Shown here piece after piece: positions 1 through 64,000 of a stretch of DNA of 64,000 nucleotides (position 1 is its first letter; each line of letters opens with the position of its first letter). A program made the translations under genes and the position numbers. Location of the stretch: NCBI GenBank assembly GCA_963661735.1, contig CAVLCF010000111.1, forward strand, positions 8,063 to 72,062, read 5' to 3'. The stretch is from a bacterium. GTDB taxonomy: Bacteria; Bacillota; Clostridia; Oscillospirales; Oscillospiraceae. Below the pieces are notes generated by a model, which was not told the origin of the DNA, made no database searches, and saw nothing but the letters and a program-made list of their open reading frames with translations.

Positions 1-1070
1 GCGGCACAGCTGCCGCAAAGCTGAATTTTTCTCTGGCACGGGCTCTGGACCTTTTCGGCCGCCTCAATAGCATTGTCCAGAATGTTTCCGAAAATCGTAC
101 ATACGTCAAAGCTCTCCATATAGGAGCAGGGGCGGAAGTCCAGTTCCACTGTCATTTCTATTCCATGGACAGCGGCAATGCGGATTTTTTCAGCCAGGAG
201 ACCATCCAGCAGTTCATTTCCCGTTCTGCGCAGAACCTCCAGCTTTTTCAGACTGTCCAGCATCTGTTCAATATATTCGTCCACCTTCGCAGCGTCACTC
301 TCGATACTGCGGAGCGCAAGCAGGTGGTTTTTCATATCATGGTGCAGCCGCCGGACATCCGTTTCGGCTTCCTGCCGTTCCCGCAGGGCCTCGTAGCGGT
401 ATTGCCCGGCCAAGTCCAGCATACGCTCCTTGCCGCGGCTCTCGCTGACCGCCATGTACCGCTCGAACAGGAGCATTCCACCGATAACAAAGCTCTGCAT
501 TAAAATGATATACACCGTCAGCTCCGGCTGGGCACGGCCCAGGGCGCTTGCTTTCGTGACGGCGAGCATCTGCACCAGGTAGGCCTCGCAGAAAATTACA
601 TAACCGAGCAGCAGAAAACGCTCTTTTTCAATTTTTTGAATTCGATTCATCGGAAGCAATCTGGTAAGGACAGTGATAACCAGGAAATAGGTCCCGTGCT
701 CCAGCGTCGCACCCAAAACGCGATCCCAGAGCGCGCTTCCGGTAAGAGAAATTTCTCCGCGTGTAATGCCGCTGAGCCATGGGGTAGCAAAAATCGTTGA
801 GCAGAGCGTAAAGCCGATCCACGTCAGGCAGGAAAAATACAGGCATCTTTTCCAATCAAGGCCCTTATAAAAATAAAGGAACACCGCGTTCGGGAGCAGC
901 CGAAGAACCGTGAACAGCCATACAGGCTCCAATTGATTGAACACAAGATAAAACGGAAGCCGCAGTCCAATCAGGACCAGGCAGGAAAATACTATGCTGC
1001 GCAATGACTGCCGCTTTTCTGGCTGAATCGGCGCGTAGGCCCAGAGCAATGTCAGTGTATTAAACAACAT
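1..1070 (-). CDS. Sensor histidine kinase, AgrC/LytS-like GHKL type (TCS-1); 3' end cut by window edge
   Basis: Minus-strand frame from ATG at 1070 reads MLFNTLTLLWAYAPIQPEKRQS. It has a polytopic N-terminus, an H-box RRLHHDMKNHLLALRS and an N-box CTIFGNILDNAIEAAEK. It is absent from the ORF track because it runs off the window. Paralog of 17859-19181 and 25452-26759. Confidence 0.8.
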   Translation of the reverse strand, partial: MLFNTLTLLWAYAPIQPEKRQSLRSIVFSCLVLIGLRLPFYLVFNQLEPVWLFTVLRLLPNAVFLYFYKGLDWKRCLYFSCLTWIGFTLCSTIFATPWLSGITRGEISLTGSALWDRVLGATLEHGTYFLVITVLTRLLPMNRIQKIEKERFLLLGYVIFCEAYLVQMLAVTKASALGRAQPELTVYIILMQSFVIGGMLLFERYMAVSESRGKERMLDLAGQYRYEALRERQEAETDVRRLHHDMKNHLLALRSIESDAAKVDEYIEQMLDSLKKLEVLRRTGNELLDGLLAEKIRIAAVHGIEMTVELDFRPCSYMESFDVCTIFGNILDNAIEAAEKVQSPCQRKIQLCGSCA

Positions 1071-1081
1071 CAATCGGTAAA

Positions 1082-1801
1082 TCACTGCCAATGGCTCCTT
1101 TCCGCAAACGATGAGAAGGCCAAGAGGAATTCCCTTCGCCGGTGCTTGCTCAGCGGAACCGCCTCCCCGTTGCTCATAATCAGCTGATCCTGTAAAACCC
1201 GCCGGATATGACGCAGATTCACCAGATAGCTTTTGTGGCAGCGGAAAAAGTCCTGGCCTGTCAGCTGCTGCTCCACAGTGTTCAGACGTATATAATAATT
1301 CTTTTTGTAGTCCGCCATAACAACCCGGGTCGTGTGATCCAGAACATCGAAATACAGAATATCCCTGCTGTTCAGATAATCCATGTCCACGCCGTCTTTC
1401 AGAACGATCCGCTTTCCCTTTTGCCGGTAAATCTGGTTTACGGCTTCTGTAACGCAGGCAGAAAAGCGCTCAAAGGAAATGGGCTTCGGAAGAAACGACC
1501 AGGGATGTACCTCGTAACCATCCAGGGCATATTGCACCATGGTCGTGAGAAAAATCAGGCACAGCGATTGATTTTTCCGCCGGATCTGTTTTGCGGCGTC
1601 CAGACCGGACAGCTCTCCCATGCGGATATCCAGAATCAGAAGGTCCGCCTTTTCCAGCTCCCGGCTGCGCAGGAGCTCCTCCGCGGAGCCGCAGCAGCTG
1701 ACGTGCAGGTCTCCCTCAGAAAAGGCAGGCATTCTCCCAAGATATGCTTTTACCTGCTCCAGCACAGCCTGTTCATCGTCACACAGTATAACATTCAGCA
1801 C
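1082..1801 (-). CDS. LytTR-family response regulator (TCS-1)
   Basis: GTG at 1801, 5 nt after GGAGGGG. Receiver domain VLNVILCDDEQ...LLILDIRMGELSG. C-terminal LytTR domain FFRCHKSYLVNL...PLSKHRRREF. Only the last 239 codons of the 722-aa run-on track ORF are used. Confidence 0.88.
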   Translation of the reverse strand: MLNVILCDDEQAVLEQVKAYLGRMPAFSEGDLHVSCCGSAEELLRSRELEKADLLILDIRMGELSGLDAAKQIRRKNQSLCLIFLTTMVQYALDGYEVHPWSFLPKPISFERFSACVTEAVNQIYRQKGKRIVLKDGVDMDYLNSRDILYFDVLDHTTRVVMADYKKNYYIRLNTVEQQLTGQDFFRCHKSYLVNLRHIRRVLQDQLIMSNGEAVPLSKHRRREFLLAFSSFAERSHWQ

Positions 1802-1840
1802 AATTTTCCCCTCCAGAAGGATTTTCTTTTGTATGATCTG

Positions 1841-1871
1841 CCATTGACGGTGCAAAGCCTCCCACTCACGG
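1841..1871 (+). promoter_or_regulatory. Candidate LytTR-regulator binding site: two 10-bp direct repeats with 21-bp period
   Basis: CCATTGACGG (1841-1850) and CCACTCACGG (1862-1871), 8 nt upstream of a -35 element. The 9-10 bp repeats with an ~12 bp spacer match the AgrA/LytTR box geometry. Confidence 0.55.
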
Positions 1872-1879
1872 CGATGGTC

Positions 1880-1908
1880 TTGAACCGTCAAAAAATGTCG
1901 GATATAAT
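1880..1908 (+). promoter_or_regulatory. Sigma-70-type promoter for hydrolase-membrane paralog 1
   Basis: TTGAAC (1880-1885), 17-nt spacer, TATAAT (1903-1908), about 50 nt upstream of ATG 1958. Confidence 0.55.
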
Positions 1909-1957
1909 ACAGCCAACGTATCGGGCCGATATAAAAACACAGGAAAGGGATCATACC

Positions 1958-3790
1958 ATGAAGAAATCTTCTCCAACCGCATCCGCAGAACGCTCCGGCG
2001 CAGTGCGCTTCTTCGCCATTGCGCTTGCCGTGCTTCTGCTCAGCTCCATTTTCATCTGGGGCTTCCAGACCTCTTGGGGTGATGTGCGCATTGAGCGGCT
2101 GCATCTGAATTCCCCTGACGGTACAAAGCTCAGCACACTGCTCTATATTCCCAAAAACGCGACGGCAGAGAATCCTGCTCCCTGCGCCGTCATTTATCAC
2201 GGCCGCTCCAATCAGGGCCACTCCAATGACACCTGGTCCATGGAGCTTGCCCGCAGAGGCTATGTAGTCCTCAGCCCGGACCTGACCGGCGGCGGCGAAT
2301 CCTACACCTTTGACGGAGGCTATTTCACGGATGGCCGCACCATGCAGGGTGTTGCGACACTGGATTACGCGCTGTCCCTGGACATTGTTGATCCGGAGCA
2401 GGTGAACCTCATCGGCTATTCCCTTGGCACAAACACCGCAACCCAGGTTGCCGCCGCGGAACCCGAAAAGGTCCACTCCGTCCTGAACGTTATGGGTCCC
2501 TTTATGATCCTGCGTTCCATGGATACCATCCACAAGCTGCTGACAGAGGATAATATCAGCTTTGGCATTCTGAAAGCCGACTGCGATCAGTATGACTACA
2601 GCTTTATCGGAACACCCGAGGAATGCCGTGTCAAGGTATCCGCCGCTCTGCAAATGGACACCGTGCTGACCCCGGATACAGATATTCCTTTCGGTGAAAC
2701 CAGCATCCTTCGCTACATCGAGGTATTCGGTACCATGCACCAGACGGGCAATATCAGCGCCGATACCATCAACGCCATCCTGTCCTTTGAGGATTCTCAG
2801 AACACTGCACCCATCTCTTTGGCAAACAGCGACCAGCAGTGGCTGCCTCAGCAGCTGTTCAGCGGCATCGCCTGCGTTACCATGATGTTTGCTCTGGCTG
2901 CTTTCCTGAATCTGCTGATGCAGACCCCTTTCTTCGGCTCCATCGCCTTTGCCCGTGTGCCTCGCAAGGAACTGCGCGGCGCAAAAGCCTGGCTCACAGA
3001 TATTCTTTTCACCTTCGTGATTCCCGCTGCTCTGTTCATCCCCGTATCCACATGGGGTATGAAGTGGTTTGCGAAAAGCAAAATCCTGACCTCTACAAAT
3101 CTGAACGGCATCATGCTCTGGCTGCTGATCGCCATGGGACTGATTGGCATTATCCGCATGATCGTAAAGGCGAACAAACGAAAGAAGAATGGCGAAACCA
3201 TCGCCCTCTCCGACTATTGCATCGCAGCAGCAGGAGACAACAGGTTCCATTGGAGCTATGTTGGCAAGGCATTCCTGATGGGCCTGATCGTTGTCTGCTT
3301 CTTTGGCCTCTGGATGACCGCTATGGAGGGCTTCCTGGGCATTGACTATCAGGTGTGGAACCTGTCCACTTATCTGAAGCCCAGCCCCGAGCGTATCGTA
3401 AAGTCCATTCCCTACATGATTATTATACTGATCGTTATGGGTCTTGGCAATATCAATCAGCGCGTGCTACCCTCTACCGGCAATGAACGCAAGGATCTGT
3501 GGATTGCCGTAGCTGTCAACACAGTTCTCACCGCCTCCGCCCTGTTTGTCCTGCTGGTCGTCCAGTACGGCGGAAGCCTGATGCTGGGAACCGGCCAGGT
3601 GCCCTTTGCCGGAGACGGCGGCAGCACCGGTGCTCTGGACTTCGCCTTTGGTTATTGCTACATGATGGGCGGAACCACCGGCGTTGTTACCTACCTGTAT
3701 CGGAAGCACGGTAATGTGCTTGCCGGCGTTATTCCCTGTGCCATGTTTGCCGGACTGTTCACTCTGGTTGGCTTTACACTGGTGCGCTGA
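1958..3790 (+). CDS. Signal-anchored alpha/beta-hydrolase fused to a polytopic membrane domain (paralog 1 of 5); uncharacterised family
   Basis: ATG 1958 in frame with track ORF 1208..3790. N-terminal TM segment FFAIALAVLLLSSIFIW. YIPKNATAENPAP..HG block, nucleophile elbow GYSLG, candidate His in GTMHQ. C-terminal ~300 aa is multi-TM with NQRVLPSTGNERKD and YLYRKHGN motifs. Confidence 0.8.
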   Translation: MKKSSPTASAERSGAVRFFAIALAVLLLSSIFIWGFQTSWGDVRIERLHLNSPDGTKLSTLLYIPKNATAENPAPCAVIYHGRSNQGHSNDTWSMELARRGYVVLSPDLTGGGESYTFDGGYFTDGRTMQGVATLDYALSLDIVDPEQVNLIGYSLGTNTATQVAAAEPEKVHSVLNVMGPFMILRSMDTIHKLLTEDNISFGILKADCDQYDYSFIGTPEECRVKVSAALQMDTVLTPDTDIPFGETSILRYIEVFGTMHQTGNISADTINAILSFEDSQNTAPISLANSDQQWLPQQLFSGIACVTMMFALAAFLNLLMQTPFFGSIAFARVPRKELRGAKAWLTDILFTFVIPAALFIPVSTWGMKWFAKSKILTSTNLNGIMLWLLIAMGLIGIIRMIVKANKRKKNGETIALSDYCIAAAGDNRFHWSYVGKAFLMGLIVVCFFGLWMTAMEGFLGIDYQVWNLSTYLKPSPERIVKSIPYMIIILIVMGLGNINQRVLPSTGNERKDLWIAVAVNTVLTASALFVLLVVQYGGSLMLGTGQVPFAGDGGSTGALDFAFGYCYMMGGTTGVVTYLYRKHGNVLAGVIPCAMFAGLFTLVGFTLVR

Positions 3791-3834
3791 TTCTCTGCTT
3801 CTCCTTATCCCGTTTCCAACATAGCGCTTTCTAA

Positions 3835-3880
3835 CGGATAGATGTACACGCTCAGGCAAGTACATCTATCCGATTTCTTT
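3835..3880. terminator. Bidirectional rho-independent terminator between convergent genes
   Basis: 13-bp perfect arms CGGATAGATGTAC / GTACATCTATCCG (3835-3847, 3860-3872) followed by a TTTCTTT run. Confidence 0.7.
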
Positions 3881-4319
3881 ATTTATGACCAGCCACCCCG
3901 TTCGGGCCAATCGGCACAAAGGGCATTTCCACCGCAAACATACTGAAAAGCCCCTCGCAGAGCAGCTTCCCATCCTCACTTCGGATCTCCACCCGTACGC
4001 TGCATACCGTCCGGCCGGCGTGCAGGACGGTTCCCTCGGCGTACAGCGTTCCGTCGGACACATTTCCCAGGAACTGGAGGCTGGCGTTCTGGGTAACATA
4101 CTTTCTTCCATCCGTCAGCGCCGCAAGTCCCGCGGTGGTGTCCGCCATGCTCATGTAAAACCCACCGTGGACAATGCCATAATTGTTCCGCAGCTGGGGA
4201 CGGATAGGGGCGCTGACCTGGACACGCCCCAGCTCTGCCCGGAGAATGGACAGCCGATTGTCCTTCATAAAGGGTGTATTGTCTACCCGCTCATGGAGCC
4301 TGCGCTCGATCTCCGTCAT
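3879..4319 (-). CDS. PaaI-family hotdog-fold acyl-CoA thioesterase
   Basis: 146 aa with NNYGIVHGGFYMSMADTTAG and a hotdog-like C-terminal half. Its start overlaps the upstream stop by 4 nt (4316-4319). Confidence 0.8.
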   Translation of the reverse strand: MTEIERRLHERVDNTPFMKDNRLSILRAELGRVQVSAPIRPQLRNNYGIVHGGFYMSMADTTAGLAALTDGRKYVTQNASLQFLGNVSDGTLYAEGTVLHAGRTVCSVRVEIRSEDGKLLCEGLFSMFAVEMPFVPIGPNGVAGHK

Positions 4320-5617
4320 TTTTCCGCACTCCCTTCCAGTCTTTGCTCCAAACCGGAGCGCAGCAGCTTTGCCGCGCCCTCAACACCGCAGACCGATGTA
4401 TTCAGCGTCATTGCATAGTGGCAGGCCAGGCCCCAGGGCTCCCCCGTAAAGTGGCGGCAGTAGTTCTGACGGAAGCTGTCCTCCCGGCGAAGCCGCAGCA
4501 GGGCTTCCCGCTGGGACTCCTTCTTTTCATCCCGGATCCTCTCTGCCCGGAAAGTCTCGTCAGCGGTGACAAATACATGGAAGCAGTTTGCCCTGTTGCG
4601 CAGAATATAGCTTGCCAGCCGCCCCACAATGACGCAGCTTCCCGCGGCGGCATAGTCCTCGATCACCTTGCTCTGGGCGTAAAAAATCGCATCCTGCCTG
4701 GAAATGCTCTGACTGGACGCAAAGCTGGCCTGATAGAGCCCATACAGCAGCGGGCTGGAAAGCCGCTCCTCCTGCTGCCGGATGACTTCCTCGGAGAATC
4801 CGGTTTTTTCCGCCGTCTCCGCGATCAGCGCATAGTCATAGAACGGGATCCCCAGCTCTTTGGCAATACGCTGCCCGATCTCGTGGCCGCCGCTTCCAAG
4901 CTCTCGCTCTATGGTAATTACCAGCGGCGTGCCGGATCGCGCAGCCTTCCGGTCTGCCGTCTGCTCCGTTTCAAGCAGCTTATCCAGGAAATGGAATTTT
5001 CTGCTGTAGAGCTGCACAAACAGGCCCACCAGCACTGCCGCAAGAACCGTCCCCTCCCGGATACCCTCCAATCTGCCGAAGCCGATCAGGGACACGCAGC
5101 AGCTGACGATTACAAAGCCGCAGTCCAGGCCGATCTTCACCTTGCCGAATTCCAGGTGAAATACCTGAGCAAAGGCGCTGATGGCTCCTTCCGTGGCCAT
5201 GACGATCAAACCGGCCTTTACTTCCAGGTACAGGCCGAAGCCCATAACGGCGCAGCTTACAACGCACAGCGCCAGCCGCAGAGGATAAGCCGTCACCTGC
5301 ATGGCCGCTACCAGACCGTTGGTAAAGTCCGTGAAAAAGCCAAAGCACATCACAACGGCCAACTGAAGCAGTTGAATAGGATGGTAGTTCTTTCGCAGCA
5401 GCAAAATCTGGACAAGGACAAACACGATGTTGACAATGATCGTAAACGTACCCATAGATATGGGAAAAAGTCTGCACAGCAAATATGGCAGGCTTGCCGA
5501 CGGGGAAACGCCAAGGCCCGACTTTGTGGAAAGGGCCACACCCATGGCGATGAAAAACAGGCCGCTCAACAAAACCAACAGCCGGAGAACAAAACGCTTC
5601 AGTAAGTGTTTTTTCAC
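4316..5617 (-). CDS. Fusion protein: YczE/DUF6198-like membrane domain plus cytidylate-kinase-like P-loop domain
   Basis: GTG 5617 follows AGGAGG. The N-terminal ~210 aa is polytopic (LLVLLSGLFFIAMGVALSTKSGLGVSP). The C-terminal half has ITIERELGSGGHEIGQRIAKELGIPFYD and VIVGR, typical of the cytidylate-kinase-like family. Confidence 0.7.
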   Translation of the reverse strand: MKKHLLKRFVLRLLVLLSGLFFIAMGVALSTKSGLGVSPSASLPYLLCRLFPISMGTFTIIVNIVFVLVQILLLRKNYHPIQLLQLAVVMCFGFFTDFTNGLVAAMQVTAYPLRLALCVVSCAVMGFGLYLEVKAGLIVMATEGAISAFAQVFHLEFGKVKIGLDCGFVIVSCCVSLIGFGRLEGIREGTVLAAVLVGLFVQLYSRKFHFLDKLLETEQTADRKAARSGTPLVITIERELGSGGHEIGQRIAKELGIPFYDYALIAETAEKTGFSEEVIRQQEERLSSPLLYGLYQASFASSQSISRQDAIFYAQSKVIEDYAAAGSCVIVGRLASYILRNRANCFHVFVTADETFRAERIRDEKKESQREALLRLRREDSFRQNYCRHFTGEPWGLACHYAMTLNTSVCGVEGAAKLLRSGLEQRLEGSAEK

Positions 5618-5938
5618 GGTTCCTACCTCCTGAAAGAAAATCAAAACAGGCCCGAAGCAGTGTGGGAAACAAATCCAGAACTGCATCGAGCCCGTTTTCT
5701 TATGGAATTTGCAGTTCTTCCCATGCCCTCAAAAGTGCCCGGGATGTCCGCCCGTAGTTGCACCGGGCGGATATCCCCAGGCGCCGCGCCATACCTGCCG
5801 CAGGAATCAAAGAAAGGAAAAAAGAAATTACGGCAGAAAACCCATAGCGCAGTACTGAGAAGGAGGATTCTCATAGGAACAGAAGGGAACGGCTGCCTGA
5901 CCGATTCTCTTCTCTGGGTTTTCAAAGTCAATTGCGGC

Positions 5939-7186
5939 TCAGCCGATGCGCTTTACGTCGCAGGCTTCTCCCGCCTCGAACATAGCGTCAATTTCAGCCG
6001 CCGTATAACCGGCATCTGCCAGGACCGCTCTGGTGTCCTCGCCCAGGAAGTGGGCACGCTCATAAGGCGGCAGATCGGTTTCGGTGAAGATAACAGGCGT
6101 GCGGACCATGGTGCGGCTGTTGCCGCTGGGGAAATCGACCTTTGCCAGAATGTCGCTGGCCCAAGCCTGCTTGTCTTCCAGCACCTCATTCCAGGTCTGC
6201 GCCAGCGCTACAGGCATATCCGCCTTGCCCATGGCCTCGACCCAATATGCCATAGGCTTGGAGCCGATCTCAGAGACCATAATGTCGTAGAATTCATCCA
6301 GGTGATTCTGCAGATTGGTCTGGGGGTAGAATTTTTCATTATCCACCAGGTCCGGACGTCCCAGGACCTCCCCCACGAACTTGTTGTAGCAGGCGTCGTA
6401 ACGGGGCATGGCAAACATCAGCCAGCGGCCGTCGCTGGTCTTATGGACGACCTGAAGCTGATTTGCAAGCTGCTTGCGGCTGATGGGGTACTGGGTACCG
6501 GGGTCGCCGTACTGATTGGCGGACAGATACAGCGACACATCCCATACGCCGCTGTGGAACAGGCTGACTGTTACCTGGTCTCCCTGGCCGGTGGTCTTTG
6601 CGCGCAGCAGCGCCGCCAGGATGCCGCTGGCCAGATTCATGCCCACCTGGTGATCACCAAAGCCGGCAATAGGGGTCATGGGGATGGCATTCACATCATA
6701 CATGGTGCCCATAACGCCTGCCCGGGCAAAATAGGCGGTGAAGTCAAAGCCGGGCAGATCCTTATCCGGCCCCTTCTCGCCGTAGCCGCTGACAAAGCCA
6801 TAGACCAGCGCGGGATACTTCGCGTGGAGGGTCCCATAATCCAGCCCCATACGCTTCAGCGGAGATTGCCGGTTGTTGGTCACGAACACATCTGCCTTTG
6901 CCAGCAGCCGGTCCATGGCTTCCTTGCCCTTCTCCGTCTTCAGATTCAGCGTCACGGTCTTCTTGCCGGTATTCTCCAGGGTAAAGCTGGTATCCTCCTT
7001 GTCGCCGAAGGGGCGGCCCTCATTTACGGCCGTATAGCGCAGCGCGTCGCCGTTGGGGGCCTCTACCTTAATGACCTCGGCACCCAGGTCCGCCAGGTAC
7101 CGCGTGCAGCAGGGACCGGCAATAAAGGTGGCCAGCTCCACAACGTGAATGCCCTCCAGGGGGCGTTTGATCGTACTCATAAACAC
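5939..7186 (-). CDS. Family III (CaiB/BaiF) CoA-transferase, HadA/FldA-like
   Basis: LEGIHVVELATFIAGPCCTRYLADLGAEVIKVE N-terminus. 415 aa. Last gene of the dehydratase cluster. Confidence 0.85.
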   Translation of the reverse strand: MFMSTIKRPLEGIHVVELATFIAGPCCTRYLADLGAEVIKVEAPNGDALRYTAVNEGRPFGDKEDTSFTLENTGKKTVTLNLKTEKGKEAMDRLLAKADVFVTNNRQSPLKRMGLDYGTLHAKYPALVYGFVSGYGEKGPDKDLPGFDFTAYFARAGVMGTMYDVNAIPMTPIAGFGDHQVGMNLASGILAALLRAKTTGQGDQVTVSLFHSGVWDVSLYLSANQYGDPGTQYPISRKQLANQLQVVHKTSDGRWLMFAMPRYDACYNKFVGEVLGRPDLVDNEKFYPQTNLQNHLDEFYDIMVSEIGSKPMAYWVEAMGKADMPVALAQTWNEVLEDKQAWASDILAKVDFPSGNSRTMVRTPVIFTETDLPPYERAHFLGEDTRAVLADAGYTAAEIDAMFEAGEACDVKRIG

Positions 7187-7201
7187 AGCCTCTCTTTCAA
7201 A

Positions 7202-8317
7202 TCAAAGCATTTCCTTAAAGGTTTCAATGGCCGTTCTGGCCTGCTCGTAGTTCACCATCTGCCGGTCCACTTCAATGGAGGCAAAGGGAAGCTCCGCCGC
7301 CTCGCAGGCCCTCCGGATCAGCGGCGCGTCAAATTCTTCAGGGTCGCAGAATTTCGTCAGCGCAAACAAAACACCGTCCGCCTTTCGCTGCTTTGCCTGC
7401 TCCACGATCATGGACACACGCTTCTTCTCCACATCATATAGGAGGCTGCAATTGTCCATAGCGCAGAATTTCCGCGCCAGGCGGTCCAGAGGAGAACCCT
7501 CCGCCGGAGCATCCGTGCGGTACTGCCGGCTCTCGGCCGCCACATCATCTCCGACGATCTGCATACCGTTTTCATCCAGAATATCCAGCAGCGCCGGGGC
7601 ATCCAGCAAAATGCCGGTGGTATAGATCCGGGTCTTCTTCACGCCGGGCCGGGATTTTTGCAACGCATCAACCAGCGCCAGCGCCAGAGCGGTGTGTTCC
7701 TCCTTCAGCATGAAGAACGCGCTCTTGAAAATATCACTGCGCTGCCGGTTGGTAATTTCGGGGTGGTCTGCCAGCAGACCGCTCAGCATCCGCATGACCG
7801 CATTGTGTCGGTTGTAAATTTCCAGGCTTTCCTTGAGCTTTTCTTCCTCAAAGGTATTTCCGGTGGCCTTTTCCAGATCGCTGATGACCCGCCGATAGCC
7901 TGCCAGCGTGAAATCCACGCCGAAGTCCGTCTTCCGGTTCTGGGGATAGGTCATGGGAATGAACGGAATGGATGGCACCGCGTATTTCCAGTTCTCACCC
8001 ACTACCTTCAGGCTGTCACAGAGGCTGGGGATCACAATGGCGCTGGCGCCTGCGTAGGCTCCCCGCATCCCCAGCTCCACCATGCTCTGCACAATGGAGC
8101 AGATAAAGGCTGGAAAATAGCGTTTTGCCTCTTGCAGTTCCATGTCGCCGCCCCAGGCCCCCATAGGGACCATACCCATGGCGTGGATGATCTCCTCGGG
8201 CGTATACACAGGCGCTGTCAGAACGATCTTTTTACCGGCCGCCAGATAGGCATCCATCTGTGCTTTCGGATCGGAGGCAGCCGCATGAAAACGGTCCAGA
8301 ATCTCTTGCATCGTCAT
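7202..8317 (-). CDS. 2-hydroxyacyl-CoA dehydratase, beta/small subunit (HadC/FldC/HgdB-like)
   Basis: 371 aa, HgdB-like sequence. Starts 2 nt after the alpha subunit stop, so tightly coupled. Confidence 0.85.
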   Translation of the reverse strand: MTMQEILDRFHAAASDPKAQMDAYLAAGKKIVLTAPVYTPEEIIHAMGMVPMGAWGGDMELQEAKRYFPAFICSIVQSMVELGMRGAYAGASAIVIPSLCDSLKVVGENWKYAVPSIPFIPMTYPQNRKTDFGVDFTLAGYRRVISDLEKATGNTFEEEKLKESLEIYNRHNAVMRMLSGLLADHPEITNRQRSDIFKSAFFMLKEEHTALALALVDALQKSRPGVKKTRIYTTGILLDAPALLDILDENGMQIVGDDVAAESRQYRTDAPAEGSPLDRLARKFCAMDNCSLLYDVEKKRVSMIVEQAKQRKADGVLFALTKFCDPEEFDAPLIRRACEAAELPFASIEVDRQMVNYEQARTAIETFKEML

Positions 8318-8318
8318 A

Positions 8319-9554
8319 TCAGTTTGCCTCCTTGTTTGCTTCCATGATCTCCGTCAGGCCCTGGACGCGGGTATCATACTGGGCTTCGGAGAAGTTTCTG
8401 GGGTCCGCCTGGTCGCCGTCAAAGCTCGCTACAGGAATGTCGCAGGCCTGGCCGATCTGGCGGCTCATCTCATACATAAAGCCGCTCCACAGCTTGCAGC
8501 TGCGGTTGGTATGTACCAGCAGGCCCTCCACATGGTTGTCCTTGCAGAGCTTGATTCGCTTGTCTCTGGCATATTCCAGATTAATGGCATTGGGCACCTT
8601 GCAGTAGGCCCGGCACATATCGTCGAAATCCTTATAGATAAAACCGAACGCGTCCGCGTAAATGGTCGTGACCATATTGATGCCTCTGCTCTTCAGGCCG
8701 GTGGAAGTCACCCGCAGCCAGGGCCAGCAGGCGATGCCCTCAAACATGATCCGGTACTTTTCTTCGGCCCGGAAGGTGCTGACGCCCTTTTCGTGGTTGT
8801 CCTCGTATTCCTTTAACAGCGTTTCCATGGCTTCCGCGGCTTCCTTTTTGCCCCGGGCCGTCACCATGACCGCCATGTGATTCAGCAGATCAAAGCCATT
8901 GAAAGGAGATGGCTCATAATGGGCAGTCGCGGTAGCGGCCAGCCAGGCACGGCTGGTGCGGCCGGAATACTCCATGACCTCTTTATACTTTTCATCGCTC
9001 CACTTTTTTCCGGTCAACTTCTCCAACTGGTGGATGGCATCCCAGAACTGGGCCTTGACGTAAGCCACTTCCGCATCGGAAACCTCATAATCCGGATTGA
9101 ACGGAATATCGATCAGGATCATGGGGATATTCAGCTCTTTGGACAGATTTTCATACCACTTGATCATGCAGTTGCAGATGTTGTTGCAGCACAGCAGAAA
9201 ATCCGGCTGGGGCATATTCTGCTCCGGCGCGTCCTTGATTTTCGCGTAGGCCAGACTGATCCGGGCATAGGCGCAGATGTCATTGGAATAGCCGTCCGCT
9301 TCACTGATCTCGCACAGGCGGGCTCCGCCGCCCCGGGCCGCGATACCTGCCGCCTGGTTTTCGGGATAAACCACCGCCAGGCCCAACGTTTCCGGAATTT
9401 CCACAGGGAAATTAGAGGAACACCAACCGACCATTTCGCCCCGGTCCTTTGCCGCCTGGGCATCGGAGTACGCCTTTGCCGCGATCTGTCCCAGCTTATA
9501 CTTCGCGCTGTTGGGATCCGGGGGTGATCTGTGCTTTTTGACTTCTTCTGCCAT
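8319..9554 (-). CDS. 2-hydroxyacyl-CoA dehydratase, alpha/large subunit (HadB/FldB/HgdA-like)
   Basis: ATG 9554 lies 7 nt after GGAGG. The track ORF begins at a TTG 6 nt upstream. HgdA-like sequence with conserved Cys residues. Confidence 0.85.
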   Translation of the reverse strand: MAEEVKKHRSPPDPNSAKYKLGQIAAKAYSDAQAAKDRGEMVGWCSSNFPVEIPETLGLAVVYPENQAAGIAARGGGARLCEISEADGYSNDICAYARISLAYAKIKDAPEQNMPQPDFLLCCNNICNCMIKWYENLSKELNIPMILIDIPFNPDYEVSDAEVAYVKAQFWDAIHQLEKLTGKKWSDEKYKEVMEYSGRTSRAWLAATATAHYEPSPFNGFDLLNHMAVMVTARGKKEAAEAMETLLKEYEDNHEKGVSTFRAEEKYRIMFEGIACWPWLRVTSTGLKSRGINMVTTIYADAFGFIYKDFDDMCRAYCKVPNAINLEYARDKRIKLCKDNHVEGLLVHTNRSCKLWSGFMYEMSRQIGQACDIPVASFDGDQADPRNFSEAQYDTRVQGLTEIMEANKEAN

Positions 9555-9583
9555 ATTCAAACCTCCATAACAAAACTACAGTC

Positions 9584-10357
9584 TTATTTTGCCTTTTGCC
9601 AGGCATATCTGGCCGCGCCGATGGCGCCGAAGAGCTGCGCCCACTCCGAAAAAAGGATGGGGCAGCCGATGTCGCGCTCCAATGCCAGCCGAACGCCCGC
9701 ATTCTGGGCGACCCCGCCGCTCATGCAAACGTCCTTTTCTATGGTACACCGTTTGGCGAGTGACGCTACCCGTGCCGCCACCGATTCACAGATTCCCGCA
9801 ATCAGATCTGCCCTGTCTGCGCCGTTTGCCAGCTGACTGATAACCTCGCTTTCGGCAAACACCGTACAGGTACTGCTGATGGAAACAGCCTTTTTTGCTG
9901 CCTGCGCATACCGTGCCATGTCATTGACAGGGATCTGCAAAATCGTTGCCATAACGTCCAGGAACCTGCCCGTTCCCGCGGCGCACTTGTCGTTCATGAG
10001 GAAGTTCCGCATCTTTCCGTCCTGCGTCAGGGAGATCACCTTTGCGTCCTGCCCGCCGATGTCAATGATCGTGCGAACACTCGGGAATAAAAGATTCACG
10101 CCCAGCCCATGGCAGCTCAGTTCACTGACCTGGAAATCGGCATCCTCCCAGCGGTTCCGACCATAGCCGGTAGCGGCAACAGCCTGAATATCACTTCTGT
10201 CTACCCCAAGCCGCGCCATAGCCTTTCGGACGACCTCTGCCGGACTCTCTGTCCCGATCCCGCCAACCTGCAGTGCCGAAGCAGCAATGCGGGTTCCATT
10301 TTCCAGAATCGCGCATTTTGACGTTGTGGAGCCTATATCGATGCCCATTGTTATCAT
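9584..10357 (-). CDS. 2-hydroxyacyl-CoA dehydratase activator ATPase (HadI/FldI/HgdC, BcrAD_BadFG family)
   Basis: MITMGIDIGSTTSKCAILENG, DIGGQDAK, AAGTGRFL and a cluster-bridging Cys. 257 aa. Confidence 0.88.
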   Translation of the reverse strand: MITMGIDIGSTTSKCAILENGTRIAASALQVGGIGTESPAEVVRKAMARLGVDRSDIQAVAATGYGRNRWEDADFQVSELSCHGLGVNLLFPSVRTIIDIGGQDAKVISLTQDGKMRNFLMNDKCAAGTGRFLDVMATILQIPVNDMARYAQAAKKAVSISSTCTVFAESEVISQLANGADRADLIAGICESVAARVASLAKRCTIEKDVCMSGGVAQNAGVRLALERDIGCPILFSEWAQLFGAIGAARYAWQKAK

Positions 10358-10380
10358 AAGCTATCTCTCCGTGTTTTGTC

Positions 10381-10433
10381 TAACTGGTAATACCAGTTAA
10401 CTAGATTATATAGGTTTCGCATGTATTTGTCAA
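10381..10433 (-). promoter_or_regulatory. Consensus sigma-70 promoter of the dehydratase cluster with overlapping palindromic operators
   Basis: On the minus strand: TTGACA (10428-10433), 17 nt, TATAAT (10405-10410). This is followed immediately by CTAGTTAACT (10395-10404) and the 19-bp palindrome TAACTGGTAATACCAGTTA (10381-10399). Confidence 0.65.
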
Positions 10434-10516
10434 TTCTTTATTCTGAAAGAGCTGCACGAATTTCTCCCCGATTTTTTGTGATATTTGATGATTTTTTGAT
10501 TATTACATTTTCTTGG

Positions 10517-10545
10517 TTGACTTAGTTAACTAGGTGTGCTAAATA
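10517..10545 (+). promoter_or_regulatory. Promoter of the acyl-CoA ligase gene with the TAGTTAACTA palindrome in its spacer
   Basis: TTGACT (10517-10522), then a 17-nt spacer TAGTTAACTAGGTGTGC, then TAAATA (10540-10545). 21 of 22 nt are identical to the acd operon promoter at 40101-40122 on the opposite strand. Confidence 0.6.
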
Positions 10546-10578
10546 TAATAGGAGATTATCTTGGAAGGGGGAATTTCT

Positions 10579-12177
10579 ATGGTTCCGTTAAAAGCTTTGA
10601 CCGTGGGACAACTCCTGCGCCGCACAGCCGCCAGGTACCCGGAGGCCCCCGCCGTGTGGTATGCGGGCAGATTTCAAAGCTACCGTGCGCTGAATCAGCA
10701 CATCCGCAGTGCGGCGGCTCGCCTGCTGTCGCTGGAGGTCCGTCCCGGAACGCACATTGCCCTGCTGGGAGAGCTGGACCCGGAAATGCTTGCCTTATTC
10801 TATGCCATTCAGGATGTGGGCTGCGTAGCCGTTATGCTCAACACCAGCCTTGGAAACGGAGAACTTCTTCCTCTTCTGGCCCATGCCGATGTGCGTTACC
10901 TATTTGTCGGAAGAAGCTACAAATCCGAAAGGATGCTGCTGGAGCAGACCTCGGAAATGCCGCTTCCTCTCTGCGTGCAGGAACTGCTTACGGTCGGGAA
11001 CCTATACGCTCCCGGCCGCCGCAGTCTCTCTTCTCTCCCATCCGTTTCCGAAGAAAGACTTTCCATAGCGGAAGCGCGGGTTTCCCCCGCCGATACGGCT
11101 CTGATCCTGTTCACTTCCGGCAGCACCGGCCTGCCAAAAGCCGTCATGAGCAGCCACTACTCCCGGGTCAACGGCGGCATCCAGCAGGCCCATGACATGG
11201 GTACCGATCATGAGGACCGTTTCTGCGTGACCATGCCCATCTTTCACTGCTTCTGCATTTCCGTCAATCTGATGGCAAGCCTGGCCGTTGGGGGCTGTCT
11301 GTGCATTCCAAAGGACCGTCACACCGCCAGCATTACAGAAACGGTGCGCCGCTGCGGCTGCACCGTTCTGAGTTCCGTCCCGACCATGTTCCACGCGTTG
11401 ATCTCTAAGAAAGAATACGATCCCCGGAAATTCTCCACAGTCCGTACCGGCATCATCGGCGGCGCTTTCTATTCCCCGGAGGAATTTCTGTGTATCGAAC
11501 GGGCTATCGGGCCCCAATTCTGCCTCCTTTCCAGTCTCGGACAGACGGAGACCACCGCGGGGCTGACCATTTGCGATCCTACGGACCCGGCATCCGTACG
11601 CAGCCGGACCGTTGGACATTTCATGGACCATGTAGAGGGCAAGATCGCCGATGTGTCCACCGGAAAAGCACTGCCTGTCGGCTCCTGCGGAGAGATCTGC
11701 GTGCGGGGCTACCTGACCATGCAGGGCTATTACAAAAATCCCGGGCAGACCGCCAAAACACTGGATGCCGATGGCTGGGTCCATACCGGCGATCTGGGCA
11801 TTCTGGACGCTGACGGAAACATAACGCTCAAAGGACGCCTCAAAGAGTTGATTATCCGCGGCGGTGAAAACATCAGCCCCTGCGAAATTGAGACGGCCCT
11901 TCTCTCTCTCCCGCAGATCAGCCGATGCAAAGTCGTCGGTGTGCCGGACGCACACTACGGAGAGGAAGTCTGTGCCTGCATACAGCTTTGCGCTCCCATT
12001 CGGGAAAATGCAATTCGGGCACATCTTCGGGCGCAGCTTGCCGATTACAAAATCCCCCGCTTTTTTCTCTTCTGGGACACCTTGCCGCTGACCGCCTCCG
12101 GAAAAGTCAGCGGCGCAAAATGTAAGGAGCAGGCATGTCGGCAGCTCCTGAAGCAAATTATGCCGGTACTTTCATAA
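10579..12177 (+). CDS. AMP-dependent acyl-CoA synthetase/ligase
   Basis: ATG 10579 follows GGAAGGGGG. AMP-binding motif LFTSGSTGLPKAV, YGQTE-like SLGQTET, and GWVHTGDLG. Confidence 0.85.
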   Translation: MVPLKALTVGQLLRRTAARYPEAPAVWYAGRFQSYRALNQHIRSAAARLLSLEVRPGTHIALLGELDPEMLALFYAIQDVGCVAVMLNTSLGNGELLPLLAHADVRYLFVGRSYKSERMLLEQTSEMPLPLCVQELLTVGNLYAPGRRSLSSLPSVSEERLSIAEARVSPADTALILFTSGSTGLPKAVMSSHYSRVNGGIQQAHDMGTDHEDRFCVTMPIFHCFCISVNLMASLAVGGCLCIPKDRHTASITETVRRCGCTVLSSVPTMFHALISKKEYDPRKFSTVRTGIIGGAFYSPEEFLCIERAIGPQFCLLSSLGQTETTAGLTICDPTDPASVRSRTVGHFMDHVEGKIADVSTGKALPVGSCGEICVRGYLTMQGYYKNPGQTAKTLDADGWVHTGDLGILDADGNITLKGRLKELIIRGGENISPCEIETALLSLPQISRCKVVGVPDAHYGEEVCACIQLCAPIRENAIRAHLRAQLADYKIPRFFLFWDTLPLTASGKVSGAKCKEQACRQLLKQIMPVLS

Positions 12178-12214
12178 TTTTCGGAATGTGTCCGCCCATT
12201 TTACAGAAATGCGC

Positions 12215-12243
12215 TTGTCAGGTGCTGTGAAATATGGTATGCT
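12215..12243 (+). promoter_or_regulatory. Probable promoter of the GntR gene
   Basis: TTGTCA, 17 nt, TATGCT. Followed by an imperfect TAGGTTAAATAACTA element (12243-12257). Confidence 0.4.
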
Positions 12244-12280
12244 AGGTTAAATAACTATTCAAAGGAACGGAGTACGCACT

Positions 12281-13009
12281 ATGGCAGAGCAAAATACCAC
12301 CAATATCAATTTCCAGCCGGCCGTCACCAAGCGGGCCAGCGAGATCATTTTTGACCAGGTAAAAGACATGATTATCCGCCGGGAGCTGAAGCCCGGCGAC
12401 CGGCTCCCCAGCGAACGCAACATGATGGATATGTTCCAACGCAGCCGCCCTACCATCCGGGAAGCTCTGCGGATGCTGGAGCGAGGCGGCTATATCCGCA
12501 CCATCGCCGGAAGCAATGGCGCTGTGGTTCTGGAGCCGGACAACCACAGCATTCAGCAATCCATTGAGGAAGCCCTCCAGATCGGGCAGATCGATTTGGG
12601 CGAAATGAGCGAATACCGCCGCATCAGCGAAGCCGCCACCGTCGCCTGGGCCTGCCAGCGCCGGACAGAGGAGGATATTTCCCTACTGCGCAAACAGCTG
12701 GATAAAATGGCGGAAAACCTTCAGGACCCTGCCGCCTACATCGCCATGGACCCAGAGTACCACGGTCTCATTGCCTCCGCCGGAAAGAACACCGTCAGCA
12801 TGCTCATGAGCCAGACCTTGAGCAGCATCAACCAGAATTTTATGCGCAATAAGATCTCCGCGCTCCCGGAGGTTGAGCAGCATAAGATGCTCAAAAAGGT
12901 CCACGAAAAGCATGAGGAGATTTTCCGCGCCATCCAGGCCCAGGACGAGCAGGCCGCTTGCGCCGCCATGGAGAAGCACCTGACCTCCTTCCTGGACGAC
13001 CTGAAATAA
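12281..13009 (+). CDS. GntR-family transcriptional regulator, FadR subfamily (FCD domain)
   Basis: Winged-HTH region LKPGDRLPSERNMMDMFQRSRPTIREALRMLERGGYI, with an all-helical C-terminal FCD-like domain. Confidence 0.85.
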   Translation: MAEQNTTNINFQPAVTKRASEIIFDQVKDMIIRRELKPGDRLPSERNMMDMFQRSRPTIREALRMLERGGYIRTIAGSNGAVVLEPDNHSIQQSIEEALQIGQIDLGEMSEYRRISEAATVAWACQRRTEEDISLLRKQLDKMAENLQDPAAYIAMDPEYHGLIASAGKNTVSMLMSQTLSSINQNFMRNKISALPEVEQHKMLKKVHEKHEEIFRAIQAQDEQAACAAMEKHLTSFLDDLK

Positions 13010-13172
13010 TCGACGGAACACTTCGAAGATTGCGCTTGGCTGCGGCTGCTGCATGGAAAAAGCAGCTGGCCGCAGTTGGCTTTTTATTGCATCACGTTCC
13101 CTACCCGACCGCGTTGGGGAGCGGGTCTTCTATCTGCGGACAACAATTGGTGCAAGTGTTTTTCCAAAATTT

Positions 13173-13202
13173 TTCCCGGATACGCAAACGCGTATCCGGG
13201 AA
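13173..13202. terminator. Hairpin terminator between convergent genes
   Basis: 13-bp perfect arms TTCCCGGATACGC / GCGTATCCGGGAA, flanked by A/T runs on both sides. Confidence 0.65.
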
Positions 13203-13247
13203 TTTTAAGGGTTATCGTATCCGCGCAAAACGGCGCTTCTCTTTGGC

Positions 13248-15056
13248 TTAGATGCAGGTGTTCATAACGGAGTTCACGCCCATAAACATTGCCGTTACAA
13301 AGGCCGAGGTCCATGCGTTGCCGCTCTTCCGGTAGAGGAACGTATTTATGGATGCAGCAGCCGCAATGGTAAAGGACAGGCCGAAGTGAGAGTGGGCAAC
13401 CAGGTTATTGAACGCATTTTTCACGCCCGCCTGGGTCATTGTATTATACCCGAAGAACCACTGAACCAGGAGCAAAATGGTAATGCCAAGGCCGGCAATG
13501 ACCGCGTTCACAACCAGCGCCCGCAGGGTGTCCTTCCACTCGCAGCCGGTATCCGGCAGCCGACGCTCCACATTCATGCTCAGGCAGGAGAACAGGAAGG
13601 CTACAAAGAAGCACAGCACATAGGGGATGCATACGGTAATACGGTGGGACACAATGGGCGCAAAATTGATGAACCAGAAGTGCGGTGTCAGGCCCGTGAA
13701 AACCTCGATCTCCCGCAGCACAAAATTGACGATCAGCTCAACCACCAGGCCAAGGCACAGGGTGCTGACTATGAGCTCCCAATCAATGCCCTTCACCCCT
13801 GCACGAACCAATCCGTAGCTTTCAAGGTTGCCGCCGTGCTTCTTGCCGTCCGTTGCATGGAACACAAAGAACATCACGATTCCAAACGCGGTCAGGCAAG
13901 CCAGCCACAGCATGGTCATATTCAGGAAATAGGCCGGGAATAGTTTGCTGGAACGGCGGACTCCGGAAATTGCCTTGAGTTCAAAAAACACCATTGGCAG
14001 AATCACGCCCAGAACCGCGCTGATGGCAAAGCCCATCTTATTTCCGCCTGCAAGGAAACCAACATTTTGGGGCATAGGCTGACGGATTCTTCCAAAGGAG
14101 GGAACCATATCCATCAGCATACAGGCAGTAACCGGTACCAGAACGCAGATCAGGATGGACAAAACCAGACCAAAGGCCTCCCGGATTTCCCAAACGGAGC
14201 TGTCCGGGTCCACATAACGATAGTTGCACCCGTAAGCCTCAGCGCTCTTCATTGCGAACTCCGTCAGACGCGCCGTTGTTTCATGGTTAAAGGTACCGGC
14301 CGCATGGGTCATCGCGGTCTGCCCGAAATACTTGGCAGTGCCGTCTGCAAAGCTGCCGTAAACCTTGCCGACTTCAATCTGATCGTTGCTGGTAATGCCG
14401 AATTGCTCAAAGTCGGTGTACAGAGGCGCCAGCCAGCCGTCAACCAGAATGCCCTCCTTGCCGTTCTGGGCAACGGTATCCTTGGTGCCCTGATAATACA
14501 TAACGTTGCAGGGATAGGGCTCGCACTGGTTGGTATTTACCAGAATCACGCACTTTACCTGGTCTGGGTAATCCTCCGCAAGGACACGGCAAGGATTTCC
14601 TCCCTGAGAGATGCCAGCCAGCGTAATGTTATCAGACTGAACGATGGGCAGGGTCAGCGCGTAATCCATCATCGTCTTTACCGGCTCAATAATGTAGTTG
14701 TACCGAGCATCCCGGGCAGTAACGGAATACTTTTCGGACGCACCGCCGCCGGCGCCGTCAGGCAGCAGGCACACGAAACCTCTGCGGGCCATTTCCAGGC
14801 CCCAGGTCTCCATGGCGCGGGCATCCGCGGAACCGCCGTGACAGTCCACAAACAAAGGCGCAGGATTTTCGTTGGTTGCGTTGGCAGGGATCATCATCAG
14901 ACCGCTGTAGGTCAGTCCGTCGTCACCGACCAACTCAATGCGCTTGATTTTTACAAAGCCCTTGCTGGAAGCAAAATAGGACATGCACACGGTGCACATC
15001 AAAATTGCAGCCAGCAGGATCAGGAAAACTCTTGCATAAATGGATTTCTTTTTCAT
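13248..15056 (-). CDS. Signal-anchored alpha/beta-hydrolase plus polytopic membrane domain (paralog 2 of 5)
   Basis: MKKKSIYARVFLILLAAILMC anchor, IPANATNENPAP..CHGG, elbow GISQG. C-terminal TM domain with MNVERRLPDTGCEWKD and FLYRKSGN. Confidence 0.8.
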   Translation of the reverse strand: MKKKSIYARVFLILLAAILMCTVCMSYFASSKGFVKIKRIELVGDDGLTYSGLMMIPANATNENPAPLFVDCHGGSADARAMETWGLEMARRGFVCLLPDGAGGGASEKYSVTARDARYNYIIEPVKTMMDYALTLPIVQSDNITLAGISQGGNPCRVLAEDYPDQVKCVILVNTNQCEPYPCNVMYYQGTKDTVAQNGKEGILVDGWLAPLYTDFEQFGITSNDQIEVGKVYGSFADGTAKYFGQTAMTHAAGTFNHETTARLTEFAMKSAEAYGCNYRYVDPDSSVWEIREAFGLVLSILICVLVPVTACMLMDMVPSFGRIRQPMPQNVGFLAGGNKMGFAISAVLGVILPMVFFELKAISGVRRSSKLFPAYFLNMTMLWLACLTAFGIVMFFVFHATDGKKHGGNLESYGLVRAGVKGIDWELIVSTLCLGLVVELIVNFVLREIEVFTGLTPHFWFINFAPIVSHRITVCIPYVLCFFVAFLFSCLSMNVERRLPDTGCEWKDTLRALVVNAVIAGLGITILLLVQWFFGYNTMTQAGVKNAFNNLVAHSHFGLSFTIAAAASINTFLYRKSGNAWTSAFVTAMFMGVNSVMNTCI

Positions 15057-15077
15057 AGTTGTCCGTTCCCTTTCTTT

Positions 15078-16871
15078 TTATCCGATGCTGAACGCACCCA
15101 GAGGATAGGTCTGGCCATAGAGGCAGGCAGCCAGGCAGCAGATGATACCCATCAGGAAGGCACCAAGCCAGATATTGCCGGTCTTGCGGTAAGCATAGGT
15201 ATTACCGGTGCCGGCCAGGAACATTCCCACGGGCATACCCCAGATTCTGGTAATGTCCGTTCCCCAATTCGGCAGTGCCGCCCCCTGTGTGCTGCCCATG
15301 TGGATCTGCACGGCATTTTCGATAATAACCATGACTGTAATGCTTGCGGTTGCCAGTAGGCCATTGAACAAAACAGCGATCACATCATCCAGCTTTTCGT
15401 TGCCTGTGGAGGGAAGACGGCGTTCAACATTCATGCCCACAGCGGCAATCGCGAAGCTGGGGATCCAAATCAGCAGATAAGGAATGTAATAGACGAATTT
15501 CTTCAGCTCGATATCCTTGAAACCGAAGAACAGGCAATAGAAGTCGGTACCGAGAATATCATCCTGCATCTTCATGTAGGTAAAGCCGGTAAATACGGAA
15601 AAGGCCGCCACCAGGAAAGCCTTGCCAACCATGCTCCACTGGATCTTGGTCTTGCCCTCGGCGGTCAGGCCAAGATCCCGCAGATTCGCATGGGCCTTCC
15701 TGCCGTCCGTGGCCATGTACAGGAAGAACATCAACAGGCCGAACAGATTCAGCTCCGCAACGATCACCACAGCATAGTGGGCAAAGCGTACCCGGAAGAC
15801 AGTATCCGCCAGATTTCTGGCGCCTCCCAAGGCATTGATCAGACCGAAGCCGCCAGTATAAAGCACGATCAAGGGGAAAACCAATGCCATCACAATGCTG
15901 ATCGCCAGGCCTACCCCGCGCAGGCCCACATTTCTGGGCAGCGGCTGCTTCAATTCCGCCAGAACCGGCATCTGGTCGATCAGCATCAGTGCCAGATTCA
16001 GCATAAACGCCACAAACACAAACATTCCGATCAGGCCCAGAGCATCCTTCCAGAACCAGACCTGATTCTCAGCGTCAATATACTTTACAGGGGAAACAAT
16101 CTGCTGAGAAAAGTCCAGAATAGCGGCAATATGTTTGGAATTGACAAATACACCCTCGTGGATCTGATCCTTGATCCGCACGAACTTGTGGGCATTGCCC
16201 TCCTCTATGCTGCCGTATACAACATTCTGCTCCACCGTCTCACCCCGCGCCAGGACGCCGTCATTCGCGAACTGCTTGGAGATGGTATCTTCATACTTTC
16301 CCTCGGGGCAAGCCTTGTCCGCTGTACCGGCTACAACCAGATAGGCATGCTCCAGCTGCCGTTCCGTGTTGAACTCTTTGCCGCCGCCATCTGAAACAAT
16401 GGTCAGCGCAGGCTGGAACCGCAGGCCCATCTCCTGCGTGAAATCACCGCCGATGGAGTGACCGGATAGGATGATCTTTGTGTTGTCCACAATGGGGCAG
16501 TCATACAGATAGCGGGTAAACAGGTCGCAGATTGCGTATCTGTCTCTGCCATTGTACTCACTGTTTCCGGAGCCAAGGTTGTCGACCGCGATGACAACAT
16601 AGCCGCGGCGTGCATATTCCATCGCCCATGCCTCGTGGTTTCTGCCATTGCCGGAACCACCGTGATACATCATGATGCCGGGTGCCGGCGTATCATTTGT
16701 GGCATTTTTCGGAATGTACATCAGAGCGCTGTTGCTGAGCCCATCGTCTCCGATCAGCGTCAGGCGTTGAATCTTGACATTTCCCCAGCCGGAAACCACG
16801 CCCCAATTGAGTATGGAAACCAGCAGAAGCAATACCAGATTGATGAGAAATACCTTTGTCGTTTTTTTCAT
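15078..16871 (-). CDS. Signal-anchored alpha/beta-hydrolase plus polytopic membrane domain (paralog 3 of 5)
   Basis: ATG 16871 follows GAAGGAGG (codon 28 of the track ORF). YIPKNATNDTPAP..YHGGSGNGRN, elbow GHSIG, His in QIHEG, MNVERRLPSTGNEKLD, IWGMPVGM, YAYRKTGN. Only 21 nt separate it from paralog 2, so they are likely co-transcribed. Confidence 0.82.
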   Translation of the reverse strand: MKKTTKVFLINLVLLLLVSILNWGVVSGWGNVKIQRLTLIGDDGLSNSALMYIPKNATNDTPAPGIMMYHGGSGNGRNHEAWAMEYARRGYVVIAVDNLGSGNSEYNGRDRYAICDLFTRYLYDCPIVDNTKIILSGHSIGGDFTQEMGLRFQPALTIVSDGGGKEFNTERQLEHAYLVVAGTADKACPEGKYEDTISKQFANDGVLARGETVEQNVVYGSIEEGNAHKFVRIKDQIHEGVFVNSKHIAAILDFSQQIVSPVKYIDAENQVWFWKDALGLIGMFVFVAFMLNLALMLIDQMPVLAELKQPLPRNVGLRGVGLAISIVMALVFPLIVLYTGGFGLINALGGARNLADTVFRVRFAHYAVVIVAELNLFGLLMFFLYMATDGRKAHANLRDLGLTAEGKTKIQWSMVGKAFLVAAFSVFTGFTYMKMQDDILGTDFYCLFFGFKDIELKKFVYYIPYLLIWIPSFAIAAVGMNVERRLPSTGNEKLDDVIAVLFNGLLATASITVMVIIENAVQIHMGSTQGAALPNWGTDITRIWGMPVGMFLAGTGNTYAYRKTGNIWLGAFLMGIICCLAACLYGQTYPLGAFSIG

Positions 16872-17005
16872 TGCTTTGCCTCCTTCTTTCTTCCGGACAG
16901 AGTTTTCTGTCGTTTTCGAGGCCATTGTATGCATCGACTTTGGCGCAAGCAATGCGCTGTGCGTATCTGGTCATTTTCGCTTCCTAACTGAGCATATTGA
17001 GGAAG

Positions 17006-17034
17006 TTGACATATATTCGAATCGTTGCTATAAT
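17006..17034 (+). promoter_or_regulatory. Consensus sigma-70 promoter of TCS-2
   Basis: TTGACA (17006-17011), 17 nt, TATAAT (17029-17034). Confidence 0.6.
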
Positions 17035-17145
17035 TTTCTTGTCAAAAATGCACACTTCTCCAAAAAGTCACAAATAAAAACGCATTTTGTTTCGTGGAAA
17101 ATTGAGAGAGGCATGTGCCAATCGATGTCCGGGAGGAATGCGGCC

Positions 17146-17862
17146 ATGTGGACCATTGGTATCTGTGATGACGAGCAGGATATGCGCACGCAGCTGAAGG
17201 ATGCCCTTTTGCGCTTCAGTGGGGAAGCCAATGAGCCGTTGGAATTTATTTGTTATCGAAGTGCCGAAGAGCTCATTCAGGAAATCTCCCCGAAAGTTGA
17301 CATTCTGCTGCTGGATATCCGAATGGGCAAGTTGTCCGGCATGGAGGCCGCCCGCAGACTGCGGGACAAAGGATTCCAGCTCCCCATTATTTTCATTACA
17401 ACCATGGCGCAGTATGCTATTGAGGGATACTCCGTTCATGCATTCAGCTTTCTGAAAAAGCCAATACAGTACCAGCAACTGAAGCTTGTTCTCTGCGATG
17501 CCATCCGCATGCTGCGCCGCAGCCGGGGCGATAGCATCCAGCTGACGTGGAACGGGCAGACCACGCACGTCCAGACCCAGGACATTTTGTATCTGGAGGC
17601 ATATGGGCACCGCGTGGATATGCATATGGTGAACGGAGAAATTCTCCCCTGTTCCCCCTCCCTGTCCGAACTGGAAGAGGAGCTTGGTCCGTTTGGATTC
17701 TACCGCGCGCACAAGAGTTACCTCATCAATTTTGAATATCTGCAAAAAGTCGAATTGACAGCAATCGTTTTTGCGAATGGTCTTGCGCTGCCCCTCAGCA
17801 AACATCGCCGGAAAGATCTCCGTATTGCATTTGCCAACTATTGCGGGAGGAATATACTATGA
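17146..17862 (+). CDS. LytTR-family response regulator (TCS-2)
   Basis: ATG 17146 follows GGGAGG. MWTIGICDDEQ...LLLDIRMGKLSG receiver domain. LytTR domain FYRAHKSYLINF...PLSKHRRKDL. Confidence 0.88.
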   Translation: MWTIGICDDEQDMRTQLKDALLRFSGEANEPLEFICYRSAEELIQEISPKVDILLLDIRMGKLSGMEAARRLRDKGFQLPIIFITTMAQYAIEGYSVHAFSFLKKPIQYQQLKLVLCDAIRMLRRSRGDSIQLTWNGQTTHVQTQDILYLEAYGHRVDMHMVNGEILPCSPSLSELEEELGPFGFYRAHKSYLINFEYLQKVELTAIVFANGLALPLSKHRRKDLRIAFANYCGRNIL

Positions 17863-19181
17863 GTCTCAAGCTGCGCCCTCTGCTGATGTATATTGGAGAT
17901 ACCTCCCTGGCATTTTATTTCCTTTACTGTATTTCTACCAACATTCCAAAAATGTCCGCTGTACGAAAAGTCGCCTGTGCCGCCGCCTTTATAGAGCTGT
18001 TCTATCTCTACACAACGCCCTATCTCTTTAATTTCTGGATCCGCTTTGGGTTTCGCGTCGCGGCATATTTTTTGCTGTTTCTCGCAATAAACAAGCAGAC
18101 CTTTCGTAACACTCTGTTTTTCTCCGTATTTCTGACGCTGATTTTCACTGCTTGTCAAAATATTTTTTCCGCGCCATTTTTCTATGAATTCATGCGCAAT
18201 CAACTTCCTGTTCAATCCTCTGTCATGTCGACCATTTGGGACTGCTCCACGCAATTTCTTTTGACCGGGCTTGCGCTTCTGCTCATCTGCAATACGGTTC
18301 CTCTGAAACGTATCGAAAATCCGAACCTCGCCGAGTGGTTTGTCCTGTGTCTTACCGCAATATGCGAAATCTATGTAAAGGACACTCTATACTATTTTCA
18401 GAATAAGGCCAATCAGGATATTGCGCTGACGACCTTTACACTGATGCTGCAAATCTTTCAGCTTTGTTTTCTCGCCTTTTTTGAGAGCTTTATTGCCAAT
18501 CAGCGTTTGCAAAAGGAGCAGCACATTCAGAATATTACCAACCAATACCGACTGCAAAGTCTGGAGCAAAACCAGCATTGCGAAGAAACCGTGCGTGCTC
18601 TGAACCACGACATCAAAAATCACCTGTGCGCCATACGACAGTTAGCATCCACAGAAAACAACACGCAGCTGAATGCCTATATCAATTCGCTGCTGCGTGA
18701 GGCGGAAAGCGACAGCCGGCTGGTTGAAACAGGGAATTCATTGCTGAACGGATTACTTGCGGATAAGTCCCGGCAAGCTGCGCAAAACCATATAGAAATG
18801 GATATTCTCCTGGATTTCTCGAACATTCATTTTCTGGAAGACTGGAGCTTGTGCACCATTTTCGGAAATCTCATTGACAACGCCATTGAAGCCTGCCAGC
18901 ACATTCCTGACCCCGAACCACGTCGGATCTGTGTTCGCGGAGGCGTTGCCGCCAATTTTCTGCAAATTGTCTTCCGGAACACCTGTGTCGGAACGGTCGC
19001 ACTCCAAAATGGCTTGCCATTGACCACAAAGGAGCATCCCCAGGAACACGGCATTGGTCTGCGCAACGTCCGCAGCACTATCAAAAAATACGATGGGATT
19101 CTGGCCTTTGATACCTCTGAGCCAGGCTGGTTCCAGTGTACTGTACAAATACCGCTTCCGAATCCCGAAGAGAAAAAATGA
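17859..19181 (+). CDS. Sensor histidine kinase, AgrC/LytS-like GHKL type (TCS-2)
   Basis: ATGA overlap with the regulator stop. Polytopic N-terminus, H-box VRALNHDIKNHL, N-box TIFGNLIDNAIEAC, G-box HGIGLRNV. Confidence 0.85.
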   Translation: MSLKLRPLLMYIGDTSLAFYFLYCISTNIPKMSAVRKVACAAAFIELFYLYTTPYLFNFWIRFGFRVAAYFLLFLAINKQTFRNTLFFSVFLTLIFTACQNIFSAPFFYEFMRNQLPVQSSVMSTIWDCSTQFLLTGLALLLICNTVPLKRIENPNLAEWFVLCLTAICEIYVKDTLYYFQNKANQDIALTTFTLMLQIFQLCFLAFFESFIANQRLQKEQHIQNITNQYRLQSLEQNQHCEETVRALNHDIKNHLCAIRQLASTENNTQLNAYINSLLREAESDSRLVETGNSLLNGLLADKSRQAAQNHIEMDILLDFSNIHFLEDWSLCTIFGNLIDNAIEACQHIPDPEPRRICVRGGVAANFLQIVFRNTCVGTVALQNGLPLTTKEHPQEHGIGLRNVRSTIKKYDGILAFDTSEPGWFQCTVQIPLPNPEEKK

Positions 19182-19353
19182 ATACTGCACCTTATACTCC
19201 TCAATGATCTGCTTCTTTCTCTCAAATCCTCTCCATTTTCTTTTTTTCTTTCTTGCAAAATATGCAAATTTCAGTATAATAGATAAGTAATTAAAAGCTA
19301 AAAAGGAAATGGCCCGGATGCCCCAGGGAATCCGGGCCATGGAGATGAAAATT

Positions 19354-19944
19354 ATGTCAATTCAACCAAGCAAGCAAAAGCAGCACAGCGAACAGGTAAA
19401 GATGCAGATCAGTGATACCGCTATGCTTCTGTTTCAGGAGCATGGTTTTGACCAGGTAAGTGTGAAGGACATTGCCTCTGCCATGGGGGTAACAACCGGG
19501 ACCCTGTATCATCATTTCAAGAACAAGCAGGAGATTATGGATGCCGTTTTCTCCCAACACAGGAAGGGCTTTGATAAGCTGCTGGCAATGTATCAGGATT
19601 CTGCTGACCCTGTACATGACCTTCAGGAGTTTCTGGGGGATTTTATGGTCCAGCAGGTTATTCAGGACGGGAAGGAATATACACAATACCGCGTTTCTTC
19701 TGTTCTGAAATTTGAACATACGGACTCCGTTTTTGAGAAAATTGTACTGACCCTGGTAGAGAGCGCCGTTGTAAAGGGGATGATTCGATCCGCATATACG
19801 CCGGACGAAATCAGCGATCTGCTGCTTTCTGTATACCGCGGCTCCGTGTATCAGTATGGGGTCAGCGCAGTTCCCTTTGATATCCAAACGATCACTTACC
19901 GACGAATCAAGATCGTTCTGGACGGACTTACACAGACGGTCTGA
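19354..19944 (+). CDS. TetR/AcrR-family transcriptional regulator
   Basis: HTH region FQEHGFDQVSVKDIASAMGVTTGTLYHHFKNKQEI. The start is uncertain (in-frame ATGs at 19309, 19339, 19345 and 19354). 19354 has GGAGA 8 nt upstream. Confidence 0.8.
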   Translation: MSIQPSKQKQHSEQVKMQISDTAMLLFQEHGFDQVSVKDIASAMGVTTGTLYHHFKNKQEIMDAVFSQHRKGFDKLLAMYQDSADPVHDLQEFLGDFMVQQVIQDGKEYTQYRVSSVLKFEHTDSVFEKIVLTLVESAVVKGMIRSAYTPDEISDLLLSVYRGSVYQYGVSAVPFDIQTITYRRIKIVLDGLTQTV

Positions 19945-19972
19945 ACGTATCCAATCCTTCATTTTTCGCTAA

Positions 19973-20016
19973 AAGCCTCTTATTCCGGATTCAACTCCGG
20001 AGTGAGAGGCTTTTGG
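19973..20016 (+). terminator. Rho-independent terminator after the TetR gene
   Basis: AAGCCTCT ... AGAGGCTT stem enclosing an inner TCCGGA hairpin, followed by TTTT. Confidence 0.6.
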
Positions 20017-20101
20017 TATTATCACCAAATTGATAAGCTCTGTTTTGGTATTTTTGCGATATTGCATTTCCCTTGTTACTGTGATATTATTCAAATATCA
20101 A

Positions 20102-20123
20102 ATTACGTAATGCATTACGTAAT
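20102..20123. promoter_or_regulatory. 22-bp perfect palindrome, candidate TetR operator upstream of the MBL-MFS genes
   Basis: ATTACGTAATGCATTACGTAAT is two copies of the self-complementary 10-mer ATTACGTAAT separated by GC. It lies 26 nt upstream of ATG 20149. Confidence 0.55.
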
Positions 20124-20148
20124 CAATAATGGATAGGAGAAATAAAAA

Positions 20149-20964
20149 ATGGAGAAAATTGCAGCATCCTGGCGTCCCGCCCGCCCGCACAAGCCTAACA
20201 ATCCTATGGACCCGCGCACCCCATTCCCCGCAACAAAGTTCTTTGACAACATCAGCTTTATCGGCAATGATTTTGTTGGCTGTTTTGTCCTGGAAACCTC
20301 CGCGGGCCTTGTCATGTTTGACAATATGGAGCCTACGGATGCCGAATACGTAGAGCAGGGTCTGAAAGACCTGGGGTACGATCCCGCCAATCTGAAGGCA
20401 ATCCTCGTCACCCACGGTCACGGCGATCATTACGGCAATGCCGTGTATTTCCGGAACAAATACGGCACGAAGCTGTATATGTCCAAAATTGATGAGGCAT
20501 TTGCTCAGGACCCCAACCAGCCCCGGCCCAAGGGCCAGACCGCAATGCCCTTCTCCATGGACGGCTATCTGGAAGACGGCGGCACCTTTAAGCTTGGCGA
20601 AACGGAGATCAAAACCTACCACACCCCCGGCCATACCCCCGGCTGTATGTCCTTCGTCTTTGACTGCTACGATGAAGGCCGTCACCACCGCGGTTCCCTT
20701 TGGGGCGGTACCGGCGTTCCCCGGGCCATGGCCGACAGAGAAACCCTTCTGAAGAGCTGCGACCATTTCGCGGAAATCGGTTTGGCCGAGGGCTGCGATG
20801 TGGCCATTTCCACCCACCCCTTTGTGGACTGTTCTCTGAATCGGCTTCAGCTGATCCGTACCATTGTGGACGGCGTTCCCAACCCCTTCGTTCTTGGCTA
20901 TGAAGGGTATCATCGCTTTGAACAGATGTACCACGATATGTACGTCAGAAGCCTGCAAAAGTAA
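20149..20964 (+). CDS. MBL-fold metallo-hydrolase
   Basis: HxHxDH motif in ILVTHGHGDHYGN and a later HTPGHTPG. 271 aa. Confidence 0.85.
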   Translation: MEKIAASWRPARPHKPNNPMDPRTPFPATKFFDNISFIGNDFVGCFVLETSAGLVMFDNMEPTDAEYVEQGLKDLGYDPANLKAILVTHGHGDHYGNAVYFRNKYGTKLYMSKIDEAFAQDPNQPRPKGQTAMPFSMDGYLEDGGTFKLGETEIKTYHTPGHTPGCMSFVFDCYDEGRHHRGSLWGGTGVPRAMADRETLLKSCDHFAEIGLAEGCDVAISTHPFVDCSLNRLQLIRTIVDGVPNPFVLGYEGYHRFEQMYHDMYVRSLQK

Positions 20965-20992
20965 ACCGGACTTTCAAAAGAGGTAGAGAACT

Positions 20993-22237
20993 ATGGCAAA
21001 AGAAAAATTCTCCTGGAAGGGTTATCTCGCCGGACTGAAATCCCTGCTGGCACGCAACCCTATTCTGATTATCATTATTTATTCTCTGAACCAGTACGGC
21101 AACAATATGAAAAACGGCTTCCGTACTCTGGTCGCCACCAAAATGCTTGGCCTCAGTCCTACGGTTGTTGGGTTTGCGCTGTCCGTTTTTCTGATCACAG
21201 GTCTGGTTTTCCGCACCCCCGCCGGTGCCATCACGGACACGCTGCGCTCCAAACTGAAGCCCATTATCGTTGTCTCTTTTGTTCTGAAAGGTCTTATCTG
21301 GATCGGCTTCAATTTCATTACCAATACGGTCGGCTATTATGTTCTGTTCTTCCTGGACGGTGTGATCTGGTCCTTTACAGGCACGATGCTCCCCGCCCTG
21401 ATGGCTATTTCCATTGACCGCCGGGCCATGGGCAGCGGCTACGCACTGATGATGGGCATCTGCAATATCGTGTCCGCTTCTGCCCGTTCCGCAGGCATCT
21501 CCCTGTTCAATGAGAAGGGGCTGATGACTGCCACTCTGGTGGCCGCCGCAACCGGTATTCTGACCGCTCTGGTCGCCTGCTGTCTGGACACCAAAAAGGT
21601 GGCCGGTACGCCCGCCCCCGGTGCCGGTGCTCCCAAGCCGAAGAAAAAGGGCATCCTGGCCGGGATCAGCGTATCCATGATTCCATTCTGCATCGTCGCG
21701 GCAATGCCCATCGTCCTGTTCAACGCCGAAAGCAACTTCTCCCAGATGTATTTCAATGAGCTGGGCTTTGATTTCCTGACCCCCACCACCATTGGCGGAA
21801 CTATTTATGGCTTCCTGAGCATTGCCATCGGCGTACTGTGCGACATTATGAATCCCGCGATTCTGATCACCATCGGACTGCTGGGTCAGGTTGTCGCCCC
21901 CATTATGTGGGCTGACAGCGCAAGCCCCGCCCTGATGAGTGCCGGCCTGATTATCTACTACTCCACCCGCTATTACGGCACAGCTTTCCGTGTTCTGGGT
22001 ATGAAAGCCGTCAGCCGCAGCGAGCAGGGGGCCATGTCCGCAACCATGCTGCTGTTCAACGATATTTTTTCCGTGGCCTGCACATCGATTATCGGCGTTG
22101 TCGTAACAGCCATTGGTTACGAAAAGATGTTCCTGAGTCTGGCCGTCTGGTGCGGCATCTCCACTGTCGGTTTCGTTATCCTGAATAATACCTTCCTGAA
22201 AAAGCTCAACGCCCAGCGTGCGGCAGAAACAGAATAA
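20993..22237 (+). CDS. MFS-type transporter
   Basis: 414 aa, about 12 hydrophobic segments, with a central charged loop PKPKKKG. Confidence 0.7.
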   Translation: MAKEKFSWKGYLAGLKSLLARNPILIIIIYSLNQYGNNMKNGFRTLVATKMLGLSPTVVGFALSVFLITGLVFRTPAGAITDTLRSKLKPIIVVSFVLKGLIWIGFNFITNTVGYYVLFFLDGVIWSFTGTMLPALMAISIDRRAMGSGYALMMGICNIVSASARSAGISLFNEKGLMTATLVAAATGILTALVACCLDTKKVAGTPAPGAGAPKPKKKGILAGISVSMIPFCIVAAMPIVLFNAESNFSQMYFNELGFDFLTPTTIGGTIYGFLSIAIGVLCDIMNPAILITIGLLGQVVAPIMWADSASPALMSAGLIIYYSTRYYGTAFRVLGMKAVSRSEQGAMSATMLLFNDIFSVACTSIIGVVVTAIGYEKMFLSLAVWCGISTVGFVILNNTFLKKLNAQRAAETE

Positions 22238-22261
22238 CGCATTTCTCTGCTTGCCAAAACA

Positions 22262-22305
22262 CCGCCCGATTCCACTGGAATCGGGCGGTATTTATCGTTT
22301 TTCAA
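22262..22305 (+). terminator. Rho-independent terminator after the MFS gene
   Basis: CCGCCCGATTCC / GGAATCGGGCGG stem followed by TATTTATCGTTTTT. Confidence 0.75.
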
Positions 22306-22745
22306 GGGGACCTTATATCCGTCCCAATCCGTTCAAGCAAATCCCTGGTCCGCAGCAGAAAGCCCCTGCAACAGTCCGCATTGCCGCGACGCGGTGCAGG
22401 CTTTCAAAGCGCACCGGTTTCCCTTATTGTGAATGCGTCAGCGGAAGTCTTTGGCCAACCAGGCTTCAAAAGCGTCCAACTGGGCTTAGCATATTGAAGA
22501 TTGTAAAAAAAGATGATAATCTAGCAATATCCAGGGGAAACATTGTAGAATTTGACAGTGCATACCGATTTTCCACGCCTATACATGCATTGCCTCCGGC
22601 CGGAAATTCTGCGTCTTTCCCGGAGTATGGAAGAGAATGCCATTTTTTGCCATTCCGTACCACGGCATACCTGGCGAGCCATCTTTTTCCTCACCCCGTA
22701 TAGCCGTAACTGACAAATTCCTGAAAAGAAGGAGACACGAGACCT

Positions 22746-24539
22746 ATGAACGAACGATCCTCCGTAAAAAAACATGCTGTCAGATTCTTTCTGTTTGCTT
22801 TGGCCGCCCTTCTGGTATGTTCCATTCTGAACTGGGGCGTTGTATCCAGCTGGGGCAGCGTAAAAGTAACCCGTCTTACCATTATCGGGGATGACGGCCG
22901 GCAGTACAGCGCATTATCCTACATTCCCAAAACCGCTACAAATGAAACCCCCGCGCCCGCTCTGCTCACCATTCACGGCGGCTCTTCCAATGCGAGAAAC
23001 AACGAGTCCTGGAGCATGGAATTTGCCCGACGCGGCTACGTTGTCATCGCAGTTGATAACTTTGGCGGCGGAGACAGCGAATACGTATCCGCCTACGGCC
23101 CCAATGCCGTTCCCGAAATGTTCTATGAACTTCTCCTGAGCATGGATATTGTCGATAAGGATCAGATTATCACCAACGGCCACAGCTGGGGCAACGACGC
23201 CGCCTATTCTCTTGGTCTCAAGTACAACGCGCGCGCAATTCTGATCAGTTCCGGCAATGGTTCTACCACCGGAGGCGAATTTACCGGCAACATGCTGCAG
23301 GTTTTCGGCGGCGTTGAAAACGTAGACACCGTAGAGAACAACACCGCAAACGCAGTCGCCGCCTTCAGCACAAGCTTTCCTGAGCTGACCGTCGATAACA
23401 TTGAAATCGGCAAAATCTATGGCAGCTTTGAAGAGGGCAATGCCAAGCAGCTGATAATAAGCCCTAAGCAGGTTCACGAAGGCGCAATGGTCCATACAGA
23501 CACCACAGCCGCTCTGCTGGATTTCGCCCAACAGGCAACTACAGCCCCCAATTATATCGATGCCAACAATCAGGTTTGGTATTGGAAAGACGCAGCCGGT
23601 CAGCTTGGTATCATCGCTTTCGTTGTCTTTCTGCTCAGTTTCGCAAATCTGCTGATGACCTGTGTTCCCTTCTTCTCTGCCATTGTTCAGCCTCTGCCCC
23701 GTAATATCGGTCTGAGACACACTGGCATGGCAATCAGCATCATTGCAGGTCTGGCATTCCCCGTAATTTCCTTATACACCGGCGGCTTGGGCCTAAAGAA
23801 GCTCATTGGCATTGCAGGCAAAAGCACTCTGAACCAGATTTTCTCCATGCGCGCGGGCAACTTCCCCTTCTTCGCTTTTGTGGGTATTGCGCTGCTTGGC
23901 ATCATCATGTTTTTCGTGTACCATTTCACCGACGGCAGAAAACACCACGCCAAACTATGCGATTATGGCCTTACCAGCGCCGCCAGAGACAAACTCGACT
24001 GGTCTTTGATTGGACGGAGCGCCCTTTTGGCTGCCGTCGTCATTATGGTCGGCTGGAACTATATCAACGCGCAAACCCATATTCTGGGAACTGACTTCTA
24101 CTGCCTGTACTGGGGCGTTAAGGACATCGCCAGCGTGAAATTTGTTCACTATATTCCCTATATCATTGTCTACTGTCTGCTGTTCATCCCCGCCTCCCTG
24201 GGACTGAACGTGGAGCGCCGACTGCCATCTACAGGCAAAGACAGCCTGGACTTCTTCCTGCAAACTGTCTTTAACATGTTTATGGCAAGCGCAGCCATCA
24301 CCGCAGTCGTTCTCATTCAGAACGCCATGCAGCATGCCATGGTTGGCGGCGGCAGTGCCGCTCTTGCCGGCTTCGGCATTGAAATTGTACGTATCTGGGG
24401 AATGCCTGTTGGAATGCTGGCAGCCGGTGCAGGCCAGACCTACATGTACCGGAAGTCCGGCAGTGTTTACCCCGGAGCTTTCCTGATGGGTACCTATTGT
24501 GCCCTGACCTGTGTTCTGTACGCTCAGACAAGAATCTAA
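22746..24539 (+). CDS. Signal-anchored alpha/beta-hydrolase plus polytopic membrane domain (paralog 4 of 5)
   Basis: FFLFALAALLVCSIL anchor, YIPKTATNETPAP..IHGGSSNARN, elbow GHSWG, His in QVHEG, LNVERRLPSTGKDSLD, IWGMPVGM, YMYRKSGS. Confidence 0.82.
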   Translation: MNERSSVKKHAVRFFLFALAALLVCSILNWGVVSSWGSVKVTRLTIIGDDGRQYSALSYIPKTATNETPAPALLTIHGGSSNARNNESWSMEFARRGYVVIAVDNFGGGDSEYVSAYGPNAVPEMFYELLLSMDIVDKDQIITNGHSWGNDAAYSLGLKYNARAILISSGNGSTTGGEFTGNMLQVFGGVENVDTVENNTANAVAAFSTSFPELTVDNIEIGKIYGSFEEGNAKQLIISPKQVHEGAMVHTDTTAALLDFAQQATTAPNYIDANNQVWYWKDAAGQLGIIAFVVFLLSFANLLMTCVPFFSAIVQPLPRNIGLRHTGMAISIIAGLAFPVISLYTGGLGLKKLIGIAGKSTLNQIFSMRAGNFPFFAFVGIALLGIIMFFVYHFTDGRKHHAKLCDYGLTSAARDKLDWSLIGRSALLAAVVIMVGWNYINAQTHILGTDFYCLYWGVKDIASVKFVHYIPYIIVYCLLFIPASLGLNVERRLPSTGKDSLDFFLQTVFNMFMASAAITAVVLIQNAMQHAMVGGGSAALAGFGIEIVRIWGMPVGMLAAGAGQTYMYRKSGSVYPGAFLMGTYCALTCVLYAQTRI

Positions 24540-24664
24540 CCAATATACCCGACTGTCTCCGCAAGGCAGTCGGGTCTTCGGTTCCGGCACACAATATTGC
24601 CGGAGCTTTTTTCTCGCTGTTATTGACCTTTGTATATTTGCTTCAAAACCTCCGCCTCAGCATA

Positions 24665-24714
24665 TTGATTTTTACAGCAGCATTATGCTATAATGGCAGA
24701 AGCTAGTTAACTAA
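24665..24714 (+). promoter_or_regulatory. Promoter of TCS-3 with a downstream CTAGTTAACTAA palindrome
   Basis: TTGATT (24665-24670), 18 nt, TATAAT (24689-24694), then CTAGTTAACTAA at 24703-24714. Confidence 0.5.
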
Positions 24715-24741
24715 GTATAGCAGATGCAAGGAGGAACGCAT

Positions 24742-25455
24742 ATGGTCAAAAAAATAGCCGTCTGCGATGACAGCGCTTTAGCGCTGCGGCAAACCGCCGG
24801 GTATTTTGAACAGCTCCAAAAGGAGCTGCCTTTTGAACTCTGCCCCTCCTACTTTTCCTCCGGCGAAGAGGTGCTTGCCGGGCTGGCGGAGGATACGGAC
24901 CTGCTGCTGTTGGATATTGCCATGGAGGGCATGAACGGCATTGAATGCGCCAAGGCCCTGCGGGCCAGAGGATCGAAATTTCCCATTGTGTTCATTACCA
25001 GCATGACGGAATATGCCATAGCAGGCTATGCGGTCCACGCCTTTGGCTTTCTTCCGAAGCCCGTCACCTATTCGGACTTCGCCGCCATCATAAGAGAGGC
25101 GTTGGCCGCGTCTGAAAAAAAGCCAAAAAAGCTGCTGGTCAAAACCGCAGAGGGTGTCAGCGCCATTGATCCTCAGGAGCTGATTTACGCCGAGGTTTAC
25201 CAGCATGAAACCAGCTTTCATCTGCTGACCGGACGCATTCAGGGCAATGTACAGCTTGGCTCCATCGAACCTCTGCTTCCCGCTGAAGGTTTTTTCCGCT
25301 GTCACAAAAGCTATCTTGTTTCCCTGGAGCAAATCGCATCCATCGGGCGGGACGCGCTGACAATGCGTGATGGCAGCAGCATTCCCTTGAGCAAACACCG
25401 CCGGAAAGCTTTTCTCGATGCCTACAGCCGTTTTGCGGGGGTGCGGTTTGAATGA
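24742..25455 (+). CDS. LytTR-family response regulator (TCS-3)
   Basis: ATG 24742 follows AGGAGG. KKIAVCDDS...LLLLDIAMEGMNG receiver domain. LytTR domain FFRCHKSYLVSL...PLSKHRRKAF. Confidence 0.88.
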   Translation: MVKKIAVCDDSALALRQTAGYFEQLQKELPFELCPSYFSSGEEVLAGLAEDTDLLLLDIAMEGMNGIECAKALRARGSKFPIVFITSMTEYAIAGYAVHAFGFLPKPVTYSDFAAIIREALAASEKKPKKLLVKTAEGVSAIDPQELIYAEVYQHETSFHLLTGRIQGNVQLGSIEPLLPAEGFFRCHKSYLVSLEQIASIGRDALTMRDGSSIPLSKHRRKAFLDAYSRFAGVRFE

Positions 25456-26759
25456 ATATGATCGAATGCGCAAACTTTCTCATGGATCTGCTCTTCACCC
25501 TGCTGTATTTCCGCCGGATGGACAATGCCAGTGTTCCCCCATGGCGCAGAGCGCTGGGGTTTATCTGCCTGCTGTCCACAGCAATCCTCTATCCCTCCGG
25601 CGTCTTCCCCTTTCTCTCCGGTATGGTCCAGCGCTTTTTGCTGCGGGCCGCGCTGACGCTTTTGTATGTCGTCATTGTATTCCCCATCAGCTTTTCGGCT
25701 TCCGCCTATGCCGTTGGGTATTGGTGTACCATCCATCTGCTGGTGCAGAGCCTTTTCTTCGCTCCGTTCACCTACACCCTGTTTACCGGAAAGGCAATCT
25801 TCACCGGGCAGCCCAATCTAGATACGCTTCTGTGTATCCTGCTGACTTTTCTGGTGAAGGCGATTTGCTTTCTCCCCTTCTCCTGGCTCACGCCTCTGGT
25901 TCATGTGAGTCCCGTCCGCTTTTCGGACCTGATCCCGATTTGCCTGATCGCTGCCGTAGCTCTATACGGGCGGGAACTGGCGATTCCCCTGTCGGGAGCC
26001 GAGCGCACCACCGTCTCCGAGGTCAGCAATTATTATCTGACCCTCCAGGCCGCGCTGATGGTACTTCTGGGCTATGTGGAGTATTCCCGCCGGGATCGCC
26101 GGGAAAGCGCCATGACACAGCTCAAGCAGCAGGAAGCCGAGGCGCTTCTGAAGCAGGTCCAAAACCAGGCACTCAATGCCCAGGAGGTTTCCGCCCTCCG
26201 GCACGATCTGAAAAATCATTTGCTGAGCATTCAGTTTCTGCTGTCCAAAGGAAACACAGCCGAGATCGAGCAGTATATCCAAGCCCTTCTGGAGAAAACA
26301 GTCCCCTCGCGGCGGAACTACAATACCGGTAACGAGCTTACGGACGGACTGCTGAGCATGAAGCTGGAGGACTGCCAGAGCCGCGGAACAGAAGTTACCG
26401 TAAACCTGGATATGCGCTGCGCCGACTTTCTGGACAACCTTGATCTCTGTGTCCTCTTCGGCAACATTCTCGACAACGCCCTGGAAGCCTGCGCCGAGCT
26501 GCCGCCGGAGCGCAAGGCCTACATCCGCATAACCGGCGGACAAAGCGCGAATATGTTCACGCTTCGTGTGGAAAACAGCTGCAAAAGGAACTCCGTCCTG
26601 ATCAACGGCCTGCCCGTCACCGCCAAGGCAAATGCCCAGCTTCACGGATTCGGCCTGAAAAACGTGAAAGCCGTACTGGAAAAGTACGGCGGGAGTCTTC
26701 ACGTCTTGCAGGAGGAAAGCGGTGTTTTTGTTTTGACGGCTCTGATTCCGATTCCATAA
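25452..26759 (+). CDS. Sensor histidine kinase, AgrC/LytS-like GHKL type (TCS-3)
   Basis: ATGA overlap with the regulator stop. Polytopic N-terminus, H-box VSALRHDLKNHL, N-box VLFGNILDNALEAC, G-box HGFGLKNV. Confidence 0.85.
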   Translation: MNMIECANFLMDLLFTLLYFRRMDNASVPPWRRALGFICLLSTAILYPSGVFPFLSGMVQRFLLRAALTLLYVVIVFPISFSASAYAVGYWCTIHLLVQSLFFAPFTYTLFTGKAIFTGQPNLDTLLCILLTFLVKAICFLPFSWLTPLVHVSPVRFSDLIPICLIAAVALYGRELAIPLSGAERTTVSEVSNYYLTLQAALMVLLGYVEYSRRDRRESAMTQLKQQEAEALLKQVQNQALNAQEVSALRHDLKNHLLSIQFLLSKGNTAEIEQYIQALLEKTVPSRRNYNTGNELTDGLLSMKLEDCQSRGTEVTVNLDMRCADFLDNLDLCVLFGNILDNALEACAELPPERKAYIRITGGQSANMFTLRVENSCKRNSVLINGLPVTAKANAQLHGFGLKNVKAVLEKYGGSLHVLQEESGVFVLTALIPIP

Positions 26760-26764
26760 TCCAA

Positions 26765-26798
26765 CATCAGGGGGATGCCGATTGGCATCCCCCTGATG
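26765..26798. terminator. 15-bp perfect hairpin between convergent genes (probable terminator; no clear U-tract)
   Basis: CATCAGGGGGATGCC gatt GGCATCCCCCTGATG. Confidence 0.5.
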
Positions 26799-26813
26799 CG
26801 CCGTGTAAAGAAT

Positions 26814-28724
26814 TTACATAAATCTCAGCTGCCCGAACAGCACGCACATCAGCGCGGCCACAGTACCCATAAGGATGGCGGTGAGCCAGGTGTTGCCGGT
26901 TTTGCGGAACAGATAGGTGGAGCCGCCTACGCCAACGGTCATGCCTACGGGCATACCCCAGATGCGCTGGGTGTCAGCATTGAAGGTGAACAGCCACTGG
27001 TTGTCCTGTCCCACGGACTGCAAGTGCCACTTCACCGCGATGATCACGATGATCGTAAAGGTGGCCAGGACCACATTGACGAGTACCGCCAGAATATCAT
27101 CCAGGGTCTCCTTGCCGGTGGTGGGCAGGCGGCGCTCCACGTTCATACCCATGCCAGAGAGTACAAAGCAGGCGATCCAGATCACGATGTAGATCAGCAT
27201 ATGGGGAATCTTGAACAGAGGAATGCTCTTGAAGCCGAAGAACCAGGCATAGAAATCGGTACCGGTCAGCACCTCTTGGAGCTTGATGGTGCCGAATGCC
27301 ACAGCCAGGGTCATAAGGGCAACGGCCAGGGTCTTGAGGATCATCTCACCGGAGAGCTTCTCTGCGCCGTCAGGGGCAAGACCCAGCTCGCAGAGCTTCA
27401 TCTTCTGCTGCTTGCCGTCGGTGTACTTGAACAGCAGGAACGTCAGCAGGCCCAATAGGGACATACCAATTACGGTGTAGAACGCCACATTGGAGTATGT
27501 AAAATTGAAAATACCGTAGTTCATGGCATTCTTGTTCTTCGGCGTCAGCAAACCGAAAGCGCCGGTTTTCAGAACGATCCAGGGGAACAGAATCCCGCAG
27601 ACGGCGGAGACCGCGAAGCCGCCCTTGCGCAGGCCGATATTCCGGGGCATCGGCTGCCGAACAATGGAGAATCCGGGAATCAGATCGATCAGCGCCAGCG
27701 CCACCGCGCAGATGAAAGCACCGAAGCAGAGGATGCCGAACAGGCTGGTATAATCCTTGTACATCCAAACCTGGTCATTGCTGTCGATGTAGTTGGGCAC
27801 ATTGTCCACTGCCTCCTGGGCAAACCAGACCAGCTTGCCGATGGTCCCCTGGTTTACGAAAGCCGCCTCATGGATCCGCTCATGATCCAGCGTTGCGTAG
27901 TAAGCATTGCCCTCCTCAAAAGAGCCGTACAGGGTATCCAGCTGGAAGGTATCCAAGTCTTCAAAGCCCGGGCGGGTCCTGATGGATTCCAGATTGCTCT
28001 CGGCAAACTTTTCGGGTGTCGTCTCTACGTCGCCGGTAGCGGAGAGATAATTGCCCTCATAGGCATCCCAGTAGGGCTTGTAGTCATCGGGCAGCAGGGC
28101 CACCTGAGACGCGGACATGATCGCCCTCGCGTTGTACTTCGCGCCCAGAACCATTGCGGAGGTGCAGCCCATGGAGTGACCGGCCGAGATAATATTATTG
28201 CTGTCCACAAAGCCGCAGTCCAGCAGGTAATTGTAGTAGGTCTCGCCTACCTCGACCATACATCCGTTTCCGAACCCCCATTTGTCCAGGAACTGCTCGG
28301 AGTCACCGGAACCAAACTGGTCAACGGAGAGAACGACAAAGCCCCGGCGGGCAAACTCCACCGCCCAGGACTCATGGTTTCTGGCGTTACCCGCGTTGCC
28401 GTGGAAATTGATCACCGCGGGAGCCGGATTTTCGTTGGTAGCCGTCTTTGGAACGTAGAGCAGCGCGCTGAATTGGCAGCCATCCCGGCCCACCATCGTC
28501 ATACGGGTAATTTTCACATTGCCCCAGCCTGTAATGACCCCCCAGTTGAGCAGCGCCGCCAGAATCACCAGAATCAGCGTTACGGCAAAGAAACGCTTCA
28601 CGCCCTGAGTCCTTCTCTTCTTTCCCTCCGGAGTATAGAAGTTCTTGCGGAGCTTCTCGCTGAAGTCGTAGTCCTTTTTTCGCTCCTGCTCGTCAGCTCC
28701 CATGATCTGCTTGAAATTCGCCAT
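26814..28724 (-). CDS. Signal-anchored alpha/beta-hydrolase plus polytopic membrane domain (paralog 5 of 5)
   Basis: A ~45-aa charged N-terminal extension, then the anchor FFAVTLILVILAALL. YVPKTATNENPAP..FHGNAGNARN, elbow GHSMG, His in RIHEA, MNVERRLPTTGKETLD, IWGMPVGM, YLFRKTGN. Confidence 0.82.
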   Translation of the reverse strand: MANFKQIMGADEQERKKDYDFSEKLRKNFYTPEGKKRRTQGVKRFFAVTLILVILAALLNWGVITGWGNVKITRMTMVGRDGCQFSALLYVPKTATNENPAPAVINFHGNAGNARNHESWAVEFARRGFVVLSVDQFGSGDSEQFLDKWGFGNGCMVEVGETYYNYLLDCGFVDSNNIISAGHSMGCTSAMVLGAKYNARAIMSASQVALLPDDYKPYWDAYEGNYLSATGDVETTPEKFAESNLESIRTRPGFEDLDTFQLDTLYGSFEEGNAYYATLDHERIHEAAFVNQGTIGKLVWFAQEAVDNVPNYIDSNDQVWMYKDYTSLFGILCFGAFICAVALALIDLIPGFSIVRQPMPRNIGLRKGGFAVSAVCGILFPWIVLKTGAFGLLTPKNKNAMNYGIFNFTYSNVAFYTVIGMSLLGLLTFLLFKYTDGKQQKMKLCELGLAPDGAEKLSGEMILKTLAVALMTLAVAFGTIKLQEVLTGTDFYAWFFGFKSIPLFKIPHMLIYIVIWIACFVLSGMGMNVERRLPTTGKETLDDILAVLVNVVLATFTIIVIIAVKWHLQSVGQDNQWLFTFNADTQRIWGMPVGMTVGVGGSTYLFRKTGNTWLTAILMGTVAALMCVLFGQLRFM

Positions 28725-28867
28725 GTTCTTTCTCCCTTCATTTATTTTGTCTGATAAATTGATATTTTTTCCTTATCAGCATGGCGATATTGTACAAAAA
28801 TTCTTCAAAAAGTGCAATATTTCTTGCATATATGGCACATAACGCCCCGCCACTGGGAAAGGTTTTT

Positions 28868-28898
28868 GCGTGAATGGGGCGATTTCCCGCGTGAATGG
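28868..28898 (-). promoter_or_regulatory. Candidate LytTR-regulator binding site: identical 10-bp direct repeat with 21-bp period
   Basis: GCGTGAATGG at 28868-28877 and 28889-28898. In gene orientation this reads CCATTCACGC x2, matching the boxes at 1841-1871. It lies 145-175 nt upstream of ATG 28724. Confidence 0.55.
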
Positions 28899-28921
28899 AT
28901 GCATTCTCCCTTCTCAGGGGC

Positions 28922-28970
28922 AAAAAAACCGGTCGTCTGGCTCACACAAATGGGAACAAGCCAAGCGACC
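28922..28970 (-). terminator. Rho-independent terminator ending the acd...MFS operon
   Basis: Minus-strand stem GGTCGCTTGGCT / AGCCAGACGACC (two G-U-type mismatches) followed by TTTTTTT. Confidence 0.65.
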
Positions 28971-28980
28971 GATCTTGATT

Positions 28981-30222
28981 TTATTTTCTTGCAGCCAGCT
29001 CCCGCTTATCACACATACCGATAAGCGCGGTTACAACAAATCCGCCCAGGGCCAGACCTGCCATCAGGAGGTAGGTACTCAGATAGGATTGGCTGGCATC
29101 GTACAGGGAACCGGCAATGGTGCTTCCAAAGGAAGCGATCACCAGGTTTGTGTTGATTACCGAAAAATTCATGGAGAAATTCTTCTGCCCGTAATAGCTG
29201 CTGACAAACGCGGAATTGATGGGTGTTACGCCGCCATAGGACAGGCCCCCGGTAATAAAGCCGGCAACGATCAGTGCAAAGCTCCCCGTTGTCAATCCAA
29301 GGGTCAGGATGACACTGGTAACAATGAAGGATGTGTTTACAAGATTCATAGTTGACGCCCGGCCAAGCCGGTCATACAGCATTCCGGACAGGACGCGGCC
29401 CACGGCGTTAAAAATGGAAATGAGACCAACCACCGTTGCAATGGTTCCGGCGCTGACACCGGGGCCAACCTCCGAAGCGCTTCCGGTCGCCTGGCTGATC
29501 AGTGCCAGTCCGGCGGCAGACAGCAGGATCGCCCAGATATAATACAGCCAGAAGGCTGGCTTGCGGATCATCTGTCCGGTCGTCGCCTCCATGGCCACCG
29601 GATTGGCTGCGCGCTTCTTCTGCGCGCTCCCGGTCGCCTCCGCAGGCTGGGGCTTCACAAAGAAGGGGGCGCAGAGCGCCAGCACGACAGGGATCACGAT
29701 TCCCATAAACCGGAAAGAATTCCGCCATGCGCCGATCTCGTCAGGCGTGAAAGCCTGGTAAAGCTTTCCGATGGCAAAGGCACTGACGCCAAAGCCCATC
29801 AGCAGAACTCCGGAAATCAACCCCTGCTTATCCGGAAACCATTTGGTAATGGTTCCCATGACGGCATTGTACACCAGGCCGGAGCCAAAGCCGCTGATCA
29901 CGCCAAAGCCAATGTACAGCATGGCAACGCTATGGATATTGGCGGTCATCTGAAAACCGAGCAGAAACAGCACGGCCGCCGCAACTACATAGAGCTTCGG
30001 GCTGAGCTTGGCCGACAGAAAGCCGCCGGCCATACAGCCCACGCAGAACAGAATCATCGTTATGGTAAAGGTCAGCGACAGCTGTGTTTTTGTCCACTCG
30101 GTAAATTCCGCGGCAATGGGCGCCGAGAGGACACTCCAGGCATAGATGATCCCGGCGCAGAAAAGCACCAGCACACCAACCGCCGCATATACCCAGCGAT
30201 TCAGTTTGTTCATTGATTTCAT
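28981..30222 (-). CDS. MFS transporter (oxalate/formate-antiporter-like subfamily)
   Basis: 413 aa, 12 predicted hydrophobic segments. Last gene of the operon. Confidence 0.7.
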   Translation of the reverse strand: MKSMNKLNRWVYAAVGVLVLFCAGIIYAWSVLSAPIAAEFTEWTKTQLSLTFTITMILFCVGCMAGGFLSAKLSPKLYVVAAAVLFLLGFQMTANIHSVAMLYIGFGVISGFGSGLVYNAVMGTITKWFPDKQGLISGVLLMGFGVSAFAIGKLYQAFTPDEIGAWRNSFRFMGIVIPVVLALCAPFFVKPQPAEATGSAQKKRAANPVAMEATTGQMIRKPAFWLYYIWAILLSAAGLALISQATGSASEVGPGVSAGTIATVVGLISIFNAVGRVLSGMLYDRLGRASTMNLVNTSFIVTSVILTLGLTTGSFALIVAGFITGGLSYGGVTPINSAFVSSYYGQKNFSMNFSVINTNLVIASFGSTIAGSLYDASQSYLSTYLLMAGLALGGFVVTALIGMCDKRELAARK

Positions 30223-30228
30223 ACCCTC

Positions 30229-31308
30229 TTACTTCTCTTCAAAAATGTGGGCTGTCTCCTCGCCGGCCAGGACGCGCAGCGCGCCCAACGCCAGGGCCTC
30301 CATTTCGTTTTCTCCCGCATAGACCGTCACAGGCGCAATAAAGGAAACTCTGTGGGTGATCTCACCGCAGAAATACTTGGAATAAGCAATGCCGCCGGTC
30401 AGCACGATCCGGTCAACGGAACCGTCCACCACCACGGCCAGCTTGGCAATGCTCCGGGCCACACTCAGTGCCATGGCATCGTAGACAAGCTTTGCCTGGG
30501 CATTGCCCTCTTCCAGGGCCATTTTCTCCACCGTACGGGTGTCGGAGGTCCCAAACCAGGAGGTCAGGCCGCCGCCCCGCTGGAGCAGCTTCATGGTGCC
30601 CGCGTAATCCAGATGCTTCTCCTCCAAAGCGGAGAGCATCCGGTAAATCGGCAGAGCGCCTGCCCGCTCAGGGCTGAACGCTCCTTCGTCATCGGAGATC
30701 ATATCAATGATCCGGCCCTGGCTGTGCAGACTCAGGGTAATGCCGCCGCCCAGGTGGGCCACAATGATATTGGACTTGCCATAGTCCATATTCTCTTCCC
30801 TGCACAGGCGCAGCGCGGCGGCGCGCATGTTCAGGTTATGTCCCTGTCCGAAGCGCTGGACCTCCTTCAGGCCGGTAATACGCACCAGATCAATCATTTC
30901 ATCCACGGTGACAGGGTCATAGATATAGGCCTTCACCCCTGCCTGACGGGCAATGTGCAGCGCGATCGCCGCTCCGAGATTGGAGGCATGGTGATTCACA
31001 GGCCGGTCCCGCAGGACCTCTACCATGGCGTCGTTGACTTCGTAGGCCCCGGCGCTGACTCGCCCCAGCAGTCCGCCCCGGCTGACCACGGCGCTGAGGG
31101 AATCGACCTTCTCCCCCTTGTCCGCAATGGTTTTCAGGACCAGCTGTGTGCGCATTTCCAGCTGGTCATAGATAACGGCATAGGTTTTGATCTGCGCGGG
31201 ATCGTGCTCAATATTTTCTCCCCACTTCTTCTCTTTTCCGCAGTACCAGGCAATTTTCGTGGAGGTAGAACCGGGGTTAATGACCAAAATGTTATTCATT
31301 TCTTGCAC
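30229..31308 (-). CDS. buk: Butyrate (short/branched-chain acyl) kinase
   Basis: ILVINPGSTSTKIAWY N-terminus and HLGGGITLS, ASKHA fold. 359 aa. Confidence 0.88.
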   Translation of the reverse strand: MQEMNNILVINPGSTSTKIAWYCGKEKKWGENIEHDPAQIKTYAVIYDQLEMRTQLVLKTIADKGEKVDSLSAVVSRGGLLGRVSAGAYEVNDAMVEVLRDRPVNHHASNLGAAIALHIARQAGVKAYIYDPVTVDEMIDLVRITGLKEVQRFGQGHNLNMRAAALRLCREENMDYGKSNIIVAHLGGGITLSLHSQGRIIDMISDDEGAFSPERAGALPIYRMLSALEEKHLDYAGTMKLLQRGGGLTSWFGTSDTRTVEKMALEEGNAQAKLVYDAMALSVARSIAKLAVVVDGSVDRIVLTGGIAYSKYFCGEITHRVSFIAPVTVYAGENEMEALALGALRVLAGEETAHIFEEK

Positions 31309-31419
31309 CTCTTTTTCATAATTAACAGAATACCCATACCGCCCGTTCCTCTCAAACCAGCGGTATGGGCACCTTTAGGAGGCTCGGCAGCGGGGGCTCA
31401 GACCCGCTGCCAGGAGCTG

Positions 31420-31968
31420 TCAGATTTTCTGGCTGCGGCCGATCTCCAGGCCCTTTTCAAACGCCTGGCGGTTCAGCGGCAGCAGCTTTGCCTTCTTGGC
31501 AAGCTTGTGCTCAATGGTGTTCCAAACGATCTCAGGCGCGATCACTTCGGTATAGCCGACGTAAACGCCCAGCATGATCACGTTCAGCACCTTTGCGTTT
31601 CCCATTTCCAGAGCAAGCTCGGTAACGGGAGCGCTGACAACTGTAATATCCTTGCGGTCGATCTCGTCCTTCACAATACTGCTGTTGATGAAAAGCGTAC
31701 CGCCGGAACGCAGTGTTTTCAGAAATTTATTCAGGGACGCGCCGTTCATAACGATCAGGTCGTCCATAACATCGCCCAGAGGCGCGCCAATGGGTTCATC
31801 GGAGATAACGACAAAGCAATTCGCGGTACCGCCCCGCTGCTCAGCGCCATAGGAGGGGAAAAAGGTCACGTTCTTGTCGGTGGAATTGCAGGTGGCATCC
31901 GCCAGGAACTTTCCCAGGGTCATAACGCCCTGTCCACCGAAGCCGGCAACACAAAGATTGGTTTCCAT
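31420..31968 (-). CDS. 2-oxoacid:ferredoxin oxidoreductase, gamma subunit
   Basis: CVAGFGGQGVMTLGKFLA motif. 182 aa. Confidence 0.85.
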   Translation of the reverse strand: METNLCVAGFGGQGVMTLGKFLADATCNSTDKNVTFFPSYGAEQRGGTANCFVVISDEPIGAPLGDVMDDLIVMNGASLNKFLKTLRSGGTLFINSSIVKDEIDRKDITVVSAPVTELALEMGNAKVLNVIMLGVYVGYTEVIAPEIVWNTIEHKLAKKAKLLPLNRQAFEKGLEIGRSQKI

Positions 31969-31979
31969 AGTATTCCTCC

Positions 31980-32717
31980 TTATCGGTCACGCACAATGCC
32001 CAGAGGGAATTCCGGAAGCATCTTCTCCTCCAGGAAATCCAGAGCCTTCAGTGCGTCCATTCCCCAGTTGGTGGGGCAGCTGGTGACGATTTCCACCAGA
32101 GAAAATCCCTTGCCATCCAGCTGATTCTGGAATGCCTTCTTGATATACTGCTTGGTCTTGTTGACATTCGCCGGAGTATTGCAGCTGGTTCTGGCCAGGA
32201 ATACGGGAGCACGCAGCTGGTCCAAAATTTCAACCATGTGCATGGGATAGCCATGCTCCGCGGGATCCCGGCCCTGGGGTGCGGTGGTGGCCTTCATCCC
32301 AACCAGAGTGGTCGGGGCCATCTGCCCGCCGGTCATGCCATAAATACCGTTGTTGATAAAGATAACGGAGATGTTCTCGCCCCGGTTTGCGGCGCTCATG
32401 CTCTCCGCCAGACCGATGGAAGCAAAGTCGCCGTCGCCCTGATAGGTAAACACCAGGGTATCCGGATTGCTGCGCTTGACGCCGGTTGCAACGGCGCAGG
32501 CACGTCCGTGGGGGGAGGTAATGTTGTCATAAGCAATGTAATCCATCTGCAAGCCGCAGCAGCCAATACCCAGGCAGCACAGGGTCCTGTCGACCAGGCC
32601 CATCTCGTCCAGGACCTCACCGATGAGCTTCATAACCGTGCCGTGCATACAGCCGGGGCAAAAGCCGGAGACCTTGTCCTCCTGGATCGTCTTTGTACGG
32701 GAATAGATCTTTTCCAT
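31980..32717 (-). CDS. 2-oxoacid:ferredoxin oxidoreductase, beta (TPP-binding) subunit
   Basis: FCPGCMHG and GDGDFASIG thiamine-diphosphate motif. 245 aa. Confidence 0.87.
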   Translation of the reverse strand: MEKIYSRTKTIQEDKVSGFCPGCMHGTVMKLIGEVLDEMGLVDRTLCCLGIGCCGLQMDYIAYDNITSPHGRACAVATGVKRSNPDTLVFTYQGDGDFASIGLAESMSAANRGENISVIFINNGIYGMTGGQMAPTTLVGMKATTAPQGRDPAEHGYPMHMVEILDQLRAPVFLARTSCNTPANVNKTKQYIKKAFQNQLDGKGFSLVEIVTSCPTNWGMDALKALDFLEEKMLPEFPLGIVRDR

Positions 32718-32719
32718 CT

Positions 32720-33802
32720 TTACTTGCCCTCCAAAATCGAATTGACTGCCTCGATGACCTTTTCACGGCTCATAATATTGCCGCCGGAGCAGAGGCAGGT
32801 CTGAATGGGGCAGCGCTCCTTCACGCCGGCCTTCACGTCCTCAATGAATTGGGCGGGAATGGACATTTCTACATCCAGGACCGCTTTGATGTTTGCGTAG
32901 TTCAGCCGGTCAAAGGCCTTATAGGGGAAGGGAGAAACGGTAATGGGACGAATCAGGCCCACTTTCTTCCCCTCCTTGCGCAGCATATCCACAGCGCTCT
33001 TAGCGATACGGGCGGAAATACCGTAGGCCGCGATAACGACCTGCGCATCCTCGGTCAGATATTCTTCCACCCGAACGTCCTTCTCCCAGCTCTCATACAG
33101 CGCCGCGGCTTCCTCGTTCTTCTGCTGCTGTACAATGGTGGACCACTGGCCGGGTTCAATCCAGGCGCGGTTCTTATAGTCCAGCGGGTGGCCTACGCAA
33201 GCCCATTTCCGCTTGGATTCCTTGATGGCGGCAACCTCTTCCTCGCTCTTCATCTCAGGCAGGACAACCGGCTCCATCATGGTGCCGATAACACCGTCCG
33301 CCAGGATCAGCACAGGGTTACGGTCCCGATCCGCATAGTCAAATGCCTGATAAGTCATATCAACGGCCTCCTGCACCGTGCTGGGCGCGAACACCAGCAT
33401 CCGGAAACCTCCGTTGCCGGATGCCTTGGTAGCCTGGAAATAATCCATCTGGGCAGGCTGGATAGAGCCCACGCCGGGGCCGCCGCGGCTGACATTGCAG
33501 TAAACCATAGGAATTCGGGCAGAGGCACAGTAGCTGATACCCTCGCTCTTCAGAGAAATTCCGGGGCTGGAAGAAGAAGTCATCGACCGGGTACCGGCAG
33601 CGGCCGCACCGTAGACCATGCTGATGGACGCGACCTCAGACTCACCCTGGACGAACTTTCCGCCAACCTCCGGCATCCGCCGGGCAAAATACTCGGGGAT
33701 TTCGTTCTGCGGCGTAATGGGATAACCGGCGAAGAACCGGCATCCGGCACGTACGGCTGCCTCCGCGATCGCTTCGCAGCCTTTCATAAATACACGGGCC
33801 AT
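32720..33802 (-). CDS. 2-oxoacid:ferredoxin oxidoreductase, alpha subunit
   Basis: ATG 33802 follows AGGAGG. MKGCEAIAEAAVRAGCRFFAGYPITPQNEI. Confidence 0.87.
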   Translation of the reverse strand: MARVFMKGCEAIAEAAVRAGCRFFAGYPITPQNEIPEYFARRMPEVGGKFVQGESEVASISMVYGAAAAGTRSMTSSSSPGISLKSEGISYCASARIPMVYCNVSRGGPGVGSIQPAQMDYFQATKASGNGGFRMLVFAPSTVQEAVDMTYQAFDYADRDRNPVLILADGVIGTMMEPVVLPEMKSEEEVAAIKESKRKWACVGHPLDYKNRAWIEPGQWSTIVQQQKNEEAAALYESWEKDVRVEEYLTEDAQVVIAAYGISARIAKSAVDMLRKEGKKVGLIRPITVSPFPYKAFDRLNYANIKAVLDVEMSIPAQFIEDVKAGVKERCPIQTCLCSGGNIMSREKVIEAVNSILEGK

Positions 33803-33821
33803 TTTCCTTGTCCTCCTTAAA

Positions 33822-34022
33822 TTATTTGTATACCTCAATCGCGCCGTCAGGGCACATTCTCGCGCAGATGCAGCAGCCCACGCAGCTGTCCGCGTTTACG
33901 CTCTCCACAACCTCATAGCCCTTGGAATTGACCTTTGTTCCAATCGCCAGCACATTTTTGGGGCAGAACTTCACGCAATAGCCGCAGCTCTTGCAGCGCT
34001 CCGCCACAATTTCAACCTTTGC
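33822..34022 (-). CDS. 2-oxoacid:ferredoxin oxidoreductase, delta subunit (2x[4Fe-4S] ferredoxin)
   Basis: ATG 34022 follows AAGGAGG. CKSCGYCVKFCP and CVGCCICARMCP motifs. Confidence 0.85.
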   Translation of the reverse strand, partial: AKVEIVAERCKSCGYCVKFCPKNVLAIGTKVNSKGYEVVESVNADSCVGCCICARMCPDGAIEVYK

Positions 34023-34053
34023 CATTTGACAAACCTCCTTCATGGTTTTCCTT

Positions 34054-34755
34054 TTATATCGCCTCACGCAGTTCGTCCCGTTCCCAGGGGTAGGTCAGAA
34101 ACAGCTTCACAGGGAGCCAGGCTTCCGGCTCCGTTACCTCCGAAAGCAGCCTTTCCCAAACACAGCGGAACGCAACCTCTTTGTATGCGCCAACGGTCTG
34201 CAGAACCTTTTCGGTTCCCCGGGTCACATCCTCGGCGTTGGTGTGAATGCCCAGGTTACAATTGGCGATCAGCCGGACATTTTCCAGCCGGATATGGCTG
34301 ACACCCAGTACCTGTCCCAAAACCTGATCAATATGGTCAATGTCCATAGACCAGGCCCGATAGCTGTTGATAATGTAATACACAACAGTACTCGGCGCAT
34401 TGAGCAGCGGCGCATAGCCACCAATGGAACGGGCTCCGATATAATCGCCGCCCACATCCATGATAACGTACGCTTCCGGATCCCGCAGCAGCTTCATAAC
34501 GCCGCCTGTCACCGTCGGCGCATCCATGAACTGCTCCTCGAAATGGACCTGAACGCCCGCCTGCTCCAGCCTCTGTGCCAGATCCCGGGAGCGAAACAGG
34601 GGTTTGGTCATGTCCAGATCGAAGAAGTGCACTTCCCGTCCGTCCTGCTCAGCCAGCGCGCATGCCAGATTCATTGCGATCTCGCTTTTTCCGCACCCCG
34701 CCTCACCAAGAAATACAAAATTCTTCTGTTCTCCGGCAAGCTGCTTCCACTCCAT
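34054..34755 (-). CDS. MinD/CooC-like (SIMIBI) P-loop NTPase of unknown role
   Basis: ATG 34755 follows GGGGGAGG (codon 37 of the track ORF). Walker A FLGEAGCGKSE and Walker B-like YVIMDVGGD. Confidence 0.6.
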   Translation of the reverse strand: MEWKQLAGEQKNFVFLGEAGCGKSEIAMNLACALAEQDGREVHFFDLDMTKPLFRSRDLAQRLEQAGVQVHFEEQFMDAPTVTGGVMKLLRDPEAYVIMDVGGDYIGARSIGGYAPLLNAPSTVVYYIINSYRAWSMDIDHIDQVLGQVLGVSHIRLENVRLIANCNLGIHTNAEDVTRGTEKVLQTVGAYKEVAFRCVWERLLSEVTEPEAWLPVKLFLTYPWERDELREAI

Positions 34756-34778
34756 ACCGAATCCTCCCCCGGCTATGC

Positions 34779-35684
34779 TTATACCGCGGCGGCTGCCGCC
34801 ACCACGATGGACAGGTACTTTTCTTCCTCGCTGGAACCGCGGCTGGTCATAATGATGGGACACCTGGCGCCTTCAATAAACCCGGCCATTTTTGCATGCG
34901 CTGTGCAGACCAGCATCTTGCCCATGATGTTCCCGGCGTGGATATTGGGCGCTACCAGCACATCCACATCCCCGGCGATCCGGCTTTCGTAGCCCTTGAA
35001 ATCAGCGATTTCCTTATCTACAGCGCAGTCATAGCTAATGGGGCCCTCAACGATGCAGCCGGTGATCTCGCCATGCTCGTTCATCTCCTGCAGGGCACGT
35101 CCGTCTACGGTCTCCGGCATTTTGGGGTCCAGCTTCTCCTTGCAGGCCAGCACACCGACCTTGGGGCAATCGTAACCGATCCGGTGCAGAACGCTGACGG
35201 TATTTTCGATGATTGCCTTTTTCTGATCCAGCGTAGGATAGGGCACCATGCCGCCGTCCACAGGAACCAGCAGCTTATGATAGGTGGGGACCTCGAACAG
35301 GGTAACGTGGCTCATAATGCCGCCTTTCCCCAGGCCATGCTCCTTATTGACGACCTCCCGCAGGAAAATGCTGGTATCCACCTTTCCCTTCATCAGGAAG
35401 TCGCCTTTGCCCTCCCGAACCAGCTGCACAGCCAGCTGACAGGTCTCTTTCAGACCGGTGCAGTCATAAAGCTCCACATCCGCATCCACGGCATCCAGTT
35501 CCCGGAGAATCGCTTTCATTACATCGGTCTCGCCCACCAGGATCGGGTGGACAATCCCCTCCTTCATGGCGTTCAGCGCGGCGCCAATGGAGTGGGAATC
35601 ATTGGCGCAGGCGACAACCATGCGCTTCCGGCCGGGAGCCGCCTTAACGTGCTCGATCAACTCGGCAAAATTTCGATATGCCAT
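34779..35684 (-). CDS. ptb: Phosphate butyryl/acyl-transferase (PTA_PTB family)
   Basis: 301 aa. RMVVACANDSHSIGA, ILVGE and MTSRGSS motifs typical of Ptb. Confidence 0.85.
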   Translation of the reverse strand: MAYRNFAELIEHVKAAPGRKRMVVACANDSHSIGAALNAMKEGIVHPILVGETDVMKAILRELDAVDADVELYDCTGLKETCQLAVQLVREGKGDFLMKGKVDTSIFLREVVNKEHGLGKGGIMSHVTLFEVPTYHKLLVPVDGGMVPYPTLDQKKAIIENTVSVLHRIGYDCPKVGVLACKEKLDPKMPETVDGRALQEMNEHGEITGCIVEGPISYDCAVDKEIADFKGYESRIAGDVDVLVAPNIHAGNIMGKMLVCTAHAKMAGFIEGARCPIIMTSRGSSEEEKYLSIVVAAAAAV

Positions 35685-35699
35685 TTGTAAAACCTCCCA

Positions 35700-37130
35700 T
35701 TATCCTTCCCGCTTCAGCTGATAACACACCTTGCCGGGGTTCAGCAGCAGCTTGGGGTCAAATACCTTCTTGATCTGTCGCATCAGATCCATGACAACGC
35801 TTCCAAGGTCTTCTTCCAGATAACGCACCTTGGCAGAGCCAATTCCGTGCTCACCGGAAATCAGACCGCCCAGCTCCTTGCCCTTTGCATAGGCAAGCTC
35901 CATAAAGCGGTCCACCCGCGACGCAAATTCCGCAGGGTCCATATCCTTCGCGCAAACATTCACATGCACATTTCCGTCTCCCGCATGGCCGGTGCAGCGG
36001 ACCGTCAGGCCCACTTCCTTTTCAAGCCCTGCGACATACTCAATAAAATCCGCAACCTTGGGCAGCGGAACCACCACGTCGCACTCATCCATCTGCTTGT
36101 AATTGGCAAGAATTGCCTCCAACGTCGCGCCGCGGACAGCCCAGGCATTCCGGAGCGCTTCGGGGGTGTCGTAAACCACCACATCCAAAGCCCCGTTCTC
36201 CATAAGGGTCTCGGCGGCGTGCTCCATAATGGCATCCATTTCCTCCTCCATAGCGCAGTCAAAGGTCGTCAGCAGGTAGTAGCCCACATCAACACCGTCT
36301 GCCTTGGCAGGATACACCGTTTTTCCAAGATACGCCTCAATATCCACAACGTTGGTCCGGCTGATCAGCTCCAGGGCCTGGGGGTCCAGACCGGCTGGCT
36401 TGATTTTACTGACGCAGGAAACGCAGGTGCTCAGGTCCTCAAACAGTGCCAGAAGGCTGATCGTATACTTTTGAGGAACGATGACTTTCAGACTCAGCTC
36501 GGTGATGATGCCCAGAGTTCCCTCAGAGCCGATCATCAGGTGCATCAGGTTGTAGCCGGAAGTATTCTTGTTGACCTCCGCACCGAATTTCACAATTTCG
36601 CCGTTGGGTAGAACAACCGTCATGGCGCGGACATAATCCCGGGTCGTGCCGTACTTGACCGCCCGCATTCCGCCGGCGTTGACCGCCACATTGCCGCCGA
36701 TGGTGGCGAACTTCTCGCCGGGGTCCGGCGGATACATAACGCCGTGGGCCAGGCAGTCCTGGGCCAGGTCGTTCAGCAATACGCCCGACTCGGCACGGAC
36801 CGTAAAGTTTTCCAGATCATAGCTCAGAATATGGTTCATTCTGGTAATATCCAGAACAATACCGCCGTACAGAGCAACGCAGCCGCCGCTGAGGCCCGTG
36901 CCCGCGCCCCTGGGAATGATGGGAACATCATTCTCATAGCAGAGCTTGCAGACCGCGGAAACCTCTTCCGTCGTTTCCGCCATGACCACGGCATCCGGAG
37001 TCCGGGTTCCGTAGAGCGGGGTTTCATCGTGGGAATAATCGTCATTAATATCGCTGCCCGTAAAAACGCGGCCGGGAAGCATGGCGTTCAGCCGCGCAAT
37101 CACCTCAGCGGAGGGGACTTTATACTGCAT
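35700..37130 (-). CDS. FAD-linked oxidase (GlcD / D-2-hydroxyacid dehydrogenase-like)
   Basis: ATG 37130 follows GGGAGG. FAD-binding PRGAGTGLSGG, and a C-terminal FAD-oxidase_C-like GGLISGEHGIG. Confidence 0.82.
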   Translation of the reverse strand: MQYKVPSAEVIARLNAMLPGRVFTGSDINDDYSHDETPLYGTRTPDAVVMAETTEEVSAVCKLCYENDVPIIPRGAGTGLSGGCVALYGGIVLDITRMNHILSYDLENFTVRAESGVLLNDLAQDCLAHGVMYPPDPGEKFATIGGNVAVNAGGMRAVKYGTTRDYVRAMTVVLPNGEIVKFGAEVNKNTSGYNLMHLMIGSEGTLGIITELSLKVIVPQKYTISLLALFEDLSTCVSCVSKIKPAGLDPQALELISRTNVVDIEAYLGKTVYPAKADGVDVGYYLLTTFDCAMEEEMDAIMEHAAETLMENGALDVVVYDTPEALRNAWAVRGATLEAILANYKQMDECDVVVPLPKVADFIEYVAGLEKEVGLTVRCTGHAGDGNVHVNVCAKDMDPAEFASRVDRFMELAYAKGKELGGLISGEHGIGSAKVRYLEEDLGSVVMDLMRQIKKVFDPKLLLNPGKVCYQLKREG

Positions 37131-37143
37131 ATTCCTACCTCCC

Positions 37144-38082
37144 TTATGCTCTGTGCTGCCGAATCTGCTCAATCAGCAGCGGCAGGATAACTTTTACATC
37201 TCCAACGACACCGACATCCGCAATATCAAAAATGGAGGCGCTCTCGTCCTTGTTAATGGCAACAATGTACTTGCTGTCCATTACGCCGGAAATATGCTGC
37301 ATGGCCCCGGAAATGCCGCATGCAATGTAGAGCTTCGGCGCGACGATCTTGCCGCTCTGGCCGATCTGGTGTGCGCGGGTGGTCCAGCCCTCTTCAATGG
37401 CGGGGCGGGATGCGCCGACCACGCCGCCCAGCAGTGCGGCAAGCTCCTCAACCAGCTTGAAGCCTTCGGCATCGCCCATGCCCCGACCACCGGCTACGAT
37501 TACATCCGCGCCTTCCAGGTCGATCGTCTCCGTGATTTCCTTTGCGATCTCCACGATTTTTGCCTTCACGGAATCGCCCGCCGCAGGTGCGGCAATCTCC
37601 GTTACCTCGGCGTGTACCGACGCGGGTTTCTGATAAGAGCCGCTGCGGACCGTCGCAAACTGGACCTTATCCTGCGCCAGACGAATTTGCTCAAAGACCG
37701 TGCCGCCGAATGCGGGACGGGTATATACCACGCCATCGGCGGTAACTTCCATCGCCGTCACATCCGTGACGCAGCCGCCGCCAAATCTCTGGGCCAGCCG
37801 GGGGGCCAGCTCCTTCCCCAGCAGGCTGCCGCTGAACAGCACCACATCGGGCTTCCGCTCCCGAATGTACGCCTCCAAAGCGGAAACCTGCGCATCAGGG
37901 CAGGCATCGCCGGTTTTCAGCAATGCAACGGGTACACCGTAACCTGCGGCATCCTGCGCTGTTTCGGCATCCTCCACCACGACGGCGGAAGCGCTGCCCA
38001 TAGCAGAACCGGCACTCAGCAGTTCCAGGCTTCCGCCCAGGGCCTTGTTTTCCTTGGATTCTATGTAGATCAGAATATTCAT
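37144..38082 (-). CDS. etfA: Electron transfer flavoprotein, alpha subunit
   Basis: 312 aa. VVAGGRG, GASRP and IACGISGAMQHI motifs. Confidence 0.88.
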   Translation of the reverse strand: MNILIYIESKENKALGGSLELLSAGSAMGSASAVVVEDAETAQDAAGYGVPVALLKTGDACPDAQVSALEAYIRERKPDVVLFSGSLLGKELAPRLAQRFGGGCVTDVTAMEVTADGVVYTRPAFGGTVFEQIRLAQDKVQFATVRSGSYQKPASVHAEVTEIAAPAAGDSVKAKIVEIAKEITETIDLEGADVIVAGGRGMGDAEGFKLVEELAALLGGVVGASRPAIEEGWTTRAHQIGQSGKIVAPKLYIACGISGAMQHISGVMDSKYIVAINKDESASIFDIADVGVVGDVKVILPLLIEQIRQHRA

Positions 38083-38094
38083 TTGGAGACCCCC

Positions 38095-38883
38095 TTACAG
38101 AACCTTATCCTGAAGCAGGACCGTCATCAGCTTGCTGACAGCGTCCGCCGCCTCTTTTTCCTGGATCTTTACACCGGCGCTGCGCTTGGCAGGCTCCGTA
38201 TAGCCGATGCATTCTGCCACAGCCGCGTGCTTTTCGATCCCGGCATCTTCCGCGGAGATCACAGGCACGGTGGCCTTACGTGCCGCCATCTTCGCCTTGA
38301 TATTCGGATAACGGGGATCGTAAGCAGGCTTGGACACCGTAAAGAGCGCGGGAGCGTCTACAGTAAACTTCACATAGCCCTCTTCCGTCTCCTGCCTGGC
38401 GGCCAGCTTACCGTTTTCCGTCTGCACATCCACGACACCGGAAACAAAGCCTCTGTCCAGCAGTTCTGCCAGCCGCGCGCCTACCTGGCCGCTGATCTCG
38501 TCTGTGGACTCCTTGCCGCACAGAATCAGATCGTAGCTTTCGCCGCTGAGCGCCTCACACTTTTTCACGACAGCCGCAAGATATGCCGCAACGGCTGCCT
38601 CATCGTCATTCTCCAGGCCCTTGGTATCAAAAACGTAGGCTTTTTTCGCGCCGACTGCCAGCAGATTTTTCATCATACTCACAGTGCTTTCCGGGCCCAT
38701 GCCCGCCACAGTCACTTCGCCGCCCTCGGCCTCGCAAAGGCGGGCCGCCATTTCCAGCGCATAGGTATCAAAGGCGTTGGCAACCTTCTCCGCCCCCGCG
38801 GTAGCAGGGCGCCCGGTAGCGGGGTCCAGCCGGATCTCCGCAAAATCGTCCGGGACCTGCTTGACGCATACCAGAATATTCAT
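38095..38883 (-). CDS. etfB: Electron transfer flavoprotein, beta subunit
   Basis: MNILVCVKQVPD start at 38883 (alternative at 38889), following GAGGGGGG. The 88-codon upstream extension of the track ORF overlaps acd and is not used. Confidence 0.87.
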   Translation of the reverse strand: MNILVCVKQVPDDFAEIRLDPATGRPATAGAEKVANAFDTYALEMAARLCEAEGGEVTVAGMGPESTVSMMKNLLAVGAKKAYVFDTKGLENDDEAAVAAYLAAVVKKCEALSGESYDLILCGKESTDEISGQVGARLAELLDRGFVSGVVDVQTENGKLAARQETEEGYVKFTVDAPALFTVSKPAYDPRYPNIKAKMAARKATVPVISAEDAGIEKHAAVAECIGYTEPAKRSAGVKIQEKEAADAVSKLMTVLLQDKVL

Positions 38884-38902
38884 GGTCATTTTCCCCCCTC
38901 TA

Positions 38903-40042
38903 TCAGATCTTGCCGATGACCTCGCGGCTGACAACCACCCGCTGGATCTCGTTGGTTCCCTCAAAAATCTGGAAAATCTTGGCATCCCGCATGAGCTTTT
39001 CCACAGGATACTCACGGCTGTAGCCATAGCCGCCCAGGATCTGCACAGCGTCGATGGCAGTCTGCATAACGCTGTCGCCCGCAAAGCACTTGGCAGAGGC
39101 GGATTCCTTGCTGAAGGGACGGCCCATGTCTGCCAGGCGAATCGCATGGGCGATCAGCTGGCGGGAAGCCTCCGTACGAATCTCCATATCGGCGATCTTA
39201 AACTGAATCGCCTGAAGCTTGGCAATGGGACGGCCAAACTGCACGCGCTGCTTTGCGTAGGCAACAGACTCGTCGATGCACCGCTGGGCCACGCCTGCGG
39301 CAATGACCGCACACCAGGTACGCGCCAGGTCCAGCGTCTTCATAGCGGTAATAAAGCCGGTACCCTCTTCGCCCAGGCGGTTTTCCGCGGGAATGCGGAC
39401 ATCCTCCAGCAGCAAATCGCTGGTGGTAGAGCAGCGAACGCCCATCTTATTCTCGTGATTGCCAACACTCAGACCGGGCGTTCCCTTATACACCAGGAAC
39501 GCGGACATGCCTCTGGTCCCCTTGGTCTTGTCTGTCATGGCCGTCACCACAAAGAAATCGGCAACGCTGGCATTGGTGATGAAGCACTTGCGGCCATTCA
39601 GCACATACTCGTCGCCTTCCCGGACCGCGGTGGTCTTGCCGGCCGCGGCATCGCAGCCCGCGTTGGGCTCGGTCAGCGCGAAAGCACCCCATCCGCCATT
39701 CACGATAATATCGGCGCACTTCTGCTTTTGCGCTTCGTTACCGGCGATCAGCACAGGTTTCAGTGCCAGGCCATTTCCGTTGAGTGTTACGGCAACACCG
39801 GCATCCGCCTTTGCGATCTCCTCCACGATGGCCGCCTGGTCCATATGATCCAGGCCCAGCCCGCCGTACTCTTCGGGAACATCCATCATATGCAGCTGCA
39901 TTTCGATTGCCTTTTCATAGATCTCCCGGGGCCATTCTCCGGAAATATCGTAGGCCTTCACCTGCTCCTTGACTTCGTTCTCACAGAATTCGTGCACATC
40001 CTTCAGCAGCTCCTGTGCGTCCTCGGAAATGATATACGCCAT
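38903..40042 (-). CDS. Acyl-CoA dehydrogenase (butyryl-CoA dehydrogenase / AcdB-like)
   Basis: 379 aa. FALTEPNAGCD, catalytic-base region YEGTNEIQ-like IFEGTNEIQ. First gene of the operon. Confidence 0.88.
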   Translation of the reverse strand: MAYIISEDAQELLKDVHEFCENEVKEQVKAYDISGEWPREIYEKAIEMQLHMMDVPEEYGGLGLDHMDQAAIVEEIAKADAGVAVTLNGNGLALKPVLIAGNEAQKQKCADIIVNGGWGAFALTEPNAGCDAAAGKTTAVREGDEYVLNGRKCFITNASVADFFVVTAMTDKTKGTRGMSAFLVYKGTPGLSVGNHENKMGVRCSTTSDLLLEDVRIPAENRLGEEGTGFITAMKTLDLARTWCAVIAAGVAQRCIDESVAYAKQRVQFGRPIAKLQAIQFKIADMEIRTEASRQLIAHAIRLADMGRPFSKESASAKCFAGDSVMQTAIDAVQILGGYGYSREYPVEKLMRDAKIFQIFEGTNEIQRVVVSREVIGKI

Positions 40043-40093
40043 TTTGATTCCTCCTAAAAATCGTCCGTTGACTAACGGCTTCTTCTGCTTTAG

Positions 40094-40122
40094 ATTCTAT
40101 CACACCTAGTTAACTAGGTCAA
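40094..40122 (-). promoter_or_regulatory. Promoter of the acd-etf...buk operon with the CCTAGTTAACTAGG palindrome in its spacer
   Basis: Minus strand: TTGACC (40117-40122), 17-nt spacer TAGTTAACTAGGTGTGA, TAGAAT (40094-40099). The 14-bp perfect palindrome lies at 40105-40118. Confidence 0.6.
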
Positions 40123-40337
40123 CTAAGTTATACTACGATAGCTTCCAAAATTTTTCTTGTTTTTTTGTGGAATTTCAACAATCCACCTCTCTGCTATAAA
40201 AAGGCTTCACACTATAGCGTATTTGAGCCGTTTCCAAGGCAGTATAATTTGAACCCTTATTTTGATTCTGGCAGCTTTGTTGCCAGTGGTTCAGTCCATC
40301 TTCTGTCAAACTCCTCATTTTTGGTATTGCGAATAAG

Positions 40338-41762
40338 CTACATCGTAATATTCTCAATCATATGCTTTTCTCCTTCCTTGTTTTGTATCTTCATTTCCGT
40401 AATAAGCCCTTGCAACCTCAGTTCGCATTCTTCTTTAGTTTTAGCGTAAACATTTTTTGCCACCCTCTTACCATTTTCATCCCTGCGTGAATAACGTCCC
40501 TCCCAGAGATGATCCCCGATCTGATGCAGGCACCCTGTCCCTGGCCTCCGGCGATTTCCTTCCACCGCTTGAAAGTTTCGCTGATCCTTCACCCGTGGTT
40601 TTTCTGCCTGCGGCAGCGGGGTATCATCCCTGCTAAACTTTCTGTCTATCTTAATGGCCGCCTGCTGCTCCATCGTATCCGTCACATGGGAATAGACATC
40701 CAGCGTTGTAGCGGCAGACACATGCCCCAGCATTTCGGACAGTGTTTTCACATCCATACCATTTTCAAGCGCCATAGTTGCGAATGTGTGTCGAAGATCG
40801 TGAAAACGTACATTTTTGCATTCCGCCCGTTCTAACGTCCCTTTCAAACGCTTTCGGATTGCGGACGGGTGCAGGGGCAAATTTCTTCTCTGGGAGGGAA
40901 ATATCCAATCGGAGTCCACAGCTTTCCCATACTCACGCAATACTTCAAGGATTGGCTTCGAGAGATACACCGTCCGAATAGATGCCGGTGTTTTCGGTTC
41001 AGAAATCGTGGCTTTTCCATGTACTGTGGTCAGCTGCTTAGACACATGCAGCGCTCCGGTTTTGAAATTAATATCTTTCCATTGGAGTGCCAACAGTTCC
41101 CCCAAACGAAGACCGGTTGAGAGTTCCAGCAGGTACAACTCATATAAGCCATCGTACTTCGCTTGGATGAGAAACCGCTGCATTTCTTCTATCGAAAGGA
41201 TCTGCATCATCGGGCCTCTTTTGGGTGGAAGTTTGCATCCCACATTTGGATTTTTTCGCAAGAAGCCACTCTCAATGGCTTTTTCCAAAGCCGCTCCGCA
41301 CAGCACATGCATTTTTCGGACAATAGAAGCGGATAAGCCTTCTCCGTATTGCTCGGCTCGAATCACCCGACCACTTTTCAGCATTTTTGAATAGAATTGC
41401 TGCAAGTCGCTTTCAGACAGTTGATTCAGCGGTATTTTCCCAAGTTCTGGGATAATATGGTTATAGATGTTATTCTCGTATGCATCTCTGGTCGACTCCC
41501 GAACACCTGGCTTAACATAATTCTGATACCAAAAGTCGACCCACACACCAAATGGCATATCCGGGGTCAGTTTTCTGCTGGGCGAAAGTGTTTTCTCTAT
41601 TAAATCATTTAGCTTATCCTGACACTCTGTCCTGGTTTTGGCCAGGACATTTTTTGTAACTGGATTTCCATTTTCCTTATAGGAGACAACGACGCGCCCC
41701 TCCCAACGTCCGTCTTTCCTCTTTCGGATTGTTCCCGCTCCATTTTTTCTTCTGCCTGCCAT
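40338..41762 (-). CDS. Tyrosine recombinase/integrase with arm-type DNA-binding domains at both termini
   Basis: Catalytic HDLRHTFAT...LGHVSAATTLDVYSHV. N-terminal GTIRKRKDGRWEGRVVV...AKTRTEC, and a second similar block near the C-terminus: HLWEGRYSRRDENGKRVAKNVYAKTKEEC. Confidence 0.88.
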   Translation of the reverse strand: MAGRRKNGAGTIRKRKDGRWEGRVVVSYKENGNPVTKNVLAKTRTECQDKLNDLIEKTLSPSRKLTPDMPFGVWVDFWYQNYVKPGVRESTRDAYENNIYNHIIPELGKIPLNQLSESDLQQFYSKMLKSGRVIRAEQYGEGLSASIVRKMHVLCGAALEKAIESGFLRKNPNVGCKLPPKRGPMMQILSIEEMQRFLIQAKYDGLYELYLLELSTGLRLGELLALQWKDINFKTGALHVSKQLTTVHGKATISEPKTPASIRTVYLSKPILEVLREYGKAVDSDWIFPSQRRNLPLHPSAIRKRLKGTLERAECKNVRFHDLRHTFATMALENGMDVKTLSEMLGHVSAATTLDVYSHVTDTMEQQAAIKIDRKFSRDDTPLPQAEKPRVKDQRNFQAVEGNRRRPGTGCLHQIGDHLWEGRYSRRDENGKRVAKNVYAKTKEECELRLQGLITEMKIQNKEGEKHMIENITM

Positions 41763-41774
41763 TACCTTTTCCTC

Positions 41775-42926
41775 CTACATGATCTGACCAAGAAAGTCTC
41801 CAACGACATTTGCGGCCTGCTCCCGCATATCTTTGGTCACATGGGTATAAGTATCCAACGTAAAGGAGGCGTTTGTGTGCCCCAATATCCCAGCCAATGT
41901 TTTCGCATCGACTCCGCTTGTCAGGGCATGTGTAGCAAATGTGTGACGCAGATCGTGGAAGCGGATAGGCGGCAATCCCGCTTGCTTGAGTAGCCGTTTC
42001 ATTTGATGATAGGGAGTAGAGGGTGTCATTGGCGCTTCCGGACGAACAGGATTCGGAAAAATCCACTGGCTATAGGATGTTTTCTTCCGATTTTTAAGCA
42101 GTTCCAAAGTATGAGGCGGTAATGTAATGGTACGCTTGCCCGCATTGGTCTTCGTTTCACCTACACAGCATGGCTGATGCTTCATCGCTATTACCGCACG
42201 GCGTATCCGCAGCTTCCCCGTGGTGAAATCTAAGTCCTGCCATTGCAGGCCGCAAATTTCTCCACGGCGAAGCCCTGTTGTCAGCTCTGTATAGAAAAAA
42301 TCGTGCCAGACAGCATCACTCTCCAGCTCTGTCATAAACCGCTCCATCTGCTCCTCCGTCAAAATTTGCTTTGGAGGATAGTTCGGCTTTGGGATTCTCG
42401 TACCATTCGTTGGATTGTCTACTACCAGATGTTCCCGCACGGCAGCATCCATAGCCTCATGAAGCATCATATGGATTCTGCGAATAGAACTATCCGCAAG
42501 CTGAAACCCCATGATATCATGCTCATTGATCCTGCCATTTTCTTTCAGTCCGTTGTACATCTGCTGAATATCTTCTGTGGTAACATCCGAAATTCGCATC
42601 GTCCCCAAGCGTGGCTTGATATAGTTTTCAATCATACTTTCGTAGCTGGATAAAGTATTTGGCCGTACCGCATACGCCGCATAGTTTTCTTTCCATCGGT
42701 CCAGCCACTCACCCAAGGGCATATCGCAGTCCTCGGACAGTTCCACATCCCGGTATGTTTCAATGTGCTGGTGAAGTTTCTCCATCAACATTTTCTGTGT
42801 TTTGGCGAAGACGGAGCGGAAGATTGGAGTACCATTGGCTTTATGCCCGACAACAATCCGGCCTTCCCATCTTCCATCCTTCCTTTTTCGCACCAGGCCA
42901 TCGCCATCCGGTCTTTTGTTTGCCAT
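41775..42926 (-). CDS. Tyrosine recombinase/integrase
   Basis: ATG 42926 follows AGGAGGG. LVRKRKDGRWEGRIVV arm domain. HDLRHTFATHAL...LGHTNASFTLDTYTHV. Confidence 0.88.
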   Translation of the reverse strand: MANKRPDGDGLVRKRKDGRWEGRIVVGHKANGTPIFRSVFAKTQKMLMEKLHQHIETYRDVELSEDCDMPLGEWLDRWKENYAAYAVRPNTLSSYESMIENYIKPRLGTMRISDVTTEDIQQMYNGLKENGRINEHDIMGFQLADSSIRRIHMMLHEAMDAAVREHLVVDNPTNGTRIPKPNYPPKQILTEEQMERFMTELESDAVWHDFFYTELTTGLRRGEICGLQWQDLDFTTGKLRIRRAVIAMKHQPCCVGETKTNAGKRTITLPPHTLELLKNRKKTSYSQWIFPNPVRPEAPMTPSTPYHQMKRLLKQAGLPPIRFHDLRHTFATHALTSGVDAKTLAGILGHTNASFTLDTYTHVTKDMREQAANVVGDFLGQIM

Positions 42927-43006
42927 TTCGTATCCCTCCTTTTTTCCAAACACATATCACAGAATTTCATAAATATCCAGGTGGCAAAACGGAGAAAAAG
43001 CACCTC

Positions 43007-44834
43007 CTATGCGGCATTTCCATTGCGTATTGCAAGCAGGATACCCTGCATAACATAATCCACACACGGAATCGCCACACTATTTCCAAGGGCCTTATAC
43101 CGTGCCGCGTCGGAAGCTCCGGTGATATCTGTCCAATGGTCAGGAAAACCTTGCAGGCGCTCACATTCCAGTGGTGTCAGGCGGCGAATCAGGTTTTGGG
43201 ATCCCACAACGCACTTATCATTGCTGACATACTGATTGCCAATACCCTTATGGTCTGACCGGACTAGCGTACCGACTACATTTTGATAGGGCTGCGCCAC
43301 TAGGTCTGTAGCATCCTTGTGCTGTCGGGCGCTTTCGGTGCTGACTACTCCGTTCTCCGCAAAAACATCCACCCGTTGACGGCTGAAGACCGCATGGTGA
43401 TCTGTCGCCGTCAGGGTATAAGCAATGTCCTTCTGATAGCCGATACCGTTACCGCCATTCTGAGGCTGACGGTCAATGGCATTGCCATCAATGCAAAAGA
43501 CTTCAGGGTCATTTCCTACCAAGGGCACATTATTGCCGCCAGTACCGCATCTTGCTGATATCGTCGGAACCACACCCAGTGGACCTTTGTACCTTGCGTC
43601 TATTCCATGATTCTCGTACACCATAGGGACATAGCCGCCTCCCATTCCCATGGATGCCGGAAGCGTTGTAGAGATACCATCCGTTCTGACAGTGGCATGG
43701 TTTTGATTGGATTCCAACAATAGTGGCTGATGTCCATGCTCCTGGGCACGCAGCGTCCCAGCGATATTTTCCGTACAATGCATAATCTGCCCACCTTGAT
43801 CATTGAGGCACAGAATGTTCAGCTTTTCTTTCAAATCTTTTTCTGAGGTATCAGCTGCAATCTGTGCCTGCTGCTTCTCCGATTGGGTTCCCAGCAATAT
43901 AGAGCTTTCTCCATCGCCGTCGTTAACACCTTGGCGGGCCTGAGTAACAACGGAACGCATTTGCATGTTTCGTGTTGCCATCAGAGCACCGGACAGGCCA
44001 CCCAAGTCAATTCCCTCGTTTCGCTGATTGATATGATAAGACGCACCTACAGGTGGAGGCATATTTGTATTTCTTAGTCCTGCCTGTACTTCCAACGCTT
44101 CTTTAAGCCGCGGAGGCAGTTCTTTCCCTCGCTCCATACTGCGGCGGAGTATACCCAGACAAGCTTTCTTGGTCAAATAGTATTTGGAGTGCGGCTGTTC
44201 CTCCAAAATCTGCCACAAGGAAGATTCTTTTCCTTCTCTGGGGCACACCCCAGTATTGAGCGTCCAGGCATCGCCACGCCAAGGAGAAAGAATCTCCCAA
44301 TACGATTCCCCCAGCAGATTCCCAGCGTCCTCGGACAGGTCGAGGAACAGATACGGTATCGAACTTAATTCGGACAATTTCTTCGAGAACGATACGAAAA
44401 TCTTCGCCTTTGGGCTGCCCACTGGAGAATGCTCCTGGGACGTTTTCCCAGCATAAAAATCTTGGTCGAACAGAGATGCCTGTCCGTCCTCGAAGTAAAT
44501 CAGCACATCTCATCTCCTTTGTAATTCTCGTCTGCTCCAAGAACAAGCCGGAGTGCGTACCGGCTAACCCCGCACGCGCCCCAGCAACGGATAGATCCTG
44601 GCATGGACTCCCGCCGCAGATAATATCTACCGGCGGAAGCGTCCCACCATTCAATTTCGTAATATCCCCAACGTGCACCATGTTGGGAAAACGCTGCTTT
44701 GTTACCTCTATGGGAAATGTTTCGATTTCACTTGCCCATAGAGGTATCATTCCACAGTGAACTGCCGCCAGCGGGAATCCTCCGATACCATCGAATAGGC
44801 TTCCCATAGTAATTGGCTGCAGATCGTCACGCAC
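43007..44834 (-). pseudogene. DNA (cytosine-5) methyltransferase split into two overlapping reading frames (44834-44103 and 44506-43007)
   Basis: The N-terminal frame carries FDGIGGF, GGSPCQDLS, ENVPG and QRRKRIFLV. The C-terminal frame carries RRLTPLECERLQGFP and GNSVAIP. The frames overlap by ~400 nt, implying a frameshift, a sequencing error, or a two-piece enzyme. Confidence 0.65.
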
Positions 44835-47103
44835 TTGCTCTACCGCCTTCCAGATATTCCGTTCCTTTCACAGAGGAAATAAACTGTTCGACACCATAAA
44901 TAGACGGCATCAATGGATACTGGCTCAATGCCGTCAGTACCCTTTCCCGATAAGGGCCATTCTTTGCCGCTCTGGAATCCAGGATCGCAATCACCCCTGT
45001 GTCATTCTCCGTTCGGATCAGCCGTCCGGCTCCTTGACGCAGCTTTATGATCATCTGCGGAATTGCGCACTCTTGGACAAATTCTCGGACGGTATCGTAC
45101 TGTGTTTTCTTGTACTCCATGAGCTGCGATCTGAGAGGGAAGGGAAGTCGGACAATAATCACGGAGGAAAGCACATCTCCAGCGCAATCCACACCCTCCC
45201 ACATGCTCCCGGATGCAAACAATACACTATTCTTTTCCCTTTTGAATTGCCCAATGGCAGTCTTGTCACTGCGCGTCATCTGAATCAAATGATAGTCCAG
45301 CAATCGGTTTTTTACCTTTTCATAAACCATGCGAAGCATCCGGTAGGATGTAAACAGGATTGCGGTATGTCCTCTGGTTGCGTGCACCAACTTGACGATC
45401 TCATCGCACACAGCTTGGATGTATTCGGGATCGTCCATATCCGGGAACGGGACATTTTCAGATATATAGAGCCGTGTGTGATTCTTGTAGTCAAATGGCG
45501 AACCGTTGCTATGCTCCAGCGTGGCACCTTCCGGGATGTTTCCGCTGATTCCCAGCTCATATTTGAAATAGCGGAACCCCGTATCATCTTTCATTGTCCC
45601 AGATGTGAGCACCCAATGGGTATTGGGCATGGACCACAAATTTCTGTTTAGTTCGCCACGCATCGCCGTAGGAACACCACACAAAGATAGCATTCCATTA
45701 CCTCTATCCAGCTCCATCCAGCAGAGGTAGTCCCCAGGATGCATGAACACGGAGAACTGCTCCATGACTATCTTGCATTCCCGTTTCTTTCTCGAATCCG
45801 TTTGGAACTCCTCTATTTTTCGGAGATTTTCCAAAATACCGGAAATATCTTTTATCGTCCGCTCATTCAGCTCAATGGTACACCGATCTTCACCATCATC
45901 CAAGCACAACCCAATATTCCGAAAAATATCGGCGTTCTTTTCCAATGTCTTTGTGAGCAACTGCCGATACTGTTTCCGAGCATGTTTATCCTTGCTGGCA
46001 TACTTTACGGAATCCAGCAAGTCAGGGATGGTATTCTGCATAATCTCTGCCCCATAAACGGAGTTTGCCGCTTCCAGCAGTTGATGTGCCTCATCAATAA
46101 TGTAGTAATTGCTGTCCAGCAGCACACCATGGCCGGTACTATTCTTCAGCCGCTGGGAGGTCAACAGCAGGTTATGGTTTGTAATCTGGAAGTCAAACTT
46201 CCGGGTTGCGGATGCCTGCTTTAAGAATTGGGCATACCGACACTGATTTCGATACCCACATTGTCTGCAGCTCCCGTTGGCACAGATTTTTGCCTTTACA
46301 TAGCTTGGGAGTTGTACTGTATCCAGGTCGAAGCCCCTTACAGGTAAATTCAACATATCCAGCAGGCAGAGGGTATCACTATACTGTTCGCCTGCATCCA
46401 TTAGACCATTCACATAGTCATGGTAACGCCGCAGGCAAAAGTAATGTTCTTTTCCCTTCCTCAAAATTGCCTGGAGAGGGCGGTCTAAAATACCCGCATT
46501 CTGAAGGACCTGGGACAGACGGGGAATCTCTTTTTCCATGATCTCTCGCTGAAGATCAATGCTGGACGTGGAAATCGTAATCGGGTTAGCCGCATACTGA
46601 TATGTCCCATCCATCCGGGACGCGACAAAAGCCGCCGCCAAATATGCCATTGTCTTCCCGGTACCAACTCCGGCCTCGCAAAGGGTGACTTTCTTTCCAA
46701 CAAGGCCATTGTACATCACATTGGCCATTCTCACCTGATCCTCCCGCACAGAAAATCCAATTTGCGGAAGCAGGCAGTGGAAAATCATGTCAATCCAGTT
46801 ACCTCGCTGGATTTGTTCGCCCATATTCATCCGTCTGTCACCAGTGTACTTGATGGCATAGAGGATAGCTGGAATCATCATCGGGTAGTTGTGATCATCC
46901 ATACGTTCTCTCGTCATCATCACAAAGGAGCCAAGCCCTGTTGTCTTATCCAACGCAATATAGTGATTCATCACCTGATGACGGTAGTGATAAATAATAT
47001 AGCGTCCCTCAAACGTAAAGTCATAGATCCCGCTGGGGTCTGCTTTCATCCGATCCGGCATCATCCGAAAGCTCATGAAGTCATTTTTCTGGATTTCAAA
47101 CAT
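44827..47103 (-). CDS. DinG/Rad3(XPD)-like superfamily-2 DNA helicase
   Basis: Walker A CEAGVGTGKTMAYL, DEAH box IIDEAHQL, and a Cys cluster CANGSCRQCGYRNQCRY consistent with an Fe-S domain. 758 aa. Confidence 0.8.
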   Translation of the reverse strand: MFEIQKNDFMSFRMMPDRMKADPSGIYDFTFEGRYIIYHYRHQVMNHYIALDKTTGLGSFVMMTRERMDDHNYPMMIPAILYAIKYTGDRRMNMGEQIQRGNWIDMIFHCLLPQIGFSVREDQVRMANVMYNGLVGKKVTLCEAGVGTGKTMAYLAAAFVASRMDGTYQYAANPITISTSSIDLQREIMEKEIPRLSQVLQNAGILDRPLQAILRKGKEHYFCLRRYHDYVNGLMDAGEQYSDTLCLLDMLNLPVRGFDLDTVQLPSYVKAKICANGSCRQCGYRNQCRYAQFLKQASATRKFDFQITNHNLLLTSQRLKNSTGHGVLLDSNYYIIDEAHQLLEAANSVYGAEIMQNTIPDLLDSVKYASKDKHARKQYRQLLTKTLEKNADIFRNIGLCLDDGEDRCTIELNERTIKDISGILENLRKIEEFQTDSRKKRECKIVMEQFSVFMHPGDYLCWMELDRGNGMLSLCGVPTAMRGELNRNLWSMPNTHWVLTSGTMKDDTGFRYFKYELGISGNIPEGATLEHSNGSPFDYKNHTRLYISENVPFPDMDDPEYIQAVCDEIVKLVHATRGHTAILFTSYRMLRMVYEKVKNRLLDYHLIQMTRSDKTAIGQFKREKNSVLFASGSMWEGVDCAGDVLSSVIIVRLPFPLRSQLMEYKKTQYDTVREFVQECAIPQMIIKLRQGAGRLIRTENDTGVIAILDSRAAKNGPYRERVLTALSQYPLMPSIYGVEQFISSVKGTEYLEGGRASA

Positions 47104-47182
47104 AATGGTATCCTCCTATATATCTTGTGAACCATACTGCATGATCCACTATTTTACTTGATTCCTACGACTCGCTGCTTAC

Positions 47183-47734
47183 TTAGGAATAAAACGTCCC
47201 AACAAATTTCTCAAACTGTCGCTTGTACTTCCTCGCCACCTGTTCAGAAACACCGCACCGTCTGGCCACTTCAGCAGTACAGGATGTCTTCTTTCCATCC
47301 ATATAGTAGTCCATCAGCATCGGTGCCCAATTGTGCCACTCTGCTACTGACTGCCGCAGCTGTGCGCATGTGAGGCGGCTTACCGCGGAATCTGCAATAT
47401 CTTCACTTTCAAGCCCCACATTTACTAAAATATCATCTTGCATGGTGAGCATGGACTCCACCGGGATATGCTCATACTGCTTTCTGTGTTGGAGGTTATC
47501 CCGAATCTTTCGCTGCTCCCGATCCCACTCCTGCCACGTCTCTTTTGTTGTTTCAATGAACATGCAGTCCACGCCTTTGTCATCCGGAATAACATCACGG
47601 ATAAAGTAGCGGCGCTGATCTGTGGGGAGCTTTGCGCATGCCTGGACAATCGCATGCCAGTCTTTCGCAGTCGTTTCTACCAGGCGGGTACTCCCGTCCA
47701 ACTGTTTTTCTTGAAGCAGATACGTTGTTCGCAT
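47183..47734 (-). CDS. Small sigma-70 region-4-like HTH protein (ICE regulatory protein)
   Basis: ATG 47734 follows AGGAGGG. C-terminal TSCTAEVARRCGVSEQVARKYKRQ resembles a region-4 HTH. Confidence 0.5.
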   Translation of the reverse strand: MRTTYLLQEKQLDGSTRLVETTAKDWHAIVQACAKLPTDQRRYFIRDVIPDDKGVDCMFIETTKETWQEWDREQRKIRDNLQHRKQYEHIPVESMLTMQDDILVNVGLESEDIADSAVSRLTCAQLRQSVAEWHNWAPMLMDYYMDGKKTSCTAEVARRCGVSEQVARKYKRQFEKFVGTFYS

Positions 47735-47905
47735 TCTTATATCCCTCCTGTGCAAAATAAAAAGCCGGGCGCAAAGACAGAGTATCTCTACTCTAACTTC
47801 ACGCCCGACCTATGTTGTCATACTGTACGTCAGCACAATAGACCTTACTCTGTGTCATGATACGATTCCAATATGCATTTTTCTTTGTTTACGGAGTACA
47901 AAGAT

Positions 47906-48133
47906 TTATGAGACTGTTGCCCGCCAGATATATGTGCCTGTGCCCTTAGCCGTTCTGTAATCGAGCTTTCCCTTTGCCCTGCGCAGAGAAAGATTTACAA
48001 CTGCGGTCCTACCACATTTCTGGCACTTGAGTTCGACCAAACCGCTGGCGGCGCTCATTTTATAACACAATATGCGCCCGCAGGTTTTACAGCGAACCTC
48101 CACTCGAATAGGTTGGTCTTCTTTTGAGACCAT
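47906..48133 (-). CDS. Com-like zinc-ribbon protein
   Basis: CKTCGRIL...CQKCGR pair of CxxC motifs. ATG 48133 lies 1 nt after the ImmA-like stop, following GAGAGGAG. Confidence 0.6.
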   Translation of the reverse strand: MVSKEDQPIRVEVRCKTCGRILCYKMSAASGLVELKCQKCGRTAVVNLSLRRAKGKLDYRTAKGTGTYIWRATVS

Positions 48134-48134
48134 C

Positions 48135-48842
48135 TCAACCAACTCCTCTCCTGGCTCTGGCCTCCGCAATCAGCTCATTTCGCTCCAGCAATCCAAGCTG
48201 CTCCATCCGGAAAGGTAACGCACTTCTGGATACCCCAAGCGCATCTGCCATATCGCAAAAGCACTGATATTTGTATTCTGAGTATTTCCGGCTCAAAACT
48301 TTCACCTTATCACCCAGACCATACACGAACATAGCATCTTTCACCGCGTCTTCAGGAAGCAGGAGGCACGCTGCCAATGCATCTGCCTGCCATTCTTCCC
48401 AATCCGCAATCTTTCTCTTGGGCGCATTGTTTCGTCTATAATCACAAAGCACACGCTGATTTGGTCCATAAATCTCCGGGTACAGATGATACAATATCTG
48501 GTGGGCACACTCATGTGCAATCGTGAAATTTCGACGTCCCTTTGCCTTTGGGGAATGGTTCAAACACGACTCAATCAAAACTGTCTTACCGTCCAAAATA
48601 AAAATGGATTTCTCATTGTTCTCGTCGAAAATCGGAACCATTACTTCATCCGGCGCTGTCATTCCTAAAATCGAATGATCAGAAGACAACTGGCGAAAGT
48701 AAACAGACAGCCCAAGCATTTCGGCTAACTCCATAGGATCAACACAATAGCAAAGCCTTTTGGGGGGAATGTAGCGCAGTTTGTACTGGTCTATGATCCG
48801 ATTTGCAATAGCTTCAATATCTATTTTTGATAGATACGGCAT
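48135..48842 (-). CDS. ImmA/IrrE-family metallopeptidase with a C-terminal HTH-like segment
   Basis: HEXXH in FTIAHECAHQILYH. C-terminal DMADALGVSRSALPFRMEQLGLL. ATG 48842 follows GGGAGAG. Confidence 0.72.
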   Translation of the reverse strand: MPYLSKIDIEAIANRIIDQYKLRYIPPKRLCYCVDPMELAEMLGLSVYFRQLSSDHSILGMTAPDEVMVPIFDENNEKSIFILDGKTVLIESCLNHSPKAKGRRNFTIAHECAHQILYHLYPEIYGPNQRVLCDYRRNNAPKRKIADWEEWQADALAACLLLPEDAVKDAMFVYGLGDKVKVLSRKYSEYKYQCFCDMADALGVSRSALPFRMEQLGLLERNELIAEARARRGVG

Positions 48843-48995
48843 AGCTTTCTCTCCCATTACGCAGTACTGATCTATGGTTTCGCTACACATTGGGTAGCTG
48901 TTTCTCTGTTCGTGTTTCTATTATAGAACGTATGTTCATGTTTGTCAAGAACTTTTTATGTCAACACTGCATTTTATGTTTTCTCGCTTTCGCCA

Positions 48996-50954
48996 CTACC
49001 TTCCATCTGAGATGTTGAATCTTTTTTTGAACCTTTCTCTTGCTTGTCTCCTGGCCTGCAAATTATCTGGACGATAGCGATCCGGGGGAGGCATTACACC
49101 ACCTGCTCTACAGAACCCGTCCATCTTTCTGCCTACCTGGGATTTCTCTTGGACGGTCTGGTGCAGACGTGCTTTTGCACTGGCTGGGGGAATATCATAC
49201 GGCACAACTTCTTCCGAGATCGACTCAAAAACCGCAACTCTCTGTGGGTATTTTTGATCCAGCGCCCGGAGTACTGTATCTTTTCCCGCATAGTGAACGG
49301 GGCGTGCGGCTTTATCTTCCAGCTCGCATTTTCCCATATTGAACTCTATTCCCCATTTTGTAAACAGCTTTAGCCTGGAAATAAATGGATGTGCTCCTGT
49401 TTTCATCACAATGAATGAGCCTGGACGCATCGACTTCAGCTCATCCGCACTCATCAAAGGTCGCTCTGTCATCTGCAAACTTTCCGATGCGTTCTCATGG
49501 CCCCGGCTTACAGAGCCGGTCATAACCGTTCGTGAGCCAAGTGCTTTGGAGATAATATCTGCTGTTTCGCTGGTTGGCGCAAATCCTCCAGCGATGGTAA
49601 GCTGGCAGTTGTCCTGAATAATTGCCGCTCCCTCTTTTCCGTAGTTCTTTTCAAGCTGCTGGTAACTCTGAATGATACTGACGATGCTCAGCTTTCTGGA
49701 ACGAGACGCGCTATACATCACCTCCGCAGAGCTGATTGGCGGCAGGGAGCCAAACTCATCGCAGTAAAACATAACACGGTTATCCAGCGCCCCGCCTTTT
49801 TCATCCGCAACAGTCAGAATCTCTCGGTACAGCTGCTGGATCAGCAGTGACACCATAAAGTAAGTATTCGGATTTTCCTCCGGTAAAACGACAAACACGG
49901 CACATTTCTCATTGCAGAATTTCTCCGCGTCTATCGCAGTATCAAAGCAAAGGATTTGTTCCAGTTCCGAATCCAGGAAAGCATTGAGCCGAGACATTGC
50001 CGTGGACATAACGGATTGCATGGCCTGTTCAGAGGTATTCAGCGCCGCACCCGCAAACCATCTGGCCTTATGCTCCGCTGGCAGGCGCTCCATCAGCAGT
50101 TGAAACTGATTCTTGTCTTTTACCTCAGACGGCCCAAGCAGGTCTTGAATCAGCTTGAATACAGAGACGATGTGACGCTGCTCCGGGTCCGCAAACTCAG
50201 CAATCAGAAGAATTGTCGAGGTCATCAAGCCCTCAGCGGCATCATAGAAGAATGCGTTTTGTCCATAAGAAGACGCATCTCCATCGCTGTAAATAAGTGT
50301 TTTAGCAACGATCTTGGCATACTTTTCTGCCTTAGCTTTATACGACAGTTTGGGATCTTGCTTGTATAGGTCCGTGTATTTGTTCACCAGATGCAGTAGA
50401 TTAAAGCTATCCGACCTTGTAGGGTTTCGCAAATCAATGACGGATGTCGAATACCCATAGGCTTTGCAGATGTTCATGTAATTGCGGTAGAGATCACCTT
50501 TGGTATCGGTAGTGAGAAAAGACATGCCCGCAGCGCAGGCATATTCCAGATTGGGGTACAGCCAAAATGCGGTTTTGCCACAGCCAGCCGCGCCGATCAT
50601 CATGGTGTGGACATCTCCTGTATCTACCAGAGCATACGTTGTTTTCTGAATGGAAACAGGAAAAGCACGACCACCATTTGAATTCAACCGCAGGCTATAT
50701 TTTGTTTGACAACCAACGACCACCCCCTGCGGTAACTTTAGCTGTGTACACTGGTTCCCCAAGCTGCGCCATCGCTGAGGTGTAAACGGAATTTTGCGAA
50801 ATGTTCGAGTCAGTTCCTGTGCCGTAGCAAAACGGGCCGCGCCATGCTGACCATCACCCACAGTTTTCGATTTGATACCATTTAGATTGTACATATGCGA
50901 TGCCGCGGAAATGAGTGCCAGGATTCCCAGCATACTTCCGCAGACAAGAATCAA
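48996..50954 (-). CDS. Type IV secretion coupling protein (VirD4/TraG family)
   Basis: N-terminal TM segment, Walker A MIGAAGCGKTA, and Walker B-like FYCDEFGSL. 652 aa. Confidence 0.85.
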   Translation of the reverse strand: MILVCGSMLGILALISAASHMYNLNGIKSKTVGDGQHGAARFATAQELTRTFRKIPFTPQRWRSLGNQCTQLKLPQGVVVGCQTKYSLRLNSNGGRAFPVSIQKTTYALVDTGDVHTMMIGAAGCGKTAFWLYPNLEYACAAGMSFLTTDTKGDLYRNYMNICKAYGYSTSVIDLRNPTRSDSFNLLHLVNKYTDLYKQDPKLSYKAKAEKYAKIVAKTLIYSDGDASSYGQNAFFYDAAEGLMTSTILLIAEFADPEQRHIVSVFKLIQDLLGPSEVKDKNQFQLLMERLPAEHKARWFAGAALNTSEQAMQSVMSTAMSRLNAFLDSELEQILCFDTAIDAEKFCNEKCAVFVVLPEENPNTYFMVSLLIQQLYREILTVADEKGGALDNRVMFYCDEFGSLPPISSAEVMYSASRSRKLSIVSIIQSYQQLEKNYGKEGAAIIQDNCQLTIAGGFAPTSETADIISKALGSRTVMTGSVSRGHENASESLQMTERPLMSADELKSMRPGSFIVMKTGAHPFISRLKLFTKWGIEFNMGKCELEDKAARPVHYAGKDTVLRALDQKYPQRVAVFESISEEVVPYDIPPASAKARLHQTVQEKSQVGRKMDGFCRAGGVMPPPDRYRPDNLQARRQARERFKKRFNISDGR

Positions 50955-51071
50955 AATTGTTTTTCCTTCCAGATGATACCCTCCTTTTCAGTTCAGAAGT
51001 ATAATTACAAATTCTGAACAATGGCTTCACATTACTACCCCAGCTACTCCCACATGTCAAGCGTCTAAACT

Positions 51072-51174
51072 TGAAATTACTTCTTGCTTTTTGCGGGTGA
51101 AATTTCAGAAAACCCGTTTTATTGAAATTTCATTCTTATAGGGACTTCAAGATGTGTCGTTTCACTGAAATTAC
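51072..51174. repeat. Four copies of TGAAATT(A/T)C in the region upstream of the coupling-protein gene
   Basis: Copies at 51072-51080, 51098-51106, 51123-51131 and 51166-51174. Confidence 0.6.
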
Positions 51175-51443
51175 CTTACAGGAAACCTTTACTCTGATTT
51201 CATTTTTTTACAGTTCGAGTTTTTCTTTTAATCATTATTCTTCAACACCCCCTAGTTTATCTTTCACTGCAAATGTTCATAATATGAAAACAGCAGTGAG
51301 TTTTATACACTTTGCCCGCACAAATTAGTAGTTCAAATTCTCATTATGGAATATTAAATTCCTTTTTCCTATTTAATCATTGACTATTTGCGTTATTCAT
51401 GTTACACTGCCTATAGAGTTTTCTGTGACGAGGAGGTCATTGT

Positions 51444-52859
51444 ATGGGTCAAACTACAGTAAGAGTCGAGAGTATCGAAATTGGCAATTTCAAAAATGTG
51501 AGCTTTGGCAAACTAGTACTTGAAAACACCAAGCCGGAATACAGGGCAAGCATTCTCGGTCTATACGGTCAAAACGGTTCTGGTAAGACCGCCTTGATCG
51601 ATGCCTTGGAATTGTTGAAGCTCGTACTGTCCGGAAAGAGTATCCCAAGTTTTTTTGCCGACTATATCAATGTAGATAGTGCATTCGCTACGCTTAAATA
51701 CGGATTCAAGGTTGAAGATAGTAGTAAAAAGAATATATACCATGTATTTTACGAAGTGTGCCTGCGTAAAGACATTAATGATAGCGAGTATAACACGAAA
51801 GAGATTGTGGCCAATCCCGCTCATAAAGTCACACTTTTTGATGAAGTATTATCCTATTCCTGCGAATCTAACGGCAAAAAAAGTCGCCTCTCTCCAATAA
51901 TCGATACGCGACCCACGTCAGAGCTCCCATTTATCCCGAAGGTCAAATACAATAAGCTTATTGGTCGAGAGAAAGAGGCTGCAACCAATCTTACTGTCGC
52001 TAAGCAACTTGCCTGTGAAACTTCACGCTCTTTTATCTTTTCCAAATCACTCCTTAACCAAATTCGTAAAAACTGCACAGATGTTAGCTGCCAATTCCTG
52101 ATAGAGAGTCTCATTTTCTTTGGGAATTATAGATTGTTTGTGATTAACACGACCAACACTGGGCTTATCAGCATGAACATTTTGCCGCTTGCTTTTAACT
52201 ACGCTGAGCATGGCACAGCTTCTGTTGGCAATCTTATGCTCAAACTTGACGAACCATCTTCAATCCCAGAGGGGGCACTCTCGCTTGTTCATAAAGTTGT
52301 CAACAGCATGAATATCGTTTTGAATCAGCTTATCCCTGGCTTAACAATCGATGTAAAAACTGTTGGGCAACAATTACAGTCTAATGGTGCCCGCGAATAT
52401 CTTGTTCAGCTTATTTCAAGGAAGAACAGCAAAGAGATTCCGTTGCGATACGAGTCCGAGGGTATAAAGAAGCTTGTATCTGTCTTACAGCTATTGATTG
52501 TTGCCTATAACGAACCTTGCATGACTGTTGCCATTGATGAGTTGGACTCCGGTATTTTTGAATACTTGCTTGGAGAAATTCTTCGCATTCTCTCTGAAAA
52601 AGGAAAGGGACAGCTGATTTTTACCTCTCATAATCTGCGCCCATTGGAAACTATTGATAAGAGCTTTATAGCTTTCACCACAACAAATCCGCATAACCGA
52701 TATATTCGCTTGTGTAATGTAAAGGCTACCAACAATCTCCGAGACTTTTACTATCGCGATATCGTCCTTGGCTCCCAAAGCGAGTCTGTCTATGAACCAA
52801 CAAACAATAGTGAAATTGCAATGGCCTTTAGAGAGGCGGGGATTCGAGATGACACGTAA
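51444..52859 (+). CDS. ABC/AAA_21-type ATPase (AbiLi / RloA / AriA-like), candidate defence ATPase
   Basis: Promoter TTGACT-17-TACACT (51380-51408), RBS GAGGAGG. Walker A GQNGSGKT, signature-like ESEGIKKL, Walker B VAIDELDSG, H-loop FTSHN. Confidence 0.75.
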   Translation: MGQTTVRVESIEIGNFKNVSFGKLVLENTKPEYRASILGLYGQNGSGKTALIDALELLKLVLSGKSIPSFFADYINVDSAFATLKYGFKVEDSSKKNIYHVFYEVCLRKDINDSEYNTKEIVANPAHKVTLFDEVLSYSCESNGKKSRLSPIIDTRPTSELPFIPKVKYNKLIGREKEAATNLTVAKQLACETSRSFIFSKSLLNQIRKNCTDVSCQFLIESLIFFGNYRLFVINTTNTGLISMNILPLAFNYAEHGTASVGNLMLKLDEPSSIPEGALSLVHKVVNSMNIVLNQLIPGLTIDVKTVGQQLQSNGAREYLVQLISRKNSKEIPLRYESEGIKKLVSVLQLLIVAYNEPCMTVAIDELDSGIFEYLLGEILRILSEKGKGQLIFTSHNLRPLETIDKSFIAFTTTNPHNRYIRLCNVKATNNLRDFYYRDIVLGSQSESVYEPTNNSEIAMAFREAGIRDDT

Positions 52860-53559
52860 AAAAATTGTCTTTGTTATAGTGGAAGGTCCCTCAGATGATG
52901 ACGCTCTTGGCGTAGTATTTTCAAAATTCTACAACAAAGATGAAGTTCATGTTGAGGTCATGCACTGCGATATTACAACAGATTTTGGGCGCACTCCAAT
53001 CGTTTCAAAAATTGGGAATGTGGTAAAAAGCTATGCGGGTCACACTTTTAAGCAAAGTGATTTCCGTCAGATTATCCACATCGTAGATATGGACGGAGCC
53101 TATATTCCAGACGAGAACATTGTTGAAGACCCAGATGCTACAAAACCGTACTATTCAACCACTGATATACGCACATGTAATAAAGTCGGAATTGAAAATC
53201 GTAATAGGCAAAAGCGTGATAACTTAAATCGTCTAACATCTATTTCTCAGGTATGGAAAATCCCTTATTCTGTTTTCTATATGTCTTCCAACCTAGACCA
53301 CGCACTTTATGGAAAGCTCAACAGCACGGATGACGAGAAAGAACACGACGCATTTTATTTTTCAATGAAATATAAAAATAACCTTCCGTTATTCATCCAA
53401 TTCATCTCCGAGTCCGAATTTTCCGTATGTAATGACTACAAGGAGTCATGGCGTTTTATAAAAGGGGCCTTACACTCTTTAGAGCGCCATACAAACTTGG
53501 GCCTATGTTTTACTACGGCTGAGCCTCACAGCGATAATTTTTCTACACCTAATGCATAA
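52849..53559 (+). CDS. RloB/TOPRIM-like protein, partner of the upstream ATPase
   Basis: ATG 52849 overlaps the ATPase stop by 11 nt. IVFVIVEGPSDDDAL (TOPRIM Glu) and IVDMDGAY (DxD). Confidence 0.6.
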   Translation: MTRKKIVFVIVEGPSDDDALGVVFSKFYNKDEVHVEVMHCDITTDFGRTPIVSKIGNVVKSYAGHTFKQSDFRQIIHIVDMDGAYIPDENIVEDPDATKPYYSTTDIRTCNKVGIENRNRQKRDNLNRLTSISQVWKIPYSVFYMSSNLDHALYGKLNSTDDEKEHDAFYFSMKYKNNLPLFIQFISESEFSVCNDYKESWRFIKGALHSLERHTNLGLCFTTAEPHSDNFSTPNA

Positions 53560-53771
53560 TTTTCAATCATATAGGACTACAGCAATCCCATAGGTAAACT
53601 TACCAAACTTCAAGAGCAGTTTAATTCTACTGAAAAAACCACATCACCAATTCTTTCTGAACTGGTCGATGTGGTTTTTCTCATAGATGCGTTTTCCAAC
53701 ACCCAAGCTTGGTTATTGTGAACTTACTTAGCCAAATTAGTCAACATACGTGTGAATGGACACAAACAAAA

Positions 53772-54098
53772 TTACTGCTCAATGAGTTTCCGGACGGCAT
53801 CTCTTCCCGAATCAGGTAATTCCAAGAACTGCATTGCCTCCTCCACAGAGAGGGACATCTTGGCCATAACATTACGGACTGCTCTTGCGCTCGATTCGAT
53901 GTTTCCTTCTGCACGGCCTTCTGCGCGGCCTTCTGCGCGGCCTTCTGCACGACCTTCATCCCGTTCAGCCATTACTAATTTCTCAACTTCTCTGCACATG
54001 GTGGTTACTCCTTTCACATTTTCTTTGAAATACCTTACGCGCTCGGCAAGAACTGGGTAGTGCATATCATTTGCTTTGGTACAGGAAAAATCATGCAT
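53772..54098 (-). CDS. Small conserved helical protein with an (EGRA)4 tandem repeat
   Basis: RVRYFKENVKGVTTMC block, then EGRAEGRAEGRAEGRAEG, then a helical tail. Resembles C-terminal tails of Rpn/YhgA-type proteins. Alternative start at 54065. Confidence 0.45.
   Translation of the reverse strand: MHDFSCTKANDMHYPVLAERVRYFKENVKGVTTMCREVEKLVMAERDEGRAEGRAEGRAEGRAEGNIESSARAVRNVMAKMSLSVEEAMQFLELPDSGRDAVRKLIEQ
53905..53957. repeat. 12-bp in-frame tandem repeat, 4.4 copies
   Basis: CCTTCTGCRCGR units at 53905, 53917, 53929 and 53941, plus a partial copy. Confidence 0.9.
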
Positions 54099-54151
54099 CA
54101 GCTTACCCAGAGGCGTATCGTTTTTGTGCTGTGCATTGACATATATGAGCT

Positions 54152-54670
54152 TTACTTTAGTAAGTCAAACAGACTGTATTCTCCTTTGGGAATATTGGCT
54201 GTCCTATGGTATTCTCTTATCGCCCTTACCAAAGTCTGCGGATTTTCGAAATATCCTTTCACGAAATCATATGTTTTTACATTGTGCATATGAAGATCCA
54301 CTTTACAAAATTCACTTGGCTTCTTTCCAGAACGTTTAAAGTGATCGTAAGCTCCCTCGCTGTGGATAATTAACATCTCTATTTCCGGAGCGGTTATAAC
54401 ATTGATAACATCTATTTTATGTTGATATGCTTTACTAAGACGGAAATCCTCTCGCCTGGAATCCAGAATTCGCACAACAGAAATCTGGTCTGAAAAGCTC
54501 TTACGTAAGTACCGCTCCTCAAACTTTTTTGCATCTCTGCAACGAATAACCTCGCCGTCCAGCATTTCTTCTCTGGTGAAAATCAAGAGCTCGTTGTCAA
54601 CTAATATGTCAATGATTGCCGTCTCTGCTGATCCTTCGCAAATACACGCTTTATATTTTGCCAATTTCAT
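54152..54670 (-). CDS. Small protein with an N-terminal TOPRIM/DUF4276-like CEGxxE motif, partner of the upstream ATPase
   Basis: KACICEGSAETAIIDILV N-terminus. 172 aa. Lies 12 nt downstream of the ATPase gene. Confidence 0.45.
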   Translation of the reverse strand: MKLAKYKACICEGSAETAIIDILVDNELLIFTREEMLDGEVIRCRDAKKFEERYLRKSFSDQISVVRILDSRREDFRLSKAYQHKIDVINVITAPEIEMLIIHSEGAYDHFKRSGKKPSEFCKVDLHMHNVKTYDFVKGYFENPQTLVRAIREYHRTANIPKGEYSLFDLLK

Positions 54671-54682
54671 TCAGCCGCCTCC

Positions 54683-55834
54683 TTAGTCGATTGAGGCGGC
54701 CAATTTCTTCTTCAGTCCCATATACGCTTCATATGCGGGTGTCGTTCCTGCCAGGTAGCCGCTTTGATATGCGTCACTCTTTTTGATATCATTACGCTTC
54801 AGCAGATAACTTAAATTTTCCACCGTAATTCCGTTTTGGTTCCTCACGATGTAAATTCCGTCATTCCGATCATATTCATCGAGCAGTTCCGGATAATGGG
54901 TAGTAAATATCAGCGTTCCACCTTTTGAGTTGAGACGGCTATCCATAAAAAAGCGCATCAAGGATGTTACTATTGCCTTGTTAAAATGGTTTTCGATTTC
55001 ATCAATTAGAAGATACCCCCCTGACTGAAGGACCTCCTTTACCATTGAAAATGTAATGATACCTTTGATCGTGCCCGATGACAAATACTGTTCAAGGTCT
55101 ACGGAATTGTTCAAAACGATCTCGTCTTTACCCCTGAATTTTAAATGGATAAATGTTTTTCCCTCTGTTTGCTCAAAACATAGCTTCTCAATTGTGGGGT
55201 CAAGGAAAGCGATCAGTTCCAGAGGAATATCATCAGTAACTGGCAAAATATTTACATTTGTATAAGAAAGCAGACTGAATACTTCCACTGTATCATTTGT
55301 GTTTTTGTTATGCGCAATGATAAAACTGACATCATCTGAAAGGTAGGCCTCTTTGCTGTTACGAAATGCTATTGGCTCTATTCCTGAAAAATCAGTCAAA
55401 TATTTTTTTGACTTAACACTTGCAATAGACTTTTCCCATAATCTTTCGGATATGATTGAGTACACAAAGTCTCCAGTCTTCGCTTTCTTAGACGCAATCG
55501 TTGTTTCCAAGCAGCAAATATACTTGCGATTATCATAAAAATAGATGCAGATTGTAGCCCTTTCAGTTCCACCGAGAATGTTTTTTGCTTCTGCGTGGTT
55601 GATAGGTTCATTTTTCACAATACTAAGTGCCAAGTTAATTGTCTTTAACACTGAAGTCTTGCCGGCTGCATTAATACCAATAAACGCACAGGTTGGATGA
55701 AGGTAATAGTTCCCCTCCATTTTGTATAGGCTTTCTTTGTCATCTTCGCTCATGCGCTGCTGGGTATAAAAACACACATCCAACTTTTCCTTAAATAACG
55801 GAATGCCCTCTGCTGTGATACGAAGTATTTTCAT
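54683..55834 (-). CDS. ABC/AAA_21-type ATPase, second candidate defence ATPase
   Basis: Start at MKILRI (55834; the track ORF extends to 55921, where a TATAAT lies). Walker A GINAAGKTS, signature LSSGTIKG, Walker B LLIDEIENH, FTTHY. Confidence 0.72.
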   Translation of the reverse strand: MKILRITAEGIPLFKEKLDVCFYTQQRMSEDDKESLYKMEGNYYLHPTCAFIGINAAGKTSVLKTINLALSIVKNEPINHAEAKNILGGTERATICIYFYDNRKYICCLETTIASKKAKTGDFVYSIISERLWEKSIASVKSKKYLTDFSGIEPIAFRNSKEAYLSDDVSFIIAHNKNTNDTVEVFSLLSYTNVNILPVTDDIPLELIAFLDPTIEKLCFEQTEGKTFIHLKFRGKDEIVLNNSVDLEQYLSSGTIKGIITFSMVKEVLQSGGYLLIDEIENHFNKAIVTSLMRFFMDSRLNSKGGTLIFTTHYPELLDEYDRNDGIYIVRNQNGITVENLSYLLKRNDIKKSDAYQSGYLAGTTPAYEAYMGLKKKLAASID

Positions 55835-55982
55835 GTGTCCATCGCCCTTTCTAAAAACGTAATTTTCGTTTTTATTTTCCCATGTCCACATTATACCCCA
55901 TCTGCTAGAAATTATCAACAAATTTTTTGATTTTATTTTCTACGCATTCATCCAGCAAAATTCAACTCATATTCTCTCAGTT

Positions 55983-56012
55983 GCCAGCGTGTGCAGCAAC
56001 GCACACGCTGGC
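55983..56012. terminator. 12-bp perfect hairpin downstream of the relaxase gene
   Basis: GCCAGCGTGTGC agcaac GCACACGCTGGC, with a T-rich run on the plus side only. Confidence 0.5.
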
Positions 56013-56036
56013 ATATTTTCGTTTTTAACGGGATTT

Positions 56037-58910
56037 TCACCCGATTCTCTGTCCATGCGCCTGCTTCTTTTCCGCAATCTTCCGTCGCAGCTTTCGGTCT
56101 ATCTTGCTCACATTCCTATGATCTTTCTCAATATTTTCTTGAAAAATCTGCGCAAAATTGGAAGCAAGTCGAATGCAAATAGCACAGATTGGTTGTTTTC
56201 CATAGCTCTCCAGTATCCTCTGCGCATAAATATTTCCTTGCTCCGCAGAAGCACTCAGTAATTTCTTCCCCAATTCTTCGTCCTTGTCAACATTCTGTCC
56301 GAACAGATACATCTTCCCAAGCTGATATAGAGCGTAGCTGTCCCCTTGGTTTCCGGCTTTCCATAGCCAATACAATGCGCGTTCAATATCTTGCGGCAGC
56401 GCATCACCAGTCAAGTAAAGCTTACCCAGCGCATATTGCGCCGGTGTAAACGTACCATTCGCCGCGGCTGTCAGCAGCTCCTCAGCACGTTTTACATCGA
56501 CAGGTATCCGTTCTCCAGACAACATTTCTCTCCCAAGGAAATATGCCGCATACGGATTCTTCTGCGCAATTGCGCACTCCAGCAATTCCAGTGCTTTTTC
56601 GGAATTAGGCTCAATAAGCTCTCCTTGAAGCAATGTCTTCCCCAGCAAATACTGTGCATGTTGATTTCCATGCTCTGCAGACCGCTCCAGCCAGAGGACT
56701 CCCTCCGAAGTATTCTGCAGAATCGCTTTCCCCTGCAAATAGGTTTTCCCCAGCAAGTATTGGGCATAATCATGATCCTTTTCCGCTGCCTGCGTCAGGT
56801 AGTCTATGGCTTTTTTCGGGTTTCTGTTTGGGTAATCCGCTCTGAGCAGCAGTTTACCCAGCCCATACATAGCGTCTGTATTCCCCAAGTTCACTGCCTT
56901 TGTAAAGTATCCAGCAGCCAAGTTCAAATTTACATCTGTCCCCGTGCCAGCTAAATTCATGCTGCCGAGGCGATAATACAACCGATCATCGGCCATCGTC
57001 TGCTCGATACGCAGAAACCCCTGATACGCCAGTGCATTCCATTTCTGAGCCGCAGCTGCATCTACAGCAGTCCCGCACCCATCCGCATACATTTTTCCAA
57101 GCTGATATTGTGCGTAAGCGTTCGGCCTTTTTTCATCCGCAGCCGCTATGGTGAACAGTTTGAATGCGCGAGTATCATCTTTTTCTACACCTTGTCCCCG
57201 ATAGTATTGACCCCCAAGAGCGTAAGCCGCAAGCGAATTTCCGGAAGCCATTGCCTTTGCAAACCACTCCGCGGATTGTTTATAGTCCTGCTCTATGCCA
57301 TGCCCAAGCGCATACAGCTTGCCGATCCGGTACTGCCAGTAGCCTTTCTTCTTGTCTGTCCGCTCCATTTGCAAGAAGGCATTATAGGCACGAGTGAACC
57401 AGTGCTGCGCCGTTGCTTCATCCGTACAGCCTCCCAAACCAGACATATACATTTTTCCTAAGTCATACATCGCCAAACCATTGCCCGCTTCTGCCTCTTG
57501 CGTCATGAGCATAAGGGCTTCCGCATGATCCGGCTGCCGCTCCTTTGTCCCATAAAGGGACTCCCTAGCCGCTTGGTATTGCTCTGACCACCAGCTCCCA
57601 CTTTTCTTCACTGGCGGCGGATTGTTTCCAGCTGAATGGTAATTTTGTGATTCTACTTCTGGTATGCTATCCGGCATATCTATCTCCTCTGACGTTAAAA
57701 CGACAGGCAATTCATCGCCGGCATCTGGAACTACTTTGGGAAAAATGTGTGCCAGATCCTCTTGTGCGGCGATTTCTTCAGCAGGAATCAGAGGTGTGTC
57801 TGGTAAGATGTTCAACGCCTCATGAATAATAATATTCTTGATGGCGTGGAATGTCTTATTCTGTGATAGGGGAACACGCTTCTCCGCACTTTCCTGATAG
57901 GTCTGTACAACTAGGTAACGCTGGTCATACCACAGTGCGTACAGCCTGCCAAGCCTTTCGTCCTTCATCAATTCATCCATAATGGCATTGACCAAATTTC
58001 TGGCGGGTGCGGACAAGTATCCATATACTTTTTTACCTTTGGTCGCCTGCAGCCTTGCGGCAAGCTGACGCAGCATCAGCGCCACTGTATCATCACGGTA
58101 AGGGTTTTCGTTCAAATCAGCGACAATTTGAGTAACCAAAGCTTTAACGTCCGCATTGAATTCATTGCGATACCTGGTTTGCGTGTCATAAATCTGAATC
58201 AAATCCTGGTGGAATATCGCTCTGGCAAAAGATGATTTCAAATTGAGCAGACCTTGTTTGGTCATGTATGGATCTTTCCCCACAGAATAGGAAATGATAT
58301 GGCAATGCGGATGGTGTCCCTCATTATGAAATGCCGCATACCATCGCAGGTCTTCAATGGGGATATCCATGGCCTTTGCTAGTTCGTCGGCCTGCTCTCG
58401 GAGCATATCACGCCACACTTCACCCTTTTCATATCCAAGTCTGGCCGCGTCTTCCCGCCGCAGTGACAATATTTGTGTCATCAAAATACCGTCGTGTTCT
58501 GCCACCTCTTTTGCTACCTGATTCAAATTTATTGGAACATCCGCATCGGTGAATAACCCATGGGAACCAAATCTCTGGACACGAGGGCGGTTTGCAATGT
58601 ATCGAACATAGTTTTCACGAGTATCAACGCGATCAACATTTTCCTCTATACTATGCGTAATAAACTCCGAAGCATTTCCTTGTGTCGGGCCATTCAAGTA
58701 GTCTTGATATTCATAGCTGTCAGCAGTATCCGGAAAATCCTTTAGAAGCTGCTCGATCATTTTCTTTTGCTGAACAGTGACCGGAAGGGATTTCCAGCTG
58801 TCATCTATTTTCTCCACGCCATCTCGTTTGGCAATATACTTCACCAAATTCTGATTATGATTCCTCGCCCCCGGTTTCAGATATCTCCATTTGAGGATGA
58901 TTTTTGCCAC
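56037..58910 (-). CDS. MobL-like relaxase fused to a long C-terminal Sel1-like repeat array
   Basis: N-terminal KWRYLKPG...VKYIAKRDGVEK and WYAAFHNEGHHPHCHII (His-rich relaxase motif). From ~aa 470 onward there are about a dozen repeats of the type YxLGxMYxxGxGxxxDxxxAxxWFxKA. Confidence 0.8.
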   Translation of the reverse strand: MAKIILKWRYLKPGARNHNQNLVKYIAKRDGVEKIDDSWKSLPVTVQQKKMIEQLLKDFPDTADSYEYQDYLNGPTQGNASEFITHSIEENVDRVDTRENYVRYIANRPRVQRFGSHGLFTDADVPINLNQVAKEVAEHDGILMTQILSLRREDAARLGYEKGEVWRDMLREQADELAKAMDIPIEDLRWYAAFHNEGHHPHCHIISYSVGKDPYMTKQGLLNLKSSFARAIFHQDLIQIYDTQTRYRNEFNADVKALVTQIVADLNENPYRDDTVALMLRQLAARLQATKGKKVYGYLSAPARNLVNAIMDELMKDERLGRLYALWYDQRYLVVQTYQESAEKRVPLSQNKTFHAIKNIIIHEALNILPDTPLIPAEEIAAQEDLAHIFPKVVPDAGDELPVVLTSEEIDMPDSIPEVESQNYHSAGNNPPPVKKSGSWWSEQYQAARESLYGTKERQPDHAEALMLMTQEAEAGNGLAMYDLGKMYMSGLGGCTDEATAQHWFTRAYNAFLQMERTDKKKGYWQYRIGKLYALGHGIEQDYKQSAEWFAKAMASGNSLAAYALGGQYYRGQGVEKDDTRAFKLFTIAAADEKRPNAYAQYQLGKMYADGCGTAVDAAAAQKWNALAYQGFLRIEQTMADDRLYYRLGSMNLAGTGTDVNLNLAAGYFTKAVNLGNTDAMYGLGKLLLRADYPNRNPKKAIDYLTQAAEKDHDYAQYLLGKTYLQGKAILQNTSEGVLWLERSAEHGNQHAQYLLGKTLLQGELIEPNSEKALELLECAIAQKNPYAAYFLGREMLSGERIPVDVKRAEELLTAAANGTFTPAQYALGKLYLTGDALPQDIERALYWLWKAGNQGDSYALYQLGKMYLFGQNVDKDEELGKKLLSASAEQGNIYAQRILESYGKQPICAICIRLASNFAQIFQENIEKDHRNVSKIDRKLRRKIAEKKQAHGQRIG

Positions 58911-58921
58911 ACATGATCACC

Positions 58922-59326
58922 TTAATCTCTCTGGAACCGAACGATATCATCGAGATTTAAGGAGCCGTTGATTGCTTTCACATCATCCACACACATCCGT
59001 CTGACCTCTCGCAGTGTCCGCTCATCAATATCATTTGCGGCAGCAATAATGTGCTGGAGGATAGCTAATTCCACTGTGTTCTTAAAAAGCAGATTGGAAA
59101 GCCGGTGTTCCAGAGATCCCAGCGCTCCTTTCATTGTAGAGATCACAATATTAGGAAGATATCCACTATAGTCCTTGGCGTTCAAAAATCCAATGTAGAA
59201 CTGTATCGCCGCGTCAATAAATTCAGACCTGCTCCTACATCCATGAAGCTTATACTGCTTCTCAACCAATTCCGCAGTTTTGGGTAGCACATAGGCAGTG
59301 ATCTTTATCTTCTGTTTTTCCATCAC
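58922..59326 (-). CDS. Ribbon-helix-helix relaxosome accessory protein (MobC-like role)
   Basis: KITAYVLPKTAELVEK...SRSEFIDAAIQFY RHH signature. Ends 11 nt before the relaxase start. Confidence 0.6.
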   Translation of the reverse strand: MMEKQKIKITAYVLPKTAELVEKQYKLHGCRSRSEFIDAAIQFYIGFLNAKDYSGYLPNIVISTMKGALGSLEHRLSNLLFKNTVELAILQHIIAAANDIDERTLREVRRMCVDDVKAINGSLNLDDIVRFQRD

Positions 59327-59356
59327 ACCCTCCTCTCAAAGATTCTTTGCGCTCCG

Positions 59357-59580
59357 TTTCCCTAATTTTGGAAATAGGGGAAATTCAAACATACAGCTGC
59401 GGGTCAAACCCCAAAGTCTCCCCAATAATTGGCTTTTCACTAAGGCAAGAAACCGTTTTGTCTCCAAGGCTCTTAAAACGGGGTTATTTTGTCTCCAACC
59501 TTGAAATCCGAAAAAGCCGCATGCGACCAGCGTTGCTGGGCGCTGTTCCTTGGGCTGGAGGCTCAAAAGTCTCCAGCCCT
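59357..59580. other. Candidate origin of transfer (oriT): repeat- and hairpin-rich non-coding region
   Basis: TTTTGTCTCCAA at 59456 and 59487. AAAGTCTCC at 59413 and 59566. Inverted repeats GGGCTGGAG/CTCCAGCCC (59552-59579) and TTTCCCTA/TAGGGGAAA (59357-59385). Lies directly upstream of the RHH-relaxase genes. Confidence 0.45.
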
Positions 59581-59755
59581 TATTCCTGCAAACCTTTCGT
59601 ACCGCAATTTCTGCCCTCGAATCCCGAACTTTTTTCGTCATTGCACGATTCCGTTTCTGCTTCGGTTTACCGTCCAAAGCACCTTGTTAGGTGGCCGTGT
59701 TCCACCAGCACGGAACAGAGCCGACACGCGGGCACCAGGCGGCCCACAGCTGTGG

Positions 59756-60046
59756 TTATTCTTCCAGCGGCTCCTCGACTTGGGCTGCCGGGATAGCCAT
59801 GGAATTGTCATCCTCCACAATTCTTTTCCGGTACTTCCGTGGCCTTATAACCGGTGTCTGTTCACCATCCTCACCGTTTACCATGCCGATGTACTCCCGA
59901 ACCCCTGCGGGAACTATCTTTGTATATAGCGTTTCAAATATTTCAACAATCTCATCTTCAAGCTTGCTGTCTTTTCGCTCCAGGTAAATCCGAAGCGCTT
60001 TCACTTTTTCTTCATCGACGGAAATGGTTAATGTGGTTTTTCGCAA
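59756..60046 (-). CDS. Small conserved ICE protein of unknown function
   Basis: 96 aa. MRKTTLTISVDEEKVKALRIYLERK has a beta-strand/helix (RHH-like) start and an acidic tail. Confidence 0.5.
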   Translation of the reverse strand: MRKTTLTISVDEEKVKALRIYLERKDSKLEDEIVEIFETLYTKIVPAGVREYIGMVNGEDGEQTPVIRPRKYRKRIVEDDNSMAIPAAQVEEPLEE

Positions 60047-60229
60047 ATCATCGCTCTCCTTTCGTATCGATTATTTTTCTGCGGATAGGGTATCATTCCC
60101 TTATTGAGAAGTTCTACATATATGTGTTAAACTTCTCAGCCGAACATTTGACTTCTTCTCTGGGGTATGCTATTCTATTGATAAGTATTACACCATATTG
60201 CAAAACTTATCAATGAAAGGATGGGCTAT

Positions 60230-61537
60230 ATGGAAATCAGGCGAGATCGCTATCTGCAAAAACTCATTGGCTACATGTGGGATGGTCAGGTAAAGGTCAT
60301 CACAGGAATCCGCAGATGTGGAAAGTCCTATCTGCTGCGCACCATTTTTAAACAGCACCTCCTTTCCCAGGGTGTGAATTCTCAAAATATCATTTCGATT
60401 GAATTGGATCTAACCAGGGATATTCGCTTCCGGAATCCTTTGGAACTGGCATCCTACGTCAGGGGGATCGTTGAGAACAGCAACGAAGAATTCTACCTGT
60501 TCATTGACGAAATTCAAATGTCAGATCAAGTGCCAAACCCCTACAATGCAGCAGGAAAGCCAATCACTTTTTACGACGCTCTCAATGATTTGAAGTCCCT
60601 GCCCAATCTGGATGTTTACGTTACCGGCAGCAACTCCAAAATGCTTTCCAGTGATATCCTGACAGAGTTCCGCGGAAGAAGTGACGAGATTCGCGTACAC
60701 CCATTATCCTTTTCCGAATACTATGCCGCAGTCGGCGGCGATAAAAATGAAGCGTTCGATACCTACTCTTTCTTCGGAGGTATGCCGCTCATTTTGTCCC
60801 GCCCGAATGATGCCGCAAAAATGAATTATCTGAAATCTCTGTTTTCTGAGGTCTACTTGAAAGACATCATTGAACGAAAGGGCATCGAGCGGCAAGATAT
60901 CTTGGAGCAGATTTTGGATCTGCTTTGCTCATCCATCGGATCTCTCACAAATCCAAATAAAATTTTCAACACCCTCAAAACAAAGTACGGCACAAATGTA
61001 GGAGAGATGGTTTCCGCCAATACTGTCAAAGCATATATCACTCATTTGGAAGACGCCTTTCTCTTTAGTGAAAGCAAGCGTTATGATGTCCGTGGAAAAT
61101 CCTACTTTGATTTTCCCAACAAATACTATTGTGAAGATGTGGGGCTGAGAAACGCCAGAATCGGTTTTCGCCAACAAGAGCCTACGCATCTCATGGAAAA
61201 CATTCTCTACAATGATTTGCTTATCCGGGATCTCTCTGTAGACATTGGTGTCGTGTATTCCAATGAAAAAAACAAACAGGGAAGCACCGTAAAAGTCGCT
61301 CGTGAAATTGATTTTGTGGCTACACAGGGTGGTTGTGGAAAAAAGGTATACATCCAATCTGCCTACGCAATGAGTGATCCTGAAAAGGCCGCGCAGGAGT
61401 TACTTCCATTTTCCTTAACCAGAGATTCCTTTCCCAAAATCGTTGTACGCAAAGATATTGGCAGACGATGGTATGACGATTTAGGCTACCTCAACATCAA
61501 TATCATAGATTTTCTGTTGGACGACAACATCATATAG
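60230..61537 (+). CDS. AAA+ ATPase of the AAA_14/DUF4143 type (COG1373-like)
   Basis: MEIRRDRYLQKL...VITGIRRCGKSYLL Walker A, LFIDEIQ Walker B. It is on the opposite strand to the ICE backbone genes. Confidence 0.75.
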   Translation: MEIRRDRYLQKLIGYMWDGQVKVITGIRRCGKSYLLRTIFKQHLLSQGVNSQNIISIELDLTRDIRFRNPLELASYVRGIVENSNEEFYLFIDEIQMSDQVPNPYNAAGKPITFYDALNDLKSLPNLDVYVTGSNSKMLSSDILTEFRGRSDEIRVHPLSFSEYYAAVGGDKNEAFDTYSFFGGMPLILSRPNDAAKMNYLKSLFSEVYLKDIIERKGIERQDILEQILDLLCSSIGSLTNPNKIFNTLKTKYGTNVGEMVSANTVKAYITHLEDAFLFSESKRYDVRGKSYFDFPNKYYCEDVGLRNARIGFRQQEPTHLMENILYNDLLIRDLSVDIGVVYSNEKNKQGSTVKVAREIDFVATQGGCGKKVYIQSAYAMSDPEKAAQELLPFSLTRDSFPKIVVRKDIGRRWYDDLGYLNINIIDFLLDDNII

Positions 61538-61544
61538 CCATCCG

Positions 61545-61581
61545 AAAGCCTCTGCGGTCACGAATAAACCGCAGGGGCTTT
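61545..61581. terminator. Bidirectional hairpin terminator between convergent genes
   Basis: AAAGCCTCTGCGGT / ACCGCAGGGGCTTT arms with one bulge. Confidence 0.55.
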
Positions 61582-62460
61582 TCATTCACGATAAACCACG
61601 TCCTCCTCGTTTCCCCAAAGACTCATCTGATCTTTATCGGCCTTAGAACGAGTGCCCTCCCATAGCCACCACTGCATAACCTCCTCACCTGATTTCCATT
61701 GCGTGTACGGTTTTCCGTTATCCCTTCGCTTGATAATCATTTTCTCAAAGGCACGAATGTACGCATCCTTGTATTTTGGGTATCTTGCAAATTCCGCTTT
61801 CATCTGCGTCGGTCCTGCCAGAGGACAACCAATACAACCTATCCGAGAATAGCCCTCATCGTATAAGCAGCAGTGTGGTATATTTCTGGAATTCAGATAT
61901 TCCCACACTTCAGCCGCCGTCCAGTCAATAATTGGATTCAATGTATGGCGGCTTTTTATGGTACAGGTTTCAAATAAACGTCGGGCATCATCATTGTCAT
62001 TCATGAGCCGCACCATGGCTTTGGTATCATTGTTCAATTCAAGCAATCCACGACTATGTTTTCTCCTGCTGCTTTCCCCCCAGCGAACTCCCGTAACAAC
62101 AATACGTCCCTTGCCGCCGCCCTCCTTTAGCTCGTCGCAGCAATAGCGTACCACACGGGTCGGAGGCATTCCTTTTTTAACGATGAGCTTCCACATTGTT
62201 GTGCCATGGTAATCCACAATAACGTCCGGGTAATATTTTCGCCGGAAGTAAATCACTTCCGGTGGATCTACTGTTGTGTGATTATAGTGCGCGTCAAATT
62301 TTACACCGGCTTCCTTGCACAGATGATACACAACTTGGCTGTCTTTCCCTCCGCTGAAAGCAACGTAGTACCCTTCGCTTGGCTCAAACGCCCGCAGTCG
62401 TTCGATTGCGATCTGCACTTTGTCTTGAGTTCCAAAAAGCGTTTCTTCCACCAGCGCCAT
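61582..62460 (-). CDS. PAPS-reductase-family (PP-loop ATP pyrophosphatase) protein, IbrA/DndC-like
   Basis: PP-loop YVAFSGGKDSQV. ATG 62460 overlaps the upstream stop (TAATG). Cys-rich C-terminal half IGCIGCPLA. Confidence 0.78.
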   Translation of the reverse strand: MALVEETLFGTQDKVQIAIERLRAFEPSEGYYVAFSGGKDSQVVYHLCKEAGVKFDAHYNHTTVDPPEVIYFRRKYYPDVIVDYHGTTMWKLIVKKGMPPTRVVRYCCDELKEGGGKGRIVVTGVRWGESSRRKHSRGLLELNNDTKAMVRLMNDNDDARRLFETCTIKSRHTLNPIIDWTAAEVWEYLNSRNIPHCCLYDEGYSRIGCIGCPLAGPTQMKAEFARYPKYKDAYIRAFEKMIIKRRDNGKPYTQWKSGEEVMQWWLWEGTRSKADKDQMSLWGNEEDVVYRE

Positions 62461-62966
62461 TAAGCATATCTCCAATCATAGCTGCCATGTGCTTCTACAG
62501 AATCTCGCAGCAACGAGTACACAGGAGATGGGAGGAAATGGAAATTGACATATTTTTCTCCCGCGATTTCGGGTGTGTACCAATAATCGAACGCATCAAA
62601 GTTTTTAAGGAAATAACGCTGATTGAAACTCTGAGGCTCGACGCAATGGAGTTCGGAAATACCTTCCGGCGTGAACAGATCCATATGTGTCAGTTTGCCT
62701 GCCATGTGCATATCCAGCACGGCCAGCCCTAACGTCAGGATCCCATTTCTCCGACCACGCACCACCACAGGCACATCCACAAATTGCTCGGATGGCTGCT
62801 TAATGAAATCTGTGCCATAGGCTTCCACAAAGGCACGGTGCAATTGGCAAAGCACACGCTTCGCCAATTGCTGATTGCCGCTATTGCAGGAATGAATCAC
62901 CGCAGGAAAATCAATGTGCCGTAAAATTTCATTTACCGCATCCACAAATCTTTCCTGCGGACTCAT
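62460..62966 (-). CDS. Hypothetical protein, translationally coupled on both sides
   Basis: ATG 62966 sits in an ATGA overlap with the upstream gene. 168 aa. No motif recognised. Confidence 0.5.
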   Translation of the reverse strand: MSPQERFVDAVNEILRHIDFPAVIHSCNSGNQQLAKRVLCQLHRAFVEAYGTDFIKQPSEQFVDVPVVVRGRRNGILTLGLAVLDMHMAGKLTHMDLFTPEGISELHCVEPQSFNQRYFLKNFDAFDYWYTPEIAGEKYVNFHFLPSPVYSLLRDSVEAHGSYDWRYA

Positions 62967-63952
62967 TGCATTCCGCCCATGGTTACTTCCTGTTTTGTCT
63001 GTTCCCGGGATTGGTATGCCGCAGGATCTGCGCCTGGAACATCCCAGCCGCTCATGGAGCCGCACTCCATAGCCTTCCTCTGGGCATCCGTGACACCGAG
63101 TCTTGCGTTGTTGTAATCTGCCAACGCTTTGTTCTCCGCACGATCTTCTGTACTCCAGTCAGAGCGGTAATACCCACGTTCACCGCGCTTTATGCAAATG
63201 AGTTCACCGGTAGATGCCAGCGTTGAGAAGCAAAGATCCGGAAGACCTTCCGCAAGCCTGGGTTCAAATCTCTCTTGCTCTGTCAGGATATCCCAATTCT
63301 CCCAATTCCACAAATGCACATACATATCTCCATCACTTGTAGGAATCTCCCGCTGCTCAAATCCTTCTCCCCAGCCATCCGATGCCTGTCCGGAAATGTA
63401 TTCCTTCAGTGTTTCCAATTCAGAATCTGACAGCGTTCCAACAATTCTGCACTGGGCTACTCCCCAGAGTTTACCTTCACGTTCTTCTGCTGTGAATACA
63501 ACGGACTGTACTTTTTCGTCAACAGAATCACCATGGTTATACCAGCGCATAATTCCACGTTCGGCTTCTTCCGGGCACTGGTTTCTAACCATTGCGGCAA
63601 CAATAGCATCCTCATACCGCAATATCTCCCTGTCTGTCATTTCCTCCGGCTCGTCACTTGGGCCATCCCAGGGGTCTGTCCGAAACACTTCCGCACAGAG
63701 CGGCATATACAACTTGAGGGTTACAGGCTCCGGAGGAAGAACACTGAACGAGTCGTGTCCAGGAATCAAGCAGCTTGTCTGCCCATCTTTCCACTGGATA
63801 TGAAATTTTGCGTCCTCGTCAATCTCCACCAGAGTTCCCAGTCTTCCCTTGGAGAATCCGTCCTGTGGATTCTCCAATTCACGCAGACGGATCTGTGCTC
63901 CAACGGGATATTGATCTCGGAAAAAGTTCAGCCATTCCTTTTCTACCGCCAT
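62963..63952 (-). CDS. DUF4314-type N-terminal domain protein, common in Clostridia conjugative elements
   Basis: GAQIRLRELENPQDGFSKGRLGTLVEIDEDAKFHIQWKDGQTSCLIPGHDSF matches the DUF4314 pattern. 329 aa. RBS GGAGGTG. Confidence 0.6.
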   Translation of the reverse strand: MAVEKEWLNFFRDQYPVGAQIRLRELENPQDGFSKGRLGTLVEIDEDAKFHIQWKDGQTSCLIPGHDSFSVLPPEPVTLKLYMPLCAEVFRTDPWDGPSDEPEEMTDREILRYEDAIVAAMVRNQCPEEAERGIMRWYNHGDSVDEKVQSVVFTAEEREGKLWGVAQCRIVGTLSDSELETLKEYISGQASDGWGEGFEQREIPTSDGDMYVHLWNWENWDILTEQERFEPRLAEGLPDLCFSTLASTGELICIKRGERGYYRSDWSTEDRAENKALADYNNARLGVTDAQRKAMECGSMSGWDVPGADPAAYQSREQTKQEVTMGGMQ

Positions 63953-64000
63953 TACACACCTCCAAACTGAATTTCTGTGCCTGCAATCTCACTGACATTT

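Follow-up and report, generated by a model that had tools for sequence, protein, structure and literature searches.

The question raised by this locus is whether two small gene pairs, carried together in an AT-rich islet (51000-56036) among the transfer genes of a mobile element, are phage-defence cassettes. The window, that is, the whole stretch of DNA analysed, comprised 64,000 nucleotides from a bacterium of the family Oscillospiraceae. On balance, the carrier appears to be an integrative conjugative element of gut Clostridia with the islet as its accessory cargo, and this cargo probably consists of two independent, self-contained cassettes, each combining an ATPase with a stand-alone TOPRIM-type partner.

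Location and composition of the islet

The flanking genes, the two pairs (A1 and B1, pair 1; A2 and B2, pair 2) and their putative expression signals were as follows.

48996-50954, minus strand: TraG/VirD4-like T4SS coupling protein, left flank (Pfam T4SS-DNA_transf 3.4e-40, TraG-D_C 1.9e-28)
51380-51408, plus strand: promoter-like site upstream of pair 1, TTGACT-17-TACACT with extended TG (consensus scan 9/12, a consensus match only)
51431-51437, plus strand: ribosome-binding site of pair 1, GAGGAGG (read from the sequence)
51444-52859, plus strand: A1, ABC-type ATPase, 471 aa (AAA_21 5e-14, SMC_N 9e-9)
52849-53559, plus strand: B1, TOPRIM-like partner, 236 aa, DUF4276/Mad4/HEC-01B-like (alignments and sub-threshold profile matches)
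54152-54670, minus strand: B2, RloB/AbiLii-like partner, 172 aa (alignment of 70 diverse relatives; hhalign to RloB)
54683-55834, minus strand: A2, ABC-type ATPase, 383 aa from the ATG used by homologues (AAA_21 5.7e-14)
55890-55918, minus strand: promoter-like site of pair 2, TTGATA-17-TATAAT (consensus scan 11/12); the A2 start codon lies 56 nt downstream
56037-58910, minus strand: MobL-family relaxase, right flank (MobL 2.8e-22; Sel1 x9 1.3e-61)

The islet lay between the coupling-protein gene and the relaxase gene, whose product carried a C-terminal array of nine Sel1 repeats. The AT-richer block reported here in the preliminary description was borne out: the GC content was 0.397, compared with 0.478 and 0.470 in the element DNA to either side, and 0.512 in the window overall, and was the minimum among all 5,037-bp segments of the window (mean 0.513, standard deviation 0.047). 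The islet DNA looks foreign. The coordinates given earlier for the two tightly coupled pairs, 51444-53559 (plus) and 55834-54152 (minus), were also confirmed, as was their convergent arrangement across a repeat-containing ORF.

In related elements, the slot between relaxase and coupling protein was a variable cargo site that held chloramphenicol acetyltransferase, Abi_2, Schlafen/AlbA_2, Fic, metabolic enzymes or an integrase, and most of these elements lacked the ATPase and partner genes of the islet. Of the defence hotspot proposed earlier, the presence of two defence-type cassettes stands, whereas the slot itself is a general cargo hotspot in these elements and is not dedicated to defence.

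The two ATPases

Both ATPases probably belong to the AAA_15/AAA_21 clade of ABC-type ATPases and have intact catalytic motifs. These were Walker A G42-T49 (K48), the signature ESEG, Walker B D365/E366 and an H-loop in LIFTSH for A1, and Walker A G53-T60 (K59), signature S252/G254, Walker B D278/E279 and H313 for A2; all four motifs were invariant over 21 diverse relatives. AbiLi ranked first among the PADLOC families for both proteins, followed by AriA, PtuA, mad3, HEC-01A and GajA. A1 matched AbiLi at 1.4e-24, AriA at 7e-16, mad3 at 1e-9 and HEC-01A at 2e-7, and A2 matched AbiLi at 4.9e-32 and AriA at 1.5e-15. The comparison with split OLD-family systems (AbiL, PARIS) drawn earlier was apt. 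The nearest solved relatives by profile were PtuA (4e-10) and Thermus OLD (3e-6).

A1 and A2 shared Walker-type motifs alone (BLASTP E = 0.018 over 49 residues), and no likeness was detected when B1 and B2 were compared directly. The two copies are mutually unrelated, as had been supposed.

The partner protein of pair 1

Judged from its sequence, B1 is probably a divergent DUF4276/Mad4/HEC-01B-like protein with a TOPRIM-type acidic site formed by Glu12 and Asp80-x-Asp82. Its ORF spanned 52768-53559, and the start used by the family was the ATG at 52849, giving an 11-nt overlap with the end of A1; the N-terminus reads ...FVIVEGPSDDD. Family alignments revealed invariant E12, G13, D41, D80-x-D82, G83, S146, L149, H151, W201, S210 and N216, and E12 and D80xD82 were unchanged among relatives down to 27% identity. 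In the predicted secondary structure, strands alternated with helices and the acidic residues lay at strand ends. A C-terminal extension of ~130 residues was also conserved (YYMSxNLDH ... W ... HSLERHTN).

Sub-threshold matches of family members were found to DUF4276 (26 of 36 members in one set and 9 of 30 in another), to HEC-01B and mad4 of PADLOC (12/30 and 9/30, respectively) and to Toprim and OLD-like_TOPRIM. Alignment of the family with RloB by hhalign gave a probability of 63%, an E value of 7e-5 and a score of 37.6, whereas the 150 column shuffles averaged 13.6 +/- 2.8 (z about 8.7) and none of them reached the real score.

The partner protein of pair 2

B2, whose N-terminus reads ...ACICEGSAE, began 12 nt past the A2 stop, with GGAGG within the spacer. 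It is probably a divergent, minimal RloB/AbiLii-like protein with a predicted acidic site of Glu12, Glu16, Asp70 and Glu98. The family comprised 1,012 representatives at 50% identity; among the 70 diverse ones aligned, E12, G13, E16, D70, T93, E98 and K132 were invariant and P95, E96 and L100 nearly so. The resulting motifs are those of genuine RloB (CEGxxE; hhhD; [ST]xPxhExhhhxH). B2 lacked the second Asp of DxD, and the aligned RloB proteins likewise kept just the first Asp invariant.

Two of the 70 relatives matched the AbiLii profile (9e-5) and one matched RloB (1e-3). When the family was aligned with 10 PGAP-annotated RloB proteins by hhalign, all three motifs were brought into register over 97 columns with a score of 21.8, a value reached in 0 of 150 column shuffles (null 12.2 +/- 2.2, maximum 19.5). 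Since the hhalign probability was just 3%, the case for a link to RloB depends on the register of the motifs, on the shuffle control and on genomic context: distant plasmid relatives of A2 were followed by a gene for an RloB protein in 10 of the 10 cases examined.

Strength of the TOPRIM assignment

The likeness of the partners to TOPRIM proteins is at the profile level and sub-threshold. For B1 and B2 themselves, no curated model (Pfam, NCBIfam, PADLOC) matched at E <= 0.01, the best being mad4 at 0.055, and B2 gave nothing against AbiLii or RloB at E <= 0.1 (PADLOC, NCBIfam) or E <= 10 (Pfam). Members of the two families, however, matched four different models of the TOPRIM clan, and hits to any other family were spread over fewer members. 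Searches of PDB sequence profiles with the partners were empty or gave chance matches. Foldseek searches of PDB and BFVD, made with weak AlphaFold models (pLDDT 57.6 and 75.4; shallow alignments), returned no TOPRIM protein but generic alpha/beta sandwiches (lumazine synthase, PTS IIA, dehydrogenases). Both partners belong to large families without annotation in any database.

The earlier description of the partners as TOPRIM-like was therefore upheld by sub-threshold profile likeness and by the real scores, which beat all 150 shuffles in each family, but not by Foldseek. Of the profiles proposed for comparison, RloB, DUF4276 and Toprim were matched at the family level, whereas neither B1 nor B2 matched DUF4435; in PADLOC, both ATPases matched AbiLi, but the partners reached no model threshold. 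Since no partner model was significant for the window proteins, it is not possible to place either pair in a named system, as was stated at the outset.

The generic folds returned by Foldseek, the lack of a curated TOPRIM model at threshold and the single Asp of B2 where DxD is expected would also fit non-catalytic adaptors or regulators with a Rossmann-like alpha/beta fold and acidic residues, the function residing in the ATPase. Such a role is quite unlikely, because the acidic residues at TOPRIM positions were invariant over identity ranges of 27-57%, both families aligned with genuine RloB in motif register and family members matched the TOPRIM-clan models, while the structure models searched were of low confidence. 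A TOPRIM-type partner is the preferred reading.

Conservation and distribution of the pairs

In 79 of 80 species loci, the gene just upstream of a B1-type partner encoded an A1 homologue, and pair 2 was kept together on three plasmids and in every IMG/VR locus with sufficient upstream sequence. The dN/dS ratio of 0.06-0.07 for both pairs indicated purifying selection. Because both recur as pairs in many genomes and are under such selection, they are more than chance neighbours. The pairs were found in many unrelated contexts, their families were common on conjugative elements and megaplasmids, and the cassettes were also present in IMG/VR viral contigs; many other loci were chromosomal, with no obvious mobile element. 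The distribution was patchy and horizontally spread over Clostridia, Bacilli, Negativicutes, Spirochaetes, Fusobacteria and Actinomycetota.

This distribution bears on the idea that the genes are housekeeping DNA-repair or recombination factors, a RecF/Rad50/SMC-like ATPase with a TOPRIM protein, acting in replication or transfer of the element. Weak SMC_N and RecF matches and a double-strand-break-repair GO term on one RefSeq relative point that way. However, these matches reflect generic ABC-ATPase similarity, and a housekeeping role is highly improbable for genes that lie in AT-rich, foreign-looking DNA, are patchily and horizontally spread and are absent from most related elements, pair 2 even from sister copies.

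The genes directly adjoining pair 1 in 48 species included no recurring defence genes. On a Bacillus plasmid, a B1-type pair adjoined a PARIS-like ATPase + DUF4435 pair, and in Bifidobacterium megaplasmids, pair 2 types occurred amid Lar, toxin-antitoxin and methyltransferase genes. On conjugative megaplasmids, ArdC, Lar and methyltransferase genes adjoin relatives of pair 2; this, together with the slot position between relaxase and coupling protein, raises the possibility that the modules act in conflict between elements, attacking plasmids as they enter or competing conjugative elements, or sensing anti-restriction proteins delivered by conjugation, rather than acting on phages. Plasmids are targeted by ABC ATPase systems such as Wadjet, and an anti-restriction protein is what PARIS senses (PMC11464382). 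Still, nothing specific favours this distinctly improbable explanation: the cassettes also occur in viral contigs and in many non-conjugative contexts, and the slot holds unrelated cargo in related elements.

Comparison with known systems and putative mode of action

In OLD, Gabija, PARIS, AbiL and MADS3-4, the effector that accompanies an AAA15/21 ATPase is of the TOPRIM-Old, DUF4435, RloB or DUF4276 type (PMC11464382), and the TOPRIM superfamily includes DUF4276 and RloB (PMC12065111). The two pairs resemble the AbiL / MADS3-4 / PARIS class of phage-defence systems and are probably divergent variants of the known class combining an ABC ATPase with a stand-alone TOPRIM nuclease.

In lactococcal AbiL (AbiLi + AbiLii) and in RloA-RloB, an AAA_21-type ATPase gene is likewise followed by a small RloB-type TOPRIM gene; AbiLi was the top family for both window ATPases, B2 has the three RloB motifs, and the A2 relatives examined pair with RloB. 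However, B2 is shorter (172 aa, as against about 180-235 aa) and has no counterpart of the basic leader with which the aligned RloB proteins begin, and the window ATPases cover the AbiLi profile partly (positions 50-280 of 326). Pair 1 resembles Mad3-Mad4 of MADS and HEC-01 (ABC ATPase + DUF4276-type TOPRIM) in its mad3 and HEC-01A matches and in the E...DxD site of B1, but all matches were below curated thresholds, those of the B1 family to mad4, HEC-01B and DUF4276 included, and the pair stands alone, outside any 8-gene MADS locus or Hma system. The PADLOC candidate HEC-01, which of the systems tested is nearest to pair 1, conferred no protection in E. coli.

[quoted passage not shown] P2 OLD, GajA and retron-associated PtuA-type proteins share the ABC ATPase clade, and OLD and GajA use a TOPRIM effector, but theirs is fused to the ATPase; in addition, Gabija requires a UvrD-like helicase and Septu/PtuA has an HNH nuclease partner. 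The window pairs have neither the fusion nor the helicase nor the HNH partner.

The best-understood mechanistic model is PARIS, in which the AriA hexamer sequesters the nuclease and a trigger frees the tRNA-cleaving TOPRIM protein. Nuclease activity, complex formation, trigger, target and a defence phenotype may be inferred for the window pairs by analogy with PARIS, OLD and AbiL. An ATPase oligomer would hold the bound partner inactive and serve as an infection sensor; a trigger derived from a phage or plasmid, or the resulting damage, would alter the ATPase state; and the metal-dependent TOPRIM nuclease, freed or switched on, would cleave an essential nucleic acid, so that infection is aborted or the cell killed. 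Known targets are tRNA for PARIS and P2 OLD and DNA for Gabija.

Insertion of pair 2 and intervening features

The features between and beyond the pairs were as follows.

53601-55980 (no strand): 2.38-kb segment absent from sister copies (blastn against L109, L110, L113 and L114; junction alignment)
53633-53680 (no strand): bidirectional terminator-like hairpin, with an A-run on one side and a T-run on the other (sequence read; terminator scan 53666-53646)
53772-54098, minus strand: small ORF of 108 aa that contains an (EGRA)n repeat (12-nt x 4.4 in-frame tandem repeat, 53905-53957, TRF)
55982-56023, plus strand: strong terminator hairpin, 13 pairs (9 GC) plus T-run (scan; sister-element alignment)

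Pair 2 is mobile and sits within an insertion relative to the sister elements. Five sister copies of the element that were sampled (L109-L112, L114) lacked the 2.38-kb segment, which contains the first hairpin and the middle ORF along with the pair 2 cassette. The promoter-like site of pair 2 falls in a ~1.8-kb block (54151-55940) conserved wherever pair 2 occurs. In the natural variant L113, B2 was lost and A2 was intact, the pattern expected if B2 is a toxic effector and A2 is harmless alone.

A variant that retains the ATPase and lacks the putative toxin would also suit an addiction module that stabilises the element or plasmid, with the partner as toxin, the ATPase as neutraliser and no dedicated anti-phage role. 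Both families are frequent on conjugative elements and megaplasmids, and PARIS itself acts like a toxin-antitoxin pair (PMC13064643). Nevertheless, addiction as the main function is unlikely, since many loci are chromosomal with no obvious mobile element nearby, the sister elements persist without pair 2, an ABC ATPase of 380-470 aa would be unusually elaborate for an antitoxin, and in characterised relatives toxin-antitoxin behaviour is the defence mechanism and not an alternative to it. Defence remains the preferred reading.

The repeat-containing ORF is unrelated to, and no part of, either pair: it was not found beside pair 2 in any other locus. Its family comprised 326 homologous clusters, mostly small proteins of 63-184 aa, and its best model match was a weak, C-terminal one to TIGR01784 (E 0.036). 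The hairpin at 53633-53680 separates the two convergent units, and that at 55982-56023 begins 1 bp past the right insertion junction and directly follows pair 1 in the sister elements.

Organization of the islet

Between the coupling-protein and relaxase genes of the conjugative element, an AT-rich islet with two convergent gene pairs, each consisting of an ATPase and a small partner, had been proposed in the preliminary description. The GC content of the segment 51000-56036 was 0.397, below that of every other 5,037-bp window in the 64 kb (mean 0.513, sd 0.047), and that of the flanking element DNA was 0.47-0.48. The two flanking genes, both pairs and the repeat-containing ORF between them were confirmed at the following positions.

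Features of the islet and its flanks
48996-50954, minus strand: coupling protein of type IV secretion, left flank (T4SS-DNA_transf 3e-40, TraG-D_C 2e-28)
51444-52859, plus strand: ATPase A1, 471 aa, first gene of pair 1
52849-53559, plus strand: small partner B1, 236 aa; the family start is ATG 52849, overlapping the A1 stop by 11 nt
53633-53680: terminator-like hairpin between the convergent pairs
53772-54098, minus strand: middle ORF, 108 aa, with an in-frame 12-nt repeat (4.4 copies, 53905-53957) encoding (EGRA)n
54670-54152, minus strand: small partner B2, 172 aa, after a 12-nt spacer that follows A2 and contains GGAGG
55834-54683, minus strand: ATPase A2, 383 aa, first gene of pair 2
55918-55890, minus strand: promoter-like site of pair 2, TTGATA-17-TATAAT
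56037-58910, minus strand: MobL relaxase with nine Sel1 repeats, right flank (Pfam matches)

Both pairs were compact cassettes of 1.8-2.1 kb, each preceded by a promoter-like site and followed by a terminator hairpin. Longer ORFs starting from TTG 52768 for B1 and from TTG 55921 for A2 were considered and ruled out, because all homologues begin at the ATG. A1 and A2 had nothing in common beyond Walker-type motifs, and the N-terminal motifs ascribed to the small proteins were found as VEGPSD in B1 and CEGSAE in B2.

The middle ORF had a GC content of 0.486, unlike its AT-rich neighbours, and belonged to a family of 326 clusters, mostly of 63-184 aa, with hardly any Pfam annotation. It was rejected as a third part of pair 2 because it was missing beside pair 2 at every other locus, and as a fragment of an Rpn-family transposase because it has its own small-protein family and matched TIGR01784 only with E 0.036.

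ATPases A1 and A2

Both ATPases passed the Pfam threshold for AAA_21 (53.5 and 53.3 bits; cut-off 27) and gave weaker Pfam matches to SMC_N, AAA_15 and AAA_23. The best PADLOC model for both was AbiLi PDLC02335 (4.9e-32 for A2 and 1.4e-24 for A1, covering approximately positions 50-280 of the 326 in the profile), followed by AriA, PtuA, mad3, HEC-01A and GajA. A PDB search with a profile of 21 diverse relatives returned PtuA (4e-10), Thermus OLD (3e-6) and the heads of SMC and Rad50. In the alignment of these 21 relatives, G53, N55, G58, K59, S252, G254, D278, E279 and H313 (A2 numbering) were invariant, and no variation was seen in Walker A, the Ser and Gly of the ABC signature, the Asp-Glu of Walker B or the His of the H-loop. 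Judging from these motifs, it was concluded that A1 and A2 are ABC ATPases of the AAA_15/21 clade and are predicted to be catalytically competent. This clade is the source of the sensor subunit in OLD, Gabija, PARIS, Septu, AbiL and MADS3-4 (PMC11464382; bioRxiv 10.1101/2024.01.29.577857).

Partner proteins B1 and B2

B1 of the window matched nothing in Pfam or NCBIfam and only mad4 in PADLOC (E 0.055). Its family comprised 1,596 clusters at 90% identity, none with a Pfam domain, and was represented in the one-genome-per-species collection by 220 stretches, mostly from Lachnospiraceae and Oscillospiraceae and also from Erysipelotrichaceae, Selenomonadaceae and Sphaerochaeta. More distant relatives (27-40% identity) were found on plasmids of Bacillus, Lysinibacillus, Paenibacillus, Ruminococcus and Cetobacterium and on one Clostridioides phage-plasmid. 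In 30 sequences with identities down to 27%, E12, G13, D41, D80, D82 and G83 were invariant, as was a C-terminal set (S146, L149, H151, N158, K164, W201, S210 and N216). The Glu after strand 1 and the DxD after strand 3 that characterize TOPRIM are thus present in B1 as E12 and D80-x-D82.

When members of the B1 family were scanned singly, matches below the curated thresholds recurred: DUF4276 (PF14103) in 26/36 and 9/30 members (best E 6.5e-4), Toprim in 5/30 (0.02), OLD-like_TOPRIM in 3/30 (0.045), and the PADLOC models HEC-01B in 12/30 (1.7e-3) and mad4 in 9/30 (2.7e-4). The curated thresholds of DUF4276 (PF14103), Mad4 and HEC-01B were not reached by B1. Comparison of the B1 profile with ten RloB proteins annotated by PGAP (hhalign) gave a probability of 63%, E 7e-5 and a score of 37.6, with the region from strand 1 through DxD aligned; column-shuffled controls scored 13.6 +/- 2.8 (maximum 25.8), and 0/150 reached the observed score. 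[quoted passage not shown]

B2 of the window matched nothing meaningful in Pfam, NCBIfam or PADLOC. Its family comprised 1,970 clusters at 90% identity, and an exhaustive HMMER scan yielded 1,012 representatives at 50% identity. The invariant residues in an alignment of 70 diverse relatives (35-57% identity) were E12, G13, E16, D70, T93, E98 and K132, and P95, E96, I97, L100, P118 and S119 were nearly so. With respect to TOPRIM, E12 and D70 were invariant in these 70 sequences and the second Asp of DxD was not conserved; it was likewise not conserved in the ten RloB proteins compared.

These RloB proteins were collected by a tblastn search of PLSDB with A2, in which distant relatives (approximately 22-31% identity) were located on plasmids of Proteobacteria, Bacteroidota and Clostridium and their downstream neighbours were taken. 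In 10/10 cases examined, the gene after the A2 relative was annotated as an RloB family or domain protein. Three motifs common to the ten proteins, CEGE(K)TE, VVFDxD and SxPCFExWLLLHF, had similarly spaced counterparts in B2, in unchanged order: CICEGSAE, RILDS and TAPEIEMLIIH. The three motifs were aligned by hhalign over 97 columns with a score of 21.8, E 0.015 and a probability of only 3%; shuffled controls scored 12.2 +/- 2.2 (maximum 19.5; 0/150 at or above the observed score), and the reversed control scored 12.7. This alignment lies below conventional significance and is suggestive of a relationship. Among the 70 B2 relatives, matches were obtained to PADLOC AbiLii (2/70, 9e-5), Pfam RloB (1/70, 1e-3), OLD-like_TOPRIM (2/70) and DUF4276 (1/70).

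AlphaFold2 models were built from shallow alignments of 34-36 close homologues and were weak (pLDDT 57.6 for B1 and 75.4 for B2). In the B2 model, strand 1 ended at E12, strand 3 ended just before D70, and E96 and E98 were located on the helix after strand 4, an order of strands and helices compatible with TOPRIM. The predicted order of secondary-structure elements in both low-confidence models was consistent with this fold. Foldseek searches with these models against PDB, and for B2 also against BFVD, yielded only generic alpha/beta sandwiches with TM of about 0.2-0.3; a TOPRIM protein with a meaningful score was not among them. Sequence-profile searches of PDB with four alignments (labelled A1-A4, of which A3 held B2 relatives and A4 held B1 relatives) were empty or gave chance matches (MEF2, chorismate mutase). 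The proposal that both partners are TOPRIM-like was supported in part, by the acidic motifs and by sub-threshold profile matches that recurred in the B1 family; a fold match was not obtained from the weak models. B2 was judged to be a divergent, minimal RloB/AbiLii-like protein, with lower certainty than attaches to B1, and pair 2 probably also combines an ABC ATPase with a TOPRIM-like partner.

Direct homology between B1 and B2 was also considered. The hhalign probability was 0.2-8.5%, and the score of 26.0 exceeded those of the shuffled profiles, but a reversed-sequence control reached 23.5. Because this control scored nearly as high, homology of the two partners is not claimed. The N-terminus of PDB 2p62 (PH0156, a hypothetical protein of Pyrococcus horikoshii), IKLIIVEGKTDESFF...VVRDVD, resembled the motifs of the B1 family at a non-significant level (E = 1); this structure may serve as a template for B1.

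Comparison with named systems

The preliminary description had assigned neither pair to a named system, and this held, since the partner models failed for both. The likeness to AbiL and PARIS that it had noted was upheld; the ATPases matched AbiLi and AriA models, and neither partner of the window matched AbiLii or DUF4435. Compared with AbiL, which in PADLOC and DefenseFinder consists of AbiLi and AbiLii, both pairs contained an AbiLi-type ATPase, but B1 and B2 of the window gave no AbiLii or RloB (PF13707) match at E <= 0.1 in PADLOC and NCBIfam or E <= 10 in Pfam. The arrangement of pair 2 is like that of AbiL/RloAB; because the AbiLii/RloB model test failed, it was not filed as AbiL.

The arrangement of pair 1 resembles the Mad3-Mad4 module and candidate HEC-01, but its matches were below the DUF4276, mad4 and HEC-01B thresholds, and its two genes stand by themselves, outside any larger locus. 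In a published test, HEC-01 gave no defence phenotype in E. coli. In the case of PARIS (AriA and AriB), no DUF4435 or AriB match was found for either partner or its relatives; a DUF4435 protein of Bacillus mycoides matched the B1 and B2 HMMs with E 0.011 and 0.1, respectively, in a search of three sequences. Class 1 OLD (P2 Old) is a fusion of ATPase and TOPRIM, whereas separate genes are present here. In class 2 OLD (Gabija), a UvrD-like helicase adjoins, whereas the islet contains no helicase; GajA models gave weak N-terminal matches to the ATPases. PD-T4-4 has a nuclease of the PD-(D/E)XK type and was for this reason rejected as a relative. [quoted passage not shown]

Linkage, selection and spread of the pairs

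In 79/80 species-representative loci, the end of the A1 homologue lay no more than a few bases from the start of B1; in the single exception, the contig ended there. This arrangement was kept in all plasmid relatives examined. Upstream of the B2 homologues, an ATPase of 380-415 aa with the Walker A motif GINA[SA]GKT (GLNATGKT at one locus) ended 7-35 nt before the partner in all IMG/VR loci with enough upstream sequence, and the same order was found in six metagenome contigs and three megaplasmids. The DNA block travelling with pair 2 extended from 54151, at the B2 stop, to approximately 55940, just past the promoter-like site. The dN/dS values against close relatives were 0.059 for A1, 0.074 for B1 and 0.065 for A2. 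Both pairs are units under purifying selection.

Megablast of the islet against PLSDB gave zero matches. Around pair 1 in 48 other species, 148 ORFs represented 145 different Pfam families, none of them recurrent, and these neighbourhoods neither supported nor refuted a defence-island location. On the Bacillus mycoides plasmid NZ_CP136374.1 (locus L097, 3596-8409), a B1-type pair was followed after approximately 400 bp by a PARIS-like pair of AAA ATPase and DUF4435 protein and then by XerS, placing two split ATPase/TOPRIM systems in tandem.

Several other settings were observed. On the Enterococcus faecalis conjugative plasmid NZ_CP090559.1 (locus L236, 2182-4140), a distant A1-like ATPase was followed by a 195-aa partner with the motifs VIVHGKSE, in which His replaces the TOPRIM Glu, and IIVDVDN; from these motifs, the catalytic site of this partner may be altered or no longer active. 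Mobilisable Rop-type ColE1-like plasmids of 3.9-4.3 kb from E. coli, Salmonella and Enterobacter (loci L099 and L107) carried, as nearly their sole cargo, an ABC ATPase and RloB pair that is a distant relative of pair 2; E. coli or Salmonella contributed at least 11 of these plasmids, in addition to the Enterobacter one (L107). On metagenome contigs L005-L010, the pair 2 homologue was flanked by a 567-aa SWIM-domain protein and a 448-aa membrane protein, the start of which overlapped the B2 stop, and large TPR and adenosine-deaminase-like proteins came next. This setting may be a larger island; no piece of it is present in the window.

Host element and cargo slot

The same element was seen in other gut metagenomes at 94-95% nucleotide identity, with the gene order integrase, C5 methyltransferase, helicase, M78 peptidase, coupling protein, cargo, MobL relaxase and then further genes. 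From the matching gene order of annotated sister contigs, the regions 41775-48890 and 58922-63952 contain genes for an integrase, a C5 DNA methyltransferase, a Helicase_C_2 helicase, an M78/IrrE peptidase, an AAA_14/DUF4143 ATPase, a PAPS-reductase-like protein, DUF4314 and a pentapeptide-repeat protein, and the element continues past the right end of the window. The nine Sel1 repeats of the MobL relaxase (56037-58910, minus strand) lie in its C-terminal half; such an array on a relaxase is unusual, and the relaxases of related elements range from approximately 440 to 980 aa, so that the Sel1 tail is variable.

Five sampled copies of the element carried pair 1 only; compared with them, a 2.38-kb segment (53601-55980) is inserted in the window. 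Immediately to the right of this insertion lies a strong terminator hairpin (55982-56013), and the shorter copies have this hairpin directly after pair 1. One metagenomic copy (L113, 10711-12215) carried pair 1 and an intact A2 (383-aa ORF) and lacked 968 bp corresponding to 53714-54681 of the window, that is, B2 and the middle ORF, and is a natural effector-less variant. Loss of B2 with A2 intact, a single observation, agrees with a model in which the effector is toxic and the sensor harmless.

The islet had been presented as a candidate defence hotspot. The order of relaxase and then coupling protein was kept in 58 more remote relatives of the element, whose relaxases were 35-92% and coupling proteins 55-97% identical, mostly well short of the upper limits of these ranges, and the gap between the two genes ranged from 826 to 7,884 bp (<=960 bp in 20 loci). 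The gap contained 36 unrelated protein clusters, for example chloramphenicol acetyltransferase, Abi_2, Schlafen/AlbA_2 with HATPase_c_4, Fic, DUF3990, integrase, HIT, isochorismatase and ATP-grasp enzymes; a single locus among them, from a copy of the same element, contained pair 1. Because the cargo in relatives was mixed and unrelated, the slot is a general variable cargo site that is not dedicated to defence.

Possible function of the pairs

The pairs are compact cassettes with intact ATPase motifs, conserved acidic sites, strict linkage and tight coupling of the genes, horizontal mobility and purifying selection. By analogy with characterized systems, ABC ATPases with TOPRIM-like partners acting in defence or abortive infection are, on balance, the favoured interpretation. 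As suggested by PARIS, OLD and AbiL, an ATPase oligomer would keep the TOPRIM partner inactive (PMC11464382, PMC13064643), a trigger derived from infection would free the partner or switch it on, and the partner would then cleave tRNA or DNA, by which the infection would be aborted. Validation would widen the known range of TOPRIM effectors and would mean that a defined cargo slot of conjugative elements in anaerobes houses such systems; otherwise, the pairs are unremarkable accessory genes whose architecture is of a familiar type. The compact cassettes and the natural copy of the element without the pair 2 effector provide experimental handles.

A more far-reaching proposal is tentative and rather doubtful: B1 and B2 could represent two abundant unannotated effector families, each of which, together with its ATPase, would make up a new functional subtype of split OLD-like immunity, responding to triggers and attacking nucleic-acid targets of its own. 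B2 would then be a minimal RloB-like nuclease of approximately the size of a bare catalytic core, and B1 would bear a new C-terminal domain. Because the pairs ride on conjugative elements, they may, under the same proposal, sense anti-defence proteins from incoming mobile DNA, as PARIS senses Ocr.

Split ABC-ATPase/TOPRIM systems (PARIS, AbiL, MADS3-4) are an expanding and mechanistically informative class of immunity. Both partner families are large and common in gut Clostridia, and because Pfam, NCBIfam and PADLOC do not recognise them, they are probably overlooked in defence censuses of the gut microbiome. The combined range of the two families was found to include human- and animal-gut Firmicutes, Bifidobacterium megaplasmids, Spirochaetes and Fusobacteria.
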